A DNA stretch of 64,000 bases from Macrostomum lignano. Its lineage: Eukaryota. Every line of letters begins with the position of its first letter. The first letter of the stretch is position 1. The stretch is taken from contig NIVC01001264.1 of assembly GCA_002269645.1 (NCBI GenBank), positions 186,001 through 250,000 on the forward strand, in the 5' to 3' direction. Shown piece after piece: positions 1 through 64,000 of this stretch. The position numbers and the translations under genes are program-made. Under the pieces are notes generated by a model. That model did not search any database, had not been told where the DNA came from, and saw only the letters and a list, made by a program, of their open reading frames with translations.

Positions 1-189
1 CTTTTTATGATAGGTCGGCTTGCCCTTTCTTGACTAGGCTAGTTCTATGTAGATGGTGCAGGTTTTCGAACCATTTCTTGCCTAAAATGGGTTCATCCTC
101 TGTCTAAGCTTGTTGAAGCTTCAGCTTTTAGTATTGAAGAGTGAAGATTGTTCAGAAAAAAGCAACAAAAAAACAAAAGCATCATAAAA

Positions 190-683
190 ACACTAAACAT
201 TTTGTTGTCACAGTCATTACTTATGGCTGCAAGGTATGGGGTCCACTGGCCAGGCAATCAAAAATTAAGGATCTGGATAATATTCAATTGAAATTCTATA
301 AGTCTCTCCTTAAATTCTTAATCTACCAGAGCATACATACAAGCAATAAAGTCATACTCAATGAACTCAACATTCTTCCTATTTCTGAAATCATTAAGAA
401 AAGGTACCTCCTTTTCTGGTTAAAACTTATTTAAAGCTAACTCTACTACCACTAGTCTCTTTAACAACAATGACAATCCAATTGATCCTTGGAAGAAAGC
501 CATCTCACAGCAACTTAAAGGCATTGATCTAATGCAAAAACTTCTACTGTTTAAATTGTATTGTCCATTATTGACAACTTTTGTTAACACTAAGTTATTC
601 ATATCTAATTAAATACACTCTATTAACATAACGGGCACTACTTGCCCAAGCCAATTAACTACTACTACTACTACTACTACTAC
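190..683 (+). mobile_element. Degenerate 3' fragment of a LINE (same family as the LINE at 30718-34264), ending in a stem-loop and (CTA)n tail
   Basis: Translation VITYGCKVWGPLA..DNIQLKFYK..WLK aligns with VITYGCELWGPLA..DNIQLKFYK..WLK in ORF 31122-33524; GGGC-loop-GCCC at 633-647, then AGCCAA and (CTA)n at 659-683. Confidence 0.8.
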
Positions 684-814
684 ATTAAGTCAAGCCAAGG
701 ACAAAAGCCGAAAAATCATAATGAACAAGAATTCCTTGGCTTTATAAATTCATTTTATCTGTGTCTTACCAGATGTATTCTGATTGAGGTTGTGCACATC
801 ATACCTCATTTCAG

Positions 815-2533
815 CTTCGAATCTGCAACGGCTCAGAGGAGCGCAAGAAGCTCCTTCCAGCTTCTGGCCTGACCTTGGCGGACCTTTGCATCAAAGGTTG
901 TTTAAAATTGGACATTGCAGATGTTGAAAATGTTCGCATTGTCACTTCTGACGGTTTCGAAATCGACGACGATGATTTAATATCGGAGGTGGCAAAGGAA
1001 TGTAGAACTGTGTACTTCCTTCTTTCTGGAGAGTTGCTTCCAAGCTGCGGTGCATGCCCTGTAGAACCTTCAACTACACCAAAGCAGCAAAGCGAAATAC
1101 GCAATGTCGAGATTGCCACAACACCGAGTCGAGGCACACAGGCTCTGAGTCCAAATCCAGCTGTAGCAGCTACGGCTGCAACTACACTTCCATGGCCCGA
1201 AGTGTACTCGCTTCCACGAATGGACGATCTCGCCAACGCCCTTCGTGATCTACGAATGCACCCCGAAAAGGGTTCCGATTTAAAAATGAATGCGACGTTT
1301 GTCAACAAGTTCCTTAAATTCATCGTCGATCACATCTGTTTGAACTATCTGTCGCCAAATGAACCATACCTGTCATCTAGCCAGATAACAGATGTGTGCA
1401 CTTCCATAGTAACTTCGTATCCTGGACTGAAGGACACCTCATTAAGTGGGAGCTCAAGCTTTTGGCGCCAAAAGCTTATTCGGCGTTTCAAAGAGCTCCG
1501 GTTCGTTGGCGACTTTGTCGACAAGAGCAGCCCAACGGTTCAGGAGATGCAACGGAAGCATGGTCGACTTGGTCATCGGCGTATAATTCTACCAAATGCT
1601 GCTGCAGCTGCTGCAGGCCCAAGTGCGGTTACTGTGAGCCAAAGGCATAAACGGCAGTACAAGGAAGTTGAAGGCCAGGAAGATGATGACGACAATGAAA
1701 TTATAGCTTCACGTGCTAAAAGAGCCAACAAGCAGCGTATCAACGACGACGAAGATCTGATCGAAGAAGAAGGCGATGATGATAGTGATGCAGACGATGC
1801 TGGCAGTGCAATGGCGAAGAGCGTTGACTTCGGCGAGTTCGATACCGATGTACCACCGTCACACGAAGCTCGTCGAACGAGATTGAACGAGACTCATCAT
1901 GACTCTTCAATATCAGACGTTCTCAACGAAATGCAGGCTCTGTTTCCGATTCGAATATTGCGGTGCCAAGATTTGACGGTTAGTGACGAAATTGCCTTAT
2001 ATGCGCCACTGGTAAACATCGCAGTACTGCAGCAGGAGGCGTATCTCATGATCCAGACATACAACAGAAGCAAAACTGACTATGTACTTCCACCAAGTCC
2101 ATCGGAAATGAGAAGCAGGATTATTAACGCCTTGTTGCTTGTGTACAGTAAAAGGCAGTTGCTAAAAAATTTCAATCTGTGCAAGGATTATGTGGAATTG
2201 CCAGTTGTTTCAGAGGAGGACAAGCTGCCTGTGGCTGTCTTTCTTCTTCTCGGTCGGTTGCGAGTCGACCCGTCTATTATTCTTCGCGACGCACTGCCAG
2301 TCAGAATTCTGACAGAGGATGGAAAATGGTGCGGCGTTTTCGTCAACGGTGCGAGCATCCCATTCGACAGTGTTACTGACTCGATAATTGCATTTGTAAT
2401 TGTCTTCATCGCGTTCAACCTCCAGCACCTCCCTGCCCTAGAGGCGTTTCTGGAGGTAATCGAAGTGCTGTCGGGCCTTCGCAAGAAAGCCGTCCGCAAG
2501 GCTGCAGTAGCTATTTTGGATGCACTTCGTTAG
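815..2533 (+). CDS. CACTA/EnSpm accessory ORF (SAMD3-like family) with an N-terminal CIDE-N/PB1-like domain; 5' exon missing or upstream
   Basis: Open frame extends upstream of the called TTG to the splice acceptor TTTCAG (AG 813-814): LRICNGSEERKKLLPASGLTLADLCIKGCLKL..VRIVTSDGFEIDDDDL; central IVTSYPGLKD..G..FWRQKL..RFKELR and C-terminal AFNLQHLPALEAFLEVIE motifs resemble the SAMD3-like transposon ORF family. Confidence 0.65.
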   Translation, partial: LRICNGSEERKKLLPASGLTLADLCIKGCLKLDIADVENVRIVTSDGFEIDDDDLISEVAKECRTVYFLLSGELLPSCGACPVEPSTTPKQQSEIRNVEIATTPSRGTQALSPNPAVAATAATTLPWPEVYSLPRMDDLANALRDLRMHPEKGSDLKMNATFVNKFLKFIVDHICLNYLSPNEPYLSSSQITDVCTSIVTSYPGLKDTSLSGSSSFWRQKLIRRFKELRFVGDFVDKSSPTVQEMQRKHGRLGHRRIILPNAAAAAAGPSAVTVSQRHKRQYKEVEGQEDDDDNEIIASRAKRANKQRINDDEDLIEEEGDDDSDADDAGSAMAKSVDFGEFDTDVPPSHEARRTRLNETHHDSSISDVLNEMQALFPIRILRCQDLTVSDEIALYAPLVNIAVLQQEAYLMIQTYNRSKTDYVLPPSPSEMRSRIINALLLVYSKRQLLKNFNLCKDYVELPVVSEEDKLPVAVFLLLGRLRVDPSIILRDALPVRILTEDGKWCGVFVNGASIPFDSVTDSIIAFVIVFIAFNLQHLPALEAFLEVIEVLSGLRKKAVRKAAVAILDALR

Positions 2534-3169
2534 ATGATTTTATAACGCCTAGACATGACTATTGTAATCATTTTCATTTTTATAATAATTATATTCATTT
2601 TCATGTTAGTACGATTGAATATGACTGTGAATTAATCGTAATCACAAGCCTAATCACAATCACAATATTTATTTTCATATTCACAATCATAATCATAGAG
2701 TGTTATCTGTCATCAGAGGGTCACGGCGATGTTGGCTGCTTATTTATTGCCCTGTGTATTTAGTTTGTGCTTTTTAGTCTGTATATTCAACTTCACTCTT
2801 TGAGTGACCAAAGCAAACACTTATTCGCAATGTGTAATGTGCAACAAATAATTACTAAATATTATTATTACCACTGTTTTTGTACTACAACAATAAATAT
2901 TTTAGGATCAATCTTTATATACCATAAAAAATACTTTAAATTGGTTAACATCCTTCATAAACATGCAATTGTTGATTACGAATGCTTCACTTCTTACTTT
3001 TCTTAAATTGAGCAATGACTGACAACATTGTATGCCTCACATAATGTAATTGGGAACAATTTTACAGGTAAGGAAATTCATAAAATTCATACCTATAATA
3101 GTGGGTATTTTGTGTCTTGCAGATCAAGTGAATACATTTTGGGGTGTAATCGTTTTTATATTTTGGACC

Positions 3170-3360
3170 CATAATGCGGACATCTGAAAAATATGGACTT
3201 TGCAATAGGGACCTTTCAAAATACGGACCTTTCAAAATACGGACCTTGCAATACGGACTTTACAATACGGACCCATCAAAATACGGACCTTTCATGGTCC
3301 GTTATTTCGACGCTCCGGACCCTCCACAATGGACCTTTCCCGGACCCTTCTTCGGACCTT
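3170..3360. repeat. Subterminal repeat cluster (AATACGGACCT-like, roughly 8-10 copies) of the CACTA element
   Basis: Repeated atacggacct/ggaccttt motifs directly inside the CACTG terminus. Confidence 0.8.
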
Positions 3361-3374
3361 TAGGAATTACAGTG

Positions 3375-4204
3375 TAGAGCATGACTGTGGGTCAGATAGA
3401 GAACCTAGAGCATGACTGTGGGTCAGATAGAGAACCTAGAGCACAACTGTGGGCCAGATAGAGAACCTAGAGCATGACTGTGGGTCAGATAGAGAACCTA
3501 GAGCACGACTGTAGGCCAGATAGAGAACCTAGAGCATGACTGTGGGTCAGATAGAGAACCTAGAGCACAACTGTGGGCCAGATAGAGAACCTAGAGCATG
3601 ACTGTGGGTCAGATAGAGAACCTAGAGCATGACTGTAGGCCAGATAGAGAACCTAGAGCATGACTGTGGGTCAGATAGAGAACCTAGAGCATGACTGTGG
3701 GCCAGATAGAGAACCTAGAGCATGACTGTGGGTCAGATAGAGAACCTAGAGCATGACTGTGGGTCAGATAGAGAACCTAGAGCACAACTGTGGGCCAGAT
3801 AGAGAACCTAGAGCATGACTGTGGGTCAGATAAAGAACCTAGAGCATGACAATGGGTCAGATAGAGAACCTAGAGCATGACTGTGGGCCAGATAGAGAAC
3901 CTAGAGCACGACTGTGGGTCAGATAGAGAACCTAGAGCATGACTGTGGGTCAGATAGAGAACCTAGAGCACGACTGTAGGCTAGATAGAGAACCTAGAGC
4001 ATGACTGTGGGTCAGATAGAGAACCTAGAGCATGACTGTGGGTCAGATAGAGAACCTAGAGCATGACTGTGGGTCAGATAGAGAACCTAGAGCACAACTG
4101 TGGGCCAGATAGAGAACCTAGAGCATGACTGTGGGTCAGATAGAGAACCTAGAGCATGATTGTGGGTCAGATAGAGAACCTAGAGCATGACTTGTGGGCC
4201 AGAT
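3375..4204. repeat. 31-bp tandem satellite (TAGAGCATGACTGTGGGTCAGATAGAGAACC), ~27 copies
   Basis: Unit starts at 3375, 3406, ... with a 31-bp period; only point variants and no unique spacers. Confidence 0.97.
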
Positions 4205-4967
4205 GAGGGGAGAGAGGAGACAGAATTTAGAAAAAAGGAAGAAATGAGGAAAGGTGAGAAAATAAAGAAAAGGAGACAAGAGATAAGAAGAGCACTGAGA
4301 AGAGATATAGACATTGAGTAGGCCAGATTGCTGTTATAAAGTTTCAAAGGACCCAAGGGCCAGATACATAGTTGCCACAGGAAAATAAAAGAATATTAGC
4401 GCAGCAGAAAAGATTTAGCGCAGCGTAAAATATTTAGTTTTAAAGTTATGTAATCATTAAAAAGCAACCACGGATTAATAAATAATAAGTCAAGTCTTAG
4501 GAAACCGAAAAGCTACATTAACCTGTTTATTTGAGTAACGAAATGATAATAAAAAACTTATTTCAGTTACTGACAATTGGATTGGATTACACTTGCACAG
4601 CAAGTACACATACATGTACATATAGCTCGAACACATACTCCTACACAAGTATGTGAATAACTATTTTCGAGTAGCTCCTAGACGAGAAAAAGCCTAGACG
4701 ATATTTGATAACTTTAGGGAAAGGCTTGACTTACTAAAGGTAGTTTTAAAATCGTACGAATTTCTTACTTTATTATGTTCTTAACAATTATTAGTTACAT
4801 TTTTTCTTCTATTGGTTCCGGAATCGCTTTGTAAAAAGCATCTGTCACTATAGTCGATTGATTTCGATTTTAAACTCATTTTTTTATTTTGAAATCAAAC
4901 TAAGTTCTAACTCTCCGTCAGCTCAGTTAACATAAAAGTCAAACTAGCAAAAATTTCAATGTTCACT

Positions 4968-6302
4968 TCACTTGTTAGAGGGTCCGGCGGCAGTAGCACC
5001 TTCGATTCGCGCAATTTTGTTACCGCCCCTAGGCTGACTGGACACGCTCTGTCGCTTAAGCCGTTTTCGGAATGCAGCTTCCGCCTTCGATGCAGCTGCC
5101 AGCATTTCTTGCGCCTTCCTTCGCATCTCGTCAACAGTCTGCTGCTGCGTCACTAAATCCTCCTCCTGCTGCTGCTGTTCCTCTTGAGCCTTCTTCGCTG
5201 CAGCTTCAATCGCGCGCTGTTCCTCCATCTTCTTCTGCAGTCTCTTCATCGCCTGCTGCCGCTGTTCTAATCGAGCGCGATCAGCCGCTTTACTTCGGGC
5301 TTCAAAGCCAATGGCAATTAGGCTTGGTTCAATTGTGACTGTATGTGCAGTGGCCAAATTTGCCTTCAGCCAGGTCTTGATAGTGAGCAGAGAGTTGAGC
5401 GTAAACTCGGAAAGCTTGTTCCGCTGCTTCGTTAAGTCGTTGGCCAACCACTTTAAAAACCGTTCGCTGTCCGCGTTGCCATGCGGAATGCAGCATGCAC
5501 TGCGCCCTAGCTTTGATAGCAGCGGGTAAGTCGCAGTGGGCAGGCATGACCAGAACTTCTCAGGATTCGACTTTTCGAGCTCCGAGTTTGAGACACGCAA
5601 CCTGGTGACTTCGAGACGCAGCTCATCAAGCTCATCAACTGCGATGACGGTGCTCATCGTTTTGGCGACCCTTAACACGGTTCTGTCGAAGTTGAAGTCC
5701 TCTCCGAGTAGATAGTTAGGGTCGACAAAGCGAAGAGCTCGGAGGATCTTGTTCTGCAGTGGCAGATATGAAAAAAGCCTCTGCACTAACTCACAATAGA
5801 AATCGCGAACGCTCTTGTAGAATCCAATGCGATCAATTGGCGACAGTCTGTCGACAGTCTCACGGGTCTTGCCACCAATCACCAGACTTGCATTGTTCAA
5901 CTGATTGGAGCGTTCCTTGGCACGATCGGCGAGGTCTGACAGAGAGTTGGTCTCATTAACAACGTCTTCTCGGACAAAGCACGTCAGGATGCAGCCGCAG
6001 AGATCGTCCAGTGACGATGAAAGAAGGTGGACCTGAGTAGACTCATTTTGAAATAGCTTCTCAATCTTCTCGCACCTGGGCAAAGCTTGTTCGAGAAACT
6101 GGAGGCGTGCTAGAGCTTTGTCGGTCAAGGCCTCCCTGATGCGGCGAGCTCGGTCATTCTGAATGTTCTGCTGGTTTGAGAAGAACTGCTGCAGCGCAGG
6201 CCACTGCTCGAGAATACGACGCACCACTATTAGCACCTGGAGCCAACGGGTCTCCACTCGGCGGATAAATGCATGCTCAGTCAGATTCAGTGCTGTCTGA
6301 AT
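4968..6302 (-). CDS. hAT transposase exon 3 (RW motif, hATC dimerisation domain with catalytic Glu, coiled-coil tail)
   Basis: Acceptor TTTTAG 6304-6303; IQTALNLTEHAFIRRVETRWL; FWS..YPLLSKL..IPHGNADSER; spliced product ~770 aa with no internal stop. Confidence 0.9.
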   Translation of the reverse strand: MQTALNLTEHAFIRRVETRWLQVLIVVRRILEQWPALQQFFSNQQNIQNDRARRIREALTDKALARLQFLEQALPRCEKIEKLFQNESTQVHLLSSSLDDLCGCILTCFVREDVVNETNSLSDLADRAKERSNQLNNASLVIGGKTRETVDRLSPIDRIGFYKSVRDFYCELVQRLFSYLPLQNKILRALRFVDPNYLLGEDFNFDRTVLRVAKTMSTVIAVDELDELRLEVTRLRVSNSELEKSNPEKFWSCLPTATYPLLSKLGRSACCIPHGNADSERFLKWLANDLTKQRNKLSEFTLNSLLTIKTWLKANLATAHTVTIEPSLIAIGFEARSKAADRARLEQRQQAMKRLQKKMEEQRAIEAAAKKAQEEQQQQEEDLVTQQQTVDEMRRKAQEMLAAASKAEAAFRKRLKRQSVSSQPRGGNKIARIEGATAAGPSNK

Positions 6303-6637
6303 CTAAAATGCAACAGTGGGTGGCAGAGCAATATGAGCGGTACTGTTTAGAATAATATGGAGAGAACTAGAAGCATTTATTCATAGAGTTCAGGGGCAAC
6401 AAACTGATGATATCACTATCAGCGATAGTAATAGGTAAAAGAACATGTGCATTTTGCTATAATTTGCTCATTTGCTTTATGGTGTACTTACTATGATCTT
6501 TTTATTATCTCAATAAATTATGCCCGACAGAAGTTCAGTTAAGTTGGATAAAAGTATCACAAAGACAGAATATATGTATTTGTAATTGTTCTTATTCTTA
6601 AAACCAGAAATAAACTTTGTTCGCACAAGAGGCATAC

Positions 6638-6837
6638 CTGATGGAAGGCTTTGCGTCGACTTTTGAACCGAAAATTGTTATAAACATCATCCAGGAGTCC
6701 TTCTGTGTCTCCAGAAGTGTCCAAAGCCTTTACCGCATATTGGACAGCGTTGTGCACGTGGTGTAGGCTACACCCGCCAACATCGATTAGGTGCGGTAGC
6801 TCCTCCTTCAGTTTAGCAAGCAGGCCATTGTTTTGAC
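6638..6837 (-). CDS. hAT transposase exon 2 (CxxH motif)
   Basis: Acceptor AG 6839-6838; reads GQNNGLLAKLKEELPHLIDVGGCSLHHVHNAV..FHQ; donor GTATGC at 6637; 200 nt, with phases matching both neighbours. Confidence 0.9.
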
Positions 6838-7197
6838 CTTCGGAATGTTAGGATAAATAGTTTTATTCATTAAACATTCCATAAAAACTTACAAAGTCAT
6901 CATGTCATTCACATGTTGTAATAAGGTTGTGAAAAAAAACTGCTAACTGTTAGATTACTGTATCACGTACGTTACTACTTACTAGTATACTATTTCTATA
7001 ATATAAGACAGTTGCTACTACTCGCACGAGCGTAGTAATAGCAAATGTACATGTAGAGACATAGTAGAGACAGTAGTAGAGACATGTAAATAGTAGTGCA
7101 TGTAGCAGTCACAAACTTTCATTATAAGTACATACTTATTATTATAGGTAATTAGGACATTCATATAAAAGAACAAGCTAGTTCTGCAATTGCTCAC

Positions 7198-7972
7198 CTC
7201 GCATTGCATTGCATGAGTCAGTCATCACCGAGAGAACATGCTTAACAGGTATATTCCCTTCACGAAGTAGTTCCTTAACAACTGTCTTCATTCCTTCAGC
7301 AGTGCTGTCCGTCAGCTCTTTGATGCCAATCATTACAATTGGGACATTTTGGTGCTCAGTGGAGAATACTCTTGCAAGTACTGCCAGGTAGGAGCGATCA
7401 CGTTTAGTGCCCTCATCCAGCATAATGGAGAAATGCGACTTGCGGAGAAGGTCAAACATTTGCTCCTTTGCGAATGGTGCCAATGCCTCGTTAACAAGAT
7501 AGGTCGTTTTAGTTCTGCAGCAGGCAAATTGCTGAGCGATAGCACTGTCCGGAAATGCAACCGGAAGCAGCGATGTAAACTGGTCCATTAGGTTAAATGA
7601 CAGATCCTTTTGGGCCACCAGTAATGAAAAACGCAAATTGGCCGCCATTGCTTGCTCGCTGATAGTAGTCGAACTCACAGCTTGCTTTGCTGGATCGTCG
7701 TTCATAACCGAGAAGAAACTTGTCATGGTCTTTTGTTGACCAATAGCAGATATTTGAATTTTGTGGTTTTGTCCATCAGCGTGCTGACGAATCGCGCTGA
7801 TTCCATGCTGCATTATTGAGAATGACCTGGAGCAGGCCCTGCAATAGGCCTTGCCTTCAATTCTGTCTTGTTGACACCACTTAGAGATTAGAACGCCAGA
7901 GTTGTCTTTTTCTTGTAGCCAATCGTTGTCCCATTTTGTGCCTCGTTGACTTGGCTTTGTTTTAAGAGGCAT
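7198..7972 (-). CDS. hAT transposase exon 1 (BED-like zinc finger, first two catalytic Asp)
   Basis: ATG at 7972 (MPLKTK); AYCRAC..SAIRQH..NH zinc finger; FSIMLDEGT and VMTDSCNAMRG motifs; donor G|GTGAG at 7197, phase 1. Confidence 0.9.
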
Positions 7973-10900
7973 TATGCTTGTCCTTGATACAAGAACTCTA
8001 TGTCTGGACTCAGACACTTTCTTGTTTATTTAGTTTAAGTTCGATAACATGTTTTGATTTTAAAGTGGAATAAAAAGCAGACCCATGGGGGTGAGTGGGA
8101 TTGACTATTTGCTAAGCCAATAGGAATTGGCCATTTTGGGCGGGGGGTGTAGGGCTTGAAACTTGGGGTATCCGATCAGGGCCCCAATCAGCAACACCCC
8201 ACCAGACTAAGGGATGGGTAAGGCCAAGTGGCAAGCCCCGACTGACTGCATCTTTTTAGTTCTTTCTACACAATTCTAAAGAAAGAAAAGAGTGTGCTTT
8301 GACTTAGACTTAGAGAAAGGGAAACAATGTTGACTTAGTGTAACTATAAAACTCATTTAGCGCAGAATTGAAAGCATTTCAAAGATAATAGCGCAGTAGC
8401 GCAGCTGAAACAAAATAGCGCAGTAGCGCTAAAATAGCGCAGGTGTGGCAACTATGGCCAGATAGAAAGGCTTTGCCAACCAACCTCCAGTCTAAAGCAT
8501 TAGCTTAGCAAAAGACTAATTTAAATTTGGTATTGGTATAGTTATTATAGTATTTTGTTTACTTTTAGGAGCTCTAGAATGTTATTTTAAATAACAATAA
8601 AGTAACTAAAAAAATTAAATAATTAAATAAACTTGAAATTTTTAGTATAAACAGGCATATATTTAGGAAAAAGCTACTTTAATTAGTTTGTCAATGAACT
8701 TCTTCTTTTATGTTATACAATGCTTAAACCATGTATTGAAGGCACCAATAAGATTTAAAATATTTTTCTAGTTTTTACTCTATTACAATAAATTTCATTT
8801 GCTTGAGTAAACAAAATACTTTACTTTTGAAAATTGGTCAGTAATAAAAACTTAAGGAACTTTAACTAGTTTAAAAAGTTTAATAAAGTTATCTATTTCA
8901 TAGTTTAGCAAGTTGAAAAGAAAAAATATTAAAATAGGGTGGAGATAAAAAGAAAGTAAAAAAGATAAAGACAAAAGGTAAAAAAGGAGAAAAAATAAGG
9001 TTAAAGAACTTTTTATATTTAATTCAAGTTTTCAATACCTACATAACATATTTTTCCCAGTATATTTTAATTGTAGCTTAAAAGTTAGTTGGCTTATTTT
9101 TTATTTAAATTTTTAATAGTAACCTTATTTCGATGCCCAATGTTACTTAAGGTGCTTTTTCTATCATCTATCATCTAGATCTAGAATAAATAGAATAAAT
9201 CTCATCTAGAATAAATCAAAATATAACTAGAATAACCATGTTTATTCTTTGCAAAAATAGCTAAAATATGACAAAGGAAAGAAAAAGTATATTTTCTTTC
9301 TAATTTATGTTATATTCTATAGTTGTTTTGCAAAGTTATGAATTAGCAAAAAAACAATATTTTATTTAAATTTGCTTTTTGCATGCATTTTGGTCTCGGG
9401 TCTTAATAATATATCAAAATTGGATTTTGCTTTTGATGTTTCAAATTTTGAACCTAATTTTGCATTGAAACTAATTCAATTTTAATTTTGAATCATTATA
9501 CTAATTATTAAAAATCATTTCAAAACCTTGGTTATGTTTTAACAATAAGGCATTCACAACCATGTAATTCAAGTAAAAAAAATAGAAATTAACCCTATTG
9601 TAATAAATGTTAAAAACCCGCAGATGCGCACTTTAGAAGAGTCAAACTATTTTACTGCACTTTAGGATTATTAGAGATTTTCTGAAAGATCTGCAGTTTT
9701 GTTGAAATCAAAATTTGCTAACTTTCCAAAATCAAAATTGAAATTTCCCAAAATCATATTAAAAAAAACAAAGTTTAGTATGATCAACACTCACTTTTTT
9801 ACTTTCAATTTACTGCTTAAGCAAAAGGTAATACATGTATATGTAGTAGAAAGTAGTTTATTTTTAGCAACTTTTTAGACACTACCAAAATTTTCACTTC
9901 TAAATTTTTTTCAAAATTGAAATTTGCTCTAAAAAATTTAAAATTTTAGAAAATTGAAATTGAATTTTGGTAACATCTCTAAGCTTAATAAATTATGAGT
10001 GTATAAGCCCTTTCAACAGAGGTATTATACCCATTTCCATGTATATGTATTTGCTAGAGCAGCAGCCAATAAGAAAGGGCAACGCGCAGGCAGGCGCTGC
10101 ACCTGTGCGCGCACTGCGCTTTAGAAAAATTTCAAAAGTGCGCCGGACACCGTCTACAGTTTTACAACTTTTTCCTATAGGGGAAATTAAAAATAAGTAG
10201 GGTTCAGCAACTTAGCAAGATGTTAAAAATCATCTTTTCTATAAGAAAAGATAATGTGGGATATGCACATTATTCAAGGCCTTGTGTTATACCCATCTCA
10301 ACCTCTATAGAAGCCTATTGGCTGAACTCATTGGCTTAGATTTTAATTGGCTAAAGTTTAAGCCTTAATGAAATTGAACAAAATTGATATATCTATTATC
10401 TAGACTCTAGTTAAAATAGCAGTAAAATATAATAGTTTCTATTCTAAGTATCTTCTATATATAAAGCTGTGTGGATTGGCAGGTTTAACACGTATCTCTT
10501 CCTAGATGGCTGGCAACTCAAATGTGGGACTTATAGAATGAAAATTCATGATTTTTCAATTTTACACTAACATAAAATTAAAAAAATTATGCTAAGTACA
10601 TGCTAAGTATGGTAAGATCTCATCAACTGAATACAAAAACATTTTGCAGCATTCTTTCATATAATATAGGCCTAGGCTATAACAAAAAAATTTTATATAT
10701 ATAGCCCTAATGAATAAAATAAAATTGCCCTGAAGTTGTTCAAAACATTTTTTAAATGATGTAACTTTTATAGACTCTTAAAATATACTCCCCATGAGAC
10801 AATAAAAACAAAAGTCATTTATTGCATGTTTGGTTTTGAAGAACCCTGTTTGATTGATGAGATTGTATTCTAATAACTCAAAATTTAACTAGGCCTAGTC

Positions 10901-12658
10901 CTTATCAATACAATGATGAATAGATAAGAAAAAACTAAACCTAATAGCATAAATGACATTGGCTTGGCCACTTACACATAGAAATTTGTTAAATAAAAAA
11001 GTAATATAAAAATAATTTATAAAAAATGCTTGATGAGCAAAAATGATCAGTGCCTATTCTATTGCCTAGGCCTAATGTCAATGATTATGAGCAAGCAAGT
11101 GTTTGAAATTTAGGATACAAAACATTTTGTGCAGTTTGTGCATATAGATTCATCAAATAGGCCTAGTTATATAGGATGATAAAGTCATTAAAAATAACTT
11201 TCAAAATCTTATAGTTATTGTTATTACTTATTAGGGTTCCTGACTTCCTACTTGTAGATATTTCTATAACCTATATGGAGCATACAGAATGGTAGGGCCT
11301 ACTCCTCATAGGACTAAAATCCAAAACCACCCAAGTTGACAAGGTCCTAATCAATGTATGTAGTGCATTAATAAGTAAGGCTAAAAGTAATCTGCGCACT
11401 TTATATTGTGCAGAATGCAGATAGTAACTTTTCGCTTGTTTCAATGGTTGTCGGTTGGCAAGATCGAACAAAGAAACAAAAGAAACAAAAGCAGAGCACA
11501 GTTATCATATAAACTCAAGCAAATCAAGTCAACTAACAGTGACAAGCTACCTGTTTTTTCGGCTCGATCGTCGTCGTCGGCGGGGCTGCTGTGGCGCGGC
11601 CCGCGGCCAGTACCGGCCGGGCCGGGCTTTTTCAAATTAAAGCATACAGCCTTTTAAACAAGCAAGAAATATATACAATCTATTTTAGTCTGTAGAAAAG
11701 GTCCAGTCATATTTTAAGTAGTTTTGAAAAGTAAAACTCGCTCTTTACAAGGCACAAAGCGCTCCTAGAAAATTATTAGATTTTGTAATTAGTTCAACAA
11801 ACACGGGAAACGAGGAGACGCTGAGAGACTGGGCACAAATGTTTATTACCAAATATTTTTACTTCTTAATGACATTTTATCTATAATACTTATTTATTTA
11901 TATATAGACCGAGATTAGCCCTTAGTTTTTTTAATTGTGCGAAAATACATGCAAAGTTTTCAAATATATAGAGCATTTATAATACCCCACATGTAGACAA
12001 CTCATTTTTTAGGAGTTGGAAAGGAAATTTTCTAATTATAAACTGACGTCGAACGTGCAGCCCATTTTGGCGAAAGAATATCCAGAGACGCTTCGGCGAA
12101 GATGAATTTTTATAGTTTACATCGATGCAGTTTTTGGCTGAAGTTAGCAGTTAGCAGTTAGCAGTTAGCGACTGACAAAAATTGCTACGTATTGCGCGCG
12201 GAGCGAGTGTATTTCGCAGAGCGGAAAGAAAATGAAGCATGGAATGGGGATACAAAGAGCCTTACTATAGTAGGCCAGCGCGATATAAGATCTGAGCCAG
12301 CCCCCAGACACGCAGATCTCCCACAGAGGTTTAGCCAACCAATTGGGGCTCGGCCCACGCCGCACAGAGATGTGGATGACGCATCCCTGCCGAGACAGTG
12401 CACCGGACCGTCTGCGGGCGGAGTGCACTTTCCGCCACAATACACTCGTATAAGCGCTCGTCAACATGCCATCAGCTGTGACGGATGTAGATGACATGCA
12501 GCATCGAAAAATGTCGAACAGTAATTTCGCATCATCAATATGTCCAGATACGGAAAGGTATACGGATATAACTTGCCAGTGTAGATGTGCATATTGTCTT
12601 TTGCTACAGATACATGTAAGTTGGTGGTGCAGACATGCCAGCAGGTGCCCCGACGATC

Positions 12659-12745
12659 GAATCAGGGTAGGCCGCCGCTAGCAGAGCCGCCCAATCAGGT
12701 GCCGCCGCTAGCAGAGCCGCCCAATCAGGTGCCGCCGCCTGAGGT
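12659..12745. repeat. 30-bp tandem repeat (~2.6 copies, GCCGCCGCTAGCAGAGCCGCCCAATCAGGT)
   Basis: Direct inspection. Confidence 0.85.
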
Positions 12746-12852
12746 ACATCACTTAGGTCCACCCACAATTAAAATTGTGACATTGCATATTATAATCAAA
12801 ATACCGATTTGAAATTGTGTAAATGCATGTACATGCACCTTTGGCACCTCTT

Positions 12853-13190
12853 ATAGCTGTCCAGCCATGAAGTCGAAGAAGGCACGTCGAGCCTCCTCCG
12901 GGTGAGCAGCGGTGGGTGCACACGCGCAGAACAGCCGGATGCAGCGGGCGAGCAGTCGCAGGTCGACCCGCATCAGTCGTGGGGGACAGCGAAGCGCAGT
13001 GCACGCTCTGCTGGAGGCGCGGTCCGATCAGTACGCCGACACCGCCCTGGCCGCGGTCGTCTGCCGACGTGTACAAAAGGGCGAGAGGTTATCGCCAGTC
13101 AATGTGAGCGAAACCTACACAGAGGGGCCACTGCAGGGGCGCACTGTGTCAGACGTCCAAGTTCCACAAATAGAGCTCTAATACACGAGC
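12853..13190 (-). pseudogene. Degenerate LINE AP-endonuclease fragment (RTE-like)
   Basis: LYTSADDRGQGGVGVLIGPRL, then after a frameshift LMRVDLRL..IRLFCACAPTAAHPEEARRAFFD, matching the GVG and YAPT motifs of APE domains. Confidence 0.65.
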
Positions 13191-13948
13191 TGCCTACACA
13201 TATTGGCGCCTGCAATGCAATTTAGATTAATTAGAACTGAAGAGATCCCCCATGATTTTACCAGCCAAAATTATTCAGAAGCGAAAATTCAGTAGCCTGC
13301 GGAAAGGTGGCCTCAGCCAGTTGACATCCAGTGAGTTTCCAGAAAGCCGTTTGAGAAAATTCAAGATTCGGATTTGAGATTAAGAAATCAAGTTAATTTT
13401 AGGTGCGAAAAATTTGAGAGTCAAGTGTTACTGCAGTCCGAGTGGAATTAGGGAAGCTTCTGCTTTTTTCATATTGTTTTATTTTTCATGCAAGCTGCCT
13501 CGCGTCCGTTGTGTACACTTTTTGTGTAGTTAGTTTTGTTTGCAGTACGAAAGAGAGAGATAATCTAAAAAGAAAAATCAGAGAAAAGAGCAAAAACTTC
13601 ACGCTTCATTCAGCGGATCGCCTGTTTTTGATTGATCGAATTGAATGTAGATTGGTGAATCAAGTAACAGTTTTTCGGTTGACAATGTATAGTATCAATA
13701 GCTTTAATTTTACTTCTGTTTGGAGTGTGTGAAATGCAAAATAGTGATTGGAAATATACTCGGTTAAAGAAGCATGATGCAGATGTTTGCCAATTGAAAA
13801 AGTAGCAAAAATTTCTTTCTACTTTGTGAAAATTGATTTCGAAATTTTGCTATTCCTAACCTCGGATATCAGGAGCCGGATGTCCTAAAGCAAACCTCTG
13901 TCTCCGCAGACAGACCCCTATCTTTCAACCTACAGTCGGATGTCCTAA

Positions 13949-14155
13949 TATAATATTTCATTCCTTGCCTTAACTTGCCTTAACAGTCTGAACTGTTAGC
14001 AATCGTGACAAATAATTATCTGAATCATCGTATTGATTTAATGTACGTTCGCTCTCTATGTACATCGCAGGCTTAACTTCAACTTGCATAAATAAAGCGA
14101 TCACTGCCCCACGGGGCCTTCGTGTTTTTGGTGCTGCCAAATACCGCGTGTTACA
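13949..14155 (+). repeat. 5' LTR of the Gypsy element
   Basis: TATAAT(TGTAAT)...GTTACA; near-identical to 20115-20314 apart from a few substitutions and a short local duplication. Confidence 0.92.
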
Positions 14156-14157
14156 AG

Positions 14158-14168
14158 TGGTAGCAGAG
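14158..14168 (+). promoter_or_regulatory. Primer-binding site complementary to the tRNA-iMet 3' end
   Basis: TGGTAGCAGAG 2 nt after the LTR is the reverse complement of the animal initiator tRNA-Met 3' end CUCUGCUACCA. Confidence 0.8.
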
Positions 14169-14174
14169 TGTACT

Positions 14175-15618
14175 ATGGCAGAGGGCGGCAGTCACCGTGC
14201 GATTCCTAGGGCGTTCAGCTCAGGCAACTTTAAGGAGTGGCTCCAGCGGTTTGAGCAAGGACGACTTAAGTAGAAGGACGGGAAACCTCGTTTCTTAGAA
14301 AAGTTTTGAAGGCACTTTTTCCCGAAAAAATACACTACGGAGATAGGAAGTTTTCATTTTTTCAGCACAAAAATTGTTATTGCGTTTGATAGGAGGCAGA
14401 TCCAGTGTTCATCTTTTGATATGTTGTGCCTTTTTTATTGCTCTATCGATATTTATAAAAGTTTTCGTTCAGAAAATTAGGATTCTATGTTAATTTTTTA
14501 TTCTACGTATATTTCCTGTATCTAAAAATCACAAAAATGCATGACACAGCTCCAATATTTGGTTTTATGAACCTATTTTATCATCTCTGTTACAAATATT
14601 TGCTACACAGTCGGGTAAGAATGATAAAAAAGACTCATGAAGCTAAAGAGCCGAGCCGTGGCATTCTAATGTATTTCAAGCACAAGACACGCGAAAATAT
14701 ACGTAGAATAAAAAATTAACATAGAATCCTAATTTTCTGAACGAAAACTTTTATAAATATCGATAGAGCAATAAAAAAGGCACAACATATCAAAAGATGA
14801 ACACTGGATCTGCCTCCTATCAAACGCAATAACAATTTTTGTGCTGAAAAAATGAAAACTTCCTATCTCCGTAGTGTATTTTTTCGGGAAAAAGTGCCTT
14901 CAAAACTTTTCTAAGAAACGAGGTTTCCCGTCCTTCTACTTAAGTCGTCCTTGGGTTTGAGCTGTGCGCGGCAGCCAACAAGTGGGTAAATGACAAGCAT
15001 TTGCACCTGCCAACGTTTTTGGATGGTGAGGCTCTGGCTGTTTTTCTTGAGCTCGACGAGAATAGCGAGAGCGACTACAGCAAAGTGACCAAAGCTCTGA
15101 GCCAGGCATTTCACCCGGACAGCCAGCAATTCTCAGCGCTGGATGCATTCGAGAGCCGGAAGCTGCTGCCGGGCGAATCTCCTCGGCTCTTTCTCTATCA
15201 CCTGAAGCAGCTGCTAAAGGACGCGGGCATCAGCGAGGCAGGCGCAACGGCCACCATGCTGACTCACCAGTTCATTCGCGGACTGCCGGAGGACATCAGC
15301 AAGCAGATCAGAGCGGACGCGTCAGCCAAGACCGTGAGTGACGCTCTCGCACGGGCACAACTGCTACTGGAGCTGCCTTCTGACACCACGGACGGATTCA
15401 AGCAGCCTCTTGCAGGCAGCGCGGCAGCCGGAGCTGCAGGCAGCACGGAGACGGCAGAACTGAGGGCTGCGGTCAGCTCGCTGCAGGCGACGGTCCAAGA
15501 CCTGGCGGCGAAGCTGGGCTCAGAGGTTTCGGACTCCTGTGCGATTCGCAGTGCGAGGAGACGGCGCGAGGTGACCTGCTGGAACTGCCACCGCCGCGGC
15601 CACATCGCCAGGAACTGA
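14175..15618 (+). pseudogene. gag: Gypsy gag, split by a MITE, with a premature stop at the last Cys of the CCHC knuckle
   Basis: MAEGGSH..WLQRFE|LCAAANKW..LPTFLDGEAL joins in frame once the MITE plus one TSD is removed; CWNCHRRGHIARN-TGA. Confidence 0.88.
14256..14953. mobile_element. Foldback MITE: 259-bp TIRs, 180-bp spacer, 8-bp TSD (P-element-like CAAGG termini)
   Basis: 14256-14514 is the reverse complement of 14695-14953; TSD GGTTTGAG at 14248-14255 and 14954-14961. Confidence 0.95.
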
Positions 15619-15629
15619 AATCAGCCGTC

Positions 15630-15670
15630 GGGAAACGGCACAGGCCGGGGCAGAGCCCGCACCCCTGGCC
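15630..15670 (+). promoter_or_regulatory. Predicted -1 ribosomal frameshift signal between gag and pol
   Basis: Slippery G GGA AAC (15630-15636) in the gag frame; the -1 frame is open into pol; GGCCGGGG..CCCCTGGCC stem starts 6 nt downstream. Confidence 0.7.
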
Positions 15671-16040
15671 AGTTCTGAGCGCGGGCCCCAGCGTGAGTGG
15701 GTTGTTCCTGGGCGCAGAGGGGAGCGGTGCAGCCAGCAGCAGCGCAGCGGCAGTCGTCATCAGGCCGAACTCGGTGACATCCAAGCTGCAGTGCAGGATC
15801 GGAGGCGCGGACGTCACGGCGCTTATCGACTCAGGCAGCCAGGTGTCAATCGTGGACAAGCGGGTCCTGCAGAGCATGCGGCCAGCTCAGCTGGAGAGCG
15901 TGCACCTGGAGCTGCGGGCAGTCAACCAGCAAGCGGTGCCGGTGCGGCAGGTGGCCAGCCTGGCGGTGTCGCTCGGCGGCATCGAGCGGCGGCACCCGTT
16001 TTACGTGTCTGAAGGTCTGGTTGCTGCCGTCATCATCGGG

Positions 16041-16170
16041 CTGGACTTCATCAAGGCCTGCAACATGTGCCTGGACTTCATCAAGGCCTGCAACATGTGC
16101 CTGGACTTCATCAAGGCCTGCAACATGTGCCTGGACTTCATCAAGGCCTGCAACATGTGCCTGGACTTCA
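16041..16170 (+). repeat. 30-bp in-frame tandem repeat (LDFIKACNMC x4.3) at the protease C-terminus
   Basis: Identical CTGGACTTCATCAAGGCCTGCAACATGTGC units at 16041, 16071, 16101 and 16131. Confidence 0.95.
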
Positions 16171-16668
16171 GCGACAGTGCAGCAGAGACCCCATCAAAGG
16201 ACTCTTGTGTGATCAACGGCGTGAGTCACCTCGATGCTGACAGTCAGCTCGAGGACATTGAAGAGAAGCTGGTGCCGGATTTCACCAAGGAGGAGATCGA
16301 CCTGCCAGTCGCGGAGGACCCGGACATCCGAGCTTTGGTGCGCGAATTCAGCGACATTTTCACCAGGCGGCCAGGGCTGACGGATCGACACGAGCACAGC
16401 ATCCCGCTGACTGACGATGTTCCGGTGCGGATCCCGCCGAGGAAGCTGCCGGTGCACTGGGAGCCCGAGGTGAGGAAGCTGATTCAGAAGCTGCTAGACA
16501 ATGACGTCATCGAGGAGTCGGACAGCCCGTACGTGGCGACCCCAGTGTACGTGCGGAAGAAGAACGGTGACCTGCGGTTGACGATCGATTACCGCGAGCT
16601 GAACAAGAAGACGGTGCGGTCAGCGCAGGGCATTCCGCAGATGGACTTCGTCAAGGACAAGTTGGCTG

Positions 16669-17645
16669 TGTAGTGAGCCGCTAGTTTATGGTTAGGCGTC
16701 GCCCTTGTCAGCTGTTCCCTCGCCTCCGCCCTGGGTTGCTGTCTGCCGCTGGTCAGCTTCCCGCCCCTCCCTTTCGCGTGTCTGCTGCTGCCCGTGGCCT
16801 GTTCTGGCCTTCTGCGTCTCCGTTCTCAGCCCCCAGCCTCTCGGCTGTGGGCTGTCTCTGTTTCGCTCCCGTCCCGTTTTCCCTGTCTTGTGAGCAAGTC
16901 ACATGACAGTTCTTGCGTTCTTTGAGTCTTAAAGTGCAGTAAACATGTTTACTGCACTTGTTGGCCCTGTTTACCGGGTGAGTCACGTGCTTTCGGACCC
17001 CTCCCTTCTCTAAGGAGAGGAGTGACTCATGTTGCTAAAAATAGCAACTGAGTCACAGCCGCGTGTACTCTGGCCGGGGACCTCAAGTGACGTCAGTTCT
17101 AAAAATAGAACAAGTCACGAGGTCTTCCGCACGCTTGTACCCTGCCCAAGACTCTCGAGTGACGTCAGTTCTAAAAATAGAACGAGTCACGAGGTCTTCT
17201 GCGTGGGTGTTTCCCGGCTATAAATAGGAGCCCTCTCCCCCTTGTTTCCGTCAAGGAGTCTTCCTTCTGTTCAACCTCGAGTTCTACGTCAGCGTCTGAA
17301 CTGAGTGCCCGACTGCATACATTGAGTCTGTTCGTATTGGTCTGACTGAGACCCGACCAAAGCGCCCCAAGCCTACGAGAGACTAACTCAGCCCTCCCTC
17401 TGCCATCCAAGCCCGGCAGGTACTGCTGACGAGACGCCTTATACGTTGAGCTGCAAATCTGCACGTCGTGCTGTGTTCGTTGACTTCATTATTTCGTTCC
17501 GACGGGAAGCTCACCTCACCGAAGGCCGAGACCTGAAGGAACTGGTGGCAGCACTACCTACGCTACTAAAGTTAAGAAGGCTTCTAAGTGAGAGGACGGA
17601 GCCCAAGTCACTGCGCTGTACAGCAGGACAACCACAACTACAACA
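16669..17645 (+). mobile_element. Solo LTR (977 bp) of a second LTR retrotransposon, inserted in the RT region
   Basis: TGT...ACA termini, 4-bp TSD GCTG (16665-16668, 17646-17649); removal restores KLA-GNEIF; TATAAATA at ~17219; no coding capacity. Confidence 0.85.
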
Positions 17646-20104
17646 GCTGGCAACGAGATTTTCTAGGTGATCGACCTGAACGGCGGCTACTTCCAAATTC
17701 CGATGAAGCCGGAAAACAAGCAGAAGACGGCCTACAGCCCAGGGCCCGGAATGCCGCTGTACCAGTTCAAGCGGATGCCGCAGGGCGTTTGTGGCGGCCC
17801 GAGCTCGTTCACCATCCTAATGAACCGCGCATTCAAAGGCGCCGCGCAGACCTTCACCTACATGGACGACACGCTGTGCTTCTCCAGATCTAAGACTGAG
17901 CATCTCCGGCACCTGTGAGAAGTCTTCGAGAAGATCAGAGGCGCTGGGCTCACCGTTCGAGGCAGCAAGTGCCAGCTAGGCCTGCCGGAGGTCACTTTTC
18001 TCGGCACCGTGTTCTCGGCCAAGGGTGCCACCGTGAGCCCTGAGAAGGTGCGCGCTATCCAGGAGTGGCCGATACCGCATTCGCCAACGCAGGTGCGGCA
18101 GTTCCTGGGCCTCTGCAACCAGTACAGGAAGTACGTGCCGAGCTTCTCCGACATCGCCGGGCCGCTGCACAGACTGACGAGCAAAACAGAGAAGTTCGAG
18201 TGGACCAGCGAGTGCGGCACGGCATTCCGACGTCTCAAGGAGGCCCTGCAGCAGCCGCCGATCATCGGCCACCCGGATTTCTCCAAGGAGTTCCAGCTCT
18301 ACACGGATGCCAGCAACACCGGAGTCGGCATCGTGCTCAAGCAAGGAGACCAGGTGATTGAGTACTGCAGCAGAGCGCTTACGGCACCGGAGAAGGGCTA
18401 CTCAACTGTCGAGAAGGAGTGCCTGGCTAACCTGCACGCCCTGAAGACCTACAGGCACGACCTGCTTGGCCGGCATTTCACGGCCTTCACCGACCACTGC
18501 CTGCTTACGTTTCTGAATTCTCAGCGGGTCGACAGCCATGGCCGGCTTGGGCGCTGGCGGTTGCTGCTGCAGGAGTTCGCCTTCGCCATCAAGTATACCA
18601 AGGGCGTCGACAACGTGGAGGCGGACGGCCTGTCCAGGATGCACGAAAGCCACAGCGAGGTGATCGGAGCGTCGGCAACGGAGCTACAGCGGAAGGTGTC
18701 CAATCAGGAGATGCGGCAGGCGCAACTTGCCGATCCGAAGCTCAAGCTGGTCCTCGCAGCGCTGGAGAAGGACAGCACGACGCCACCAAGATGGTCGGAC
18801 ACCAGCCTGAGACACCTCAGCCGCATCTGGCGGAAGCTGAGGATCCAAGATGGCTTTCTCTGCCGGGCATTCAACGACGCCGCAGGACCGAGAGACGTTC
18901 CTGTGATTCCGGAGTCGCTGCGGCGCCAGTTCCTGACCGACTTCCACGAAGGCATCGGCGGCCATTTCGGGCCAGAGAAGATGGCCGATACGCTGAAGCA
19001 GGCCGCGTACTGGCCGGGACTGCAGAGCGACGTGGTGAGTTTCTGCCAGGAGTGCCAGACCTGCCAGCTAAAGAAGGCGCAGCAGCGCCCCGCGGCCCCA
19101 CTTGGAGAGATGCCGATCGGCAAGCCCTGGCAGACTGTGGCCATCGACGTGCTGAAGGTGCCGCTGTCAGACCGCGGCAACAGCTACCTGCTGGTGATGC
19201 AGGACCAGACAGCCAAGACCATCGCGGACGCTGCAGTCAAGGTTTTCTCGCTGTTCGGAGTCCCATCGGTCATCCACTCGGATCAAGGCGCGAACTTCGA
19301 GAGCGAGCTGTTCCAGGAGACGCTGCGAGCGCTGAGCATCAGGAAGACGCGCACATCGCCCTATCATCCGCAGGGAAATGGCCTTGTGGAGCGCGGCAAC
19401 AAGTCGCTGTTGCAACTGCTGCGGCTGTTCACCGAGAGTGAGTCCAGCTGGGAGGAGCAGCTGCCGCTGGTGGTCCTGTCCTACAACTCCAGGGTCCACA
19501 GCTCAACCAAGGTGACGCCGCTGACTGTGATGACCGGCCGCGATCCGCAGCTTCCACCACAGGTGCAGGCCAGCGAGCAGCAAGCAGTATGACATCGGCA
19601 CCTACTCAGCGCTGCTGGAGCGTCGGTTGGCCCGCATCCGCGAGTTCGTTGAGGAAAACCTGGTGGCCGCCGGACAGCAACAGAAGGCGGCGCACGACAA
19701 GAAGGCGTCGGACCTGCCGCAGTTTCCGCAAGGCACCGAGGTGTTGCTCAGCATCGAGATGCGGCGATCGAAGCTGGCGCCGTACTGGGAGCCGGGCTGG
19801 ACGGTGCTCGAGCAGCGCGGCCACTCGGTGCGCATCCGCCGCGCCTTCGGCATTCGGCCGGTCCGCTGGGTGCACGTGAACCGGCTGCGCAGGCGGCTCG
19901 CAGCCCAGGCCGAGCGGCGGTACCCGGCCAGGGTGCGGCGCCCTCCGGACTACCTCGGTGTGAGCGCTGAGTGACTGAGGCCATGGACTGTCAGAGACTG
20001 TGATTGAAATGTATTTTACTGTCTGCGTTCCTCTTTTTACTCTACATTTCGCTAGCTGTGTTTCACTCTCATCTTTTTATTCCCTGTCGCTATGCTCCTT
20101 TTGT

Positions 20105-20114
20105 GGGGGAGAAA
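20105..20114 (+). promoter_or_regulatory. Polypurine tract
   Basis: GGGGGAGAAA immediately before the 3' LTR. Confidence 0.8.
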
Positions 20115-20314
20115 TGTAATATTTTATTCCTTGGCTTAGAGGCAGTCTGAACTGTTAGCAATCGTGACAAATAATTAGCTGAATCATCGTATTGATTTAA
20201 TGTACGTTCGCTCTCTATGTACATCGCAGGCTTAACTTCAACTTGCATAAATAAAGTGATCACTGCCTCACGGGGCCTTCGTGTTTTTGGTGCTGCCAAA
20301 TACCGCGTGTTACA
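20115..20314 (+). repeat. 3' LTR of the Gypsy element
   Basis: TGTAAT...GTTACA, 200 bp, contains AATAAA. Confidence 0.93.
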
Positions 20315-20899
20315 CTAAGACAGCTTCCCCTTCTTGTGATCTCCGGGCCGGATAGCAGAGTCAGTGCCGTAGGATGTCCTGGAGAGACATCTCAAAGTGC
20401 CCGGACAATGCAAAGCAGCTCAAGATATCCGGGAAGGAGAAAACAAAGCAGGTTTTTTGCTTGGCAGTATCCCGGGCGGATATCGTAAGTGCAGCGTTCG
20501 GAATATCCGGGCCAGACAAAAAAACCCCGGATAGTCTAAAGTGTTACACCGGCGCGGCCAGGCCCGAACTCGGCGTTTCGTCGACTGCCTGCTGGCCGAC
20601 GCTGGCGCCCCGGACTCTGCCGGCGGTGCGGCCTTTGTTCGCGCCCAGGCTCTGAAGTGCCCTGTGACGCAGCTTTTTTCCACCTGACAGCGTACTTTGT
20701 TGTTGTTGTGGTGTTGTAGGCTTTTTGCACAATCTCCTCCCTTCTCCTATTCGTTTAAAGTAATTTCTATTCTCTTGCTTTGAAGCAGCCACCCAATTTT
20801 GGCTATAATAGCCATTTTTCAAGCATTCGTTCCTCCTGGTTCAGACTTTCATTCGTTTACATGTATTCTGTCCCGGCAACTGGTGTTGTGCCCAAACTA

Positions 20900-21450
20900 T
20901 GGAAGCATGTAATTCCAGTATCACTATAAAGGTCAGGAGGTAGAGGAAGAAGAGGTCGAGGAGATAGGAACGTCCGTTCAGCAGCCGCCGCTGCAGCCGC
21001 CTGCGATTTTTCATCCCAGGGCTCAGTCTCCCCAGATGGATCAGAGTGTAGATCCTCTCCGCAGCGAGCCTAGCCTCAACCCCAAGCCGCTGACATGGCA
21101 ACACAATTATCGCAAGCCTTTGTATAGCTATCGGATTGGGTACAGAGACACAGAGTGTCAAGATAATCGTTGAGAAGTTCAACCCAAGCTGAATCTTGAT
21201 TTCCTAAGAGGTAATCTTTGCTTACTTGGAGACAGCTTCCATAGCATTGACGATGTGCTGTCAGCTCAGCAGAACCTCCAAGAGGCAGATGAGGTTTCTC
21301 GGCGCTTAGCGCGAGAGCAGCCCAAATATGATTAGCGTAGGGACGATAGGAACAGAGATCAGAATCGCCCCAGCGACAAAGAATATCAGCGCAGATGGGT
21401 CCGCATGCTAGAGTCAGAGGAGGGGATGAAGAGTTTAAGAGTGGTGATCA
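20900..21450. pseudogene. Degenerate coding-like relic of unknown origin (possibly retroelement gag)
   Basis: GC-richer segment with long, stop-interrupted frames on both strands; no diagnostic motif. Confidence 0.25.
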
Positions 21451-22357
21451 GTCACTCAAAAACTCCCACTTCTAGACACTGGGGAACAAGTGCCTAGGTA
21501 TTTACCAGTTCAAATGACTTACTGCGGCGGATCCTCTTGTGGTTGGTAGACTTCTGGTTCTTGCTGTGTGTGTGACTCTGTCTAACTTGGCTGAGCAGTA
21601 GTGACGGCCGATTTGGAGTATTCTTCTTGAGTCCTTGACTTTTATCTGTGGGTCGACCAAACGAGAGCGAATCAGAATTCTTGACGGTCCTCGAGCTCGG
21701 AATTAACAATAGAACGTGCGCCCTAATGAACAATTGAATTCTCTAAGTTTCTGTGATAGGTCCTCCTGAAGGGCGGCTTCTTCGTTACGTCCGAAGCGTA
21801 ACGGATAACTCAATTAAATCAATAAATCCTCTAGGAATATCCTAGGAAACAAGGAGGCCTTTCTCAAATGTATCGACAATGAACTGCTCTAGTATAACTC
21901 AATTAACCAACTTATTAGCGCTAGTAACAAATAACTAAATCGGGTAAACGCTTACCAATTGGACAGGTGTGGTCCCTCAGAGATTGGTCTTCTTGTTTCT
22001 TCAAAGTCTTCTTAGAGACCGCTCTGAGTCTGAATTTTCGACTCGAATTTTCACTTATATTTATAGCAAAATTTTGGAGAAAAACCGGTTTGGGATTGGG
22101 TATTTACTTAGGTCAAAAATGTTTGATTAAGCGGTCATGCATGTTTGAGCATTTCCATATATGGGGTTAAACAAATACAGCTGTTGGAATCCGGTTCCTT
22201 GATCAAACAATGTAGGTTTTTAAATCATTCTGTTTGCGCGTGATTCCTAAAATAGATATGACTCATTTTGAAAGAAATTGACTTCCTTAGAATATTACTT
22301 TAAGTAGAGCATTACGGTATGGTCTAATAACTCTCTACTGGGAAAGAAGTAGAAGAG

Positions 22358-22657
22358 ATGCTTGCAGATTTACAGCAGCGCCAAAACAGCCTAGATGAGA
22401 CCGTCGGCAGGATTTATGGCGCTATGAGCCAGGTGGTGGAGAGGATAGATCAGGCCATGATAAGCCACTCAGATCAGTGGGATGGAGACCTCACCGTGGT
22501 AGAAGACGCTGAGTATGCTAGTCAGCTGCCTGAGGGCAAGTCCCCGCCTCCCTCGTCTCAGAATCAGTCAGCGAAGCCCGCACTATTGAGGCAGAACGCG
22601 ATTAATGGCGATTCGGCCAAGCAGGCGAGCCAAGCAGAAATGAAACAAAAATCATGA
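22358..22657 (+). CDS. Possible terminal exon of a host gene (coiled coil followed by a low-complexity tail; loosely TRPM C-terminus-like)
   Basis: GC-richer 99-aa ORF with a heptad pattern (LADLQQRQNSLDETVGRIYGAMSQVVERID) followed by AT-rich sequence; upstream frame is broken. Confidence 0.3.
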   Translation: MLADLQQRQNSLDETVGRIYGAMSQVVERIDQAMISHSDQWDGDLTVVEDAEYASQLPEGKSPPPSSQNQSAKPALLRQNAINGDSAKQASQAEMKQKS

Positions 22658-23085
22658 AGATATGACTAATCAGTTTGAAAATCAACCTATACTAAATGTC
22701 GATTCTAATCATTTACTGAAAATTCCCTACCTTCATTCTATTAAGCAGAAAAACTCAATTTTTAAGCATTAATCAAATTTAACCTATCGAATCGAGAATA
22801 CATTTGAGAGCGTATTCAGGGACTCCGGACGGATTCATGTCGACAAAAACAACGTAAATAAATCGAATACACTACCTAAATGTTGCAAGTACATGTACGG
22901 GCTTGTAATATATGAATCGATTAGACGGACAAACGTAATTAATTTGTTTTCAAAAAATCAACCCCACATGAATGACAATATATTGATTTAAAACTGCTTA
23001 AAATGTAAAACTAGGATTGCAAATTTTACCGCGAATTAATTATCGAGTTAAAGATTGGCTGCTGTCTCCAAGCACCTGTCAACAG

Positions 23086-23504
23086 CTACAGTAGGCTTTC
23101 GCTGCCATAGAGAATATACCTGACCACCTGGCCAAACATGGAATTCAGTCTGCGAACAGACGTCTCGTCAATTTTTGGACGATTACTTCGCCACAGGTGT
23201 AGCAGATAATTGTTGCGCCAATTCCACCTGGGTATTTTTGTTATTGGTGATATCGCCGTACAGCATCCTGAGTTCCCGTTCGGTCCAACCCGGACGCGCA
23301 AAGGACTGGTTCTCCACTCGGCACAGATGCGGATATCGTTGTCAAATCTGCTGAGGCAGCAGCACCGAATGCTGAGCCCACTGCCCGTCATCAAAAGTCT
23401 GGTAGAGCATGTACCACAGCATTAGGAAAATGTCTCTTGGTTTGGTCATGAAGGCACCGATGGTCAGACCGATGGACGACTCGCGGCCGATCACGCAGTC
23501 AAAA
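23086..23504 (-). pseudogene. GT32/DXD glycosyltransferase exon 3, with a premature stop and a frameshift
   Basis: Acceptor TTTGCAG 23506-23505; FDCVIGRE..WAQHSVLLP-TGA(23344-23342)-RYPHLCRVE..RPGW; frameshift ~23240 into NYLLHLW..LNSMFGQVVRYILYGS. Confidence 0.8.
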
Positions 23505-23897
23505 CTGCAAAGTTTTTCCTTCAATTCTAAGGTTTCAACTTTTTTGAGAGTTTGTAGGCATTAATACATCGAATAGTTGTCTACTGCATACTGTAATCTA
23601 TTTTTATACTCAATTATTATTTTGCTTGCAGTTTTTAACTTTTGGAAAGCAGAAAGTAATTCAAGCTCGTTCCCACAGCCATCACATAAGCAATTAAATC
23701 AAACAACTGATCATATTTGAGCTACAAAGCAACTTTATGTACATGTCTACAAAAAATGGCCTCATGGCCGTGTGAACGAGCCTCAATTCGAGTTTTTAGG
23801 TCAGGCTAGGTGCAAGGCCATTTTGGAGAGCCAGGTTAATCGGGGACTTTTCGTACGATTCACGGTCGTGAGTACGAATTGCCCACTTGGCACGGAG

Positions 23898-24802
23898 TAG
23901 GGGTGTTCGGGTTCCATTTACCCCGAACCTGAAACCCGACCCGGACCGAAACCCGACCTGACCCGACCCTGAACTTTACCTAAAAGGAGAACGCTTTATC
24001 TCAGGCTTTCTCTGATGATCATTTTTACAAGAGTAACGACTGAAAGGAGTTACTCGTCCTGAGGCACCTCTAGTCTACTTCTCGTTCTCATTTGCCGTCC
24101 TGACTCCTATTCTCCTGTTTCTAGTCATCAGCTAGCAATCTCAAGTCTTCACTCCTCTCCTCCCTATAATTTGACTCCTCATTCTTAAGACCTTAGTATT
24201 GACTTTGTAACATCCACTGATCCAAATGTTTACCAACTTGGGTTTAAGTTGTCATTGTTAGTACAAAATTTGAGTGTAGCTTAATGAAGAGTTGAAAATA
24301 AAGGGTTGAATACCCTTAAATTTGTGGGTGAATGTAACGATAGGGAATGCCGATTTGTCGAATAATCCTGTCGAATCGTCGATGTGTGAAATCAGAAATG
24401 TTACGGGACGATGTGCCATTGGCATTGGCATCAGCAATTCATGTGTTTAATAAAAATGTATGCAATTAGAAAAATAAAGGGATTTTTTAAATCCACAAGC
24501 ATAGTCCAGCGGCCAGCGAGAATCCATAGATTCATAGATTTCATAAGTAGAACCCTATATTTGTAATTGAAAACTTAAATTCAAGCATTATTTCGGTTTT
24601 CGAAGTTTAAATATTCACCTTTTTATACTTAAAAAGCGTTATATAACGACATTAAAAGAAATTTATTTTTAAAATAGCTATAGTTTATTTTTCCTCCGAA
24701 TCCGAAAACCCCGAAAACCTGACCCTAAACCCGACCAGAAAACCCGAACCCGAACACCTAGCCCCGAACCCGATACCCGACCCCGAACCCCGAACACCCC
24801 TA
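23898..24802. mobile_element. Non-autonomous hAT element (905 bp) in intron 2 of the glycosyltransferase
   Basis: 14-bp TIR TAGGGGTGTTCGGG; 8-bp TSD GCACGGAG (23890-23897, 24803-24810); CCCGA subterminal repeats. Confidence 0.92.
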
Positions 24803-24967
24803 GCACGGAGCACATGCTGGTAATTTGTACTCCGTATGTGCCCCGTAGTCAGAAGCATTTATACTACTGTCCAATACTACTGTCCACTTTAACTTTTGGC
24901 TCCACTCATTGGCCCCTCCGACTAGCTGCAGACTGTTGCCGCTCATTTTGAGTTCAAATTTACTCAC

Positions 24968-25469
24968 CGTCTCAGTGGTTGCAGAGAGCGTAAAGTTAAT
25001 ACGTCAGTGTCCAAAATAATACCACCGATGGTGATGCCAGTTTCCAGCTTCATCACGTCCACCTGATGCTCGATGACTCTCACGTTTCGATTGAACACTC
25101 GTTTGGGCAGCGGTCTCGTTGCTAGCAGCAGCTGGTTCTGCTTGCCGTGCGCAGTCAGATTACTTTTTAACTGGTGCCAGTAGTGCCCATCGGGCATAGC
25201 GCTGCACCACAGGATGACGAAGTCAGTTCCGGATAACCAGGCTGCGCTGAGGAGAGCCACGTAGTGGTGAAACTCTAATTCGACGTAGCGCTGCCTCGGA
25301 TAGAACAAGAAAAAGTGTACAGCATTTGGAATTGGTTGCAGTTTGCTGCTACTCGCCCGAATTGCTGAGACGATCCGGTAAGCGCTGAGTTCACGATCGT
25401 CCATGGTTCGAAACTGGTGACCGGCTAGGCTCAGCCTGTCCGGATAGTACTCCGACAGCAGAGGAGCCA
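24968..25469 (-). CDS. GT32/DXD glycosyltransferase exon 2
   Basis: IPNAVHF, HQVDVMKLE and GGIILDTDV (DXD) motifs; acceptor AG 25471-25470; donor GTGAGT at 24967. Confidence 0.88.
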
Positions 25470-25928
25470 CTTCAATCGAAAGAATAGGAAAATAGAAAAT
25501 ATTTGAGCATTTAGCTGTTAGCTATTAACACATTTACTTACACGTGTTTATGAATTTAGTAGCTTTTTCCCTCATTTGAAAGAAATTTCCGCCCAGTTTT
25601 AGAATCGCTGTCTACAAGTTATTCCAGCGACTAGAGACAGATCCGCGTCCCTGTGGTCCAAGGCCCCAAACCGCTAGATTTGCGTTCAGTTAAAGAATTA
25701 AGATCGCTTTTTGAGGCATAACATATAGTATGGGTTTCTGCTCACTAAGCGTGTTGATTACAGTGCTTTGCCATAAAAATCTGGTGCAGTAGAGCTTGGC
25801 AATGCTGCAGTGAAATTGCATGCTGCTCTGCAAGCCCGCTCTGACCTCATCGCCCTGAAGGTGCTGGCACCAACACCAATTGGATAATTTATAAATAGTT
25901 GCGGGATATCTAAATTAGAGTTACTTGC

Positions 25929-26217
25929 CTGTGTACATCGGTTTTACCGCCTTTGCGAGCTCCAAGAAGACGCCCGTTTCGAAGAGGTGACGCAAAATTT
26001 CTCTCGACTGAGAGGCATTGCGATGCAATGCCCAGTTTAACAAAGTCCTTTCAGCTGTGCTGCTATTGATGCTTGAAATGGTCGAGTCTGCATACCAATA
26101 CAGCAGTTTTAGCTTCTTGTGGTGCATCCTTGTGATCAACACAGTCGCTGTGATGCATATTATCAACGCAGCTGTCGCTAGCTTCAGTCCTGATAGGAAA
26201 CGAAATTCTTTCGGCAT
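25929..26217 (-). CDS. GT32/DXD glycosyltransferase exon 1 (type II membrane anchor)
   Basis: MPKEFRF..LATAALIICITATVLIT transmembrane segment; donor CAG|GCAAGT (GC at 25928-25927) is the only donor here in phase with exon 2. Confidence 0.7.
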
Positions 26218-26730
26218 ATCGAAAGTTCAACACTTATCCTAAACTGTTAAACAAAACAGAAAGATAATTTATGATAGCTTTTATCAGAACAGCAAGAAAT
26301 TTATAGAAATTTATAGATACTCGTAAGGAGGACGAATGCAAACTTTATCACTTTGGGGGGGGGGGTTTAGAGGTATACCAATCAAGCCAGATTGTTGCAC
26401 GGAATAAGTCTATGGCCGAAACAAACGATATTCAAAAGCAATAAACACAACATTAGAAGCAAAAGCAGTTAAGGCAGTATGCGTCAGTTTACTTATTCAT
26501 TGGGCCGTATATATAAAGCTTAGTCCAGGGGTGCGTTTCATATGATGAGAATAGCTACAAGGTACAAGTTACAAGCAATAGTGTTTCACAAGTCTGCTTG
26601 TAGATTTTAGCCAAAAATGTACTAGTATAACAGGCTTGTATCTATTTACTTTATGGTCTATGGTACAAGTGTCTTGGATCAGTAATTTGGCGGACCTTCG
26701 TTGTCGTCTGAGTATGCAGATGCCTTCAGT

Positions 26731-26976
26731 TAACTCATGTACACTCGTTATGATGCTTTATCGTCTATGGTACAAGTGTCTACGTCCCTGAGGAGGCGGA
26801 GAAAGCATCTCGAAGCAAAATAATAGTCGATACGTCTTTCTATCAAGGACGTATCGTAACTCATGTACACTCGTTATGATGCTTTATCGTCTATGGTACA
26901 AGTGTCTACGTCCCTGAGGAGGCGGAGAAAGCATCTCGAAGCAAAAAAATAGTCGATACGTCTTTCTATCAAGGAC
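26731..26976. repeat. Tandem duplication, 126-bp period, 2 copies
   Basis: TAACTCATGTACACTCG starts at 26731 and 26857. Confidence 0.9.
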
Positions 26977-28219
26977 TTTCTATCAAGCTTTTTATAAGCT
27001 TTCAAAGCAAATTTACAAGCTTGAGCAAAAGAAGACGAATCTTCAACTTGTAGCCACTTACACGTGGTGGGACTCGTATATAGCTCAGTCTATACCCTTG
27101 TAGGGATTCATGCAAAAATAATGCATTTTAAATGCGCATTATAATGCCATTAAATCTGATGTAATGTAATCACAATTTATTATAACGCCTAATTAATGCG
27201 TAAATAATGCAAATAATATTTGTTTTAAACTATACTTTTGATTTTATATAGAACTATTATTAGCAATTTGCCATATAGATCACAGAATATACGCAGAATG
27301 GCGAATCAGCAGTTCTCTATGAAAGCAAAAATAAATGCGCTTGCACTACTAACATTGTAAAGCTGATAAGTAGCTGCGATTTTTTGACGCAAAGTTGAAT
27401 GTAAAATTCGAGCTCAAGACAGCCTTTGAAAGCTTTTGAGTCGTCGTTTTGACGCTGCAGATGAATGCTGCGCTATCCTTGTAATTAATTTGTTCAAAAC
27501 GGTGCGTGCGCAAAGTCATGAGCAGTAGTAACAACTGTTATAACCTCATTGCCATGTATATGTGATTTAAGCTAAAAAACAAAAGTAACAAACATATAGC
27601 ATAGTGATGAGGACGCACTATTTTCCAAATCCCGCGCTAGCACATGGGCTATAAACTTACTAGCCTACTAACAGTGGGCAATGGGCATTTTTGTCCTTTT
27701 TCTGCGAATTGTAATAGAATCTATACTAGATATAATGTTTGGTCATACTAGTAGTCATAATAACGTAGGCGCAGCTTTTTGGGTCATAAATCATCGCTTT
27801 CGAAACTGGTCTGACAGCCACCTGCGCCTCACTCAGTGTTGAGGCGGGCGCCAGATGGTCTGAGGGGATGCGAATAATAGCTTTTTTCTTATCATTTTGA
27901 CAGGCCATTAAGATTTATGAGGTCAGGGCCCATTGTTCGTGTTCACTCAAGCGTGTGACAGCTTTGACAGCTATGCGTTTTACCCCTAAAAGTACTTTGG
28001 GATTAGCAATTAGCGATTTCTCTTCATTATTTTCACTTTTTATTTAATAAGACCTTCCTAATATATAATTTTTCACTAATTTTTGTCAATTCTACGCGAA
28101 AAGTCATAAATCATTTGTTGCGATTTTGAGTGATTTATGGCCGCACCTGTCATCTTTTTACGACCCCGAGGGAACTGATAGGATCTCCCGGTCACGTGAT
28201 TCTGGGTAGCAACAAGCTT

Positions 28220-28325
28220 AGCCAATCGGAAAATTCGACGCTCATTTTAACAAATCGGCTCAGCCAATCAGAATCGACGTGTCCCATTATAACAAACTGC
28301 GGTCCAGTTGGCGGCTATTTAAACC
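28220..28325 (+). promoter_or_regulatory. Pol II promoter-like module: two CCAAT boxes plus a TATA-like box
   Basis: AGCCAATC at ~28220 and ~28262 (42-bp spacing); TATTTAAA at 28316-28323. Confidence 0.5.
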
Positions 28326-28347
28326 GGTGTTTTTGGCCCGCTCGGAC

Positions 28348-28692
28348 GGCAATAACTCATAGCAGTGTGCCCGGGCAATAACTCATAGCAGTGTGTCCCG
28401 GACAATGACCCATAGCAGTGTGCCCGGGCAATAACTCATAGCAGTGTGTCCCGGGCAATGACTCATAGCAGTGTGCCCAGGCAATGACTCATAGCAGTGT
28501 GCCCGGGCAATGACTCATAGCAGTGTGCCCGGGCAATAACTCATAGCAGTGTGCCCGGGCAATAACTCATAGCAGTGTGTCCCGGGCAATGACTCATAGC
28601 AGTGTGCCCGGGCAATGACTCATAGCAGTCTGCCCGGGCAATGACCCATAGCAGTTTGTCCCGGACAATGACCCATAGCAGTGTGCTGCCCG
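28348..28692. repeat. 26-27-bp tandem repeat (GGCAATGACTCATAGCAGTGTGCCCG), ~13 copies
   Basis: 26-bp period between 28351 and 28377, continuing downstream. Confidence 0.95.
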
Positions 28693-29019
28693 GGCGGATG
28701 TCGCCGCAAAAAGGGCGGTCACCCAGGCGTAACATCCAGATCCCAATTGCTTTTAGTTGGTGGCAGACGTAATGTTCTTCTTTTTATGCATTAGCCTTTA
28801 TTTATAGCTCTATTGATATTCATTGAGCTGTTCTTTCAGAAAATAGATTTCTATGTTAACTTAATAATCAGCACGTGCGTACTTGTATAAAAGCCGAATT
28901 GGAAAGCTGGGTTTTTCATTTCTATGATTGAAAACTTTATAAGTGAAAGTCAAAGAACGCTTTGCACCATTCAATGCAAAACATTCAGAACTTTATGATA
29001 CCCAATTTTGAGTAGTATT

Positions 29020-29620
29020 ATTCACGAAACTGTCCTTTCTTTAGTTCAGAAAAAGATTTACAGCCTTTTGTGGCGGGCAACTGGAAAGCCAGTAGATCGA
29101 GGAAGCCCCCAGTTAATGACATCGCTTTCGAGCAATGATCCTCCACAGCAATGCATAGCCCTCTCTCGTCGAGTCTGAGCAGGTGTCGCGTCATGGGGGT
29201 AGGTCGCTCCTCAGGAATGGTTTTGCTCAAGTAGGATGGCGCGTTTGTATGCTCAAATAGGAACTCAAGTAGTTTGGAAAAATGCTGGGTACGGCATCAG
29301 AAGTTTTTCTGCCGCTTTTATTGTCCATCTGCATTTGCAAACGCGGAGCATTACGACTCGATTTAGGAGTCCCGAGAGACGATCGAGAGTTGGTTACAAA
29401 TGCCCTTCTGAAAATTGCAGTAAGCAGAGCCGGTAGTTGTACTTTGGATCGCTGCGCAACTTTCGGGGAATCGCAGAGATCCACTTTTCCAGAAGCTCCA
29501 GCTGCGCAGGTGGGGAAAATTTTTGCATGGAGACTGCTGGATGCTTCTCATATCGATCGAGACAGATAGGCGACACAAAGTCGGGCACAGCGATTGAATA
29601 CAATGATTTGCTTGCAAAGA
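29020..29620 (-). pseudogene. Degenerate THAP-domain ORF (P-element/THAP-type relic)
   Basis: ELLEKWISAIPRK..YRLCLLQFSEGH, then after a frameshift SDAVPSIFPN (THAP AVPTIF box); zinc ligands eroded. Confidence 0.7.
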
Positions 29621-29949
29621 TTTAAAGCAGATTTTAGCAAGTATCCTGTATTACTGAAAAGGTATCATTTTCCCAGTTAGCAAGCTATGAAGTAAGCGGA
29701 ACTTCATCTTGTCTCCCCACACTATCATATATGCATAAATTGGCAAGGAAAAGCAAGTGGGGATTAATAAATACGTACATTTGTGCAAAGTTTGGCCCTC
29801 TGATCATTGCACTCAGTCCAATGACAATGAAATTTTAAAGCTTCCCATGCATTGCGCTTGAAAACAACGTCCCTAAACTCATATAACGGAGTGGGCGTGG
29901 GGCAGGTGGGGACTGCATGCAGCGAACATATGGAGGCTTCCTTGGGTGA

Positions 29950-30609
29950 TGAGCAAATCGACAAGGCCAGCTTTATTCAGACCCAACAATCGGCAAACGT
30001 GCTGCCGATGCGGCGAATTCGGACACCGAAGATGCGATGCGGCTGTAGGGAAAATCTGCAGCTTCTACAACAAACCAAGACACCTTGCCAAGGCCGGCAT
30101 CTCCAAGAAAAACTCAAGAGACCGCATGCACACATCCTCGATGATCAAAGGCGGCGTAGGACCCGGCGCGGAGAGCTTCAGCAGTCTACTACCGAGCGAC
30201 GATGAGGTGTTCTGTCTGACTACAGACGAACTGCTGCTACTGACAGTATCAGTCAACGGCAAGCGACTGGAAGCTGTTGCCATGAGTGGCTCGACGCCAG
30301 CTCACGGTCGACATGCAGTGGCTCCAGCTGCAATGTCATCGAGTGTCCGGAGTGTCCGGAGTTACTCCACGAATCTCCCAACTGACTAACTTGGTCACGC
30401 ATTCAGCCAACAGACTTTCAACAACCAAACTGTCGCTAATCCACGCTACGAAGGCAGCATAGTCGGGCCCGTTAACGGTCGGCATTTCCTCGTGATCGCG
30501 TGGATCAGAACTCGCGCTACCCCATCGTCATAGCAATGAAGTCGATTACAGCTAAAGGCACAATCAAGCAGCTGAAACAGATCTTCGCTATGTTCGATAT
30601 TCCGAAGCA
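29950..30609 (+). pseudogene. Old Gypsy relic: gag zinc knuckles, protease start and integrase core
   Basis: CCRCGEFGH and CSFYNKPRH knuckles; LTVSVNGK; VDQNSRYP..LKQIFAMFDIPKQ, which resumes as PKQIMS after the insertion at 34422. Confidence 0.75.
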
Positions 30610-30717
30610 GGGTCTGTATAAAAGCTAGAGTATTGGACACTGGACACATTGGACACCCCTTATTTTAACAAAAGTCAAAATTTAAATGTTTTTTCTTTGC
30701 GGTAATTTTCATCTCAC

Positions 30718-33700
30718 TTACTAGACAAAGCCAAGACAAGAAAACTGCAAAAATGGTAGACTACTTAACCAGATTACTGACTCATACAACCTGCATCTAA
30801 TCAATGGTAGATCACTATCAGACACAAATGGTGAATTCACCTTTCTCTCAAAATCTGGTTCTTCTGTTATAGATCTCTGTTTCGTCTCTACCAGCTTACT
30901 CCAACACCTTAAAGACTTTAAAGTAAAGAACCACACCTACTTTAGCGACCACAACCAAATAGTGCTCTCCCGGCCTATCAAGTGAATTCACAGAGGAAAT
31001 CACAGAAACTAAACAAGCAACCAATAACTCGAAAACGAGATACAGAGTCCTAAAAAAGTCACATAAACCCAACCTGCAACAAGAAAAACATATCAATAAC
31101 TTCGCAAATGACCTGAAAAACATGCATGACAAAATCACAAATCTAGACATACAAAATCCAGCTTTTATAAATGAATTAAGTAGAAAAGTTAGACAAATTC
31201 AAAACAACATCACAGTAGAGATAAAGAACCCACTATGCTCAACACTGCCTCGCTTCCTTAAAGATTTAAGAAACGCTGCTAGACATGCCTGCAGAAGATA
31301 TAAAACCTTCCCTACTCCCAACAACCTCTCAAGCAAAGTACAACTCAAAAAAGCATACGAAAAAAAGCTCACTTCATGGAAATTTGAAACAACTCTCTGT
31401 GCAGACAACATGATCAACCAGGCCTTTATTCAAAACGATACAAAACAACTTTGGAACCTATTAAAAACACCAAATCACTCAAACAACAGAGTAACAATTG
31501 ATGAAAAATTTGTCATACACTTTCAAAATCTTGTAACTGAACAAGACAGCAGCATTAGACTATCATACGATCTTCACCTTGACAACCCTATTCTGGCTGA
31601 TTTAGAGGCTTTCAATGCCCCATTCACCAAAGAAGAAGTTATAAAACATATTAAAAAGCTCAAAACCGACAAAGCACCTGGGCACGATAAAGTATATGTA
31701 GAAACACTCAAATACCTCGAAAACGAACTTACTGACTTCCTATGCTCACTTTTCAACGAAGCACTCAAACAAGGAACCTTCCCAACTAGTTGGATTACAA
31801 ATACACTTCATCCGATTTATAAAAACAAAGGCAGCAGTGCCGACCCCAACAATTACAGAGGAATCTGCATTCAACCTCTTTTGCCAAATTTTAAATCCAG
31901 ACTCGAAAACCTAGCATACGCAAACAATCTTATATCAAAATACCAATACGGTTTCAAGCCCAATCACAGCACAATCGACCAATGTTTTAATCTTTACAAC
32001 ATTATAAACCAATCCATCTACAACAAAGAAGAACTCTTTATTGGATTTGTTGACTATGAAAAAGCCTTCGATAGCTTAAATCAACCGACCCTTTGGCACA
32101 AAACGGATAACCAGGGTATTAAAGGTCAAATGACGGAACTTATCAAGAACATGCATAAAAATGCCTGCTTCATTCTAAAAAAAGATAATGATGATGATGA
32201 AACCCAGCCAATCCCAATATTTAAAGGTGTTCTTCAAGGCAACCCTCTCTCTACCATCCTTTTTGACCTATATATTGACGACATTGTTGAATATCTTGAA
32301 CTCTCTAGCGCTAGGCGCTCTCTTACGAGATCTGCTTTCCCACTCATCCTGCTCTTTGCGGACGATCAAGCCATTCTAGCTAAAAACAAAGACGAACTTC
32401 AAGACACATTTACGACTATGGAAAATTACTGCAAGCAAAATTACTTGAAAGTAAACGCAAGCAAAACAAAGTTTATGCAGGGCAATACCAGACAAAAAAA
32501 CGATACAGAAAGCATTGCTACAAAAATATACTACGACAACCAAGAAATAGAGGAAGTAAATGAATTTAAATACCTGGGAATTATTTTTGAACCAAAAAAC
32601 AGCTTTAAAAAATGTATTGAATACCAAACTAAGCAGGGATATACAGCCATGTTTTCCCTACTCCATAGGGTAACGAATACGTCCCTAGACATCACACTCA
32701 TTCGCAGACTATTCGACGCGCTTGTTACCCCCGTTATCACTTACGGCTGTGAGCTCTGGGGCCCTCTGGCTACCATGTCTGACACAAAAGCTATTGATAA
32801 TATTCAGCTGAAATTCTACAAATATCTCCTCAATCTACCAAAATTTGCTAGCAACAGTGTGATATCATCAGAACTTGAGCTTACTCCAATCTCCCAACGA
32901 ATTGCTAAAACCTATCTTACCTACTGGCTGAAGATTAGACATCAAAAACTTTGCCAAACGACACTAGAAATTTTCTACTCAAACACCAGCCAAAAAAATC
33001 CATGGAAAACAAATATACTAAAGAAACTGGAAAGTATAGACTTAAAAGCACTAACTGAAGATAAACTTTCCCAAAGCTTTAATAACGAGAAATACCTAGT
33101 GAAAAAGCACCTCAAGATACACAGAGAAAGAGAACTTAGCCAAAAGCTAGAGAATCAGCAACATATTAAACTCTACAAAAACGCCTATCTCTACAAAAAA
33201 ATCTGCAGGCCCGACCTTTCAGATTACTTTCCATGCACTTTTAGAAACAAAAAATTCCTAACAACCCTCCTAAAACTGAAATGCGAAATTACACCCAACA
33301 TTTTCTCTCATGAAGCATGTAGACTGAGTGGAGCGAGAAATGGTTCCGATATCCTACACTACTTGACCGAATGTCCACAAACCGCAAAGATCAGAAAAAA
33401 ATACTTCTGTCAGTACCTCTTAAATGACAAGCAAGTACACAAGTTAGGATATGCTACAAATGAAAAAAGAGTCAGAAAAGAGCTCACTGGTGTAGCTAAA
33501 ATATATGAAGTCATGAATAGCTAAAACAGTTATGCAAACTGAAACAGACATATCAGCAGTGTAATAAATCCGCTTTTCATTTGTTTTATTCATTTACTGC
33601 CTTTTTAATTTCCTATTTAATTAGCATTTAATTAGTATTTAATTAGTTTGCTATTTAATACCTATTTAAATCGTCGTTATTCGCTAAACGTAAAGTTCTT

Positions 33701-34264
33701 TCGAAGTTCGTTTTTGTTCATTTTTCGTTCGTTTTTCACGCTTTGAAATATTGCGCGCTTGCAAAATACTACATGATCTTTTTACAAAAAACGCTCTTTC
33801 AAATACCTTAATAATTTTACAAATATCGTAACTCGTGTAAAAATTTAACCTTTTGAACAAATTTAACCTTTTGAACTTAATCGTAATTAAACAACTAATG
33901 CTAAAATATCTTAAATACACAGAAATATACTGGCCAAACAGGCTTCTTGCCTGAGCCAACTTACTACTACTTACAAAAAAAACTCTAGACGCTCTTTCAA
34001 ATACCTTACTTTTACAAATATCGTAACTCGCATCGTAACTCGTGTAAAAATTTAACCTTTTGAACAAATACTAAATACATCGGATGATACTGGCAAAACA
34101 GGCTCAATAAGCCTGAGCCAAATTTACTACTACTGCTACTAAAATTTTGCCGTAATAAAAATATTTAACCTTGTGAACAAATACTAAATACCTAAGGTAC
34201 ATCGTATAATACTGACAAAACAGGCTCCTTGCCTGAGCCAAATTTACTACTACTACTACTTACT
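30718..34264 (+). mobile_element. 5'-truncated LINE (CR1/L2-group-like) with a triplicated 3' end and (CTA)n tail
   Basis: APE C-terminus (NGRLL, GEFTF, SVIDL, SDH) at ~30750-30985; RT ORF; three CAGGC-loop-GCCTG-AGCCAA-(CTA)n modules. Confidence 0.85.
31122..33524 (+). CDS. LINE ORF2 reverse transcriptase region (800 aa open; frameshifted from the APE part)
   Basis: KAPGHD, NYRGI, QYGFKPNHST, FVDYEKAFDS, GVLQGNPLS, LFADD, FKYLG and C-terminal HYLTEC motifs. Confidence 0.93.
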   Translation: MHDKITNLDIQNPAFINELSRKVRQIQNNITVEIKNPLCSTLPRFLKDLRNAARHACRRYKTFPTPNNLSSKVQLKKAYEKKLTSWKFETTLCADNMINQAFIQNDTKQLWNLLKTPNHSNNRVTIDEKFVIHFQNLVTEQDSSIRLSYDLHLDNPILADLEAFNAPFTKEEVIKHIKKLKTDKAPGHDKVYVETLKYLENELTDFLCSLFNEALKQGTFPTSWITNTLHPIYKNKGSSADPNNYRGICIQPLLPNFKSRLENLAYANNLISKYQYGFKPNHSTIDQCFNLYNIINQSIYNKEELFIGFVDYEKAFDSLNQPTLWHKTDNQGIKGQMTELIKNMHKNACFILKKDNDDDETQPIPIFKGVLQGNPLSTILFDLYIDDIVEYLELSSARRSLTRSAFPLILLFADDQAILAKNKDELQDTFTTMENYCKQNYLKVNASKTKFMQGNTRQKNDTESIATKIYYDNQEIEEVNEFKYLGIIFEPKNSFKKCIEYQTKQGYTAMFSLLHRVTNTSLDITLIRRLFDALVTPVITYGCELWGPLATMSDTKAIDNIQLKFYKYLLNLPKFASNSVISSELELTPISQRIAKTYLTYWLKIRHQKLCQTTLEIFYSNTSQKNPWKTNILKKLESIDLKALTEDKLSQSFNNEKYLVKKHLKIHRERELSQKLENQQHIKLYKNAYLYKKICRPDLSDYFPCTFRNKKFLTTLLKLKCEITPNIFSHEACRLSGARNGSDILHYLTECPQTAKIRKKYFCQYLLNDKQVHKLGYATNEKRVRKELTGVAKIYEVMNS

Positions 34265-34525
34265 AATTTTATACTTTGTCTTTATAAAAGAGTCAATTTT
34301 TTATTACAATTTTACATACGCTTTTGGCAGTCCTTGAATTGATAGTTATCCACAAGTCATTAAAATAAGGAGTGTCCAATGTGTCCAGTGTGTCCAGCTT
34401 TTAATACAGCTAGACCGACCCTTCCGAAGCAAATCATGAGTTGGCCATTCTCTTTGGAAGCATGGTCACTAGCGCATCAAGCTATCCAAAGGTCCAAAGC
34501 ATTATTGAGGACATGAAGTGGCTCC

Positions 34526-34702
34526 GGCAATCTTCTAGTTTCGCACGTTTAATTATTTTACAAAAGATAACGACTTTCTTATCTTTCAGCAAAGCAAAGC
34601 TTTAACAAAGTTTTTAAAAACAGTTTGAATTAAATGTGCCCCTTGATTGAGAAATTTGTTATCAAACGTAAAATAATTAAACTGCGAAACTAGAAGATTG
34701 CC
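34526..34702. mobile_element. 177-bp MITE with GG termini and an 8-bp TSD (Merlin-like)
   Basis: TIR GGCAATCTTCTAGTTTCGCA.GTTTAATTATTT; flanks GTGGCTCC / ATGGCTCC (1 mismatch). Confidence 0.75.
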
Positions 34703-34904
34703 ATGGCTCCTCCCAGAGTCCCAGGTCGACACCCTATAGTTAGCTTTTAATTTAATTTAAACCTGTAATTATAAAATACATCTAGTTTTTTGTGTTTGGT
34801 TTATTTTACTATTTCCCTGTTTGGCCTAATAAAGAGGCCTAGTTTATTAAATAAGGGCCTACTTGCTTGTTGCAATTTGCAAATATATAAAAATAATTGT
34901 ATAT

Positions 34905-35960
34905 ATTATTATTATTATTATTAAACAACTAGCTTAGCTCAGGGGTCAGCAAAGCACCCATTGGTAGAAGACAGCTGAGTCCAGCCTAGCTACAGATTGA
35001 GGGGTAAAGCCTAGAGCCTGAGCCTGCAAGTCAGTGAGAAAGGTATCAGTCAGAGTGGTATAGCATCCCTGGCCCCAGTGGAGTCTTTTACAAGGTAGGC
35101 TGAGTAGCAGGTAAGCAGGTTAGTGAGCTAGGGTCCAGTGTCCCATGTGTAGGGCTGTAGGCCCACAAGCAGTGGCCAATCAACATCTGGTGCCGCCTTT
35201 GCAAAGTGCAACCCAGGGGTAGCATATAAGTCTGGGCTATCAGCTTAGTATTGCTCACATGCTTGGAGAACTGGATGCCCAGGGCATTGCGCAGGAAGTG
35301 ACGATGGCAGGTCTTTAAGCTTGCCTCATAAGTGGAATGGCAGTCATGGAGATGGCTTCTAGCCCATAGTTCAACACTATCTCAATTGCCAAGCAGAAGA
35401 AAGCAACCTTCAGGCTGTTGGAGGCAAGTTGGCAGTTGAAGATAGAGTGGAGAAGGTGGGAGGCCTGCCATGCCAGCTGCTTGCGATTGTTGACAATGGC
35501 ATCTGGGTCAATGACCAAGATGCCTAGATATTTGAACTAGTTGCATGGGGCAATGATGTTGCCGTCTAGTAGAGTAGTGGTGAAGAGTTGGCAATGCCAA
35601 CATGTAGTACCTTTGTCTTGCTATAGTTGATATGGAGCCCCATGCACTTCCCTTTGTTAGCTAGCCAACTCACCGCCCTCTATGCAGCTTTGGGGCTGCA
35701 GCAGGTCAGCGCCAAGTTGTCGGCATAGGCAAGGCAGGTCAGCTTAACATGGAAAGCAAAAGCTGCAGCGAGGCACCACTTCATAGCCATCTTTGTTGTG
35801 CAAAGCCAGCTGCATTTGTATGACATAGTCAATCAGGAAATCAAATAGAAACAATGATAGGGTGTCACCTTGCAGGACCTTGGAGGTAGTGGCAAATTCA
35901 GCTGTACCATGGTAGAGCCATGTTCAGTCTGGACAAAAGCCATGGACAAGCTATAAAGGT
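34905..35960 (-). pseudogene. Degenerate 5'-truncated LINE (RTE-like) RT with a (TAA)n tail
   Basis: Minus strand gives VLQGDTLSLFLF, LAYADNLAL and FKYLG; (TAA)n at 34905-34922. Confidence 0.8.
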
Positions 35961-37084
35961 CTATGATCGCCTAAACCTATATATACATTAGCATTAGGTT
36001 AGGCTAACACTTATCTATAGCCATAGGCCATTGCCCATACTTGATGTTGATATACTACTTATGCTATATGCTATGCATAACCAAAATTTTCTTATAATCT
36101 ACATTCAAAATACATGCAATAGTTTTTACAATTTATCTATTTTATCTATTTTTCAAATGACCAATTTATTGCATAGCCATAGGCCTATCTTATTTATAAC
36201 TATAATATATAATTAATTTTGTATGTTATAACTTTTAGTAGGCATAATTTAAAATCCTAGGCCTATATATGAAAATAGTTTTTCCATGATTTACTATAAT
36301 ATAAGAAAAAAATAGTAACAATAGTTTTAACCTAACTTAAGTCTTTATTAATATCATGCTAACTATATAACATGGATTTGTATAAAAAATCTATTGCTTT
36401 ATAACCTAACCTGGTTAGGGTTAAGGTTAGGTTTTTTGCTAGTGCCAGGATGCAAAATCATATCCAAGGTACATGTTAAAGATGCAAATTGGATAGTCAA
36501 GAAATTATATAAGATAAATATTGCATTAAAAAACCTAGCCTGGGTGCTGGGATATAAAAGGTCTAATTTATTTTAAGATGCAGTTTTGATAGTCAATATG
36601 CTATAGTATCTCTATTGCATAAAAAAGAAACCTAGTCCCTGACCTCAGAAACTAAAGAGCTATATTTGCATTGAAAATGAAAAATATTCATTTTAATTTA
36701 ACTCATTGTAACTATTCAATGTGCATATGGCATCAAAAATTGTCTTGTTTGAGTCCCCAACCTTAGAGACTTAAGAGTTCCAGGTTCATTAAAGATTTAT
36801 AACTGGCTATACTCATTTGTTTCTATTGCTTAAGTCTTTCAAGTCTCTGTTATTGAGTTGTCAATATTACTAAATTTGGAAAATATTCATTTTTATAATC
36901 ATATTATTCATATGCTTTATATCTAAAAACCTCTATCTGTAAGTGTAACTTCCCAATAGCCATATCCATAGCTATAGTGGAATAATAGCTTTCAGAAATC
37001 GTATATCAGAATAACATGAAATCTGCTCAAACTCATTGTTGTCCTATTGCTTACCATTTTCATGCTCAATCATCATCAGTGAAA

Positions 37085-37536
37085 ATGGAGCAGTACCTGG
37101 CCTGTCTAGAGCAGTTCTGGTCAAACACAGACCAAAATTTGCTAATAGATTTTGCTCTACCAAATTGCCTATTAACTGAACCATGCGTCCTAGGCATTGA
37201 CGAAGCTGGCAGAGGGCCAGTCCTTGGTCCCATGGTCTATGCTTGCGCTATTGGTCCACTGGAATCTGGCGAACCCCGCCTAAAGACTGTTGGCTTTGCC
37301 GATTCCAAGACGCTGACTGAGGAGCAGAGAGAGTCGCTGTTTGAGGCTGTAAACACGCCGCCTCTGTGCGATCAGTTTGGCTATTTTGTCAGTGCGCTGA
37401 GTCCGCACTATCTAACTAGCAATATGCTGGATTTGCCCAAAACTAATCTCAATACAATGTCTATGGACGCTGCTGTTGGATTAGTGCAACGGGCTATTGA
37501 TAGAGGAGTGCGACTGCAGCAAATCAAAGTTGATAC
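37085..37536 (+). CDS. RNASEH2A: Ribonuclease H2 subunit A, exon 1 up to the MITE insertion
   Basis: LGIDEAGRGPVLGPMVY, GFADSKTLTE, NLNTMSMD and IKVD motifs (catalytic D, E, D). Confidence 0.95.
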
Positions 37537-37815
37537 CCTGATTGCAGCGCATGGGCATTTTGGCGGACGGCGTCCGGCGCGGGTCTAATATGGCACGGCG
37601 CGGCGCGTACGGCGCGCGGCAATTAGTACGGCGCGGCGCGGTACTAATTAGATGCCGAGGCATTTAGGCTTGATAAGACAGTTATAGTTACTCCTGCCGT
37701 TTACCCAAAACTGCATTAATTTTGCTTTAGGGTTTCTTTCACAGGTAAGTCATTTCACAGCGTGGCGCAGGTTGTGTAGGCGTCTGGCGTACTTAAGCCA
37801 TGCGCTGCAATAGGG
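37537..37815. mobile_element. 279-bp MITE inserted in the RNASEH2A coding exon
   Basis: TIR CC(TG/CT)ATTGCAGCGCATGG; direct repeat GTTGATAC at 37529-37536 and 37816-37823 (7 bp if the terminal C belongs to the element). Confidence 0.88.
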
Positions 37816-37823
37816 GTTGATAC

Positions 37824-37847
37824 TGTTGGCAAACCAGAGGCCTATAG
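37824..37847 (+). CDS. RNASEH2A: RNASEH2A exon 1 remainder after the MITE
   Basis: (VDT)VGKPEAYR, then donor GTAAGT at 37848. Confidence 0.85.
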   Translation, partial: CWQTRGL

Positions 37848-37954
37848 GTAAGTTGATGTCAATGCTTTTTGGATGTTTAGTTGTATTGCATCCCTATATG
37901 AATGTGTATTTTAAGCTTCATCTTCCCTATAAATATTCCTAACATCCTCAATTT

Positions 37955-38665
37955 CGCCTTAGATTCACCCTTAGATCCCAAATCTCACCCTCAGATCCAA
38001 ATCTCACCCTCGGATCCACATCTCACTCTTGGATTTCCTATTTCACTCTCAGATTCCAAATCTCGCACTCCTATCCGAATCTCACTCTCAAATCCAAATT
38101 TCACCCTCAGATCTCCAATCTCACCCTCTGATCCCAAATCTTACCCTCTGATCCCAAATCTCACCCTTAGATCCAAATCTCGCCCTCTGATCCCAAATCT
38201 CACCCTCTGATCCCAAATCTCACCCTCAGATCCAAATCTCGCCCTCTGATCCAAATCTCACCCTTGGATTTGCTATTTCACTCTCAGATCCCAAATCTCG
38301 CACTCCTATCCAAATCTCACTCTCAGATCCAAATTTCACCCTCAGATCTCCAATCTCACCCTCTGATCACAAATCTCACCATCTGATCCCAAATCTCACC
38401 CTTAGATCTAAATTTCGCCCTCTGATCCCAAATCTCACCCTCTGATCCCAAATCTCACCCTCAGATCCAAATCTCGCCCTCTGATCCCAAATCTCATCCT
38501 TAAATCCAAATCTCACCCTCAGATACAAATCTCACCCTCGGATCTTTAATCTCACCCTCAGATCCAAATCTCGCCCTCTGATCCCAAATCTCACCCTTAA
38601 ATCCAAATCTCACCCTCAGATACAAATCTCACCCTCGGATCTTCAATCTCACCCTTGGATCTTCT
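37955..38665. repeat. ~19-20-bp degenerate tandem repeat (CCAAATCTCACCCTCAGAT) in the RNASEH2A intron
   Basis: Direct inspection. Confidence 0.9.
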
Positions 38666-38816
38666 TATTCTCAGATCCTGTAACTTTAGATCCCAAAGTG
38701 TTAGTTCGAGCTAAGCGAATTATACATTCAATAGTATCTCCGGTATCTGTTCCAGATAATCTATAATGATAATTGATTACTTAAGTTGATGCTTTCTTCT
38801 TTTAACTAAATTTCAG

Positions 38817-38916
38817 ACAAAAGTTGCTGCAAATTTTTCCTCACCTGGATGTAATCGTTGAGAGCAAGGCCGATTTGAACCATCCAATTGTGTCGGCCGC
38901 GAGTGTCTGCGCTAAG
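38817..38916 (+). CDS. RNASEH2A: RNASEH2A exon 2
   Basis: Acceptor TTTCAG; QKLLQIFPHLDVIVESKADLNHPIVSAASVCAK; donor GTTAGT. Confidence 0.92.
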
Positions 38917-39024
38917 GTTAGTGCAAAAATTATATAATATCCACGTCTCTAAGAAACTTTAGCCTTTCTACTTTGTAATTTAAGCGAACTTCTAGATCTA
39001 ATCTCAAACTGAAACTCCGCCCAG

Positions 39025-39465
39025 GTGACTCGCGATCGGCTGCTGCGCGGCTGGCGCTATAGGGAGAATCTGATCCCGGCGCCGCCACATGACCAGTGCG
39101 GCAGCGGCTACCCGGCCGAGCCAGCGACAAAGGCCTATCTGCGATCGGTCATCGACCCGGTGTTCGGCTTCCCCCAGCTGGTGCGCATGTCCTGGTCAAC
39201 AGCCGCCGTGCTCATGGAGAAGCACTGCGTCCCGCTGCGCTGGCCTGACGATGATGAAGAGGAGACTGGAAAGGGCAGCGGCGGGTCGTCTAGGAAGCGG
39301 CGGAGTCTGGCCCCGGCTGAGGCCGCTGCCTCCGTTCAGATGATGAAGCACTTTGCTCAGCGGGTGACTCCTACTGAGCAGCAGCAGCGGAGTCGGCTGC
39401 GGAGGCAGCTGCTGAACTGCGAGTTCTTTGCCAAGCACCAGCTGGCCTGGGTGACTGAGCTGTAG
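39025..39465 (+). CDS. RNASEH2A: RNASEH2A exon 3
   Basis: Acceptor CCAG; VTRD..GSGYP..DPVFGFPQLVRMSWST; stop TAG. Confidence 0.92.
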   Translation: MTRDRLLRGWRYRENLIPAPPHDQCGSGYPAEPATKAYLRSVIDPVFGFPQLVRMSWSTAAVLMEKHCVPLRWPDDDEEETGKGSGGSSRKRRSLAPAEAAASVQMMKHFAQRVTPTEQQQRSRLRRQLLNCEFFAKHQLAWVTEL

Positions 39466-39910
39466 CCTAATGGGGGAATTGTGCGCCAAGCACCAGCTGG
39501 CCAGGGTGACTGAGCTGTAGCCTAATGGGGGAATTGTGCGCCAAGCACCAGCTGGCCAGGGTGACTGAGCTGTAGCCTAATGGGGGAATTGTGCGCCAAG
39601 CACCAGCTGGCCAGGGTGACTGAGCTGTAGCCTAATGGGGGAATTGTGCGCCAAGCACCAGCTGGCCAGGGTGACTGAGCTGTAGCCTAATGGGGGAATT
39701 GTGCGCCAAGCACCAGCTGGCCTGGGTGACTGAGCTGTAGCCTAATGGGGGAATTGTGCGCCAAGCACCAGCTGGCCAGGGTGACTGAGCTGTAGCCTAA
39801 TGGGGGAATTGTGCGCCAAGCACCAGCTGGCCAGGGTGACTGAGCTGTAGCCTAATGGGGGAATTGTGCGCCAAGCACCAGCTGGCCAGGGTGACTGAGC
39901 TGTAGCCTAA
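39431..39910 (+). repeat. 55-bp tandem repeat (~8.7 copies) containing the last codons and stop codon of RNASEH2A
   Basis: CCAAGCACCAGCTGGCC units at 39431, 39486, 39541 and onward. Confidence 0.96.
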
Positions 39911-40349
39911 TTTAAGATTTTTCATCTATTTTTGTAAGCTTTGTTAGTACTTAATGTACAAATAAAATTGTGGTCTTGCTGTAGTTTTATGCCATAAGCG
40001 TATTTGACTTGTAGTATGCATATATATATTTGCTTAGTTTATTTTTTATCAATAATGAAATGCATTTTAAAATAAACTTTGATAAAGCGCATCAACTAAA
40101 ATGCTTGAAATTTTCTAACTTTATCGATCGTCTGTAATCTGTAAATAATATATATTAATTAGTTGTTTACCTATTTGTTACTTTTCCGCCGAATTCATAA
40201 AATTTAATAAAAATCGCTGCTTACTTACTATATGTAGTTTCTTGGCTGCTGAAAGTTAAACAAGCTTAAGAATGCAGAAATTAATACAAATGGAAATTGC
40301 GCTGAAATTGAAATTCTATTTGGTAGGTATGAAAAAATTGAACATGAAC

Positions 40350-40480
40350 TTTGGCACCGCAGGCACTCATTTTGACGCCACAGGCACTCATTTTGGCGCC
40401 GCAGGCACTCATTTTGGCGCCGCAGGCACTCATTTTGGCGCCACAGGCACTCATTTTGGCGCCGCATGCAGGCACTCATC
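40350..40480. repeat. 21-bp tandem repeat (TTTGGCGCCGCAGGCACTCAT), ~6 copies
   Basis: Direct inspection. Confidence 0.92.
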
Positions 40481-40869
40481 TTCATACTACGGGTGTCAAA
40501 TTTTCCTGTATTTGACTGAACGTACGTGCATTTAGTCATAGTCGGGGGAGTGCATCGACCATTTCTCAGGTTTAAATCGGCTGCCGCTTGTATATGTACA
40601 TGTAAATGAACATGTGGTAAATCTGATGAGGAACTATGCACACATGCGCGAGTTGCACCCCGGAAAGAGCTGAGATTTGATAGATAATTAAAAATCAGTA
40701 GGAAAGAGAGAACGAGGCTGCGTGACCACCCACCCCATTATCCTGTCTTTCCGTTGCATGGCAGCACGTAATTAAATGTGTCAAGTGTACAATTGATTCA
40801 ATCGATTACTCGTTTATACGCAAAGCATCGAGAGAGTTTTTAATTGCATCGAAACTTTCTGACTAATGC

Positions 40870-42460
40870 CTTCGTGTGTTCCAAAGAAGGAGACACTGAT
40901 TCATAGGCTGTGTACATTGACAATGCAGGGTATTGCAGCACGCAGGGTAAGGTTGGCTTTGGTAGACGTGCGGATTTGCTTGGTTCGCATTGTTCATATA
41001 TGTGCATCGATTTTTTTTCTTGCTAACTGCTTCTATGGGGATGTATAGACGACGTAATCAGAGATAGGGTTTTGGTTGGAGGAGGCTCAATATATGGGTC
41101 CGTGCGGTGAAAAAATCTGCTTGCTTCGTCAAAATGTACATTGGATTGAGAGAGAGGCCGGTCGAATTTCGTTGACAGCTAGAAATGGAAAGGTTTGGTC
41201 AGAGAATAGGGGTATATGTGTGTTTTGGCTCTATTCAAAATGGGTCTGTGCTGCGAAGACGAGTCCATTGACCATTGGGTGTTGGCTGTTTTGCCAATTC
41301 AGCATACTGAACCTGTCAAGCTGATTGCCTCATGAGTCACTTTTCTGGGTATGTGTAGGAGAGAGAGGCCTGGGAGAGACAAGGGCTCGATTTGGTAAAA
41401 AGATTGACTCGATTCTGTTGGGTGGGTCCTCTGGCCCCATTCGTATTGGCTAATTTGGCGAATTGGCAAATCTACTTGCATTGGTTAAATTATTGAATAT
41501 GGTCAGAGTTGAAGAATTTGGAGGATGAATCAAGATGTAAAGTTGGCAACAACAACACTGATTCACCACATCTAAAAGATGACTGCTAGGAGCTTCGGAA
41601 ATAATACTACTGTACACAGCAGCATCAACAAAAGGTATTAAATTGTCAATCGAAATCGACCCGTAGATGTGCGATTTTGCATGGTTCACAGTGTTCATAT
41701 GTGCATCGAAAAATTTTGTTTCTTGCTAACTGCTCCTATGGGGGAGGGGTATGACGTAATCAAGATAGGGTTTTGGTTGGAGGAGGCTCAATATGGGTCC
41801 GTGCTGTGAAAATATCAGTTTGTACACTGAAATTGGAGAGGGAGGGTCGGAATTCCTTGACAGTTAGAAATGGTAAGGTCAGAGAGACAGGGACGAGTGG
41901 TTCTGTTCTACATGGGTCTGTGCTGTGAAGACGAGTCTAATGAACATTGTGTGTTGGCTGTTTTGCCAATTCAGTAATAAAACCTGTCCAGCTGATTGCC
42001 GCATGAGTCACTTTTCTCGGTGGGTGCAGAAGGAGAGAGAGAGGTCTGGGAGGGACAGTTTAAATGTCAATCGAAATCAACGGACCGCTTCGCAGACTGT
42101 ATATGTTAAAATTATTATAGCTAGGTTTATAGCAAACTGTACGTTTTAACCCAATATTCAAGAATAATCCTTCCCGACTTCTTGAGGGGTATTACACGTA
42201 CCAAATACACACATTTGAATGATGAAACAGCATTTTTGACGATTAAGTTGTAAAAATTATGGTTTCTGCTGATGAAGTGATTAATTTTGTTCAATAAAGT
42301 CTGCATTTTAACGTTAAAAAGAGTCAAAACTGTGAAAAATTGACCTTTTTAAAACGAAAATGTGCAATTTCTAGTAATTTAGCTTTCAATTAAAATGTTT
42401 TGGGTGGAATTCCAACTTGGGCAGGGGTGTGCATATAGAGATCAGTGTGTGACTCATTCC
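40870..42460. repeat. Long-unit degenerate repeat (~700-bp units) plus the first ~250-bp satellite monomer; continues beyond the Maverick
   Basis: GACGTAATC..GGGTTTTGGTTGGAGGAGGCTCAATA at ~41050 and ~41750, with a homologue at ~60215; GACACTGATTCATAGGCTGTGTACATT at ~40890 and 60061. Confidence 0.75.
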
Positions 42461-42844
42461 AGTAGAAGGCATGAGGGGGCTTCTGGGACAAAATTTTTCA
42501 CCTCCTCCATAATCCACCTAAATCCATCCATATTATCCCTGACAGAATCAGAAAAAAGGGGGGTCGCACTCGCTCACAAAACATCCTCCATAATCCACCT
42601 AAATCCATCCATATTATCCCTGACAGAATCAGAATTAAAGGGGGTCGCACTTGCTCCGAAAACTTCGAACATAATTCTATTAAATCCATCCATTATTATC
42701 CCTGACAGAATCAGAGCATAACAGATGTCCACTAACACCTGTTATGCTCATTGACACCGACATCCACCCATAACATTTCTAAAACAATCAGAAAATAATC
42801 TGCATTCTTCTCCCCACATTCAATTCGCAACGCGAAATCAGATC
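42461..42844 (+). repeat. Left TIR of the Maverick, with internal ~75-bp repeats
   Basis: Reverse complement of 58445-58851; outer ~90 bp identical. Confidence 0.92.
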
Positions 42845-43035
42845 GTAGTTGCCAACTACAAGGTAGTACCTTGTTTACGTAAGTTCTACGTAAAAATAAA
42901 ACCCATGCCATGCGCTCCACATGTGCTTTCCATTCTCTCCATTGGCTGAAGTTATAAGGTAGTACCTTGTAGTTGCCAACTACAAGGTACTACCTTGTAG
43001 TTGGCAACTACATGCAACTGCCGGGTATATAAACA
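42845..43035 (+). promoter_or_regulatory. Palindrome cluster plus TATA box upstream of the first Maverick gene
   Basis: 41-bp palindrome at 42956-42996, GTAGTTG-N-CAACTAC at 42845 and 42997, reverse CCAAT at ~42941, TATATAAA at ~43025. Confidence 0.65.
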
Positions 43036-43108
43036 GCCGATTCACACCGCACCTCGCCCCGCCTCGACTCGCCCTGCCTCGCCTAGCCTCACCTTGCTCT
43101 CTTCTGTC

Positions 43109-43398
43109 ATGAATTCGAAGGCGAAACAGCAGCCGACAAAAATTATCGATACAATTAAAAGTATCAGTAGCAAAGACATCGCAAGCACGGCTGTCGCGAT
43201 TACCGCCATTAACGAAGAGGAGCGGGCCTCACTGTTTGAATGCTTGCAAAAAATCGATCGTGAATCGTTGAAAAAAGAGAAATCCGACGAGGCCAAGCGC
43301 TCCAGTAATGACAAGGAGCGCCGAGAGGCACGCTTCATAGCGCGTCTAAAAGAGAGTCTCAAAAAAATTAAAAATGAGCAGATCGACATCAAGACGCG
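43109..43398 (+). CDS. Maverick orphan gene, exon 1 (charged helical region)
   Basis: ATG 43109 (MNSKAK); donor CG|GTAAGT at 43399. Confidence 0.75.
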
Positions 43399-43536
43399 GT
43401 AAGTTTTTTTTGCTTATTCTATTATTTGCAATCCTTGACTTGGTTAAAACGTGATTTAAATTACTTAAGGTTTTTATGATTTCTAGAAAGCGAAACATAT
43501 TTTACATTATGATTCCGTGTTATTGCTTTTTTTTAG

Positions 43537-43987
43537 TTTCTACAACGCTAAAGCGTTATGCTTGGCCGACGTTCAAACGGATGTGGACGGAATGTTGACG
43601 CAGTTCGCCAGTTTAGAGTCCTTCATTGGGGACTTGGAGGTGCTCACCTGTCTGGCGAGAAAAAAGCAGGCGGAGATCCTCGCGTCTATTAAGACCCAAG
43701 GTCTCTCAACAGAAGGAGCCGCCAAGCGACTGGACATCGACCCCAAGTTCGCCGAACGACTGTACACCTTCCACGGGTTCATCAGGAAGTACCCAAATTT
43801 AGTCTTCTCCGGGTACTCGTTCGAGTCGCTGCTCACATACAAAAGAGCGATCGAGAAAGAGGCGGAGCAGGACGACAACTTCTGCTGCAAGTTGGAGACT
43901 GATATTGCCATCGTGTTTGAAGGAGAGAACGAGGACGCCTTGCTGGAGGAGACTACGATGGAGTTGGCGACTGCATCAGTCGACTAA
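43537..43987 (+). CDS. Maverick orphan gene, exon 2 (HTH-like segment, acidic tail)
   Basis: Acceptor T-rich TTTTAG 43535-43536, in phase with exon 1; STEGAAKRLDIDPKFAERLY; acidic C-terminus. Confidence 0.75.
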
Positions 43988-44039
43988 GCCAAGGATGAAT
44001 AAACTAAACAAATTGTAACGTAAAAAAATTAATCCTGTT

Positions 44040-44910
44040 ATTTTACCTTGAAAACTAGTTTACATTGATAAAATCCTGGAAAAAAATCCTGGAGATCCAG
44101 GAAAGTGTTTAGAGGACTACTATGAGTAGTTTACATTGATAAAATCCTAGAAAAAAATCCTGGAAAAAAATCCTGGAGATCCAGGAAAGTGTTAGAAGAC
44201 TACTATGAGTAGTTTACATTGATAAAATCCTGGAAAAAAATCCTGGAAAAAAATCCTGGAGATCCAGGAAAGTGTTTAGAAAACTACTATTAGTAGCTTA
44301 CATTGATAAAATCCTGGAAAAAAATCCTGGAAAAAAATCCTGGAGATCCAGGAAAGTGTTTAGAGGACTACTATGAGTAGTTTACATTGATAAAATCCTG
44401 GAAAAAAATCCTGGAAAAAAATCCTGGAGATCCAGGAAAGTGTTTAGAATTTTTTTCGAAGCTAAGCCTACTCGTAGTGTTTTCAATGTAATAATAACTG
44501 GATGAATTAACTAAGCAAATTATTATAAGTAACTTTGAACAACTTTGTATTAATGTTTTTTTGTTTATTAACATAAAATAAAATATTTAACCATGCTCTT
44601 CACTTATTAAAATTAAAAAAATAATCCTGTTATTTTACCCTGAAAACTACTATGAGCGGCTTACATTGATAAAATCCTGGATAAAATCCTGGAAAAAAAA
44701 TCCTGGAAAAAAATCCTGGAGATCCAGGAAAGTGTTTAGAACTTTTTTCGAAGCTAAGCCTACTCATAGTAGTTTTCAATGAAATAATAACTGAATGAAT
44801 TAACTAAGCAAATTATTATATGTAACTTTGAACAACTTTGTATTAATTTTTTTTTGTTTATTAACATAAAATAAAATATTTAACCAAGCTCTTCACTTAT
44901 TACAATTTAA
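44040..44910. repeat. Internal non-coding repeat region of the Maverick (TCCTGGA modules with the palindrome TCCTGGAGATCCAGGA; ~300-bp duplication)
   Basis: About 7 copies of TTACATTGATAAAATCCTGG..TCCTGGAGATCCAGGAAAGTG. Confidence 0.9.
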
Positions 44911-44944
44911 TATCGATGAGTCTTTTTTTTAAATCCTTTCCGAC

Positions 44945-45433
44945 TCAAGCGTCTCTCTCTATCCCCATATCTTTCAGCAGTCTTCCTAGTTCCTCGTTTG
45001 GAGCACACAAAATAAACCCTGTTCCCGAGCACCCCGTGCACCCGCCCTCTCTCCCCAAACACCCGCCCTCGGCGTACACCCCCAACCCCAGTTTTGTCTT
45101 ACTAAAAATAACAGCTTTAACTAGCTTCCGAGCGATCGACTCACGAAATCCGCTTGAAGCCCCTATATTGTCGAGTCTCCTGAGCATTTCTTTGTCCCAA
45201 CGATTCTTCTCCTCAGGAAAATCTCTATACTTAACGTCGTGCCACATGCAGACAGAGTCTAGCTCGTTCACAGGCTCATGCCCAGGATGTGGATTATTGT
45301 TTTTATCTAGCTGTATTTCAAGTGGATTCAAAGGCCCGCAATATTTATAGCCGGGAAGTGTCCAGCCTTTGTTTGGATGAGGAAGCTTTTCTATCAGTCC
45401 ATGTGAATCTATTTTACCACCAGAGCGCTGCAT
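44945..45433 (-). CDS. Parvovirus-type phospholipase A2 protein (162 aa)
   Basis: LPGYKYCGPLN Ca-loop-like motif and PVNELDSVCMWHDVKY (HD dyad) followed by D; likely ATG at 45433. Confidence 0.88.
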   Translation of the reverse strand: MQRSGGKIDSHGLIEKLPHPNKGWTLPGYKYCGPLNPLEIQLDKNNNPHPGHEPVNELDSVCMWHDVKYRDFPEEKNRWDKEMLRRLDNIGASSGFRESIARKLVKAVIFSKTKLGLGVYAEGGCLGREGGCTGCSGTGFILCAPNEELGRLLKDMGIERDA

Positions 45434-45463
45434 TATTTTATTTAAAATTTTCTTTTTAAATAA

Positions 45464-46459
45464 ATGACAGATCAGAAACTTAAAAAACTCTACTACAGCG
45501 ACAAAGGTTTCTTTGTAGGCAAAAATGCCGTTAGTAAACTCATGGAGCTGAGTAAGGAACCAAAAGCTACAGTAGAAAAATGGCTCTCTAAGCAGGCTCT
45601 CTTTCAAGTCTATTTCCCACCAGTAAAATTTACAAGACCTCACTTTAGCATCTATAAACCTAATGAAGCGCACCAAGCAGATCTTTTGTTTCTCCCCAAC
45701 GACTCAGGCTACAAGTATGCTCTTACAATTACAGACGTTGCCTCCAGATATAAGGAAGCGAGACCGCTTAAGACGAAGAAGTCAGAAGCAGTTGCAGCCG
45801 CCCTCCAAGATATTTATAAAAACTCTCCGCTCACATACCCCCAAATCTTTATGACGGACCCGGGTAAAGAATTCTTTGGGGCAGTGAAATCACTTCTACA
45901 TAAGTATGACGCAAAAATTCGCTATGGCAGAACTGAGCTCCACAGAGACCAGGCTTTTGTGGAAAGATTCAATCTAACTCTAGCCAAGAGACTATTCACT
46001 AAGCAGACAGCTGAAGAGCTGAAACTAAAAGGTGGTCAGTACTATACCAAGTGGACAGACCGGCTCCCCACTGTTATAGAGCAACTGAACAATGAAGTCA
46101 CACGCATGACTGGATTGAAACCATCCCATGCAATTAAACAAGACACTGTCGAACTTAAGTCATCTCATAGAACAGACACCTCGAACTACCCTAAGCTTCC
46201 AGGAGTTGAATCACCATACATACTGACAAACTCTGAGTTTCTACGCTTTTTATATCTACCTGGAGAGCTAGAGAAGGACACCAAAAGAAGAGCTACAGAT
46301 CCATACTTCAGCCTTGATGTACATAAAATAGACAGACATTTTACCTCCGACTCCGGTGACTATTACTTTTTATCTCAGGCCTTTAACCCTAAATCCCCCA
46401 CGCGGTCATTCACTAGAGCTGAACTCCTAGTGATACCAGCTGACACGGAAATTAATTAA
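45464..46459 (+). CDS. Retroviral-like (RVE) integrase
   Basis: HQADLLFL, TITDVASRY, MTDPGKEF and FVERFN (D,D,E); intact 331 aa. Confidence 0.95.
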   Translation: MTDQKLKKLYYSDKGFFVGKNAVSKLMELSKEPKATVEKWLSKQALFQVYFPPVKFTRPHFSIYKPNEAHQADLLFLPNDSGYKYALTITDVASRYKEARPLKTKKSEAVAAALQDIYKNSPLTYPQIFMTDPGKEFFGAVKSLLHKYDAKIRYGRTELHRDQAFVERFNLTLAKRLFTKQTAEELKLKGGQYYTKWTDRLPTVIEQLNNEVTRMTGLKPSHAIKQDTVELKSSHRTDTSNYPKLPGVESPYILTNSEFLRFLYLPGELEKDTKRRATDPYFSLDVHKIDRHFTSDSGDYYFLSQAFNPKSPTRSFTRAELLVIPADTEIN

Positions 46460-46475
46460 AATATTAAAATAAAAA

Positions 46476-46922
46476 ATGACAAAGATTGAAACTAGAACCC
46501 TCAATAAACTCAATAAAATCATTGAATCAAAGAAACCAGGTCTTATATCAATTAAAGGTGCCAAAGTAAAAGTCGATCCCGTGCAGCAAATAGTTCAGTG
46601 TAATGAGCAAAGACACAGCATCACAGATGAAAAGTCAGGAGGAATCCTACCATTAGCAGCTCTTATTCCGATCATTGCAGGCGCTGTAAGTGCCGCAGGT
46701 GGTGTAGCTGGAGGTGTAGCAACTGCTGTTAAAGCTGGTAATGATAGAGCCCACCAGCTGGAATTGCAAAAGATTGCAAGAGATAAAGGTATAACAATTA
46801 AGGCAGGAGAGGGCTGCCCGGATTTTGATGATTGTGAGCATGAAAATTCTGTAAGCAAGTCTGACATTGTCAAAGCCATCATGACATTGCACAATGCTGG
46901 GTTTACAATAATGCGTATGTGA
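46476..46922 (+). CDS. Adenovirus pX-like virion protein
   Basis: GGILPLAALIPIIAGAVSAAGGVAGGVA resembles the adenovirus pX C-terminus GGILPLLIPLIAAAIGAVPGIA. Confidence 0.65.
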   Translation: MTKIETRTLNKLNKIIESKKPGLISIKGAKVKVDPVQQIVQCNEQRHSITDEKSGGILPLAALIPIIAGAVSAAGGVAGGVATAVKAGNDRAHQLELQKIARDKGITIKAGEGCPDFDDCEHENSVSKSDIVKAIMTLHNAGFTIMRM

Positions 46923-47006
46923 TGAGGTTTTAAACCCCACGTTATCCAGCTTCATAAACCTAACGCTACTTATAGGATGTAGAAACAGTTCAACTTTTCT
47001 ATCAGG

Positions 47007-50000
47007 GTGGTCACCCTCAAAAATTTTTTTATATTTTCGAGAAAAATGCCAAAAGCCAATCCAGCAAGAGATTTAGTCAACAAATATTTTTCGTCTCATT
47101 TACCCTACCCTACAACCTTACAAGGCGTCTCATTTCAAGAAAAAAGTAATTTACTAAGAGAAGCATGTAAACAAAAGTTTAACACCGACCCCGGTCACCT
47201 GGGAAGCTATGAAAAACAGTTGGAAATCATCAAACAATTAGAATCCAACCAGTATGCGCCTATACAAAATCCTGCAAAGGAACACCAAGAGAGGAGTCGC
47301 AACTTAGTTAACAAATATGAAACTCTCACTGGTGAAAAAGCAAAGTACCCACAAAATAAGCAGGAACAAGAGAAATTAGAGCAATTAATCCATTTAAAAG
47401 AGTCGGAGCTTGCCATTGAAGAGATTAATTTTGCACAGAGGAAGTTTACAGAACATTACATAGAGTACACGATCCCAATTAACGGCACCAACGGTACCAC
47501 CGCAAATATCTACGACTATAAAGACAGCATCCAATCAGTTGTTGATCACACACTCAAAACACGCAAGACCTTTAAACTACAGATATCATTTAAGATTGCA
47601 TTTTATATGCCTGCAAAACCCACTGAGCATCTCGAGTATTACATGACAACAAAGGCAAAGCCATTCACCCCTACAGACACACTGGATTCTTTCCTTCAAG
47701 ATGTCACTAAGAAAATTGAAGCGTTTACATCCAGAGGTTCCGGATGGGTCGTAGGGGGGATTCAAAGAGCGACTGTCATGGTCATGAAATATGACCCACT
47801 TAAAGCCTCCTCTTATATAGAGCTCCCGCATAAGCTAGCCGGTAAAAAAGCTTGCATAAATGTTAAAAATAAAGACAATTGCTGTGCTCTATGGGCAGTT
47901 CTTTCTGCACTTCTTTATGATAGTGTCCCTCACCACCCCGAAAGAACCTCAAATTATCAAAATTATTTCAAGGACTATCTCATCGAATGCGAAAAGAAGG
48001 GAATCAGGTTTGACAAAGGAGGCTTGGCGATCTCTCAGATCCCAAAGCTAGAAGAAGTGTTTAATAACAAAATTAGAATCACAGTCTTTGAGTGGAGTGA
48101 AAAAACTGAGAAAGTTCAACCGGTCAGATGTAGCAAAGACGTTTTAGATCCCGAGGGGAAAAGGCGGACTGAAGTGGATCTTCTAGTGATTGGTAATTTA
48201 CTAGAGGAGGCTCACTATGTTTGGATTAAAGATCACGATTAATCATCACGAGGCTGTTGCCATCTGCCGCTTGTGCCTTAAGCATTACAGTGGACCTGAA
48301 CGCTTTGAAAAGCTAACAGAGCATGAATTATCATGCGAGGATCACCCGACAAACTGCTCTCTTCCTTCAGCTGAAGAGAAGTATCTCCGTTTTAAGAACT
48401 ATCACAAGATGGAGAAGCTCCCATTTGTTGTATATGCTGATTTCGAATGCTCAATCGTGCCAGAGACTCAAAAACAAACTCATACTCAAAAACAAACTCA
48501 AACTCAAAAACATGTCCCCAACTCAGTAGCATATGCCTTTATTACTACAAAAGGACTTGTTGAGTATAATTATTTCTTTGGAGAGCAGTGTGTGGAGCAG
48601 TTTATTGCCAGAATGTTAGAGCTGCAAAAAGTGATTAGCACCCTTCAACCTGTTCCAATAAGTATGTCTGAGGAGGATGAAAGCAATTTCCTATCAGCAA
48701 CTCATTGCCACATCTGCAGGAAACATTTAACTTGCACTGATTTTAAAAACCCCACCGTTAGGGACCACTGCCACTTTACTGGGAAATTTAGAGGCGCAGC
48801 GCATAACACCTGTAATTTAAAGCTAAAATCGAACATTCATGATCTAACGATATTTTGTCACAACGCAAAGAACTATGACATGCATTTAATAGTTGAAAAA
48901 ATCGGCATGATTCCAGACATACACCTTGATTGCATCGCAGAGAACAAGGAGAAGTTTAAGTGTGTTGATATTAAACAGGATAATTCGGGTACAGGTAAAA
49001 TAAGACTGAAGGATTCATATCAATTTCTAGCTGCCAGTCTAGACGAACTAAGCAAGAATCTAAAAGATGAACAATGTACATATACAAAGATATTTGCAAG
49101 TCAAATTAACAACAGTGATGAATCATTTAAACTTTTAAGAAAGAAAGGCTTCTACCCCTATGAAAATATTACTGGGTATCACGTATTTGAAGATGGTTTA
49201 CCACCACAAGAAAAGTTCTTTTCAAAGCTAACAACTCTGGAATCTCTGACAAAGACTATGAGCACGCGAAGCATGTCTATAATTACTTTAATTGTCAAAA
49301 CTTTTTCCAGTATCACCTGCTTTACCTCTACACAGATGTGTTTCTGCTGGCCGATGTGTTTGAAACCTTCAGAGACACCTGGTACACAGCATATGGCCTC
49401 GATCCAGCACATTATGTGTCTCTCCCTGCCACTAGCTGGGAATCTTTGCTTAAAATGAAATGGGATCAAGATCCAGATTGGTACATTGAACTTCTTACAG
49501 ACATTGACATGTACAATTTTGTCGAATCGTCAAAGCGAGGGGGATCTCAATTTGCGTTAACAGGTATGCAAAAGCAAACAATCCCTACATTGAATCTTAC
49601 AATAAGGAGCAGCCCTCAAACTACATTACTTACTTGGACGCTAATAATCTCTACGGGTGGGCGATGAGTCAAGATCTTCCAGTTAGAGATTTTCGATGGT
49701 TACCCTCATCAGAATTCAAATGGGACTTTTCATTGGCTGCCATTTATGAGGTTGATGTTTACATTCCACCAGAGCTTCACGATTATTTCTCTGACTTTCC
49801 ACCCTTCCCAGAGAACATCAAGTGCCCGAAAATAATCGAAACTCCCAATGATAATAATGGAACTTGGCGCTTGTCAGGAACAGAAAAAGAACATACAGAG
49901 AAACTAACACAGAATCTAAACAACAAGACACGTTACAAAATCCATTACAAACTGCTTAAGTATTTTATCTCACAGGGTTGCAGGGTCACCAAAGTTCACA

Positions 50001-50912
50001 GGGCTCTTACATTTACAGAGGAAGCGTGGATGAAACCCTACATTGATAAGAACACCCAGTTTAGGACCAAAGCAACCAACGACTTTGACAAGAACCTCTT
50101 TAAGTTAGCCAACAACTCCGTCTATGGCAAGACTCTTGAGAATGAGAGGAAAAGAACAAACCTGAAACTTGTTACCTCATCAGAGCCTGCTGTTATTCAG
50201 GCAAATATGTCAAAGCCAACGTTCAAAGAACTCCATATCTTTAATAGCTACTTAGGTGTGATCATATTTTACAAAACCAAGGTGACGCTGCGCAAGCCGA
50301 TCTATACAGGTGTCACTGTACTCGACGAATCAAAACGTCTGATGTATCAGTTCTTCTATGGCATGAAGCAGCAGTACAAGGATAAAATGAAACTTTTGTA
50401 CACTGACACAGACAGTTTTATTATGGACATTCAAACAGAAGACATTTATCAGGACATGCTGCAGCAAAAAGATTTTTTTTGACTTGTCTGAGTATGATGA
50501 GTCTTTCAGGACACAGAATGGCGATCAAGTGTTTGACGCTACTAACAAGAAAGTGATTGGGAAAATGAAGGACGAGATTGCTGGTGACATAATCACTGAA
50601 TTCATTGGGTTGAGAGCAAAGTCCTATTTTGTAAAATGTGAGTCGTCAGACCCAATTAAAAAATCAAAGGGAATTCCGAAACGTGTGGTTAGGAAGGAAC
50701 TTAATGAAGCTGAATACAGAGACGCCTTGAATTGTAACAAAAAGACATCACATGAGTTCTCAAAGCTACAATCTAAAAACCATATTATTCACACAATTCA
50801 GCAAAAGAAGATTGGATTGTCAGGTGCAGATAACAAGAGATTCATTTTTGATGACAATATCAACAGTCTGCCGTTCGGGCACTGGAGATTAGGTTTAGGA
50901 GGTGGAGATTAG
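47007..50912 (+). CDS. Protein-primed family B DNA polymerase (4 frameshifts in this assembly)
   Basis: Exo I VYADFE, Exo II HNAKNYD, Pol DANNLYG, KLANNSVYGK and YTDTDS; breaks at ~48235, ~49230, ~49540 and ~50478; probable ATG 47046. Confidence 0.95.
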
Positions 50913-50985
50913 GCTTAGGAGGTTGGGTTTAGGAGGTTGAGATTGGGTTTAGGTTTAAGAGAAAGTTTAATAAACCTCATAAAAA

Positions 50986-51387
50986 ATGACAACAAATAAC
51001 TTTCTTGAAGATTTGGCTAATGAACTGGAAATCCCAAACTTTAGAGGAATATTTATGAGGGACACTCTGCCTGATTTTCCTCTAAGAAAAGAATGCGGCA
51101 TCATGAACTTTGACAGCACTGATAAGCCAGGATCTCATTGGGTTTGCTGGGTGATTGATCCCGATCGCAAGCACAAGTGTTATTACTTCGATAGCTATGG
51201 GACGGCAGTACCAGAAGAGCTAAGAAATTATATGAAGGGAAAAAAGAATAAAAAAATTTATCGCTCAGACTTTATTCTCCAAGGTCTTAGCAGTGATATT
51301 TGTGGTGAGCTGTGCATGACTGTTTTGTATGCAATGACCAAAACACGAAAGACCTACAAGGAAATTATTCTTGGCTGTGTTTCATAG
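50986..51387 (+). CDS. Adenain/Ulp1-like cysteine maturation protease
   Basis: GSHWVC (H), YFDSYG (D) and LQGLSSDICG (Q, C); intact 133 aa. Confidence 0.93.
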   Translation: MTTNNFLEDLANELEIPNFRGIFMRDTLPDFPLRKECGIMNFDSTDKPGSHWVCWVIDPDRKHKCYYFDSYGTAVPEELRNYMKGKKNKKIYRSDFILQGLSSDICGELCMTVLYAMTKTRKTYKEIILGCVS

Positions 51388-51430
51388 GGGTTCATTGTGC
51401 ATTTCTTGCCGACTTTCTTTCCGCATAATG

Positions 51431-52045
51431 TTAAAGAACTTTCTCGAGTTCATTTCTCAGCTGACTCATGTCATCAGTACCGACCATGTTCAAGTTCATT
51501 CGAATTGATTGTTCATAAAGATCCTGAATGGTTTTGAACTCATCCTCTGAAATGAACTTATCCTCGATTGCCCTTGAAATGTACCCTATGATTGAAGTGT
51601 GCACCCCTTTCTCTTTTACTTGCTTCTCCTGTAGCTGCTTTAGTTTTTTTCGCCTGTTTCGCGCTAATGCTCCAGTAATTGCTGAAATAAGTCCACACGC
51701 AGCACCCACAGAGCCGAGCGGAATTGCGATTGGGGCTGTGATGACTGGCAACGTTGAGACAGCTGCAGCAGATCCAGATAGAACAGACACAGATCCTAGA
51801 ATCATATTGCTGTAGTCGAAAAATTTACAGTGGCTGTCATAGCGCTTAATTTTCTTTGTGTTGTGGAAAATATTTTTTTCAAGATCATCACGCATTTTTT
51901 GAATCTCCACCAGTCGAAACTGTTGAGAGTTACAAGTAATGACGGGGTAGAGTTTTTGTTGCTCATATTGAGGTGCACTAGGTGCTGTGGGAGCTGTGGG
52001 TGTTGTGGGAGCGTTCGGATCATAAAGAGAATTTTGAGCATCCAT
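51431..52045 (-). CDS. Maverick PW-type conserved helical/membrane protein
   Basis: FRLVEI, central hydrophobic hairpin and ISRAIEDKFISEDEF motif. Confidence 0.75.
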   Translation of the reverse strand: MDAQNSLYDPNAPTTPTAPTAPSAPQYEQQKLYPVITCNSQQFRLVEIQKMRDDLEKNIFHNTKKIKRYDSHCKFFDYSNMILGSVSVLSGSAAAVSTLPVITAPIAIPLGSVGAACGLISAITGALARNRRKKLKQLQEKQVKEKGVHTSIIGYISRAIEDKFISEDEFKTIQDLYEQSIRMNLNMVGTDDMSQLRNELEKVL

Positions 52046-52154
52046 TTTTTAGGAAATTTTTAAAAAAAAATCGACAACTAGTTGGTGGTGTTAGATTTGT
52101 TTTACGGTTGATTGCTTCGTCTGCAGTCACGGCAACGGGTCTCTTCGAATTTGC

Positions 52155-52898
52155 CTATTCATTGTCTGTGAGCTCCATTCTACGTCTGATCTCAAACAAG
52201 TCGGTTGGATCACTTATTTCCCTTGTGGTCTGTGGTGCCTCTTCAGCGTCAATGTTTTTGAGATTATGCAAGCGTTCAAGACGACCGATTCTTCTCACCG
52301 ATTTCTGCCATTCGGTAAAAACTAAATCTACAAAGACTTTATTTGCAGTAATTCTTACTTTGATTTGATCATGCAACGCTGTTGACTGAGTCATGAACTC
52401 TTCTAAATTCCTCACTTTACATGTGTTGGTTGCGATGTTTTCTTTAATTCTATCATGCAACGCTGTTGACTGGTTCATGAACTCTTCTAAATTCCTCACT
52501 TTAACTGTGTTTGTGAAAACTCCTTCTTCAAGAATGCGCATCCGTCTATCAGTGGAATTTCTCAGAAGATTAATTGTCGATGCTAAATTTGTTCTTAAGC
52601 CGTTGATTTGCGAGACTGCCGAAGTTATTTCTGACCTAAGTTCATTAGTTGCGTGTACAACCTGTACATAAAGCTTATCACTTTCAAACTTCTGCCAGGC
52701 TACTTTTATGCGGAGATCTTCTATGTTTATCTGTAGCTGGTGCATGGAGCGCTCTAATTGTTTCAGTCTGTTTTTATTCAGTTTGATCTCTGGGATCTTT
52801 TCGTCGCTGTTGATATATCGCCTGTCAAGGATGGATATCTGAGCTGATGTAAGAGCGCTGTTGCCAGAAATGGATTCACCTGCAAAGTTTATCGACAT
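52155..52898 (-). CDS. Coiled-coil protein with an internal ~28-aa duplication (fibre/spike-like candidate)
   Basis: Heptad-rich; NT.KVRNLEEFM.QSTALHD.IK appears twice. Confidence 0.7.
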   Translation of the reverse strand: MSINFAGESISGNSALTSAQISILDRRYINSDEKIPEIKLNKNRLKQLERSMHQLQINIEDLRIKVAWQKFESDKLYVQVVHATNELRSEITSAVSQINGLRTNLASTINLLRNSTDRRMRILEEGVFTNTVKVRNLEEFMNQSTALHDRIKENIATNTCKVRNLEEFMTQSTALHDQIKVRITANKVFVDLVFTEWQKSVRRIGRLERLHNLKNIDAEEAPQTTREISDPTDLFEIRRRMELTDNE

Positions 52899-52914
52899 CT
52901 TTTAATAGCAAATT

Positions 52915-53715
52915 TTAAATTACAGTTCTTTTTTCTTTGCTGATAATCACAAACTGGTAAGGCTGATTCCACTTGTCATAGCAAAGATTAACGAATTCCT
53001 CTTGTGAAATCTTTCTGCTTGAGTTTTTTGTTGGATTTATGAAATAGGCAGGCGCAATGACCTCATTGTAAAATCTTTTTACCTGTCCTGTGGAATGGTT
53101 GGAAACAGGAGAATCAGATTGCAGTTCCCACGAATTGTTTTGTTCGGGAGCTCGAACCAATTCTGTGCAATGTAAATTACATTACAATTGTTATGTCGCC
53201 CTCTTGTAAAATAGTTTTCTATCTGCTTCTGTGGGCCTGTCATACAATCATCAAAGACGATCAAATGCTTTCTCCCCTTTTCTAGCTCATCTGGTTGGGG
53301 TAGAAGTTTGGTCTTTGGATCAGCCTGTGGATCTCCATAGGTGAACACTTTAATGTTCTGCCATTTTTCATTGTCTTTGAGGTGTTTTGCATATTCAGCA
53401 GCTACAATTTCTGGGTTACTGGGAAGGCTTTGTTGGTTATTAAAACATGCAATAATGTCCTCTTTGTTCAGCTTGTTTTGAAGCCCTGCAATCAGCATTC
53501 TATACTCATCTTGATACAGTGTGGGAGAGTAGATGTGCAGAGTGTCATAGTCGATAAAGCCAGGTCTAAGAAGCATGTTAAAGACTCTGAATGTTTTACC
53601 TGAACCTGATGAACCAACAACAATGCATCTGAAGTGACTCGGGATTGACTCGTGATGAGAAAACTTAATCTGACTACGCGTCCAGTGAGGATTGAAGTCG
53701 TTTGAGAAGTCCATT
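52915..53715 (-). CDS. A32/FtsK-like packaging ATPase (1-nt frameshift at ~53082)
   Basis: Walker A GSSGSGKT, Walker B LIVFDD, TRGRH and IRGNCN motifs; one added G restores DRVKRFYNEV; likely start MDFSN. Confidence 0.93.
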
Positions 53716-53754
53716 TTTTCTATGATTGAAAAAAAATTAAATAATAAATCATTT

Positions 53755-53925
53755 AGAAGATGTGTCATTTCGGGACTTGAATGTGTCGTTTTGGGACTTA
53801 GATGTGTCATTTTGGGACTTAGATGTGTCATTTTGGGACTTAGATGTGTCATTTTGGGACTTAGATGTGTCATTTTGGGACTTAGATGTGTCATTTTGGG
53901 ACTTAGATGTGTCATTTCAGGACTA
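53755..53925. repeat. 21-bp tandem repeat (TTTTGGGACTTAGATGTGTCA), ~8 copies, upstream of the ATPase
   Basis: Direct inspection; this repeat creates the spurious THLSPKM N-terminus in the ORF track. Confidence 0.95.
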
Positions 53926-53967
53926 GTCTTATACTCTTACATGTCTTGTACCCTTGAAAAGTACCCT

Positions 53968-54345
53968 TTAGTCAAATTTAAAACTGCTTCCCTTTTTAAT
54001 GCTAGCTCTCATCTTCTCATAGACTGCAGGGTCCACATTGTCTGGATTTGGGGCCAGCGGAGCCAGCGGTTGAATCTCTTGTTTAGGTGTTACAGTATCC
54101 TTTATCTTTTTGGCTGCTGTGGCTACACTGCCAGCCGCTTCGGCAACGTTCTTGATGTTCTCTTTGTTCTCTCTAATGACCTTAAAAATCTTGGCCCCCT
54201 GAGCGATCAAATCGGCAAGACCGTTCCCTGAGCGTTCTTTTCTTGGATAGTGGCCTGCAGGGAAAAGTCCAGATCCGCGTTTAATGAGATTAAGTTCCTC
54301 TTTGTCATAGTATTTGTCAATGTCTTTTTCGAAAATAAGTGGCAT
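53968..54345 (-). CDS. Small basic/amphipathic virion protein candidate (125 aa)
   Basis: ATG 54345 after AAAAA; KRGSG and RSGNG motifs followed by an amphipathic LADLIAQGAKIFKVI helix. Confidence 0.65.
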   Translation of the reverse strand: MPLIFEKDIDKYYDKEELNLIKRGSGLFPAGHYPRKERSGNGLADLIAQGAKIFKVIRENKENIKNVAEAAGSVATAAKKIKDTVTPKQEIQPLAPLAPNPDNVDPAVYEKMRASIKKGSSFKFD

Positions 54346-54361
54346 TTTTACTTGAAATAAA

Positions 54362-55591
54362 TTATTTTTTGTTGAACCGCGAAAGCAGAAGCTCTCTCGC
54401 CCTCTTATCGATGTATTTTCTCTCAAGCATTTTATTGAGGATGTGAACGAACTCTTTTCTATTCTCATCTTTCATTCCGGTCTTTGCTGCTCCTAGAAGA
54501 ACCGCTACTCGCTTGTAGATTTCAGCTATTCCTTTTCCAGTTGAAGGCGGTTGGTCTTGAGGTTGTGGAGTTGGTTGGGCTTGTGGCTGCTGGGGAGGTG
54601 ATGCAAAAGACTGCTCACTTTCAGAGATGGAACTGTCATGTGGCGCCTGTCTTTGTTGAGGTGTGAAAACTCTTTGCTTGATTCTGTTCATTCGATCTGG
54701 AGAGTGTTGTTCTAAGAGTTGCCAGGCATCTGGGTGATCATTTTTATATTCAGCTACTTTCAAAGGGTCTAACTGCTCGAGTTGACTGAGTACTTGTTCT
54801 TCTGTGGAATGTTGCTGCTGTTGTGGCGGTTGCTGTTGTTGTTCTAGATATTTCATCTGATCAATGACTTCCCCCTGATCTGGCAAACCAAACCATTGTT
54901 TAAAGTGCTTGTACTTTTTGAAATTAGTCAGGTTGACACCGCCATCGTACATGTGTTTCAGAACTTCTGGGACCTTTAGTATTTCTATATCTCTAGCAAG
55001 AGAAAAAGTCACTAGATCTCTGTAGTTCTTTAGCTGTTTGTCCGAGATTCTCTCTTGGTTCTTGGTCATAAAATTCAGTAAGGTTTCTGTGAAAGGAATG
55101 CTCTTAGTTTCCGAGCCTTTGACAACAGAAATATGTTTCTTATTTATGTCGATATAATATTCCACTGGTTCATTATAAATGTTTTTTCTCCACATACTTA
55201 TTCCAAATACATATTTCCCATCATGTTCTACACGCTCTACTGGTCCAAAAATGTTATCTGTCACTTTTAGTTGCTGTTGTTGTGGTTGTGGTTGTTGTGG
55301 TTGTGATTGTTGTAGTTGCGGCTGTATCTGTGGTTGCGGTTGTATCTGTGGTGCTTCTGGAATTTTGCCCAAAGCCTTTTGCACCTGGGTTTCCTGTATG
55401 TCGTCGATAGTTTCTTTGACCTGATCAATATTTTTCTTAGCTTCTCCATACCCGGGTTTATGAAACTCTGTAGCTGCTTGGACAAACTCATTGTAGGATT
55501 GTTGCTCCTTATTTATTAGCCCGGTAACTCGTTTCTCTGCTTGTGCTAGCTTCTTCAATTCAGATATCTGCTGTGTACTTTTTCGCTTCAT
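54362..55591 (-). CDS. Maverick PZ-type protein (Q-rich)
   Basis: N-terminal helix ending FHKP; C-terminal GKG..RVAVLLGAAKTG..EFVHILNKM..YI resembles the PZ C-terminal motif. Confidence 0.65.
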   Translation of the reverse strand: MKRKSTQQISELKKLAQAEKRVTGLINKEQQSYNEFVQAATEFHKPGYGEAKKNIDQVKETIDDIQETQVQKALGKIPEAPQIQPQPQIQPQLQQSQPQQPQPQQQQLKVTDNIFGPVERVEHDGKYVFGISMWRKNIYNEPVEYYIDINKKHISVVKGSETKSIPFTETLLNFMTKNQERISDKQLKNYRDLVTFSLARDIEILKVPEVLKHMYDGGVNLTNFKKYKHFKQWFGLPDQGEVIDQMKYLEQQQQPPQQQQHSTEEQVLSQLEQLDPLKVAEYKNDHPDAWQLLEQHSPDRMNRIKQRVFTPQQRQAPHDSSISESEQSFASPPQQPQAQPTPQPQDQPPSTGKGIAEIYKRVAVLLGAAKTGMKDENRKEFVHILNKMLERKYIDKRARELLLSRFNKK

Positions 55592-55622
55592 TTCTTATTT
55601 TATTTTATTTTTAGTTAAAAAA

Positions 55623-56909
55623 ATGAACGACCCACTGACACCAGTTTTCTACAAAATTAACAAGCCTATTTTGAGTGATGATAGCACAATCAAAGCGACT
55701 CAGGTAAGAGTTCCCAGTCAGGAAAATCAGAATGAAACTAATCTTGGTCCTGGCCAAACACTGACATTCACATACAATGGATGTTCGTCTTTGGTTAGTG
55801 TGCACAGTTTTAAGAGCGGCTTCCATATGACATTTCAATTCAAGACAAAAGGTGGTGCGGATGCGGCTCGTGCTAACGTTGACAAGCATGATGCGGATGT
55901 GGCTCTGATCAGTAACTTTTGGGCGTACATGTTCAAGGAGTTTAGTGTATCGAATGGGAGCACAGAGTTGGAGCGAATCGCCAACTTTGGAATTGTCTAT
56001 GACGCTCATTGTTTGATCGAGAATCCTGATTTTATTCAGTTGGGAAGTGGTGCGGGTTTTATTGCAGATGAAAAAGAAGGAGACATCAATGACAGTGGCT
56101 ATAAAAAGAGGAAGAAGAGATACAACTATGCATTGCAAGGTGCTGATGATGCTGCTAAAAACCCGCTGTATCGGTCTGTTGATGTATTTGTACCACTGAG
56201 ATTTATGAGTGGATTCTGTAATAAATTTAATCGACTGACTAGTAACTTTAGCTACACATTTAGACTGACTAGAGATGATCGCAGTAGAGTGTTGTGGACT
56301 GGGGCGGACCACACTGGGATGGAGGTGAAGCTAACCGGAATCGAGCTGTATTTGGAAGTCATTGAGCCAAAGACTGCACTAAAAGCGGATTATCTTAAGG
56401 CAATAGAGAAGGACATTGATGTTGCATACACAGCCTACATGTGTCGAGATGAGCGAAACGAAACTAGAACAAATATCTGCATTAAAGAGGGATCATGCAG
56501 CAATCCAAGGTATATCATTATTAACATGAGAAACCCAAATAGCATTATACGCTACATGCATGGAGACGTGCGGTCCATTCAGCATGAAATCAGTGATAAT
56601 CTTTACCCTGCACTGCCACAAAATGGAGATTTCAGTCAGAACAAGATTAGCAAATTTTATAGCGAGTTGGTCGACTTGGCTGTGAAAGAGAACAATGGAA
56701 TTGCTATCACTGCTCTTCAATATGGAACTCTATATCCGATGTTTGGCGCTGATGTGTCTGCCAGACAAATGCCTACTGATAACAGCCCTGTGAATATCGT
56801 GACTAACATTGAGAGGACTGACGCAACACCCGTGGACTTGTACATTATCTATGCATTTGAGAGGAAGGTGAAGCTTAACATGATCAACAATTCATCCAGT
56901 AAAGTTTAA
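55623..56909 (+). CDS. Major capsid protein (double jelly-roll)
   Basis: Intact 428 aa; SDDSTI, NPRYIII and LYPMFGADVS motifs; located next to the penton and ATPase. Confidence 0.85.
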   Translation: MNDPLTPVFYKINKPILSDDSTIKATQVRVPSQENQNETNLGPGQTLTFTYNGCSSLVSVHSFKSGFHMTFQFKTKGGADAARANVDKHDADVALISNFWAYMFKEFSVSNGSTELERIANFGIVYDAHCLIENPDFIQLGSGAGFIADEKEGDINDSGYKKRKKRYNYALQGADDAAKNPLYRSVDVFVPLRFMSGFCNKFNRLTSNFSYTFRLTRDDRSRVLWTGADHTGMEVKLTGIELYLEVIEPKTALKADYLKAIEKDIDVAYTAYMCRDERNETRTNICIKEGSCSNPRYIIINMRNPNSIIRYMHGDVRSIQHEISDNLYPALPQNGDFSQNKISKFYSELVDLAVKENNGIAITALQYGTLYPMFGADVSARQMPTDNSPVNIVTNIERTDATPVDLYIIYAFERKVKLNMINNSSSKV

Positions 56910-56930
56910 ATATTTTTTTGTGGGTGAAAA

Positions 56931-57804
56931 ATGGAAGCGATTGCTGAAAGACTAAATAATATTATTTCGCACTCCAAGGAGAGCATTCCTATTACAATAA
57001 CTGGGCGAATTAATGACTCAAACGGGATATTTATTCAAAAATTAGAGCAGGTGATTAGCCTGGATCCAGGTGCTAATTATCATGTCTATCTTAACGACTT
57101 CACTGGTTGGTCAAACGTTCCCAATGTGTCGGCAGCAAATAATAAGTTTTATTACAAATGGAAAGGTGCAGCAGCAGAACCTGTGGTATTCCCTGTGAGC
57201 ACGCAAAGTGTGGATACCTACAATTACTTTCTAGAAAACGTCTTTACTAAAAGAGGCCATTTTGAGACACCTGATGCGAGTAAGCCAGATAAAAAACTGT
57301 TCCCTGTCAAACTATCCTATGATCTCACTGTAATGAGAGTGGTCATGCAAGTTCACAAAAATGCGGAGGTTGAGTTTAAAGATGACACTTGGTATAGGGA
57401 ATTAGGATTCGAGAAGAAAGTTTATAAGGAAGAATCCGCGGCGCGGACCGCCACTCAAGCGACGGGGGCCGTTATCATGGCCCGGGAAAGTGTACGCGGT
57501 TTGTTCTTAGCACCCAATATAGCAGACATTGTAAAGGGTTTGAATATTCTAATCAGAACTAATCTCAGTCTTGATTGGGTATTTAAGGGAAAGCGAACGT
57601 TGTACAATGTTGTCGTTGTACAACATCTCCAACTCTGTAGCTGGAGGACAGACGGTGGTAGAGAAACCAAATCCAGTGAAAAGAGTTGTATTGAGTAATA
57701 AGGAGATTCACGAGATTGTGCTACAGTTTGAGACTGAAGATGGGGTGGGTGTTGATTTCAACGGTGAAGAGTTTGTATTGACGTTGATCATTGAGAGAAT
57801 GTGA
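56931..57804 (+). CDS. Minor capsid protein (penton), frameshifted by a 16-nt insertion
   Basis: WSNVPNVSAANNKFYY; C-terminal GQTVVEKP..I..I..GVDFNGEE..LTL; removing 57608-57623 restores RTLYNISNS. Confidence 0.85.
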
Positions 57805-58135
57805 GAAAATGCGTTCCCTTTTAAGTATGCTTGCAGAGAATAGAGTGGTATGAAAAATGCACGCATGTGTACTCAAAATCTCTTACCCCATTCTGACAGT
57901 TTGTGGGCGCGGGCGTCGGGTGCGCGGGGGAGAGGGGAGTGTATGTGTGTGGGCGCAGCGCGCGTGGGGGAGAGAGATTTTCACTTTAACTGAGCCCAGC
58001 CGAGGAAGAATTCCGTCTCGAGGGAAGGCCAGAATGCAAACGATTTCGGCCTCGCGCAAGGCCAAAATGAAAAGGGTTTTGGCCTTTTGGCCTTTTGGCC
58101 TTTTTGGCCTTTTGGCCTTTTGGTTTTTCGGTTTT

Positions 58136-58378
58136 TTAACGCAACTGCCTAATGATTTCTGCAAAGTTATAGTAGCTGTCGTAATCTTTTACGTAGGTTA
58201 CTCCATACTTATGAAACCAGTGTCTTTGGAGAGCTTGATTAATATTAGAGACATTGATATCAACGTCAGGCCAATATTTTCTCATGTACTCGCTGCATTC
58301 AAGTTTGCATCGGTACTTGCTCTTGTAATTAGGCTCGTGCGCTTTGTAATAAGAACCCGGAGAGACAACTGGAAACAT
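58136..58378 (-). CDS. Small Maverick ORF of unknown function (80 aa)
   Basis: ATG after an A-rich leader; Tyr-rich; first ORF inside the right TIR. Confidence 0.45.
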   Translation of the reverse strand: MFPVVSPGSYYKAHEPNYKSKYRCKLECSEYMRKYWPDVDINVSNINQALQRHWFHKYGVTYVKDYDSYYNFAEIIRQLR

Positions 58379-58444
58379 TTTTATTGAGAATTTAATTTTT
58401 TTTCAAAGGGTAAGGACCCTGCGCTGATGATTTAAAGTCTTTGG

Positions 58445-58851
58445 GATCTGGTTTCGCTTTGCAAATTGAATGTGGGGAGAAGAATGCAGATTTTTTCTGA
58501 TTGTTTCGAACATGCTATGGGCGGATGTCGGTGTCAGTGAGCATAACAGGTGTCCTACTAGCTGTTATGCTCTGATTCTGTCAGGGATAATGCTCTGATT
58601 CTGTCAGGGATAATATGGATGGATTTAATAGGATTATGTTCGAAGTTTTCGGAGCAAGTGCGACCCCTCCCCTTTTTCAAGATTCTGTCAGGGATAATAT
58701 GGATGGATTTAGGTGGATTATGGAGAACGTTTTCGGAGCGAGTGCGACCCCCCTTTTTTTCTGATTCTGTCAGGGATAATATGGATGGATTTAGGTGGAT
58801 TATGGAGGAGGTGAAAAATTTTGTCCCAGAAGCCCCCTCATGCCTTCTACT
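58445..58851 (-). repeat. Right TIR of the Maverick
   Basis: Reverse complement of the left TIR; ends CTACT. Confidence 0.92.
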
Positions 58852-59880
58852 CATTCCTGCTCGAAAGCTGTCTCTTGCCAACTTTGAAATCAGCATTTGG
58901 ACAAATTAGCGGTTGAAATTATGGTTTTTGGGATGAAACTACTAAGTTTGACCAATACATTTCGCATTTTAACGTTAGAAAATAATAAAACTGTGAAAAT
59001 TGTCATTTATTAAACGAAATAATGAGCAATTCTAACAATTAGCTTTAAAAACCTGGCTTCAGTGGATATTGGACTGGCTGGGGTAATCCATGTGTGATTA
59101 ATTCCTGCTTCGAAGCTGTCTCAGAGTGGCCAGAAGTATAGCATTTGTAATAATTTTGTGTTAAAATTGTGGTTTCTAGTGATGAATTACTGATTTTGAT
59201 CAATAAAGTCTGCGTTTTAACGTAAAAATGCGTAAAAACTGCGAAAAATTGTATTTTCTTATGAAAAAATGCTTATTTCTATAGCAGTTTAGGCTTCAAT
59301 AGCCGTCTTTGGTTGATTCTGGGCTTGCTTGTGGATGTTTGTGTGCGATTCATTCCTGCTTCGAAGCCGTCTAAGGTCAAGTTGAAAACGACATTTGGGC
59401 ACATTAGCTGTTGAAATTATGGTTTCCAGTGATGAAACTACTGATTTTGATCAATAAAGTCTGCGTTTTAACGTAAAAATGCAGAAAAAATGGTGAAAAA
59501 TTGTATTTTCTTATGAAAAATGCACATTTCTAGCATTTTAGGCTTCAATAGCCATGTATTTGGACGATTTTGGGCTGGCTTGTGGATGTTTGTGTGGGAT
59601 TCATTCCTGCTTAAAAGCTGTCTAAGGTCAAGTTGAAAACGACATTTGGACAAATTAGCTGTTGAAAGTATGGTTTCTAGTGATGAAACTACTGATTTTG
59701 ATCAAAAAAGTCTGCATTTTAACGTAAAAATGCATAAAAAATGGTGAAAAATTGTATTTTCTTATGAAAAAATGCACATTTCTAGTCATTTAGCTTTCAA
59801 AATAACCAAATTTCTTGTTTGAAATTCCAACTTTACTTTGTATGGAGAGGTCAGTGCATGATTCATTCCTGCTTCTAACA
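58852..59880. repeat. ~250-bp satellite monomers (4 copies), each bounded by (C)ATTCCTGCT
   Basis: Motif at ~58852, 59100, 59351, 59602 and 59864. Confidence 0.88.
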
Positions 59881-60828
59881 GATTAAACCGACCGTCTCAA
59901 AGACCAAGTCTGAAAGCTTGAAGTGAGAAGGCATGGGGAGGCGGAGAGGCAGAATTGAATATTTAAATATGTGGACTTCACTACTTCTAGTATAACGCAA
60001 TGGTGACTTATACAATTTACAAAGTTTAGAATCAAGTAAATCAGAATTGCATGCGGTGGAGACACTGATTCATAGGCTGTGTACATTTACAAATGCAGCT
60101 GGGGTTTGTCAATGCAGGTAGGTAGAGGTTGGTGGACTCGGATTTGTTCAGATTCGTAGGGTTGATGTGTGCATTAAAAGTTGGTTTCTTGCTAACTGCT
60201 TCTATAGGGTATGGATGACGTAATCGGAGAAGAGAGGGGTTTTGCTGAATGAAGTTTAATATAGGGTCTGTGCTGTGGAAAGATCTGTCTGTACACTGAA
60301 AATGGAGAGAGGGTCGAAATTCCTTGGCATTTAGAAGGGGGACAGAGAGAACAGGGGCGAGTGTTAAAATTTAGCTCGACTTGTTATGGGGTCTGCGTCG
60401 TGAAGACGAGTCTGGTGAACATCAGAGGGGTGGCTGTTTTCGAACAGTCTTGGGTTGAATTTTGACTATGGTCCGAGTTAAAGGGTGATTCAACATTTAG
60501 TATAGGAGCTTCGAGGGGTGAGGATATACCGTACAGCAGTAGCAGTTGATAATTACCAATTAAAGGTCTTGTATCATACACACTGTCAATATAGAAATAT
60601 ACTAGCAATCTACGCCCCCCCGTTGGGGAGCCAAAGAAATGCTATACACGTTTTTTTAATAAGCTACATGTATCCTTGAAATCTTAAAAAATCTCCTGTC
60701 AAACCTTGTAAGCCTTGACATGTCAGTAATTCCCCCCCCCCCCCCAGCTTTAACATATCAACTTCCCCCTTGACATCTCAGCAATGCCCCCAATAAGCCT
60801 TGGAAATCTAAAAATATCTGTCAACCTT

Positions 60829-60873
60829 CTAACCCTAACCCTAACCCTAACCCTAACCCTAACCTAACCCTAA
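60829..60873 (+). repeat. Interstitial telomeric repeat (CCCTAA) x ~7
   Basis: CTAACCCTAACCCTAACC... with one CCTAA variant. Confidence 0.9.
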
Positions 60874-61632
60874 AGCATTGAAATTTCAGTAATTCTCTCT
60901 AAGAGTCATTATAGCACTACTACAGCATTATAGCGATAAGCTTCTTTTATTTTTTACATAACGCTTTTTTTATCAGCGATCCCTCGCCTGAGGAGGCATC
61001 AAATAATGTAATAAAAAGTTTTCAATAAACTACATGTAGCTTCTGACTTTAGCCTTGAAATCTCATTTATACCCCCGTGAGCCTTGACATCTCAGCTATT
61101 CCCCCCCCCCGTAAGCCTTGACATGTCAGCGATGGCCCCCATAAACCTTGAAATCTAAAAAATCCACTGTTAACCTTGAAACCCGATAAAATATAACCCT
61201 CAACCCACACCTGACCTAAACCTAACTTTAACCCAACCTAAAGCCTTGAAATCTCAGCAATTCTTCTCCCCTAAGCCTTGACATTTTAGTGATTCCTTCT
61301 TTAAGAATCACAGCACTATAACGATTTCCACCAAGCTTTGACATCGTAGCAATTCCCAAATGAATCTTTTAACTTCGACATGACTTTTCTTTTATGTATA
61401 CATAGTGCTACTTTTATTTTTTACATGACTCTTCTTCTATCAGCACCCCCCATGGCGAGCCAACAAAGAATGCAATAAAAAATTGAGTAAAGTACATGAA
61501 CTTTGAAGTAGCTTCTGACTTTTGCTTTGAGATCCCAGAAACAACCCCCCCCTCGTAATCTCAGTTATTCTCTGAGAGCCTTTACGTCTCAGTTTTTCTT
61601 CCCAGCACAGCATTATAGCTGCATTTTATTTT

Positions 61633-63297
61633 TACATGACACCCTTCACGTCTGACATGACGCTTCTTTTGATTTTTACATTACACTTCTTTTATTCTTC
61701 CATGATGCTTCTTAATTTTTTAAATGACGCTTTCATTAGTTTTTAAATGAGGCTTCTATGATTTTTTCATGACGCTTCTATGATTGTTTACATGACGCTT
61801 CTATGCTTTTTACATGACGCTTCTATGATTGTTTACATGATGCTTCTACGATTTCTGCAGGACACTTCTATGATTTTTACATGATGCTTCTATGATTTTT
61901 TCATGACGCTCCTATGATTTTTTCATGACGCTTCTATGATTTTTTCATGACGCTTCCATGATTTTTTACATGACACTTCTATGATTTTTACATGACGCTT
62001 CCATGATTTTTTCATGACGCTCCTATGATTTTTTCATGACGCTTCTATGATTTTTTCATGACGCTTCCATGATTTTTACATGACACTTCTATGATTTTTA
62101 CATGACGCTTCCATGATTTTTTACATGACACTTCTATGATTTTTACATGACGCTTCCATGATTTTTCTTCATGACGCTTCCATGATTTTTTACATGACGC
62201 TTCCATGATTTTTTCATGACGCTTCTATGATTTTTACATGACGCTTCCATGATTGTTTACATGACACTTCTATGATTTTTTGCATGACGCTTCTATGATT
62301 GTTTACATGACGCTTCTATGATTTTTTACATGACGCTTCTATGATATTTTCATGACGCTTCTATGATTTTTTACATGACGCTTCTATGATTTTTTACATG
62401 ACGCTTCTATGATTTTTTCATGACGCTTCTATGATTTTTTCATGACGCTTCTATGATTTTTACATGACGCTTCCATGATTGTTTACATGACACTTCTATG
62501 ATTTTTTGCAGGACGCTTCTATGATTGTTTACATGACGCTTCTATGATTTTTACATGACGCTTCCATGATTTTTTCATGACGCTTCTGTGATTGTTTATA
62601 TGACGCTTCTATGCTTTTTATATGACGCTTCTATGATTGTTTACATGACGCTTCTATGCTTTTTATATGACGATTCTATGATTTTTACATGACGCTTCTA
62701 TGATTTTTACATGACGTTTCTATGAGTTTTTCATGACGCTCCAATGTTTTTTTCATGACGCTTCTATGATTTTTTCATGACGCTTCTATGATTTTTACAT
62801 GACGCTTCTATGATTTTTTACATGACGCTACTATGATTTTTACATGACGCTTCCATGATTTTTTACATGACGCTTCTATGATATTTTCATGACGCTTCCA
62901 TGATTTTTTACATGACGCTTCTATGATTTTTACATGACGCTTCTATGATTTTTACATGACGCTTCTATGATTTTTTACATGACACTTATATGATTTTTTG
63001 CATGACGCTTCTATGATTGTTTACATGACGCTTCTATGATTTTTTACATGACGCTTCTATGATTTTTACATGACGCTTCTGTGATTGTTTACATGACGCT
63101 TCTATGATTTTTTACATGACGCTTCTATGATATTTTCATGACGCTTCTATGATTTTTTACATGACGCTTCTATGATTTTTTACATGATGCTTCTACGATT
63201 TCTGCAGGACGCTTCTATGATTGTTTACATGACGCTTCTATGATTTTTTCATGACGCTTCAATGATTTTTTACATGACGCTTCTATGATTTTTTAGT
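61633..63297. repeat. 21-23-bp satellite (CATGACGCTTCTATGATTTTTA), roughly 70-75 copies
   Basis: Direct inspection. Confidence 0.96.
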
Positions 63298-64000
63298 TTT
63301 CTTCTTGGTGTTAAAAAGCTTTAATTAAAAAAATTCCACTCTCTAAAAATTCGAACCATCGTCCCTGCATTTAGCAGTCAGTCTGTTTACCTCTAGGCTA
63401 GCTCTCATCGTTTTGATAATATGAATTTTAGCACTTATAATTATAAGTTTCAAAACTCCAAGCATAGAGTAAATCACACGAGGCAGTTATGACATAATCA
63501 ATTTCTCAGTCAGTCAGTATCAGTTAACAATATGGTTACGCAATTTAAATCAAGTCTGGTGCTACGCTTCCACACTGCATTTTCAATTTAAGTCAGAGTT
63601 ACAATTCAGTTATGATGCAATCTATTTCAGAATCAGAATTCAACCAGTCAGTTTTTTCTCTAGCATTCTTACAATGCATTTCAAGTCGAAAAGTTTGCTT
63701 GACCTTTGCAAAAAAGCATGTTTTTCGAATATTTAATCCCTTTAACATGGAGCAATTTCTTAGCCAAGATGCATGTACCGTCACGGGAAAATTTCTGATC
63801 GAACAGTGCAAGTCTCATGAAAATCGGTTAAGCCATTTTTTCTCTAATCGATTACAAGCAAGCAAGCAAGCAAGATTTTCATTTTTAGTATATAGGAAAG
63901 CACTGCTTCAACACAGTCCTGCATTTGGGGTCTGGCTTGGGGAGAGGCTTGGATGACGCAACCTCCACCCCATCGCTTGGCGAGAGTTTGTACAGGCCCG

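What the first reader, a model, noticed from the sequence alone, without database searches (positions are those of the whole stretch)
37520..37850. MITE inserted at a catalytic Asp codon of RNASEH2A
Seen: the insertion duplicates GTTGATAC (V-D-T) in the VDTVG motif, adds 287 nt and a stop at 37586-37588; all other exons and catalytic residues are intact. The MITE contains a strong internal CAG|GTAAGT (37742-37750) and acceptors at 37730 and 37813, but I found no frame-restoring combination. Knowledge: RNase H2 removes genomic ribonucleotides and RNA:DNA hybrids and influences retroelement activity. Inference: a null allele or homeolog, either tolerated through genome duplication or rescued by splicing not predictable by eye; a TE hit on a TE-relevant host gene.
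Basis: partly seen in the sequence, partly recalled or inferred. Interest (0 to 1): 0.7.

Follow-up and report, generated by a model that had tools for sequence, protein, structure and literature searches.

The report
Transposon-broken spare RNase H2A gene copy
One of at least two copies of the RNase H2A gene in the recently genome-duplicated flatworm Macrostomum lignano is interrupted by a small non-coding DNA transposon that adds an early stop codon, while an intact copy sits elsewhere in the same genome, so this is an ordinary early step of duplicate-gene decay.

Summary
The window comes from Macrostomum lignano (assembly GCA_002269645.1, contig NIVC01001264.1). Exon 1 of a three-exon RNASEH2A gene carries a 279-280 nt non-coding element (37536/7-37815) with 18-20 nt terminal inverted repeats. 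It is flanked by a perfect GTTGATAC duplication and adds 287 nt and a TAA at 37586-88. A paralogous locus in the same assembly (NIVC01000010.1, protein PAA94431.1) has the empty site with one GTTGATAC and an intact 338-codon reading frame.

With the 287 nt removed, the window copy is also an intact frame with all four catalytic residues (D39, E40, D150, D178). The two copies differ at 16 synonymous and 7 non-synonymous codons, so the hit is recent. The species is a known neopolyploid, so "null homeolog tolerated by duplication" is supported.

- The insertion lies two bases after the Asp codon.
- The duplication may be 7 or 8 bp.
- In-frame GT-AG combinations do exist. The ones with good sites delete the catalytic Asp, and the ones that keep it use poor sites.
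- No 287-nt register is GT-AG.

New: the element's core is a decayed, antisense 28S rRNA fragment. I found no other copy, so "family" and "introner-like" remain untested. The finding is ordinary and of low interest.

The parts
37085..37536 (+). RNASEH2A exon 1, part upstream of the insertion (Met1 to the second base of Thr151). It holds catalytic D39, E40 and D150.
   Evidence: Alignment to mouse RNase H2A 3kio.
37529..37536 (+). Target-site duplication, copy 1 (GTTGATAC; the duplication may be 7 bp, GTTGATA).
   Evidence: D10. A single copy is present in the empty paralogous site, L001 10442-10449.
37537..37815 (.). 279-nt non-coding element with terminal inverted repeats, MITE-like (280 nt from 37536 if the duplication is 7 bp). 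54% GC. It folds back on itself through the inverted repeats.
   Evidence: DNA fold -62.1 kcal/mol, z=-4.05. A six-frame protein search found nothing. Absent from the paralog.
37536..37554 (+). 5' terminal inverted repeat, CCCTGATTGCAGCGCATGG.
   Evidence: (I1).
37798..37816 (-). 3' terminal inverted repeat (reverse complement CCCCTATTGCAGCGCATGG).
   Evidence: (I1).
37586..37588 (+). Premature TAA stop in the RNASEH2A frame, 16 codons into the element. The product is 167 aa and lacks D178 and the C-terminal half.
   Evidence: The GenBank CDS P0121 ends here.
37570..37649 (.). GC-rich internal sub-repeats (GGCGCGG-type) and a 14-nt palindrome arm pair at 37621-49.
   Evidence: D3, D4, I2.
37636..37751 (-). 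Decayed fragment of the 28S rRNA gene inside the element (Rfam LSU_rRNA_eukarya model positions 2200-2314), antisense to RNASEH2A. The internal acceptor at 37730 lies inside it; the GTAAGT donor at 37745-50 lies in its weakly aligned 5' edge.
   Evidence: Rfam 23.5 bits, E=0.0019. My local alignment covers model positions ~2208-2314 and scores 48 against shuffles 8.5 +/- 1.2, 82/106 identical. blastn E=7e-16.
37816..37823 (+). Target-site duplication, copy 2 (GTTGATAC).
37824..37847 (+). RNASEH2A exon 1, part downstream of the insertion (..VGKPEAYR), ending at the donor AG|GTAAGT.
37848..38816 (+). Intron 1, containing a 19-20-nt minisatellite at 37965-38655.
38817..38916 (+). RNASEH2A exon 2. 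It holds catalytic D178 (ESKAD).
39025..39465 (+). RNASEH2A exon 3, ending in stop TAG at 39463-65. The last codons lie in a 55-nt tandem array.

Best explanation
**What happened.** After the whole-genome duplication of Macrostomum lignano, a small non-autonomous cut-and-paste DNA transposon inserted into exon 1 of one paralogous RNASEH2A copy. The element is 279-280 nt, has 18-20 nt terminal inverted repeats, makes a 7-8 bp target duplication and has no coding capacity. It landed two bases after the codon of catalytic Asp150.

**Consequence (inferred).** The unspliced element shifts the frame and gives a stop after 16 foreign codons. This copy can then only make a 167-aa fragment that lacks the fourth catalytic Asp and the C-terminal half, or an mRNA open to nonsense-mediated decay. 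It is a young, unprocessed pseudogene or null homeolog.

**Why it is tolerated (inferred).** Enzyme function is carried by the intact paralog on contig NIVC01000010.1.

**Shown:** the insertion, its transposon anatomy, the empty paralogous site, and the integrity of the rest of the gene and of the paralog.
**Inferred:** loss of function, retention of the element in the mRNA, and compensation by the paralog.
For: - **Filled versus empty site.** The L001 alignment stops at window 37536 and resumes at 37816, and L001 10442-10449 is used twice.
- **Transposon anatomy.** Inverted repeats and duplication, with a fold-back at z=-4.05.
- **Gene identity.** RNase H2A, with the top hit a Macrostomum lignano protein at 98% identity. 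The DEDD residues align to mouse D34/E35/D142/D170.
- **Rest of the gene is intact.** Removing 287 nt gives a 338-aa frame.
- **Intact paralog.** It has the same three exons, GT-AG introns and a 338-codon frame, and is annotated as PAA94431.1.
- **Recent hit.** The paralogs differ at 16 synonymous and 7 non-synonymous codons, so selection acted for most of their divergence.
- **Annotation of this copy.** The GenBank CDS is one interval, 37088-37588, ending at the element's TAA. That annotation is RNA-seq-guided (PMC5730564).
- **Second assembly.** The UniProt model P0123 from the other assembly, ML2, equals this allele spliced 37529->38823. So that assembly carries the obstacle too.
- **Genome background.** DV1 has three paralogous subgenomes that differ mostly by indels (PMC10733133). 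Other differences between the two loci are also mobile-element insertions.
Against: - No reads or transcripts could be examined. Presence in the living line, expression of this copy and its splicing are all indirect.
- Both assemblies come from the same inbred line and share PacBio data, so they are not independent.
- In-frame GT-AG options exist on paper. For example, 37529->37797 keeps VDTVG and adds six residues.
- Only one copy of the element was seen, so its mobility as a family is not demonstrated.
- A third paralog, expected from three subgenomes, was not found. Its state is unknown.
Confidence: 0.85

Rival explanations
1. Canonical splice rescue. The element is removed as a new GT-AG intron from cryptic sites, giving an in-frame and still active enzyme with a small insertion.
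For: Enumeration finds in-frame, stop-free GT-AG pairs that keep VDTVG:
- 37529 (AAA|GTTGAT) -> 37797, adding PCAAIG.
- 37529 -> 37779, adding 12 aa.
- 37572 -> 37813.
Against: - The donors are poor. AAA|GTTGAT lacks G at -1 and the A-G at +4/+5 that all real donors of this gene share (GTAAGT, GTTAGT, GTCAGT).
- The acceptors have no pyrimidine tract.
- The good internal sites (acceptor 37730, donor 37745) give only in-frame products that delete VDTVGKPEAY, including the catalytic Asp.
- The RNA-seq-guided GenBank CDS reads into the element.
- An insertion next to a catalytic Asp is unlikely to be neutral (inference).
Confidence: 0.05
2. Non-canonical precise excision. The element plus one duplication copy (287 nt) is removed from the RNA by a spliceosome that tolerates non-GT-AG ends brought together by the inverted repeats. 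This happens with MITE-derived introns of Fritillaria borealis and with euglenid nonconventional introns.
For: - The inverted repeats pair strongly in a single strand.
- Such systems exist (PMC11282704).
- The element is flanked by a duplication, as those introns are.
Against: - None of the nine 287-nt registers has GT-AG or AT-AC ends. The best is GT..GG.
- All native introns of this gene in both paralogs are GT-AG.
- Introners were found in only two animal groups, and the paper does not mention flatworms (PMC9860276).
- No other copy of the element was seen in introns of the available sequence.
Confidence: 0.02
3. Assembly or sampling artefact. The insertion is a chimeric read or assembly error, or a rare somatic or low-frequency variant, and the germline copy is intact.
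For: The genome is repeat-rich, hard to assemble and partly redundant (PMC5730564; PMC10733133). No reads were available to me.
Against: - A perfect 7-8 bp target duplication exactly flanking 18-20 nt inverted repeats is the signature of transposition, not of misassembly.
- The ML2-based protein model of the same allele skips exactly this region. So two different assemblers saw it.
Confidence: 0.03

Closest known systems
MITE or other non-autonomous TIR-transposon insertion alleles in exons (for example mPing- or Tourist-type insertions in plant genes; own knowledge)
   Same: Small size, terminal inverted repeats, target-site duplication, no coding capacity, and insertion into a coding exon that creates a premature stop.
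   Different: Only one copy was seen here, so multi-copy family status is unproven. The superfamily is unassigned. The termini are CCCT(G)ATTG.., not the hAT YARNG motif. The core is a 28S rDNA fragment.
Loss of one homeolog after whole-genome duplication (fractionation), as described for the S/L1/L2 subgenomes of M. lignano (PMC10733133)
   Same: One of the duplicated copies is disabled while another stays intact. Paralogs differ mainly by insertions and deletions, and several of those between these two loci are mobile elements.
   Different: This is a single gene at the very first step, with one lesion and everything else intact. The subgenome assignment of the two contigs was not determined.
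Introners: transposons that become spliceosomal introns on insertion (Micromonas, Aureococcus, dinoflagellates; PMC9860276, PMC11282704)
   Same: A short TIR/TSD element sitting inside a coding exon, with splice-like signals inside it.
   Different: No GT-AG pair removes element plus duplication. There is no evidence of many copies at intron positions. The annotated CDS reads into it. Flatworms are not mentioned as introner hosts in that survey (PMC9860276).
MITE-derived non-canonical introns of Fritillaria borealis (Henriet et al. 2019, cited in PMC11282704)
   Same: Inverted repeats that can bring the ends together. A duplication at the borders. Non-GT-AG ends if removal were precise.
   Different: That system needs a modified spliceosome and shows genome-wide non-canonical introns. 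The native introns here are GT-AG.
Mobile elements that carry or derive from rRNA gene fragments (for example Pokey of Daphnia with rDNA-derived parts, and the 28S-derived SINE28; own knowledge)
   Same: The interior of the element is about 77% identical to the conserved 28S region, model positions 2200-2314.
   Different: Here the fragment is an internal passenger of a TIR element that inserted in a protein-coding gene, not in rDNA. No parent element is known.

Membership tests
RNase H2 catalytic subunit A (RNASEH2A, Pfam PF01351 RNase_HII) | Full-length sequence similarity to eukaryotic RNase H2A. | tested here: met
   E=2.8e-72 to mouse 3kio chain A. 5408 homologs, all PF01351, with the top hit M. 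lignano at 98%.
RNase H2 catalytic subunit A (RNASEH2A, Pfam PF01351 RNase_HII) | The four catalytic carboxylates (DEDD) are present. | tested here: met
   D39, E40, D150 and D178 align to mouse D34/E35/D142/D170 once the insertion is removed. In the filled allele D178 lies behind the stop.
MITE (miniature inverted-repeat transposable element) | Terminal inverted repeats. | tested here: met
   18 of 20 nt, or identical except one indel.
MITE (miniature inverted-repeat transposable element) | Target-site duplication, with an empty site known. | tested here: met
   GTTGATAC occurs twice here and once in paralog L001.
MITE (miniature inverted-repeat transposable element) | Short length and no coding capacity. 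| tested here: met
   279 nt with stops in all six frames. No protein hit at E<=10.
MITE (miniature inverted-repeat transposable element) | Many homogeneous copies in the genome. | tested here: inconclusive
   No second copy in window plus L001, 86 kb in total. None in JGI metagenomes. The host genome itself could not be searched.
hAT superfamily (as parent of the element) | 8-bp target-site duplication. | tested here: inconclusive
   The maximal duplication is 8 bp, but a 7-bp reading is equally consistent with the empty site.
hAT superfamily (as parent of the element) | Terminal YARNG motif, and repeats shared with a hAT transposase-bearing element. | tested here: not met
   The termini are CCTGA/CCCTA. 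The hAT-like ORFs at 4968-8017 show no matching termini. The YARNG rule is from my own knowledge.
Introner | Element plus one duplication copy is bounded by usable splice sites, so that splicing restores the frame. | tested here: not met
   The nine 287-nt registers give GT..GG, TT..GG, TG..GT, GA..TT, AT..TG, TA..GA, AC..AT, CC..TA and CC..AC.
Introner | Many near-identical copies at intron positions of unrelated genes. | not testable with these tools
   No access to the whole host genome or to its transcripts.
Unprocessed pseudogene or null homeolog | A disabling lesion in a copy that keeps its introns, with an intact paralog present. | tested here: met
   Premature stop. Introns conserved between the paralogs. 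Intact paralog PAA94431.1.
Unprocessed pseudogene or null homeolog | No functional product is made from the disrupted copy. | not testable with these tools
   This needs paralog-specific transcript or protein data. The only hint is the GenBank CDS that ends in the element.

The most novel reading that the evidence does not exclude
The element belongs to an undescribed flatworm family of 28S-fragment-carrying TIR elements that land in exons and are removed from pre-mRNA. Removal would be either precise, through its paired ends with non-canonical borders, or through its built-in acceptor and donor. That would make it a metazoan introner caught at birth, so this RNASEH2A copy would still be functional.
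Probability: 0.04. Interest if true: 0.6.

Novelty: new member of a known kind. Interest (0 to 1): 0.2.

Why it matters
This is a clean, datable example of how a neopolyploid animal genome starts to lose duplicate genes. One transposon insertion sits in an otherwise perfect copy of an essential DNA-repair gene, and the untouched paralog serves as the empty-site control.

In practice it matters to people who use M. lignano as a model.
- The two RNASEH2A copies are not equivalent, so knock-out or RNAi designs must target PAA94431.1.
- The public protein A0A1I8G2B6 is a gene-model artefact that lacks the catalytic Asp.

The 28S-derived core of the element is a small curiosity for transposon biologists. 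None of this changes current understanding.

Tried and rejected
1. **Other copies of the element.**
   - An inverted-repeat pattern with up to 3 mismatches in the window matched only the element itself.
   - blastn with word size 7 against window plus L001 gave chance-level hits only.
   - A paired-repeat pattern in JGI metagenome contigs found nothing.
   - A search for the repeat string in the paper library found nothing.
2. **Exonised copies in annotated proteins.** A six-frame translation searched against 5.8 billion proteins scored no hit at E<=10.
3. **More host DNA through a multi-copy protein.** The 800-aa LINE reverse transcriptase of the window has no close relative in the protein collection (best 32% identity).
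4. **A parent element in the window.** The hAT-like ORFs at 4968-8017 have no recognisable or matching inverted repeats.
5. **tRNA or other RNA origin.** No tRNA was found, and there was no Rfam gathering-level match in window plus L001. The only sub-threshold match was 28S, which I followed up and accepted.
6. **Transcripts in Logan assemblies.** The 90% cluster of this protein has only four members, none from Logan. I therefore spent no look-ups on them.
7. **Allele versus paralog.** I rejected 'allele'. The line is inbred with negligible heterozygosity (PMC10733133), whereas the loci differ by 2.4% in CDS and by kilobase indels.

Full report
**Observation**

- GTTGATAC occurs at 37529-36 and again at 37816-23, 287 nt apart (D10).
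- Just inside these copies lie inverted repeats, CCCTGATTGCAGCGCATGG at 37536-54 and its near-complement at 37798-816 (I1). In 100 shuffles of the window that pattern is expected 0.01 times, and in the real window it occurs only at these two places.
- Read from the ATG at 37085, the frame gives ...QQIKVDT, then 16 foreign residues (LIAAHGHFGGRRPARV), then TAA at 37586-88.
- The internal CAG|GTAAGT (37742-50) and the AG acceptors ending at 37730 and 37813 are also present.

**The gene**

The exons are 37085-37847, 38817-38916 and 39025-39465, with GT-AG introns. With the 287 nt taken out, they join into a 1017-nt frame of 338 aa.
- This protein matches mouse RNase H2 subunit A (3kio) at E=2.8e-72 over residues 22-276.
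- It matches thousands of metazoan RNASEH2A proteins.
- The four catalytic carboxylates are D39, E40, D150 and D178. In the alignment they fall on mouse D34, E35, D142 and D170 (the identity of the catalytic residues is from my own knowledge of the DEDD motif).
- The element sits after the second base of the Thr151 codon, two bases past the Asp150 codon (37532-34). So the duplication covers V-D-T, but the Asp codon itself is not split.

**Where the window comes from**

The best hit is a Macrostomum lignano protein at 98% identity. Its 90%-identity cluster has four members.
- **P0121** (166 aa) is the GenBank CDS of this very locus. It lies on NIVC01001264.1 of assembly GCA_002269645.1, as one interval corresponding to window 37088-37588, and ends at the element's TAA.
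- **P0122** (PAA94431.1, BOX15_Mlig029433g1) is an intact copy on contig NIVC01000010.1 of the same assembly.
- **P0001** and **P0123** are UniProt models, evidently from the earlier ML2 assembly of the same worm line.

**The empty site**

I fetched the intact locus as L001 and compared it with the window.
- The alignment runs to window 37536, which matches L001 10449. It resumes at window 37816, which matches L001 10442.
- So eight bases of L001 (GTTGATAC) are used twice, and the 279 nt between them are absent.
- In L001 the sequence reads ...CAAATCAAAGTTGATACTGTTGGCAAACC....
- This is the classical filled-versus-empty comparison. It shows an insertion with a target-site duplication, not a chance repeat and not a deletion in the paralog.

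The L001 gene has the same three exons, GT-AG borders and a 338-codon frame.

**What the element is**

- It is 279 nt long and 54% GC, with stops in all six frames.
- A six-frame search of 5.8 billion proteins gave no hit.
- As a single strand it folds back through its inverted repeats, at -62.1 kcal/mol against -47.2 +/- 3.7 for shuffles (z=-4.05).
- Its 5' half is made of GC-rich GGCGCGG-type sub-repeats with a small palindrome (D3, D4, I2).

Its other half was a surprise. On the minus strand, 37636-37751 matches the Rfam eukaryotic large-subunit rRNA model at positions 2200-2314.
- The Rfam score is 23.5 bits, E=0.0019. That is below the gathering score only because this is a 115-position fragment of a 3401-position model.
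- My own local alignment to the consensus printed by the tool, covering model positions ~2208-2314, scores 48. Two thousand shuffles gave 8.5 +/- 1.2 with a maximum of 15. Identity is 82 of 106 positions.
- blastn gives E=7e-16.
- This is the universally conserved 28S stretch around the R2 and Pokey insertion sites (own knowledge).

So the element carries a decayed, antisense piece of the 28S gene. Where the acceptor is concerned, and probably the donor too, these signals are by-products of the captured sequence rather than features suggestive of an introner.

By anatomy, the element is a MITE-like non-autonomous TIR transposon. Two cautions apply.
- **The duplication length is ambiguous.** If the element starts at 37536, the two repeats are identical except for one extra G, and the duplication is 7 bp (GTTGATA). 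If it starts at 37537, the duplication is 8 bp and the repeats have two mismatches. Both readings fit the empty site. The termini (CCTGA.../CCCTA...) do not show the hAT YARNG motif (own knowledge). I therefore leave the superfamily open; hAT, P, Merlin and Mutator-like elements all make 7-9 bp duplications.
- **Family status is unproven.** I found no second copy in the window or in L001, 86 kb in total. I also found none in JGI metagenomes or in the paper library. The host genome itself cannot be searched with these tools.

**Splicing**

I enumerated every GT/GC-AG and AT-AC pair that would skip the stop and keep the frame. I also enumerated two-intron models that use the strong internal donor.
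- **No precise removal.** None of the nine registers that would remove exactly 287 nt has canonical ends. The best is GT..GG.
- **Good internal sites lose the Asp.** The acceptor TTTTGCTTTAG| at 37730 and the donor CAG|GTAAGT at 37745, combined with the GT at 37529, give a 14-nt mini-exon and an in-frame product. In it VDTVGKPEAY is replaced by GFFH, so the catalytic Asp is gone.
- **Combinations that keep VDTVG use poor sites.** Examples are 37529->37797 (adds PCAAIG) and 37529->37779 (adds 12 aa). Their donor is AAA|GTTGAT, and their acceptors have no pyrimidine tract. The real donors of this gene are GTAAGT, GTTAGT and GTCAGT.
- **P0123 is a frame-keeping model.** The UniProt model P0123 is exactly this allele spliced from 37529 to 38823, an AG seven bases inside exon 2 (identical over 325 aa). 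Such a model is what an ab initio predictor produces when it must step over an obstacle. It lacks VDTVGKPEAYRQK. It also shows indirectly that ML2, a different assembly of the same worm line, carries the insertion.

**Expression**

The Mlig_3_7 annotation was built from genome-guided RNA-seq assemblies, StringTie and TACO (PMC5730564). Its CDS for this locus reads straight into the element. This suggests the copy is transcribed with the element retained. However, reads multi-map heavily between paralogs in this genome (PMC10733133), so I treat this as a hint only. The stop lies about 260 nt upstream of the exon 1-2 junction. By the usual 50-55-nt rule (own knowledge), the mRNA would be a target of nonsense-mediated decay.

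**Why it is tolerated**

- The sequenced DV1 line contains three paralogous subgenomes (S, L1, L2). They differ by about 2.2% in SNPs genome-wide, 1.1% in CDS, and about 36% when indels are counted. Heterozygosity within subgenomes is negligible (PMC10733133).
- The two RNASEH2A loci fit this picture. Flanks are 90-97% identical, broken by kilobase indels. Several of these indels are mobile-element insertions with their own target duplications, including a 3.4-kb LINE in the window that L001 lacks.
- The CDS differ at 23 codons, 16 synonymous and 7 non-synonymous. The non-synonymous changes are all outside conserved motifs.

That ratio, the perfect duplication and the absence of any second lesion indicate two things. 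Both copies were under purifying selection for most of their separate history, and the insertion is recent. The annotated copy number is two in each assembly. A third copy, expected from three subgenomes, was not found and may be collapsed, unannotated or lost.

**Comparison with known things**

- **Mechanism.** This is insertional inactivation of a gene by a small TIR transposon. Its evolutionary setting is loss of one homeolog after polyploidy. Both are well known.
- **Introner test.** It fails. No splice-site pair removes element plus duplication. In the large survey, introners were found in only two animal groups, and that paper does not mention flatworms (PMC9860276).
- **The more exotic option.** This is removal with non-canonical ends helped by pairing of the inverted repeats, as in Fritillaria borealis or euglenids (PMC11282704). 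Sequence alone cannot exclude it. But all native introns here are GT-AG, and nothing points to such a system in this species.
- **The 28S passenger.** It recalls rDNA-associated elements, but I know of no described relative.

**Verdict**

- 'MITE family', 'introner-like' and 'TE hit on a TE-relevant gene' are not supported by any evidence I could obtain.
- The finding is a new instance of a known kind and of low general interest (0.2). It has practical value for users of the M. lignano gene models.

Noticed in passing
window 37636-37751 (minus strand): The interior of the inserted element is a decayed fragment of the 28S rRNA gene (Rfam LSU model positions 2200-2314, about 77% identical to the consensus). 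It is the only such fragment in window plus L001.
   Followed up: yes
window ~43000-58400: A Maverick/Polinton-like virus-like element, judged by eye from ORF translations: an integrase-like ORF at 45464-46459; protein-primed DNA polymerase B in four consecutive ORFs at 47007-50912 (so interrupted); an adenain-like protease at 50986-51387; a Walker-A ATPase at 53079-53915 (-); and putative capsid ORFs at 55623-56909 and 56931-57698. I did not analyse, print or assemble it.
   Followed up: no
window 30707-34145: A 3.4-kb non-LTR retrotransposon insertion with an uninterrupted 800-aa reverse-transcriptase ORF (31122-33524). It is flanked by an approximately 11-bp duplication (TTTGCGGTAAT / TTTGCCGTAAT) and absent from the paralogous locus L001. 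The closest database proteins are only 32% identical.
   Followed up: partly
window 14900-19600: Gypsy-like LTR-retrotransposon gag-pol ORFs (protease, RT, RNase H, integrase motifs by eye). The pol is split into several ORFs, and there is a short tandem duplication (LDFIKACNMC repeated four times) in ORF 15693-16673.
   Followed up: no
window 4968-8017 (minus strand): Two ORFs (429 and 279 aa) that resemble a hAT-type transposase with its C-terminal dimerisation region. There are no recognisable inverted repeats around them and no similarity to the element in RNASEH2A.
   Followed up: partly
window 39430-39911: A 55-nt tandem array (8.8 copies, 99% identical) starts inside the last codons of RNASEH2A. 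The final ~12 residues and the stop codon are repeat-derived, and every unit carries the same TAG. The paralog has the same arrangement.
   Followed up: partly
window 37965-38655 and 40350-40470: A 19-20-nt minisatellite (about 35 copies, with 39-, 59- and 235-nt higher-order periods) fills most of RNASEH2A intron 1. A 21-nt array (5.8 copies) lies downstream of the gene.
   Followed up: no
protein models P0123 (A0A1I8G2B6) and P0001 (A0A1I8H6I6): P0123 is a frame-keeping gene model of this disrupted copy. It skips 13 residues, including the catalytic Asp. P0001 equals the intact paralog except for a C-terminal ...ARGD ending. One extra G in a G-run of the 55-nt repeat would explain that ending, and this is probably an uncorrected long-read indel.
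   Followed up: partly
GenBank CDS P0121 (window 37088-37588) and P0122 (L001 10001-12011): Both deposited CDS start at codon 2, although an ATG directly precedes them in the DNA. This looks like a systematic off-by-one-codon or 'partial' flag in the submission.
   Followed up: no
L001 1367-2123 and 6789-8154: Two insertions present in the intact paralog's flank and absent from the window. One is about 757 nt with a 6-bp duplication (CAGATT). The other is about 1.37 kb with a 10-bp duplication (GCTTCTAGCC) and an (ACTT)n tail, so it is probably a retroposon.
   Followed up: partly

What the first reader, a model, noticed from the sequence alone, without database searches (positions are those of the whole stretch)
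42461..58851. Complete endogenous Maverick/adintovirus-like genome with full morphogenetic module
Seen: both termini, TSD, integrase, pPolB, protease, ATPase, MCP, penton, PW, PZ and at least five accessory genes in 16.4 kb. Knowledge: this gene set defines virion-capable Polintons. Inference: a recent provirus of a probably unsampled invertebrate lineage, with an unusual accessory complement (see the separate findings).
Basis: partly seen in the sequence, partly recalled or inferred. Interest (0 to 1): 0.85.

Follow-up and report, generated by a model that had tools for sequence, protein, structure and literature searches.

The report
Frameshifted Maverick provirus in Macrostomum flatworm
A whole 16-kb virus-like jumping element of a well-known family sits in a marine flatworm's chromosome; all its genes are present, but three essential ones are broken in this sequence, and its capsid protein has few close relatives.

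Summary
The element is real: 16,391 bp with 384/407-bp terminal inverted repeats and a 6-bp target-site duplication inside a host 251-bp repeat unit. Integrase, OTU-type pPolB, protease, ATPase, PLA2 and protein X are supported by profiles or homologues. The capsid folds as a double jelly roll (pLDDT 91.7, Z 25). Penton is supported only weakly; PW and PZ rest on recalled motifs and position. That fits a recent insertion plus assembly errors or a few real indels; I could not separate these. The host is not unsampled: a neighbouring gene is 97% identical to Macrostomum lignano, whose assembly has 78 integrase-linked pPolB rows in a published survey. What is new is sequence: a ten-member capsid clade (next relatives 27% identity or less) and a pPolB under 49% identical to any of 120 hits. 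Verdict: new, divergent member of Alpha/pPolB1 Polintons.

The parts
42455..42460 (.). Left copy of 6-bp target-site duplication
42461..42844 (.). Left terminal inverted repeat with 81-84-bp subterminal repeats
42845..43033 (+). Three pairs of short palindromes followed by a TATA-like box; candidate early promoter or protein-binding array (inference)
   Evidence: (I15, I18)
43109..43987 (+). Predicted two-exon accessory gene (97 + 150 codons); GT-AG intron 43399-43536 keeps the frame; function unassigned, candidate early regulator
   Evidence: no family; splicing not shown by RNA
44070..44910 (.). Non-coding AT-rich region: 84-bp tandem array (4.5 copies) and a ~250-bp duplication
44945..45433 (-). 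Parvovirus-VP1-like phospholipase A2, intact, His-Asp and calcium-loop motifs present
   Evidence: PF08398 E 1.1e-13; motifs
45464..46459 (+). Retroviral-type (rve) integrase, 331 aa, intact, D-D-E present
   Evidence: PF00665 E 1.6e-10
46476..46922 (+). Protein X (mu)-like core protein with a hydrophobic helix, 148 aa, intact
   Evidence: PF05829 E 4.3e-7
47046..50912 (+). Protein-primed DNA polymerase B (N-terminal region, OTU Cys/His, exonuclease with HNH insert, polymerase); frameshifted four times, near 48.2, 49.2, 49.5 and 50.5 kb; no premature stops
50986..51387 (+). Adenain/Ulp1-type maturation protease, 133 aa, intact
   Evidence: PF00770 E 8.3e-5; adenain 1avp E 0.0016
51431..52045 (-). 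PW-like protein, 204 aa, one hydrophobic segment; label from recalled motifs
   Evidence: no significant family
52155..52898 (-). Orphan 247-aa protein, probably coiled coil, with an 84-bp internal repeat; candidate fibre or tape protein (inference)
   Evidence: only weak coiled-coil-type hits; shared AT-rich leader
52915..53714 (-). A32/FtsK-type packaging ATPase; one frameshift near 53.1 kb
   Evidence: PF04665 E 4.2e-6; Walker A and B
53758..53924 (.). 21-bp tandem repeat, 8 copies, upstream of the ATPase start
53968..54345 (-). 125-aa protein with an amphipathic helix and G-x-G motifs, between PZ and ATPase; positional equivalent of pm, candidate core or membrane-lytic protein
   Evidence: pm position from PMC8097293
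54362..55591 (-). PZ-like glutamine-rich protein, 409 aa; label from a recalled C-terminal motif and position
   Evidence: no significant family
55623..56909 (+). [quoted passage not shown]
56931..57804 (+). Probable minor capsid protein (penton); one frameshift between about 57.55 and 57.7 kb
   Evidence: Atlas lead; position after MCP
58136..58378 (-). Orphan 80-aa ORF with the shared AT-rich leader
   Evidence: no significant family
58445..58851 (.). Right terminal inverted repeat
58852..58857 (.). Right copy of 6-bp target-site duplication

Best explanation
A recently integrated Polinton/Maverick (Alpha adintovirus type, pPolB1) in the Macrostomum lignano genome, from a divergent capsid lineage. 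SHOWN: ends, TSD, insertion into a host repeat, gene content, catalytic motifs, capsid fold, six frameshifts. FROM KNOWLEDGE of Polintons, adenoviruses and virophages: the integrase inserts the linear genome with a 6-bp stagger. An excised or copied linear DNA is replicated from the TIR ends by pPolB, primed by its own terminal-protein domain, which the OTU protease would cut off. Capsid trimers and pentons form an icosahedral shell, the ATPase packages the DNA, the protease matures core proteins, and PLA2 with the protein-X-like helix helps entry. INFERRED HERE: one spliced, TATA-driven early gene at the left end, and 13 genes that share an AT-rich leader as a second expression class. As written this copy cannot replicate or package by itself. 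I put about 55% on the frameshifts being mostly assembly errors and 45% on a real young defective copy that siblings could complement.
For: Ends and empty-site geometry. Length and TIR size match the vertebrate Maverick means of 16.9 kb and 402 bp (PMC8097293). Pfam and PDB hits. pPolB has 3,694 homologues; named ones among the best 120 are mostly cnidarian, mollusc and crinoid proteins at 43-48%. OTU-position Cys is in 70 of 70 and His in 64 of 70 homologues. Exo I-III and Pol A-C motifs are present (recalled patterns). MCP model pLDDT 91.7 matches Sputnik MCP (TM 0.66, E 5e-20) and a PBCV-1 capsid chain (Z 25.2, rmsd 3.6, 344 aligned). No stops in 11,637 nt. Leader in 13 of 14 starts versus 2 of 568 other ATGs (criterion set). 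In M. lignano Mlig_3_7, 6 of the 70 table rows I read (of 78) have the integrase ending 480-690 nt upstream of pPolB, as here (524 nt stop to stop); one has a 1,269-aa pPolB ORF.
Against: No virion, free linear DNA or transcript was seen; no tool here gives reads. Penton, PW, PZ and pm labels are weak. The inner TIRs differ by 14 mismatches and 14 gap openings, more than a fresh insertion usually shows. Both host RNase H2 blocks tested and the 31-bp array show almost no indels, which argues against a high local error rate. The homopolymer signal at breaks (sum 23 vs 16.3, P 0.006; 5 of 6 breaks, intervals chosen by me, one long run dominates) is only modest. Table rows with the same spacing need not be the same family; their sequences were not compared.
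Confidence: 0.85

Rival explanations
1. The six frameshifts are real: a young but dead copy, at most mobilised or packaged by intact siblings.
For: Host exons and a long tandem array nearby are nearly indel-free. 96% of vertebrate Maverick loci are decayed (PMC8097293). If substitutions were only five times as common as indels, zero stops has P 0.24. TIR arms differ.
Against: At 10 or 20 substitutions per indel, zero stops has P 0.055 or 0.003 (ratios assumed). Breaks are modestly enriched for homopolymers. The TSD is perfect.
Confidence: 0.42
2. The family spreads only as an intracellular self-synthesising transposon; the capsid module is kept for protection or cell-to-cell movement, or is vestigial, with no infectious virion.
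For: PMC8097293 (2021) states that Maverick particles had not been observed. My search for later virion reports listed three papers, none on animal Maverick virions by title or abstract start.
Against: Intact MCP with a confident double jelly roll, plus protease, PLA2 and protein X, which are entry and maturation parts. MCP relatives at 43-78% identity are mostly full length. Free-ended adintovirus contigs are described in PMC8502044.
Confidence: 0.3
3. The sequence is an assembly mosaic of several sibling copies, which would explain the unequal TIRs and the indels.
For: The M. lignano assembly is described as redundant and the species as a hidden allotetraploid (PMC12801592). Many Polinton loci exist in it. 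Internal tandem arrays could join copies.
Against: Both flanks fit one host repeat unit with exactly a 6-bp overlap, so the two ends belong to one insertion. Some TIR differences look like exchange between neighbouring subterminal repeat units (inference).
Confidence: 0.1

Closest known systems
Alpha adintoviruses / group 2 Polintons with pPolB1 (PMC8502044; PMC10748475)
   Same: OTU-bearing pPolB related to pfam03175, rve integrase, adenain, FtsK-type ATPase, double jelly-roll capsid, PLA2 and protein X, TIRs. All 748 flatworm pPolBs in the survey table are pPolB1.
   Different: PLA2 and protein X are separate genes on opposite strands, not one PLA2X fusion. Capsid is 27% identical or less outside its ten-member clade. 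No direct comparison with the Mayetiola or Terrapene reference proteins was possible.
Vertebrate Mavericks (PMC8097293)
   Same: About 16-17 kb, TIRs about 400 bp, 6-bp TSD, eight core genes including an ORF between pz and atp.
   Different: End is AGTAGA, not (AGT)2 or (AG)3. Four alternating gene blocks instead of two convergent modules; integrase directly upstream of pPolB. One predicted intron in an accessory gene (their core ORFs are intronless). Fails their 'intact' definition.
Cnidarian, mollusc and crinoid Polintons (Oculina, Actinia, Exaiptasia, Elysia, Saccostrea, Anneissia proteins)
   Same: Nearest named pPolBs; same HNH/EndoVII insert and OTU Cys/His.
   Different: At most 48.6% identity; the window pPolB has the longest end branch (0.89) of 121 rows and its placement is unsure.
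Other M. lignano Polintons tabulated in PMC10748475 Table S3
   Same: Same host; 6 of 70 rows read share the short integrase-pPolB spacing.
   Different: Listed only as coordinates, without organism name, gene map or capsid analysis. A pPolB broken as here would fail that study's 900-aa ORF filter.

Membership tests
Polinton/Maverick | Terminal inverted repeats of 100-1,500 bp, 13-25 kb length | tested here: met
   384/407 bp, 16,391 bp; ranges from PMC10748475
Polinton/Maverick | 5-8-bp (typically 6-bp) target-site duplication | tested here: met
Polinton/Maverick | Protein-primed DNA polymerase B | tested here: met
   gene frameshifted four times
Polinton/Maverick | Retroviral-type integrase | tested here: met
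   PF00665 above cut-off; D-D-E
Polinton/Maverick | [quoted passage not shown] | tested here: met
Polinton/Maverick | Packaging ATPase and adenain-like protease | tested here: met
   ATPase frameshifted once
Polinton/Maverick | [quoted passage not shown] | tested here: inconclusive
   Atlas lead only; no Pfam hit; not folded
Vertebrate-type Maverick core | pw, pz and pm homologues | tested here: inconclusive
   No profile in Pfam, PHROGs or NCBIfam; recalled motifs and pz-ORF-atp order
Vertebrate-type Maverick core | Two convergent gene modules and (AGT)2 or (AG)3 ends | tested here: not met
   against PMC8097293
'Intact' Maverick (PMC8097293 definition) | All core ORFs uninterrupted | tested here: not met
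   six frameshifts in three core genes
Alpha adintovirus | OTU domain fused to a pfam03175-class PolB | tested here: met
   Cys 70 of 70, His 64 of 70 homologues (OTU label from recalled motif and PMC11161782); PF03175 on window pieces below cut-off and precomputed on many homologues
Alpha adintovirus | PLA2X (PLA2 fused to a protein-X-like domain) | tested here: inconclusive
   Both domains present but in separate ORFs
Alpha adintovirus | Hexon and penton cluster with Mayetiola cognates | not testable with these tools
   All MCP relatives found are unnamed; reference proteins were not available as stored sequences
Adintovirus as a virus | Free linear genomes or virions | not testable with these tools
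   needs reads or particles

The most novel reading that the evidence does not exclude
The frameshifts are assembly errors and this is an active, virion-forming Polinton family of a tractable flatworm. It would carry a capsid lineage of its own and an adenovirus-like two-stage programme: a spliced, host-polymerase-driven early regulator acting at the left-end palindromes, and 13 genes behind a shared AT-rich leader. It would give a laboratory animal in which Maverick particles and their life cycle can be looked for directly.
Probability: 0.22. Interest if true: 0.68.

Novelty: new member of a known kind. Interest (0 to 1): 0.37.

Why it matters
Whether animal Mavericks make infectious particles is an open question (stated for 2021 in PMC8097293). 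M. lignano has transgenesis and RNA-seq (PMC12801592) and dozens of long-ORF Polinton loci, so it is a practical place to ask. This locus adds a divergent capsid clade, a full gene map, a shared leader motif and a predicted intron. I found no paper describing Macrostomum Polintons: searches gave three papers with passing co-mentions, and searches listed none; subscription papers and Repbase were not searchable. The architecture itself is standard, and this copy is broken as assembled, which caps the interest.

Tried and rejected
PDB sequence search with MCP: two chance hits, E 0.5 or worse; with PLA2: none. First MCP model from 10 sequences was poor (pLDDT 52); its fold search was superseded by the 71-sequence model. 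Scan of bacterial and archaeal genomes for MCP relatives: 60 pattern matches, none confirmed, so no neighbourhoods of relatives were obtained. Phage collection with pPolB: no match. Rfam: no match in 42000-59500. PHROGs and NCBIfam on 14 ORFs: only ATPase versus terminase (E 3.7e-7) is meaningful; the fimbrial hit to penton (E 1.2e-4, far below cut-off) and the coiled-coil hits were set aside. Atlas on the second exon: unnamed clusters at 0.94, one DUF6192 row at 0.93; a lead only. RNase T2 hit to the 80-aa ORF (E 0.034) rejected as chance. No gasdermin hit in any ORF scanned; absence not shown. The maximum-likelihood MCP tree did not finish; FastTree was used on 101 of 158 hits (350-520 aa) plus the query. 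My OTU regular expression matched only 8 of 70 homologues and was replaced by a column count. The 278-aa ATPase ORF start with heptad repeats was rejected: the repeats lie upstream of an ATG that carries the shared leader. The long ORF 57857-58387 (+) lacks support and was not counted. 'HNH in pPolB is unusual' rejected (61 of 70). The organisms behind the closest MCP relatives stayed unknown. Supplement text of PMC8502044 had no hit for Macrostomum, Schmidtea, flatworm or Platyhelminthes.
Full report
Boundaries. The element runs from 42461 to 58851 (16,391 bp). Its ends are inverted repeats of 384 and 407 bp: 364 of 378 aligned columns identical, 14 mismatches, 14 gap openings, the first ~90 nt identical. 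The same six bases flank both ends. The flanks are degraded copies of a host 251-bp tandem repeat. Aligned separately to one unit, the left flank ends at 59607 and the right flank begins at 59602, so they overlap by exactly the six duplicated bases. This is a true insertion.

Host. An intron-containing RNase H2A gene at 37086-39465 is 97% identical to the Macrostomum lignano UniRef entry; the next hit is 51%. Its two aligned blocks show no frameshift. Telomere-type hexamer repeats lie at 60829. The host is therefore M. lignano or a very close relative. In PMC10748475 (passages, supplement search, and parts 251 and 253 of 266 read), Table S3 has 78 integrase-linked pPolB1 rows for GCA_002269645.1, which PMC12801592 (passages) names as Mlig_3_7. 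A further 175 rows belong to an accession I recall as another M. lignano assembly. Of the 70 Mlig_3_7 rows I read, 6 have the integrase ending 480-690 nt upstream of pPolB (my count); here the gap is 524 nt stop to stop. The host lineage is sampled, though only as coordinates.

Gene content. Pfam on 19 ORFs gave PLA2 (1.1e-13), rve integrase (1.6e-10), protein X (4.3e-7), A32 ATPase (4.2e-6), adenovirus protease (8.3e-5), and below cut-off DNA_pol_B_2, endonuclease VII and DJR-like. The protease also hits adenain in the PDB (E 0.0016). Catalytic motifs (recalled patterns) are present in integrase, ATPase, protease, PLA2 and polymerase. The Cys and His at the OTU positions are conserved in 70 and 64 of 70 homologues, matching the TP-vOTU-exo-palm layout in PMC11161782 (passages). 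The HNH insert is ordinary (61 of 70). The penton call rests on position and an Atlas lead. PW, PZ and pm rest on recalled motifs and on the pz-ORF-atp order in PMC8097293 (passages); no library confirmed them.

Capsid. With a 71-sequence alignment the MCP model reaches pLDDT 91.7 and pTM 0.89. It matches Sputnik MCP (TM 0.66, E 4.9e-20), virophage, MELD-virus and adintovirus entries in BFVD, and a PBCV-1 capsid chain (Z 25.2, rmsd 3.6, 344 aligned). By sequence, the word search found 9 relatives among 4,209 candidates, 44-78% identical, none with an organism name. The profile search found 546 at E 0.001 or better, 23 at 1e-30. Among 101 near-full-length hits, 9 are 43-78% identical and the rest 27% or less. 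These 9 and the query form a clade with support 99 (FastTree, no bootstrap, no named rows).

Polymerase relatives. The largest piece has 3,694 homologues among longer proteins; the best 120 are 43-48% identical, and the named ones are mostly cnidarian, mollusc and crinoid. It has the longest end branch of 121 rows and uncertain placement. Homologues carry PF03175, which defines the Alpha class in PMC8502044 (parts 2-3 and section 7 read). PLA2 plus protein X also marks Alpha virion modules, though there they are one fused gene.

The copy is broken. All 70 full-length homologues tested match pPolB in five consecutive pieces, giving four frameshifts near 48.2, 49.2, 49.5 and 50.5 kb. ATPase and penton each break once near their 3' ends. 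There are no premature stops in 11,637 coding nt (accessory ORFs were chosen for being open, core genes were not). If the TIR mismatches were neutral decay, 10.4 stops would be expected, so the insertion is recent and the TIR differences have another cause, perhaps exchange among subterminal repeat units (inference). Six indels with no stop has P 0.24, 0.055 or 0.003 at assumed ratios of 5, 10 or 20 substitutions per indel. Five break intervals are modestly rich in homopolymers (P 0.006, intervals chosen by me, one run dominates). Against error, nearby host sequence is nearly indel-free. PMC11131425 (passages) notes that assemblies introduce frameshifts into such elements. I leave this at roughly 55:45 for error.

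Expression signals. Thirteen of 14 gene starts have an AT-rich 30-nt leader ending in A-rich bases, against 2 of 568 other ATGs in the element (criterion chosen). This supports the orphans as real genes. The exception is the leftmost gene. It follows a palindrome array and a TATA-like box, and a 138-nt GT-AG intron joins its two ORFs in frame. I infer an early, host-transcribed regulator and a second gene class; no RNA evidence was available. Core ORFs of vertebrate Mavericks are intronless.

How it works. From established knowledge of Polintons, adenoviruses and virophages: integrase-mediated insertion, protein-primed replication from the TIR ends, assembly of a double jelly-roll capsid, ATPase packaging, protease maturation, and PLA2/protein-X-assisted entry. 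None of these steps was shown here, and this copy as written would need intact siblings for replication and packaging.

Verdict. A real, full-length, recent Polinton/Maverick of the Alpha/pPolB1 type: new member of a known kind, in a known host, with divergent capsid and polymerase sequences and three frameshifted core genes. Searches for a description of Macrostomum Polintons (listings only) found none. Interest 0.37.

Noticed in passing
window 42845-43033: Three pairs of two alternating short palindromes just inside the left TIR, ahead of a TATA-like box; no copy at the right end.
   Followed up: partly
window 43399-43536: Predicted GT-AG intron that joins two accessory ORFs in frame.
   Followed up: partly
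window 50883-50962: Telomere-like degenerate repeats at the end of pPolB, running into the protease leader.
   Followed up: no
window 57900-58125: GC-rich non-coding stretch and an 8-bp tandem repeat between penton and the 80-aa ORF; possible promoter or origin.
   Followed up: no
window 44948-54365: G-x-G or GG motifs in PLA2, protein X, pm-like and PZ-like proteins; candidate maturation-protease sites (recalled pattern).
   Followed up: partly
window 13947-20314: Gypsy-like LTR retrotransposon with ~200-bp terminal repeats, broken pol, and a nested ~700-bp element with perfect 259-bp inverted arms at 14256-14953.
   Followed up: no
window 4968-8029 (-): hAT-type transposase pieces (Dimer_Tnp_hAT, E 7.7e-8).
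   Followed up: partly
window 788-2533 (+): 581-codon ORF with a weak CIDE-N domain hit (E 1e-4), probably from another mobile element.
   Followed up: partly
window 30637-34391: 853-codon LINE-type reverse transcriptase ORF lying between 32-bp inverted repeats; possibly a LINE nested in a DNA transposon.
   Followed up: partly
window 60829-60873 and 61600-63300: Interstitial telomere-type hexamer run and a large 22/23-bp satellite to the right of the element.
   Followed up: no
P0253-P0272: A sister group of ~470-490-aa unnamed capsid proteins, 22-27% identical, joins the element's clade with support 98 in the quick tree.
   Followed up: partly

Follow-up and report, generated by a model that had tools for sequence, protein, structure and literature searches.

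The 64,000-nucleotide stretch of Macrostomum lignano DNA analyzed here (the window) contains a Maverick/Polinton element whose left end holds, in a slot with swappable contents, an optional accessory gene that is spliced. For its product, modelling predicts a homodimeric coiled coil carrying two helix-turn-helix (HTH) heads. The reading that we prefer, with about even confidence, is that this protein is likely to bind DNA and tunes the transcription of the element. An initial annotation, made from the sequence alone, had described a host-like orphan gene and proposed an immediate-early regulator resembling adenovirus E1A. Its observation of the gene is confirmed and its interpretation is partly supported. 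The positions of the features are collected in Table 1.

Table 1. Features of the element, the cargo slot and the spliced gene (positions in the window)
Feature	Position	Strand	Remarks
Maverick/Polinton element	42461..58851		16.4 kb; terminal inverted repeats (TIRs) and 6-bp target duplication
Target duplication CATTCC	42455-42460 and 58852-58857		6 bp
Left TIR	42461..42844	+	87% identity to right copy
Right TIR	58445..58851	-	
Variable cargo slot	42845..44930	+	about 2.1 kb, left TIR to PLA2/integrase side
15-bp palindrome GTAGTTGNCAACTAC, three copies	42845..43011 (42845, 42969, 42997)		just upstream of TATA box
TATA box TATATAAA	43026..43033	+	83 nt upstream of ATG
Exon 1	43109..43398	+	290 nt, phase 2, residues 1-97; short helices, then long K/R/E-rich helix
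Intron	43399..43536	+	138 nt, GT-AG, phase 2, spliced out
Exon 2	43537..43987	+	451 nt, residues 97-246
Predicted dimer helix	43583-43696		residues 113-150, exon 2
Predicted HTH	43709-43789		residues 155-181, exon 2
AATAAA, putative polyadenylation signal	43998..44003	+	
84-bp tandem array with palindrome TCCTGGAnnTCCAGGA	44041..44450	+	downstream of gene
Phospholipase A2-like (PLA2) ORF	44945..45433	-	slot's inner border; PF08398, E 1e-13
rve integrase	45464..46459	+	PF00665, E 1.6e-10

The gene is spliced at 43398/43537. The joined exons form a frame of 741 nt encoding 246 amino acids and a stop, one residue fewer than the approximately 247 first announced; exon 1 read without splicing reaches a stop at 43402. 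The intron has a G/GTAAGT donor, a T-rich tract ahead of its AG and a GC content of 0.25, and GGTAAGT is unique within the 16.4-kb element on either strand. A joint skipping exactly 138 nt, with GT..AG ends, was found in assembled contigs of all four runs taken to be RNA, each from a different study; this status is a guess, and no run listed carries RNA on record. The shorter side of the spliced contig measures at least 255 letters in two runs and 29-30 in the other two. Unspliced contigs are also present in runs X1 and X3. The joint appears in neither of two unlabelled DNA-like runs, whose contigs run from exon 1 into the intron. In addition, UniRef has an entry for a sister copy's spliced product, 246 aa long and differing at one residue. 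The canonical intron with matching phase and the junction put forward initially are thereby established. Among the 15 joints listed, out of 43 for the element, GT..AG ends occur only at the 138-nt one, in line with the intronless core genes that had been proposed. The TATA box assigned to the gene is also present, and the promoter block around it is common to other slot alleles. GC3 reaches 0.56 in exon 1 and 0.73 in exon 2, vs 0.32-0.47 in 16 other ORFs of the element, so that the GC-richer codons were rightly noticed; they are not a family trait, because the GC3 of homologues spreads from 0.37 to 0.72. Overall GC is 0.46-0.52 in the exons, 0.38-0.48 in the core and 0.38 in the entire slot.

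The host element displays the TIRs, 6-bp duplication, integrase, protein-primed PolB, packaging ATPase, protease and double jelly-roll capsid by which Mavericks/Polintons are recognized. Pfam searches on it found the PLA2-like ORF, the rve integrase, a pX-like ORF, PolB, an adenain-type protease, an A32 ATPase and a double jelly-roll capsid; rve, Pox_A32 and Peptidase_C5 exceed the Pfam cut-offs, and DNA_pol_B_2 (E 7e-5) and DJR-like (E 2e-5) fall narrowly under them. PolB of the window's copy is split into four ORFs. Similarity to siblings with other cargo ends at about 42844, at the TIR, and restarts at about 44930-45080, at PLA2; these limits bound the cassette to about 42845-44930.

Several further features were observed in and around the element. 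An 80-aa ORF (58136-58378, minus strand) lies inside a subterminal repeat present at both ends of most siblings; at the left end of the element in the window, a palindrome block takes the place of that repeat. The insertion site (42222-42460, 58852-59770) is a repeat of about 250 bp, and an empty-site joint (42451/58849) in DNA-like runs may correspond to an uninserted allele or to another copy of this repeat. A 21-bp tandem repeat (53737-53945) extends into the ATPase ORF at its 5' end. The DNA flanking the element includes a hAT dimerisation fragment (4968-5657), an LTR-type integrase (18639-19592), a reverse transcriptase ORF (31122-33524), an RNase HII-like ORF (37016-37588) and a perfect 259-nt inverted repeat (14256-14953).

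The contents of the slot were compared among siblings taken from the best 40 capsid-gene matches (98-100% identity). Left-side stretches were fetched for 34, and 21 of these span the element end together with PLA2/integrase. A spliced family member (64% identity) occupies one slot; in ten others there are distant intronless ORFs, intact or as remnants, and two slots have a RING gene. Six are nearly empty and two show nothing recognisable. A family member is absent from 10 of the 21 left ends; eight of these siblings, in which both element ends were scanned, have none at the right end either. Across slot alleles identity falls to about 20%, against at least 98% for the capsid genes. Alleles are thus swapped among near-identical elements, and the gene is dispensable in cis. 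The RING genes, a second cargo type (L088:2149-2713 and L093:1917-2477, both plus strand), encode a C3HC4 finger (Pfam E 5e-7 and 1e-9) and have a two-exon look, with a GTAAG donor and a predicted intron of 87-88 nt.

Judged from profile comparisons, the distant slot ORFs are related to the spliced gene and form with it a wider superfamily. With the domain profile, run on 7541 frames, six frames from these ORFs rank right behind the clear members (E 0.002-1.7); hhalign aligns the distant ORFs with the family over residues 141-213 (87% probability, E 4e-6); and a profile of the distant ORFs matches protein P0024 at 26 bits. For the ORF at L021, 141 of 200 shuffles score equally high against the full-length profile, and its link is by the domain profile and hhalign only.

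Besides this superfamily, 98 matches to exon 2, at 26-100% identity, were found in the same genome after scoring 135 candidates, which removes the label of orphan. The distribution, which the initial annotation had suggested surveying, was assessed on 50 of these 98 loci, namely the 30 best-ranked and 20 picked further down. Maverick core genes or TIRs were present at a distance of up to about 10 kb in 44 cases; five loci have no Maverick core nearby and one was not extended. The Maverick-linked loci include lineages with a PolB only 24-40% identical to the window's. Word-indexed protein searches gave six matches, all labelled Macrostomum lignano. When 1.84 billion representatives were searched with a profile, 20 sequences matched at E<=0.001; five of them are unnamed proteins with 17-25% identity. 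Loci of relatives, P0017, P0020 and P0024-P0026 among them, were sought in viral contigs, metagenome contigs and phages, from which none was retrieved; one viral-contig stretch was confirmed, and it too yielded no locus. Sequence and profile searches, whose distant database matches come without genomic context, revealed no named cellular homologue or transposase, and intronless Maverick ORFs make up the more distant lineages; the label host-like is therefore unsupported. Selection on it is purifying: among 16 pairs compared, dN/dS is 0.12-0.22 in the five with measurable dS and 0.84 and 0.91 in two with very few changes; for the remaining nine, dS is either zero or at saturation.

Other observations concern the surroundings of family members. 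Distant Maverick lineages, in which the core proteins have 24-50% identity to those encoded in the window, hold members with or without intron (L067, L073, L074, L131, L133, L137, L146, L148, L149). Two or more members occur within about 20 kb on contigs C2523, C273, C1391, C1113 and C954. On C2523, two facing alleles 15 kb apart (L038, L044), 99% and 63% identical to the window's, probably represent opposite ends of one element. Cysteine-rich RING-like ORFs, located at L138:1935-3124, L140:7602-8123 and L076:605-1288, are found near members; two of these members have no Maverick core in the vicinity, and the ORFs are possibly remnants of another cargo cluster. Finally, the unnamed Logan/ENA proteins P0010, P0015 and P0016 correspond to single exons of intron-bearing homologues, the exon-1 products ending at the donor. 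Therefore, the intron clade exists in other data sets.

The introns of homologues sit at the identical codon, are about 60-230 nt long and often are not multiples of three; a few copies show an altered donor. Synonymous sites are saturated between subfamilies. In a tree of 36 exon-2-side sequences, which left out near-duplicate and interrupted copies, the 14 intron-bearing rows lie on one side of a branch (98/97), separate from 11 intronless rows belonging to four lineages. Using four distant intronless ORFs as outgroup, on long branches, the split was the same (94/98); AU tests did not reject alternative arrangements and the branching order is not fixed. Since every scored lineage outside the clade is without the intron, a single gain is the simplest reading, and it likely took place in a lineage already carried by Mavericks. 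Introners are present in dinoflagellate polinton-like elements, according to the available part of that report (PMC12166617). An introner origin is unsupported here by the intron ends, and a search of the 138 nt for a terminal inverted repeat found none. Ten near-identical copies show 12 indel events in the 138 nt of the intron and 8 in 741 coding nt, an excess that is given little weight because most are single-base changes.

The predicted model contains the HTH-like segment that had been spotted in exon 2, as helix 155-162, a turn and helix 166-181. A helical bundle follows to about residue 218, and then comes the acidic tail, which was also anticipated and which differs within the family (D/E 0.13-0.43 of the final 30 residues). 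The 246-aa protein is predicted to form a homodimer. Its best structural neighbours are DNA-binding HTH domains, with the central DNA-binding domains of ParB/KorB/VirB/Noc at ranks 1-7 (8qa8, 3w2a, 1r71, 7ng0, 2ntz, 1vz0), at a score under the level indicating homology among helical proteins. The structural check proposed initially yielded an HTH-like predicted fold with HTH neighbours, and Foldseek gave nothing at E<=0.001 against PDB and BFVD. No ParB CTPase domain was matched by Pfam at the N-terminus, residues 1-90 being helical in the model. Pfam, PHROGs and PDB sequence searches with the protein and its relatives gave no family reaching the cut-off. An End3 match (E 2e-4) is a coiled-coil match only. 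For DUF3102 (PF11300), the Pfam profile gave no match, and the ESM Atlas score of 0.89 makes it a lead only. Among named ESM Atlas leads, PF01818 comes first (score 0.92; 138 features shared); it is the family of T4 RegA-type translational repressors.

Candidate binding sites for the HTH protein can be proposed in the palindromes of the cassette. The upstream palindrome has three matches in the window vs 0.01 expected by chance; the downstream 84-bp array, with a partial copy at 44642-44775, is found with some alleles only. The upstream motif is present at 23 of the 50 family loci and at none of 54 sibling end stretches; it is common to alleles with very different recognition helices and is absent from some close alleles. 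The motif may therefore be a host-factor site or an inherited promoter sequence.

In the preferred reading of a transcription-tuning DNA-binding protein, host Pol II would transcribe the gene of integrated copies from the TATA box, the spliceosome would take out the intron, and the protein would form its predicted homodimer and enter the nucleus by means of the K/R-rich helix. The dimer may then bind DNA targets within the element, the palindromes being candidates, and this binding would tune the element's own transcription. The immunity regions of temperate phages offer a possible parallel. The slot might be their eukaryotic counterpart, with a dimeric HTH repressor, palindromic operators and divergent alleles that set immunity or latency groups among otherwise near-identical Mavericks; we regard this as an unlikely though tenable extension. 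If it were true, expression would take place from integrated copies, and one allele clade would have gained a spliceosomal intron while in the element.

It is possible, if rather doubtful, that the protein is instead a host-directed effector that binds host chromatin, proteins or RNA and weakens silencing or defence, allele diversity being the mark of host conflict. The presence in the same slot of a RING-finger gene with intron-like signals means that the slot may serve host interaction generally. The divergence of alleles on conserved capsid backgrounds and the RegA-type lead point in the same direction, as do nematode Mavericks, whose cargo in the corresponding slot consists of host-acting enzymes in the available part of that study. 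However, the PF01818 lead is below 170 shared features and is not backed by structural evidence, the nearest structural neighbours are DNA-binding HTH domains, and the cassette has palindromic repeats of its own.

A ParB/KorB-like role, in which dimers on repeated cassette sites would tether excised copies of the element within the nucleus or organise them there, agrees with the predicted homodimer, with the top structural ranks and with the tandem palindromic sites that flank the gene on both sides. Nevertheless, it appears quite improbable: unlike ParB/KorB/VirB/Noc, the protein is without a CTPase domain and is predicted to dimerise via the helix ahead of its HTH, many elements are without the gene, and the 84-bp array accompanies only some alleles.

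We also consider it distinctly unlikely that the gene is an E1A-like immediate-early activator, needed by the element to start its gene programme. Like E1A and the adintovirus 'Oncoid', it is a spliced, TATA-driven gene of the left end; it is also the first gene past the TIR and has an acidic tail, and action in trans on copies without the gene is conceivable. Adenovirus E1A is largely disordered, whereas the fold predicted here is compact. Moreover, the gene is not in every element, being absent from 10 of 21 left ends and from both ends of eight siblings, and the acidic tail is variable across the family. As with the Oncoid and E1A genes in the available part of PMC8502044, a small accessory ORF lies upstream of PolB here, in an element also equipped with PLA2-like and pX-like genes; unlike their short linear motifs, the protein (P0004) is a predicted folded coiled coil with HTH, and it contains no LxCxE, CR1 or paired CxxC as defined there. 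Among 13 proteins, LxCxE was found only in the distant P0020 and a CR1-like motif only in P0022. Of the initial comparison with E1A, the position alone stands.

A recently captured host gene, or a piece of an independent transposon landed in the Maverick as the initial annotation had envisaged, is very improbable and largely refuted: the intron, the high GC3 and the 5 of 50 loci without Maverick genes nearby would agree with it, but the cassette borders coincide with those of sibling slots, several Maverick lineages hold intronless relatives, searches found no transposase or named cellular homologue, and the intron is without terminal inverted repeat.

The literature searched contained nothing on Macrostomum Mavericks or on the HTH cargo family, which the supplements of PMC8502044 could contain; the available parts of PMC10748475 and 10.64898/2026.10.13.758929 do not mention HTH cargo. 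Thus, the kind of slot is already known and its highly variable HTH-type cargo family is apparently undescribed. This family offers a concrete transcribed candidate for Maverick self-regulation, no Maverick transcription regulator having been found in the literature searched, with dozens of natural alleles on near-identical backbones in one animal. It is also a likely case of intron gain within a Maverick gene. Intact vertebrate Mavericks are reported without introns in the available part of PMC8097293; the flatworm element shares their TIRs, 6-bp target duplication and intronless core genes, and differs from them by its spliced accessory gene. The closest precedent, which limits the surprise, comes from nematode Mavericks. 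As far as the available part of that study goes (bioRxiv 10.1101/2022.07.12.499685), these have, between left TIR and integrase, a GC-rich and poorly conserved region of 2-5 kb with intron-bearing cargo, namely WASP proteases and KRMA kinases that are host-derived and exchanged horizontally between species, and no transcription of Maverick genes was detected. The flatworm slot resembles this region in its size of about 2.1 kb, its place between TIR and integrase, its low conservation and its intron-bearing gene. In contrast to what that part describes, the flatworm cargo belongs to a helical HTH superfamily rather than to enzymes, most of its lineages are intronless, our searches found no cellular homologue, very divergent alleles swap among near-identical elements of one genome, and spliced contigs exist. 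The cargo-slot architecture of nematodes is thereby extended to flatworms, where the cargo looks element-borne rather than captured from the host.
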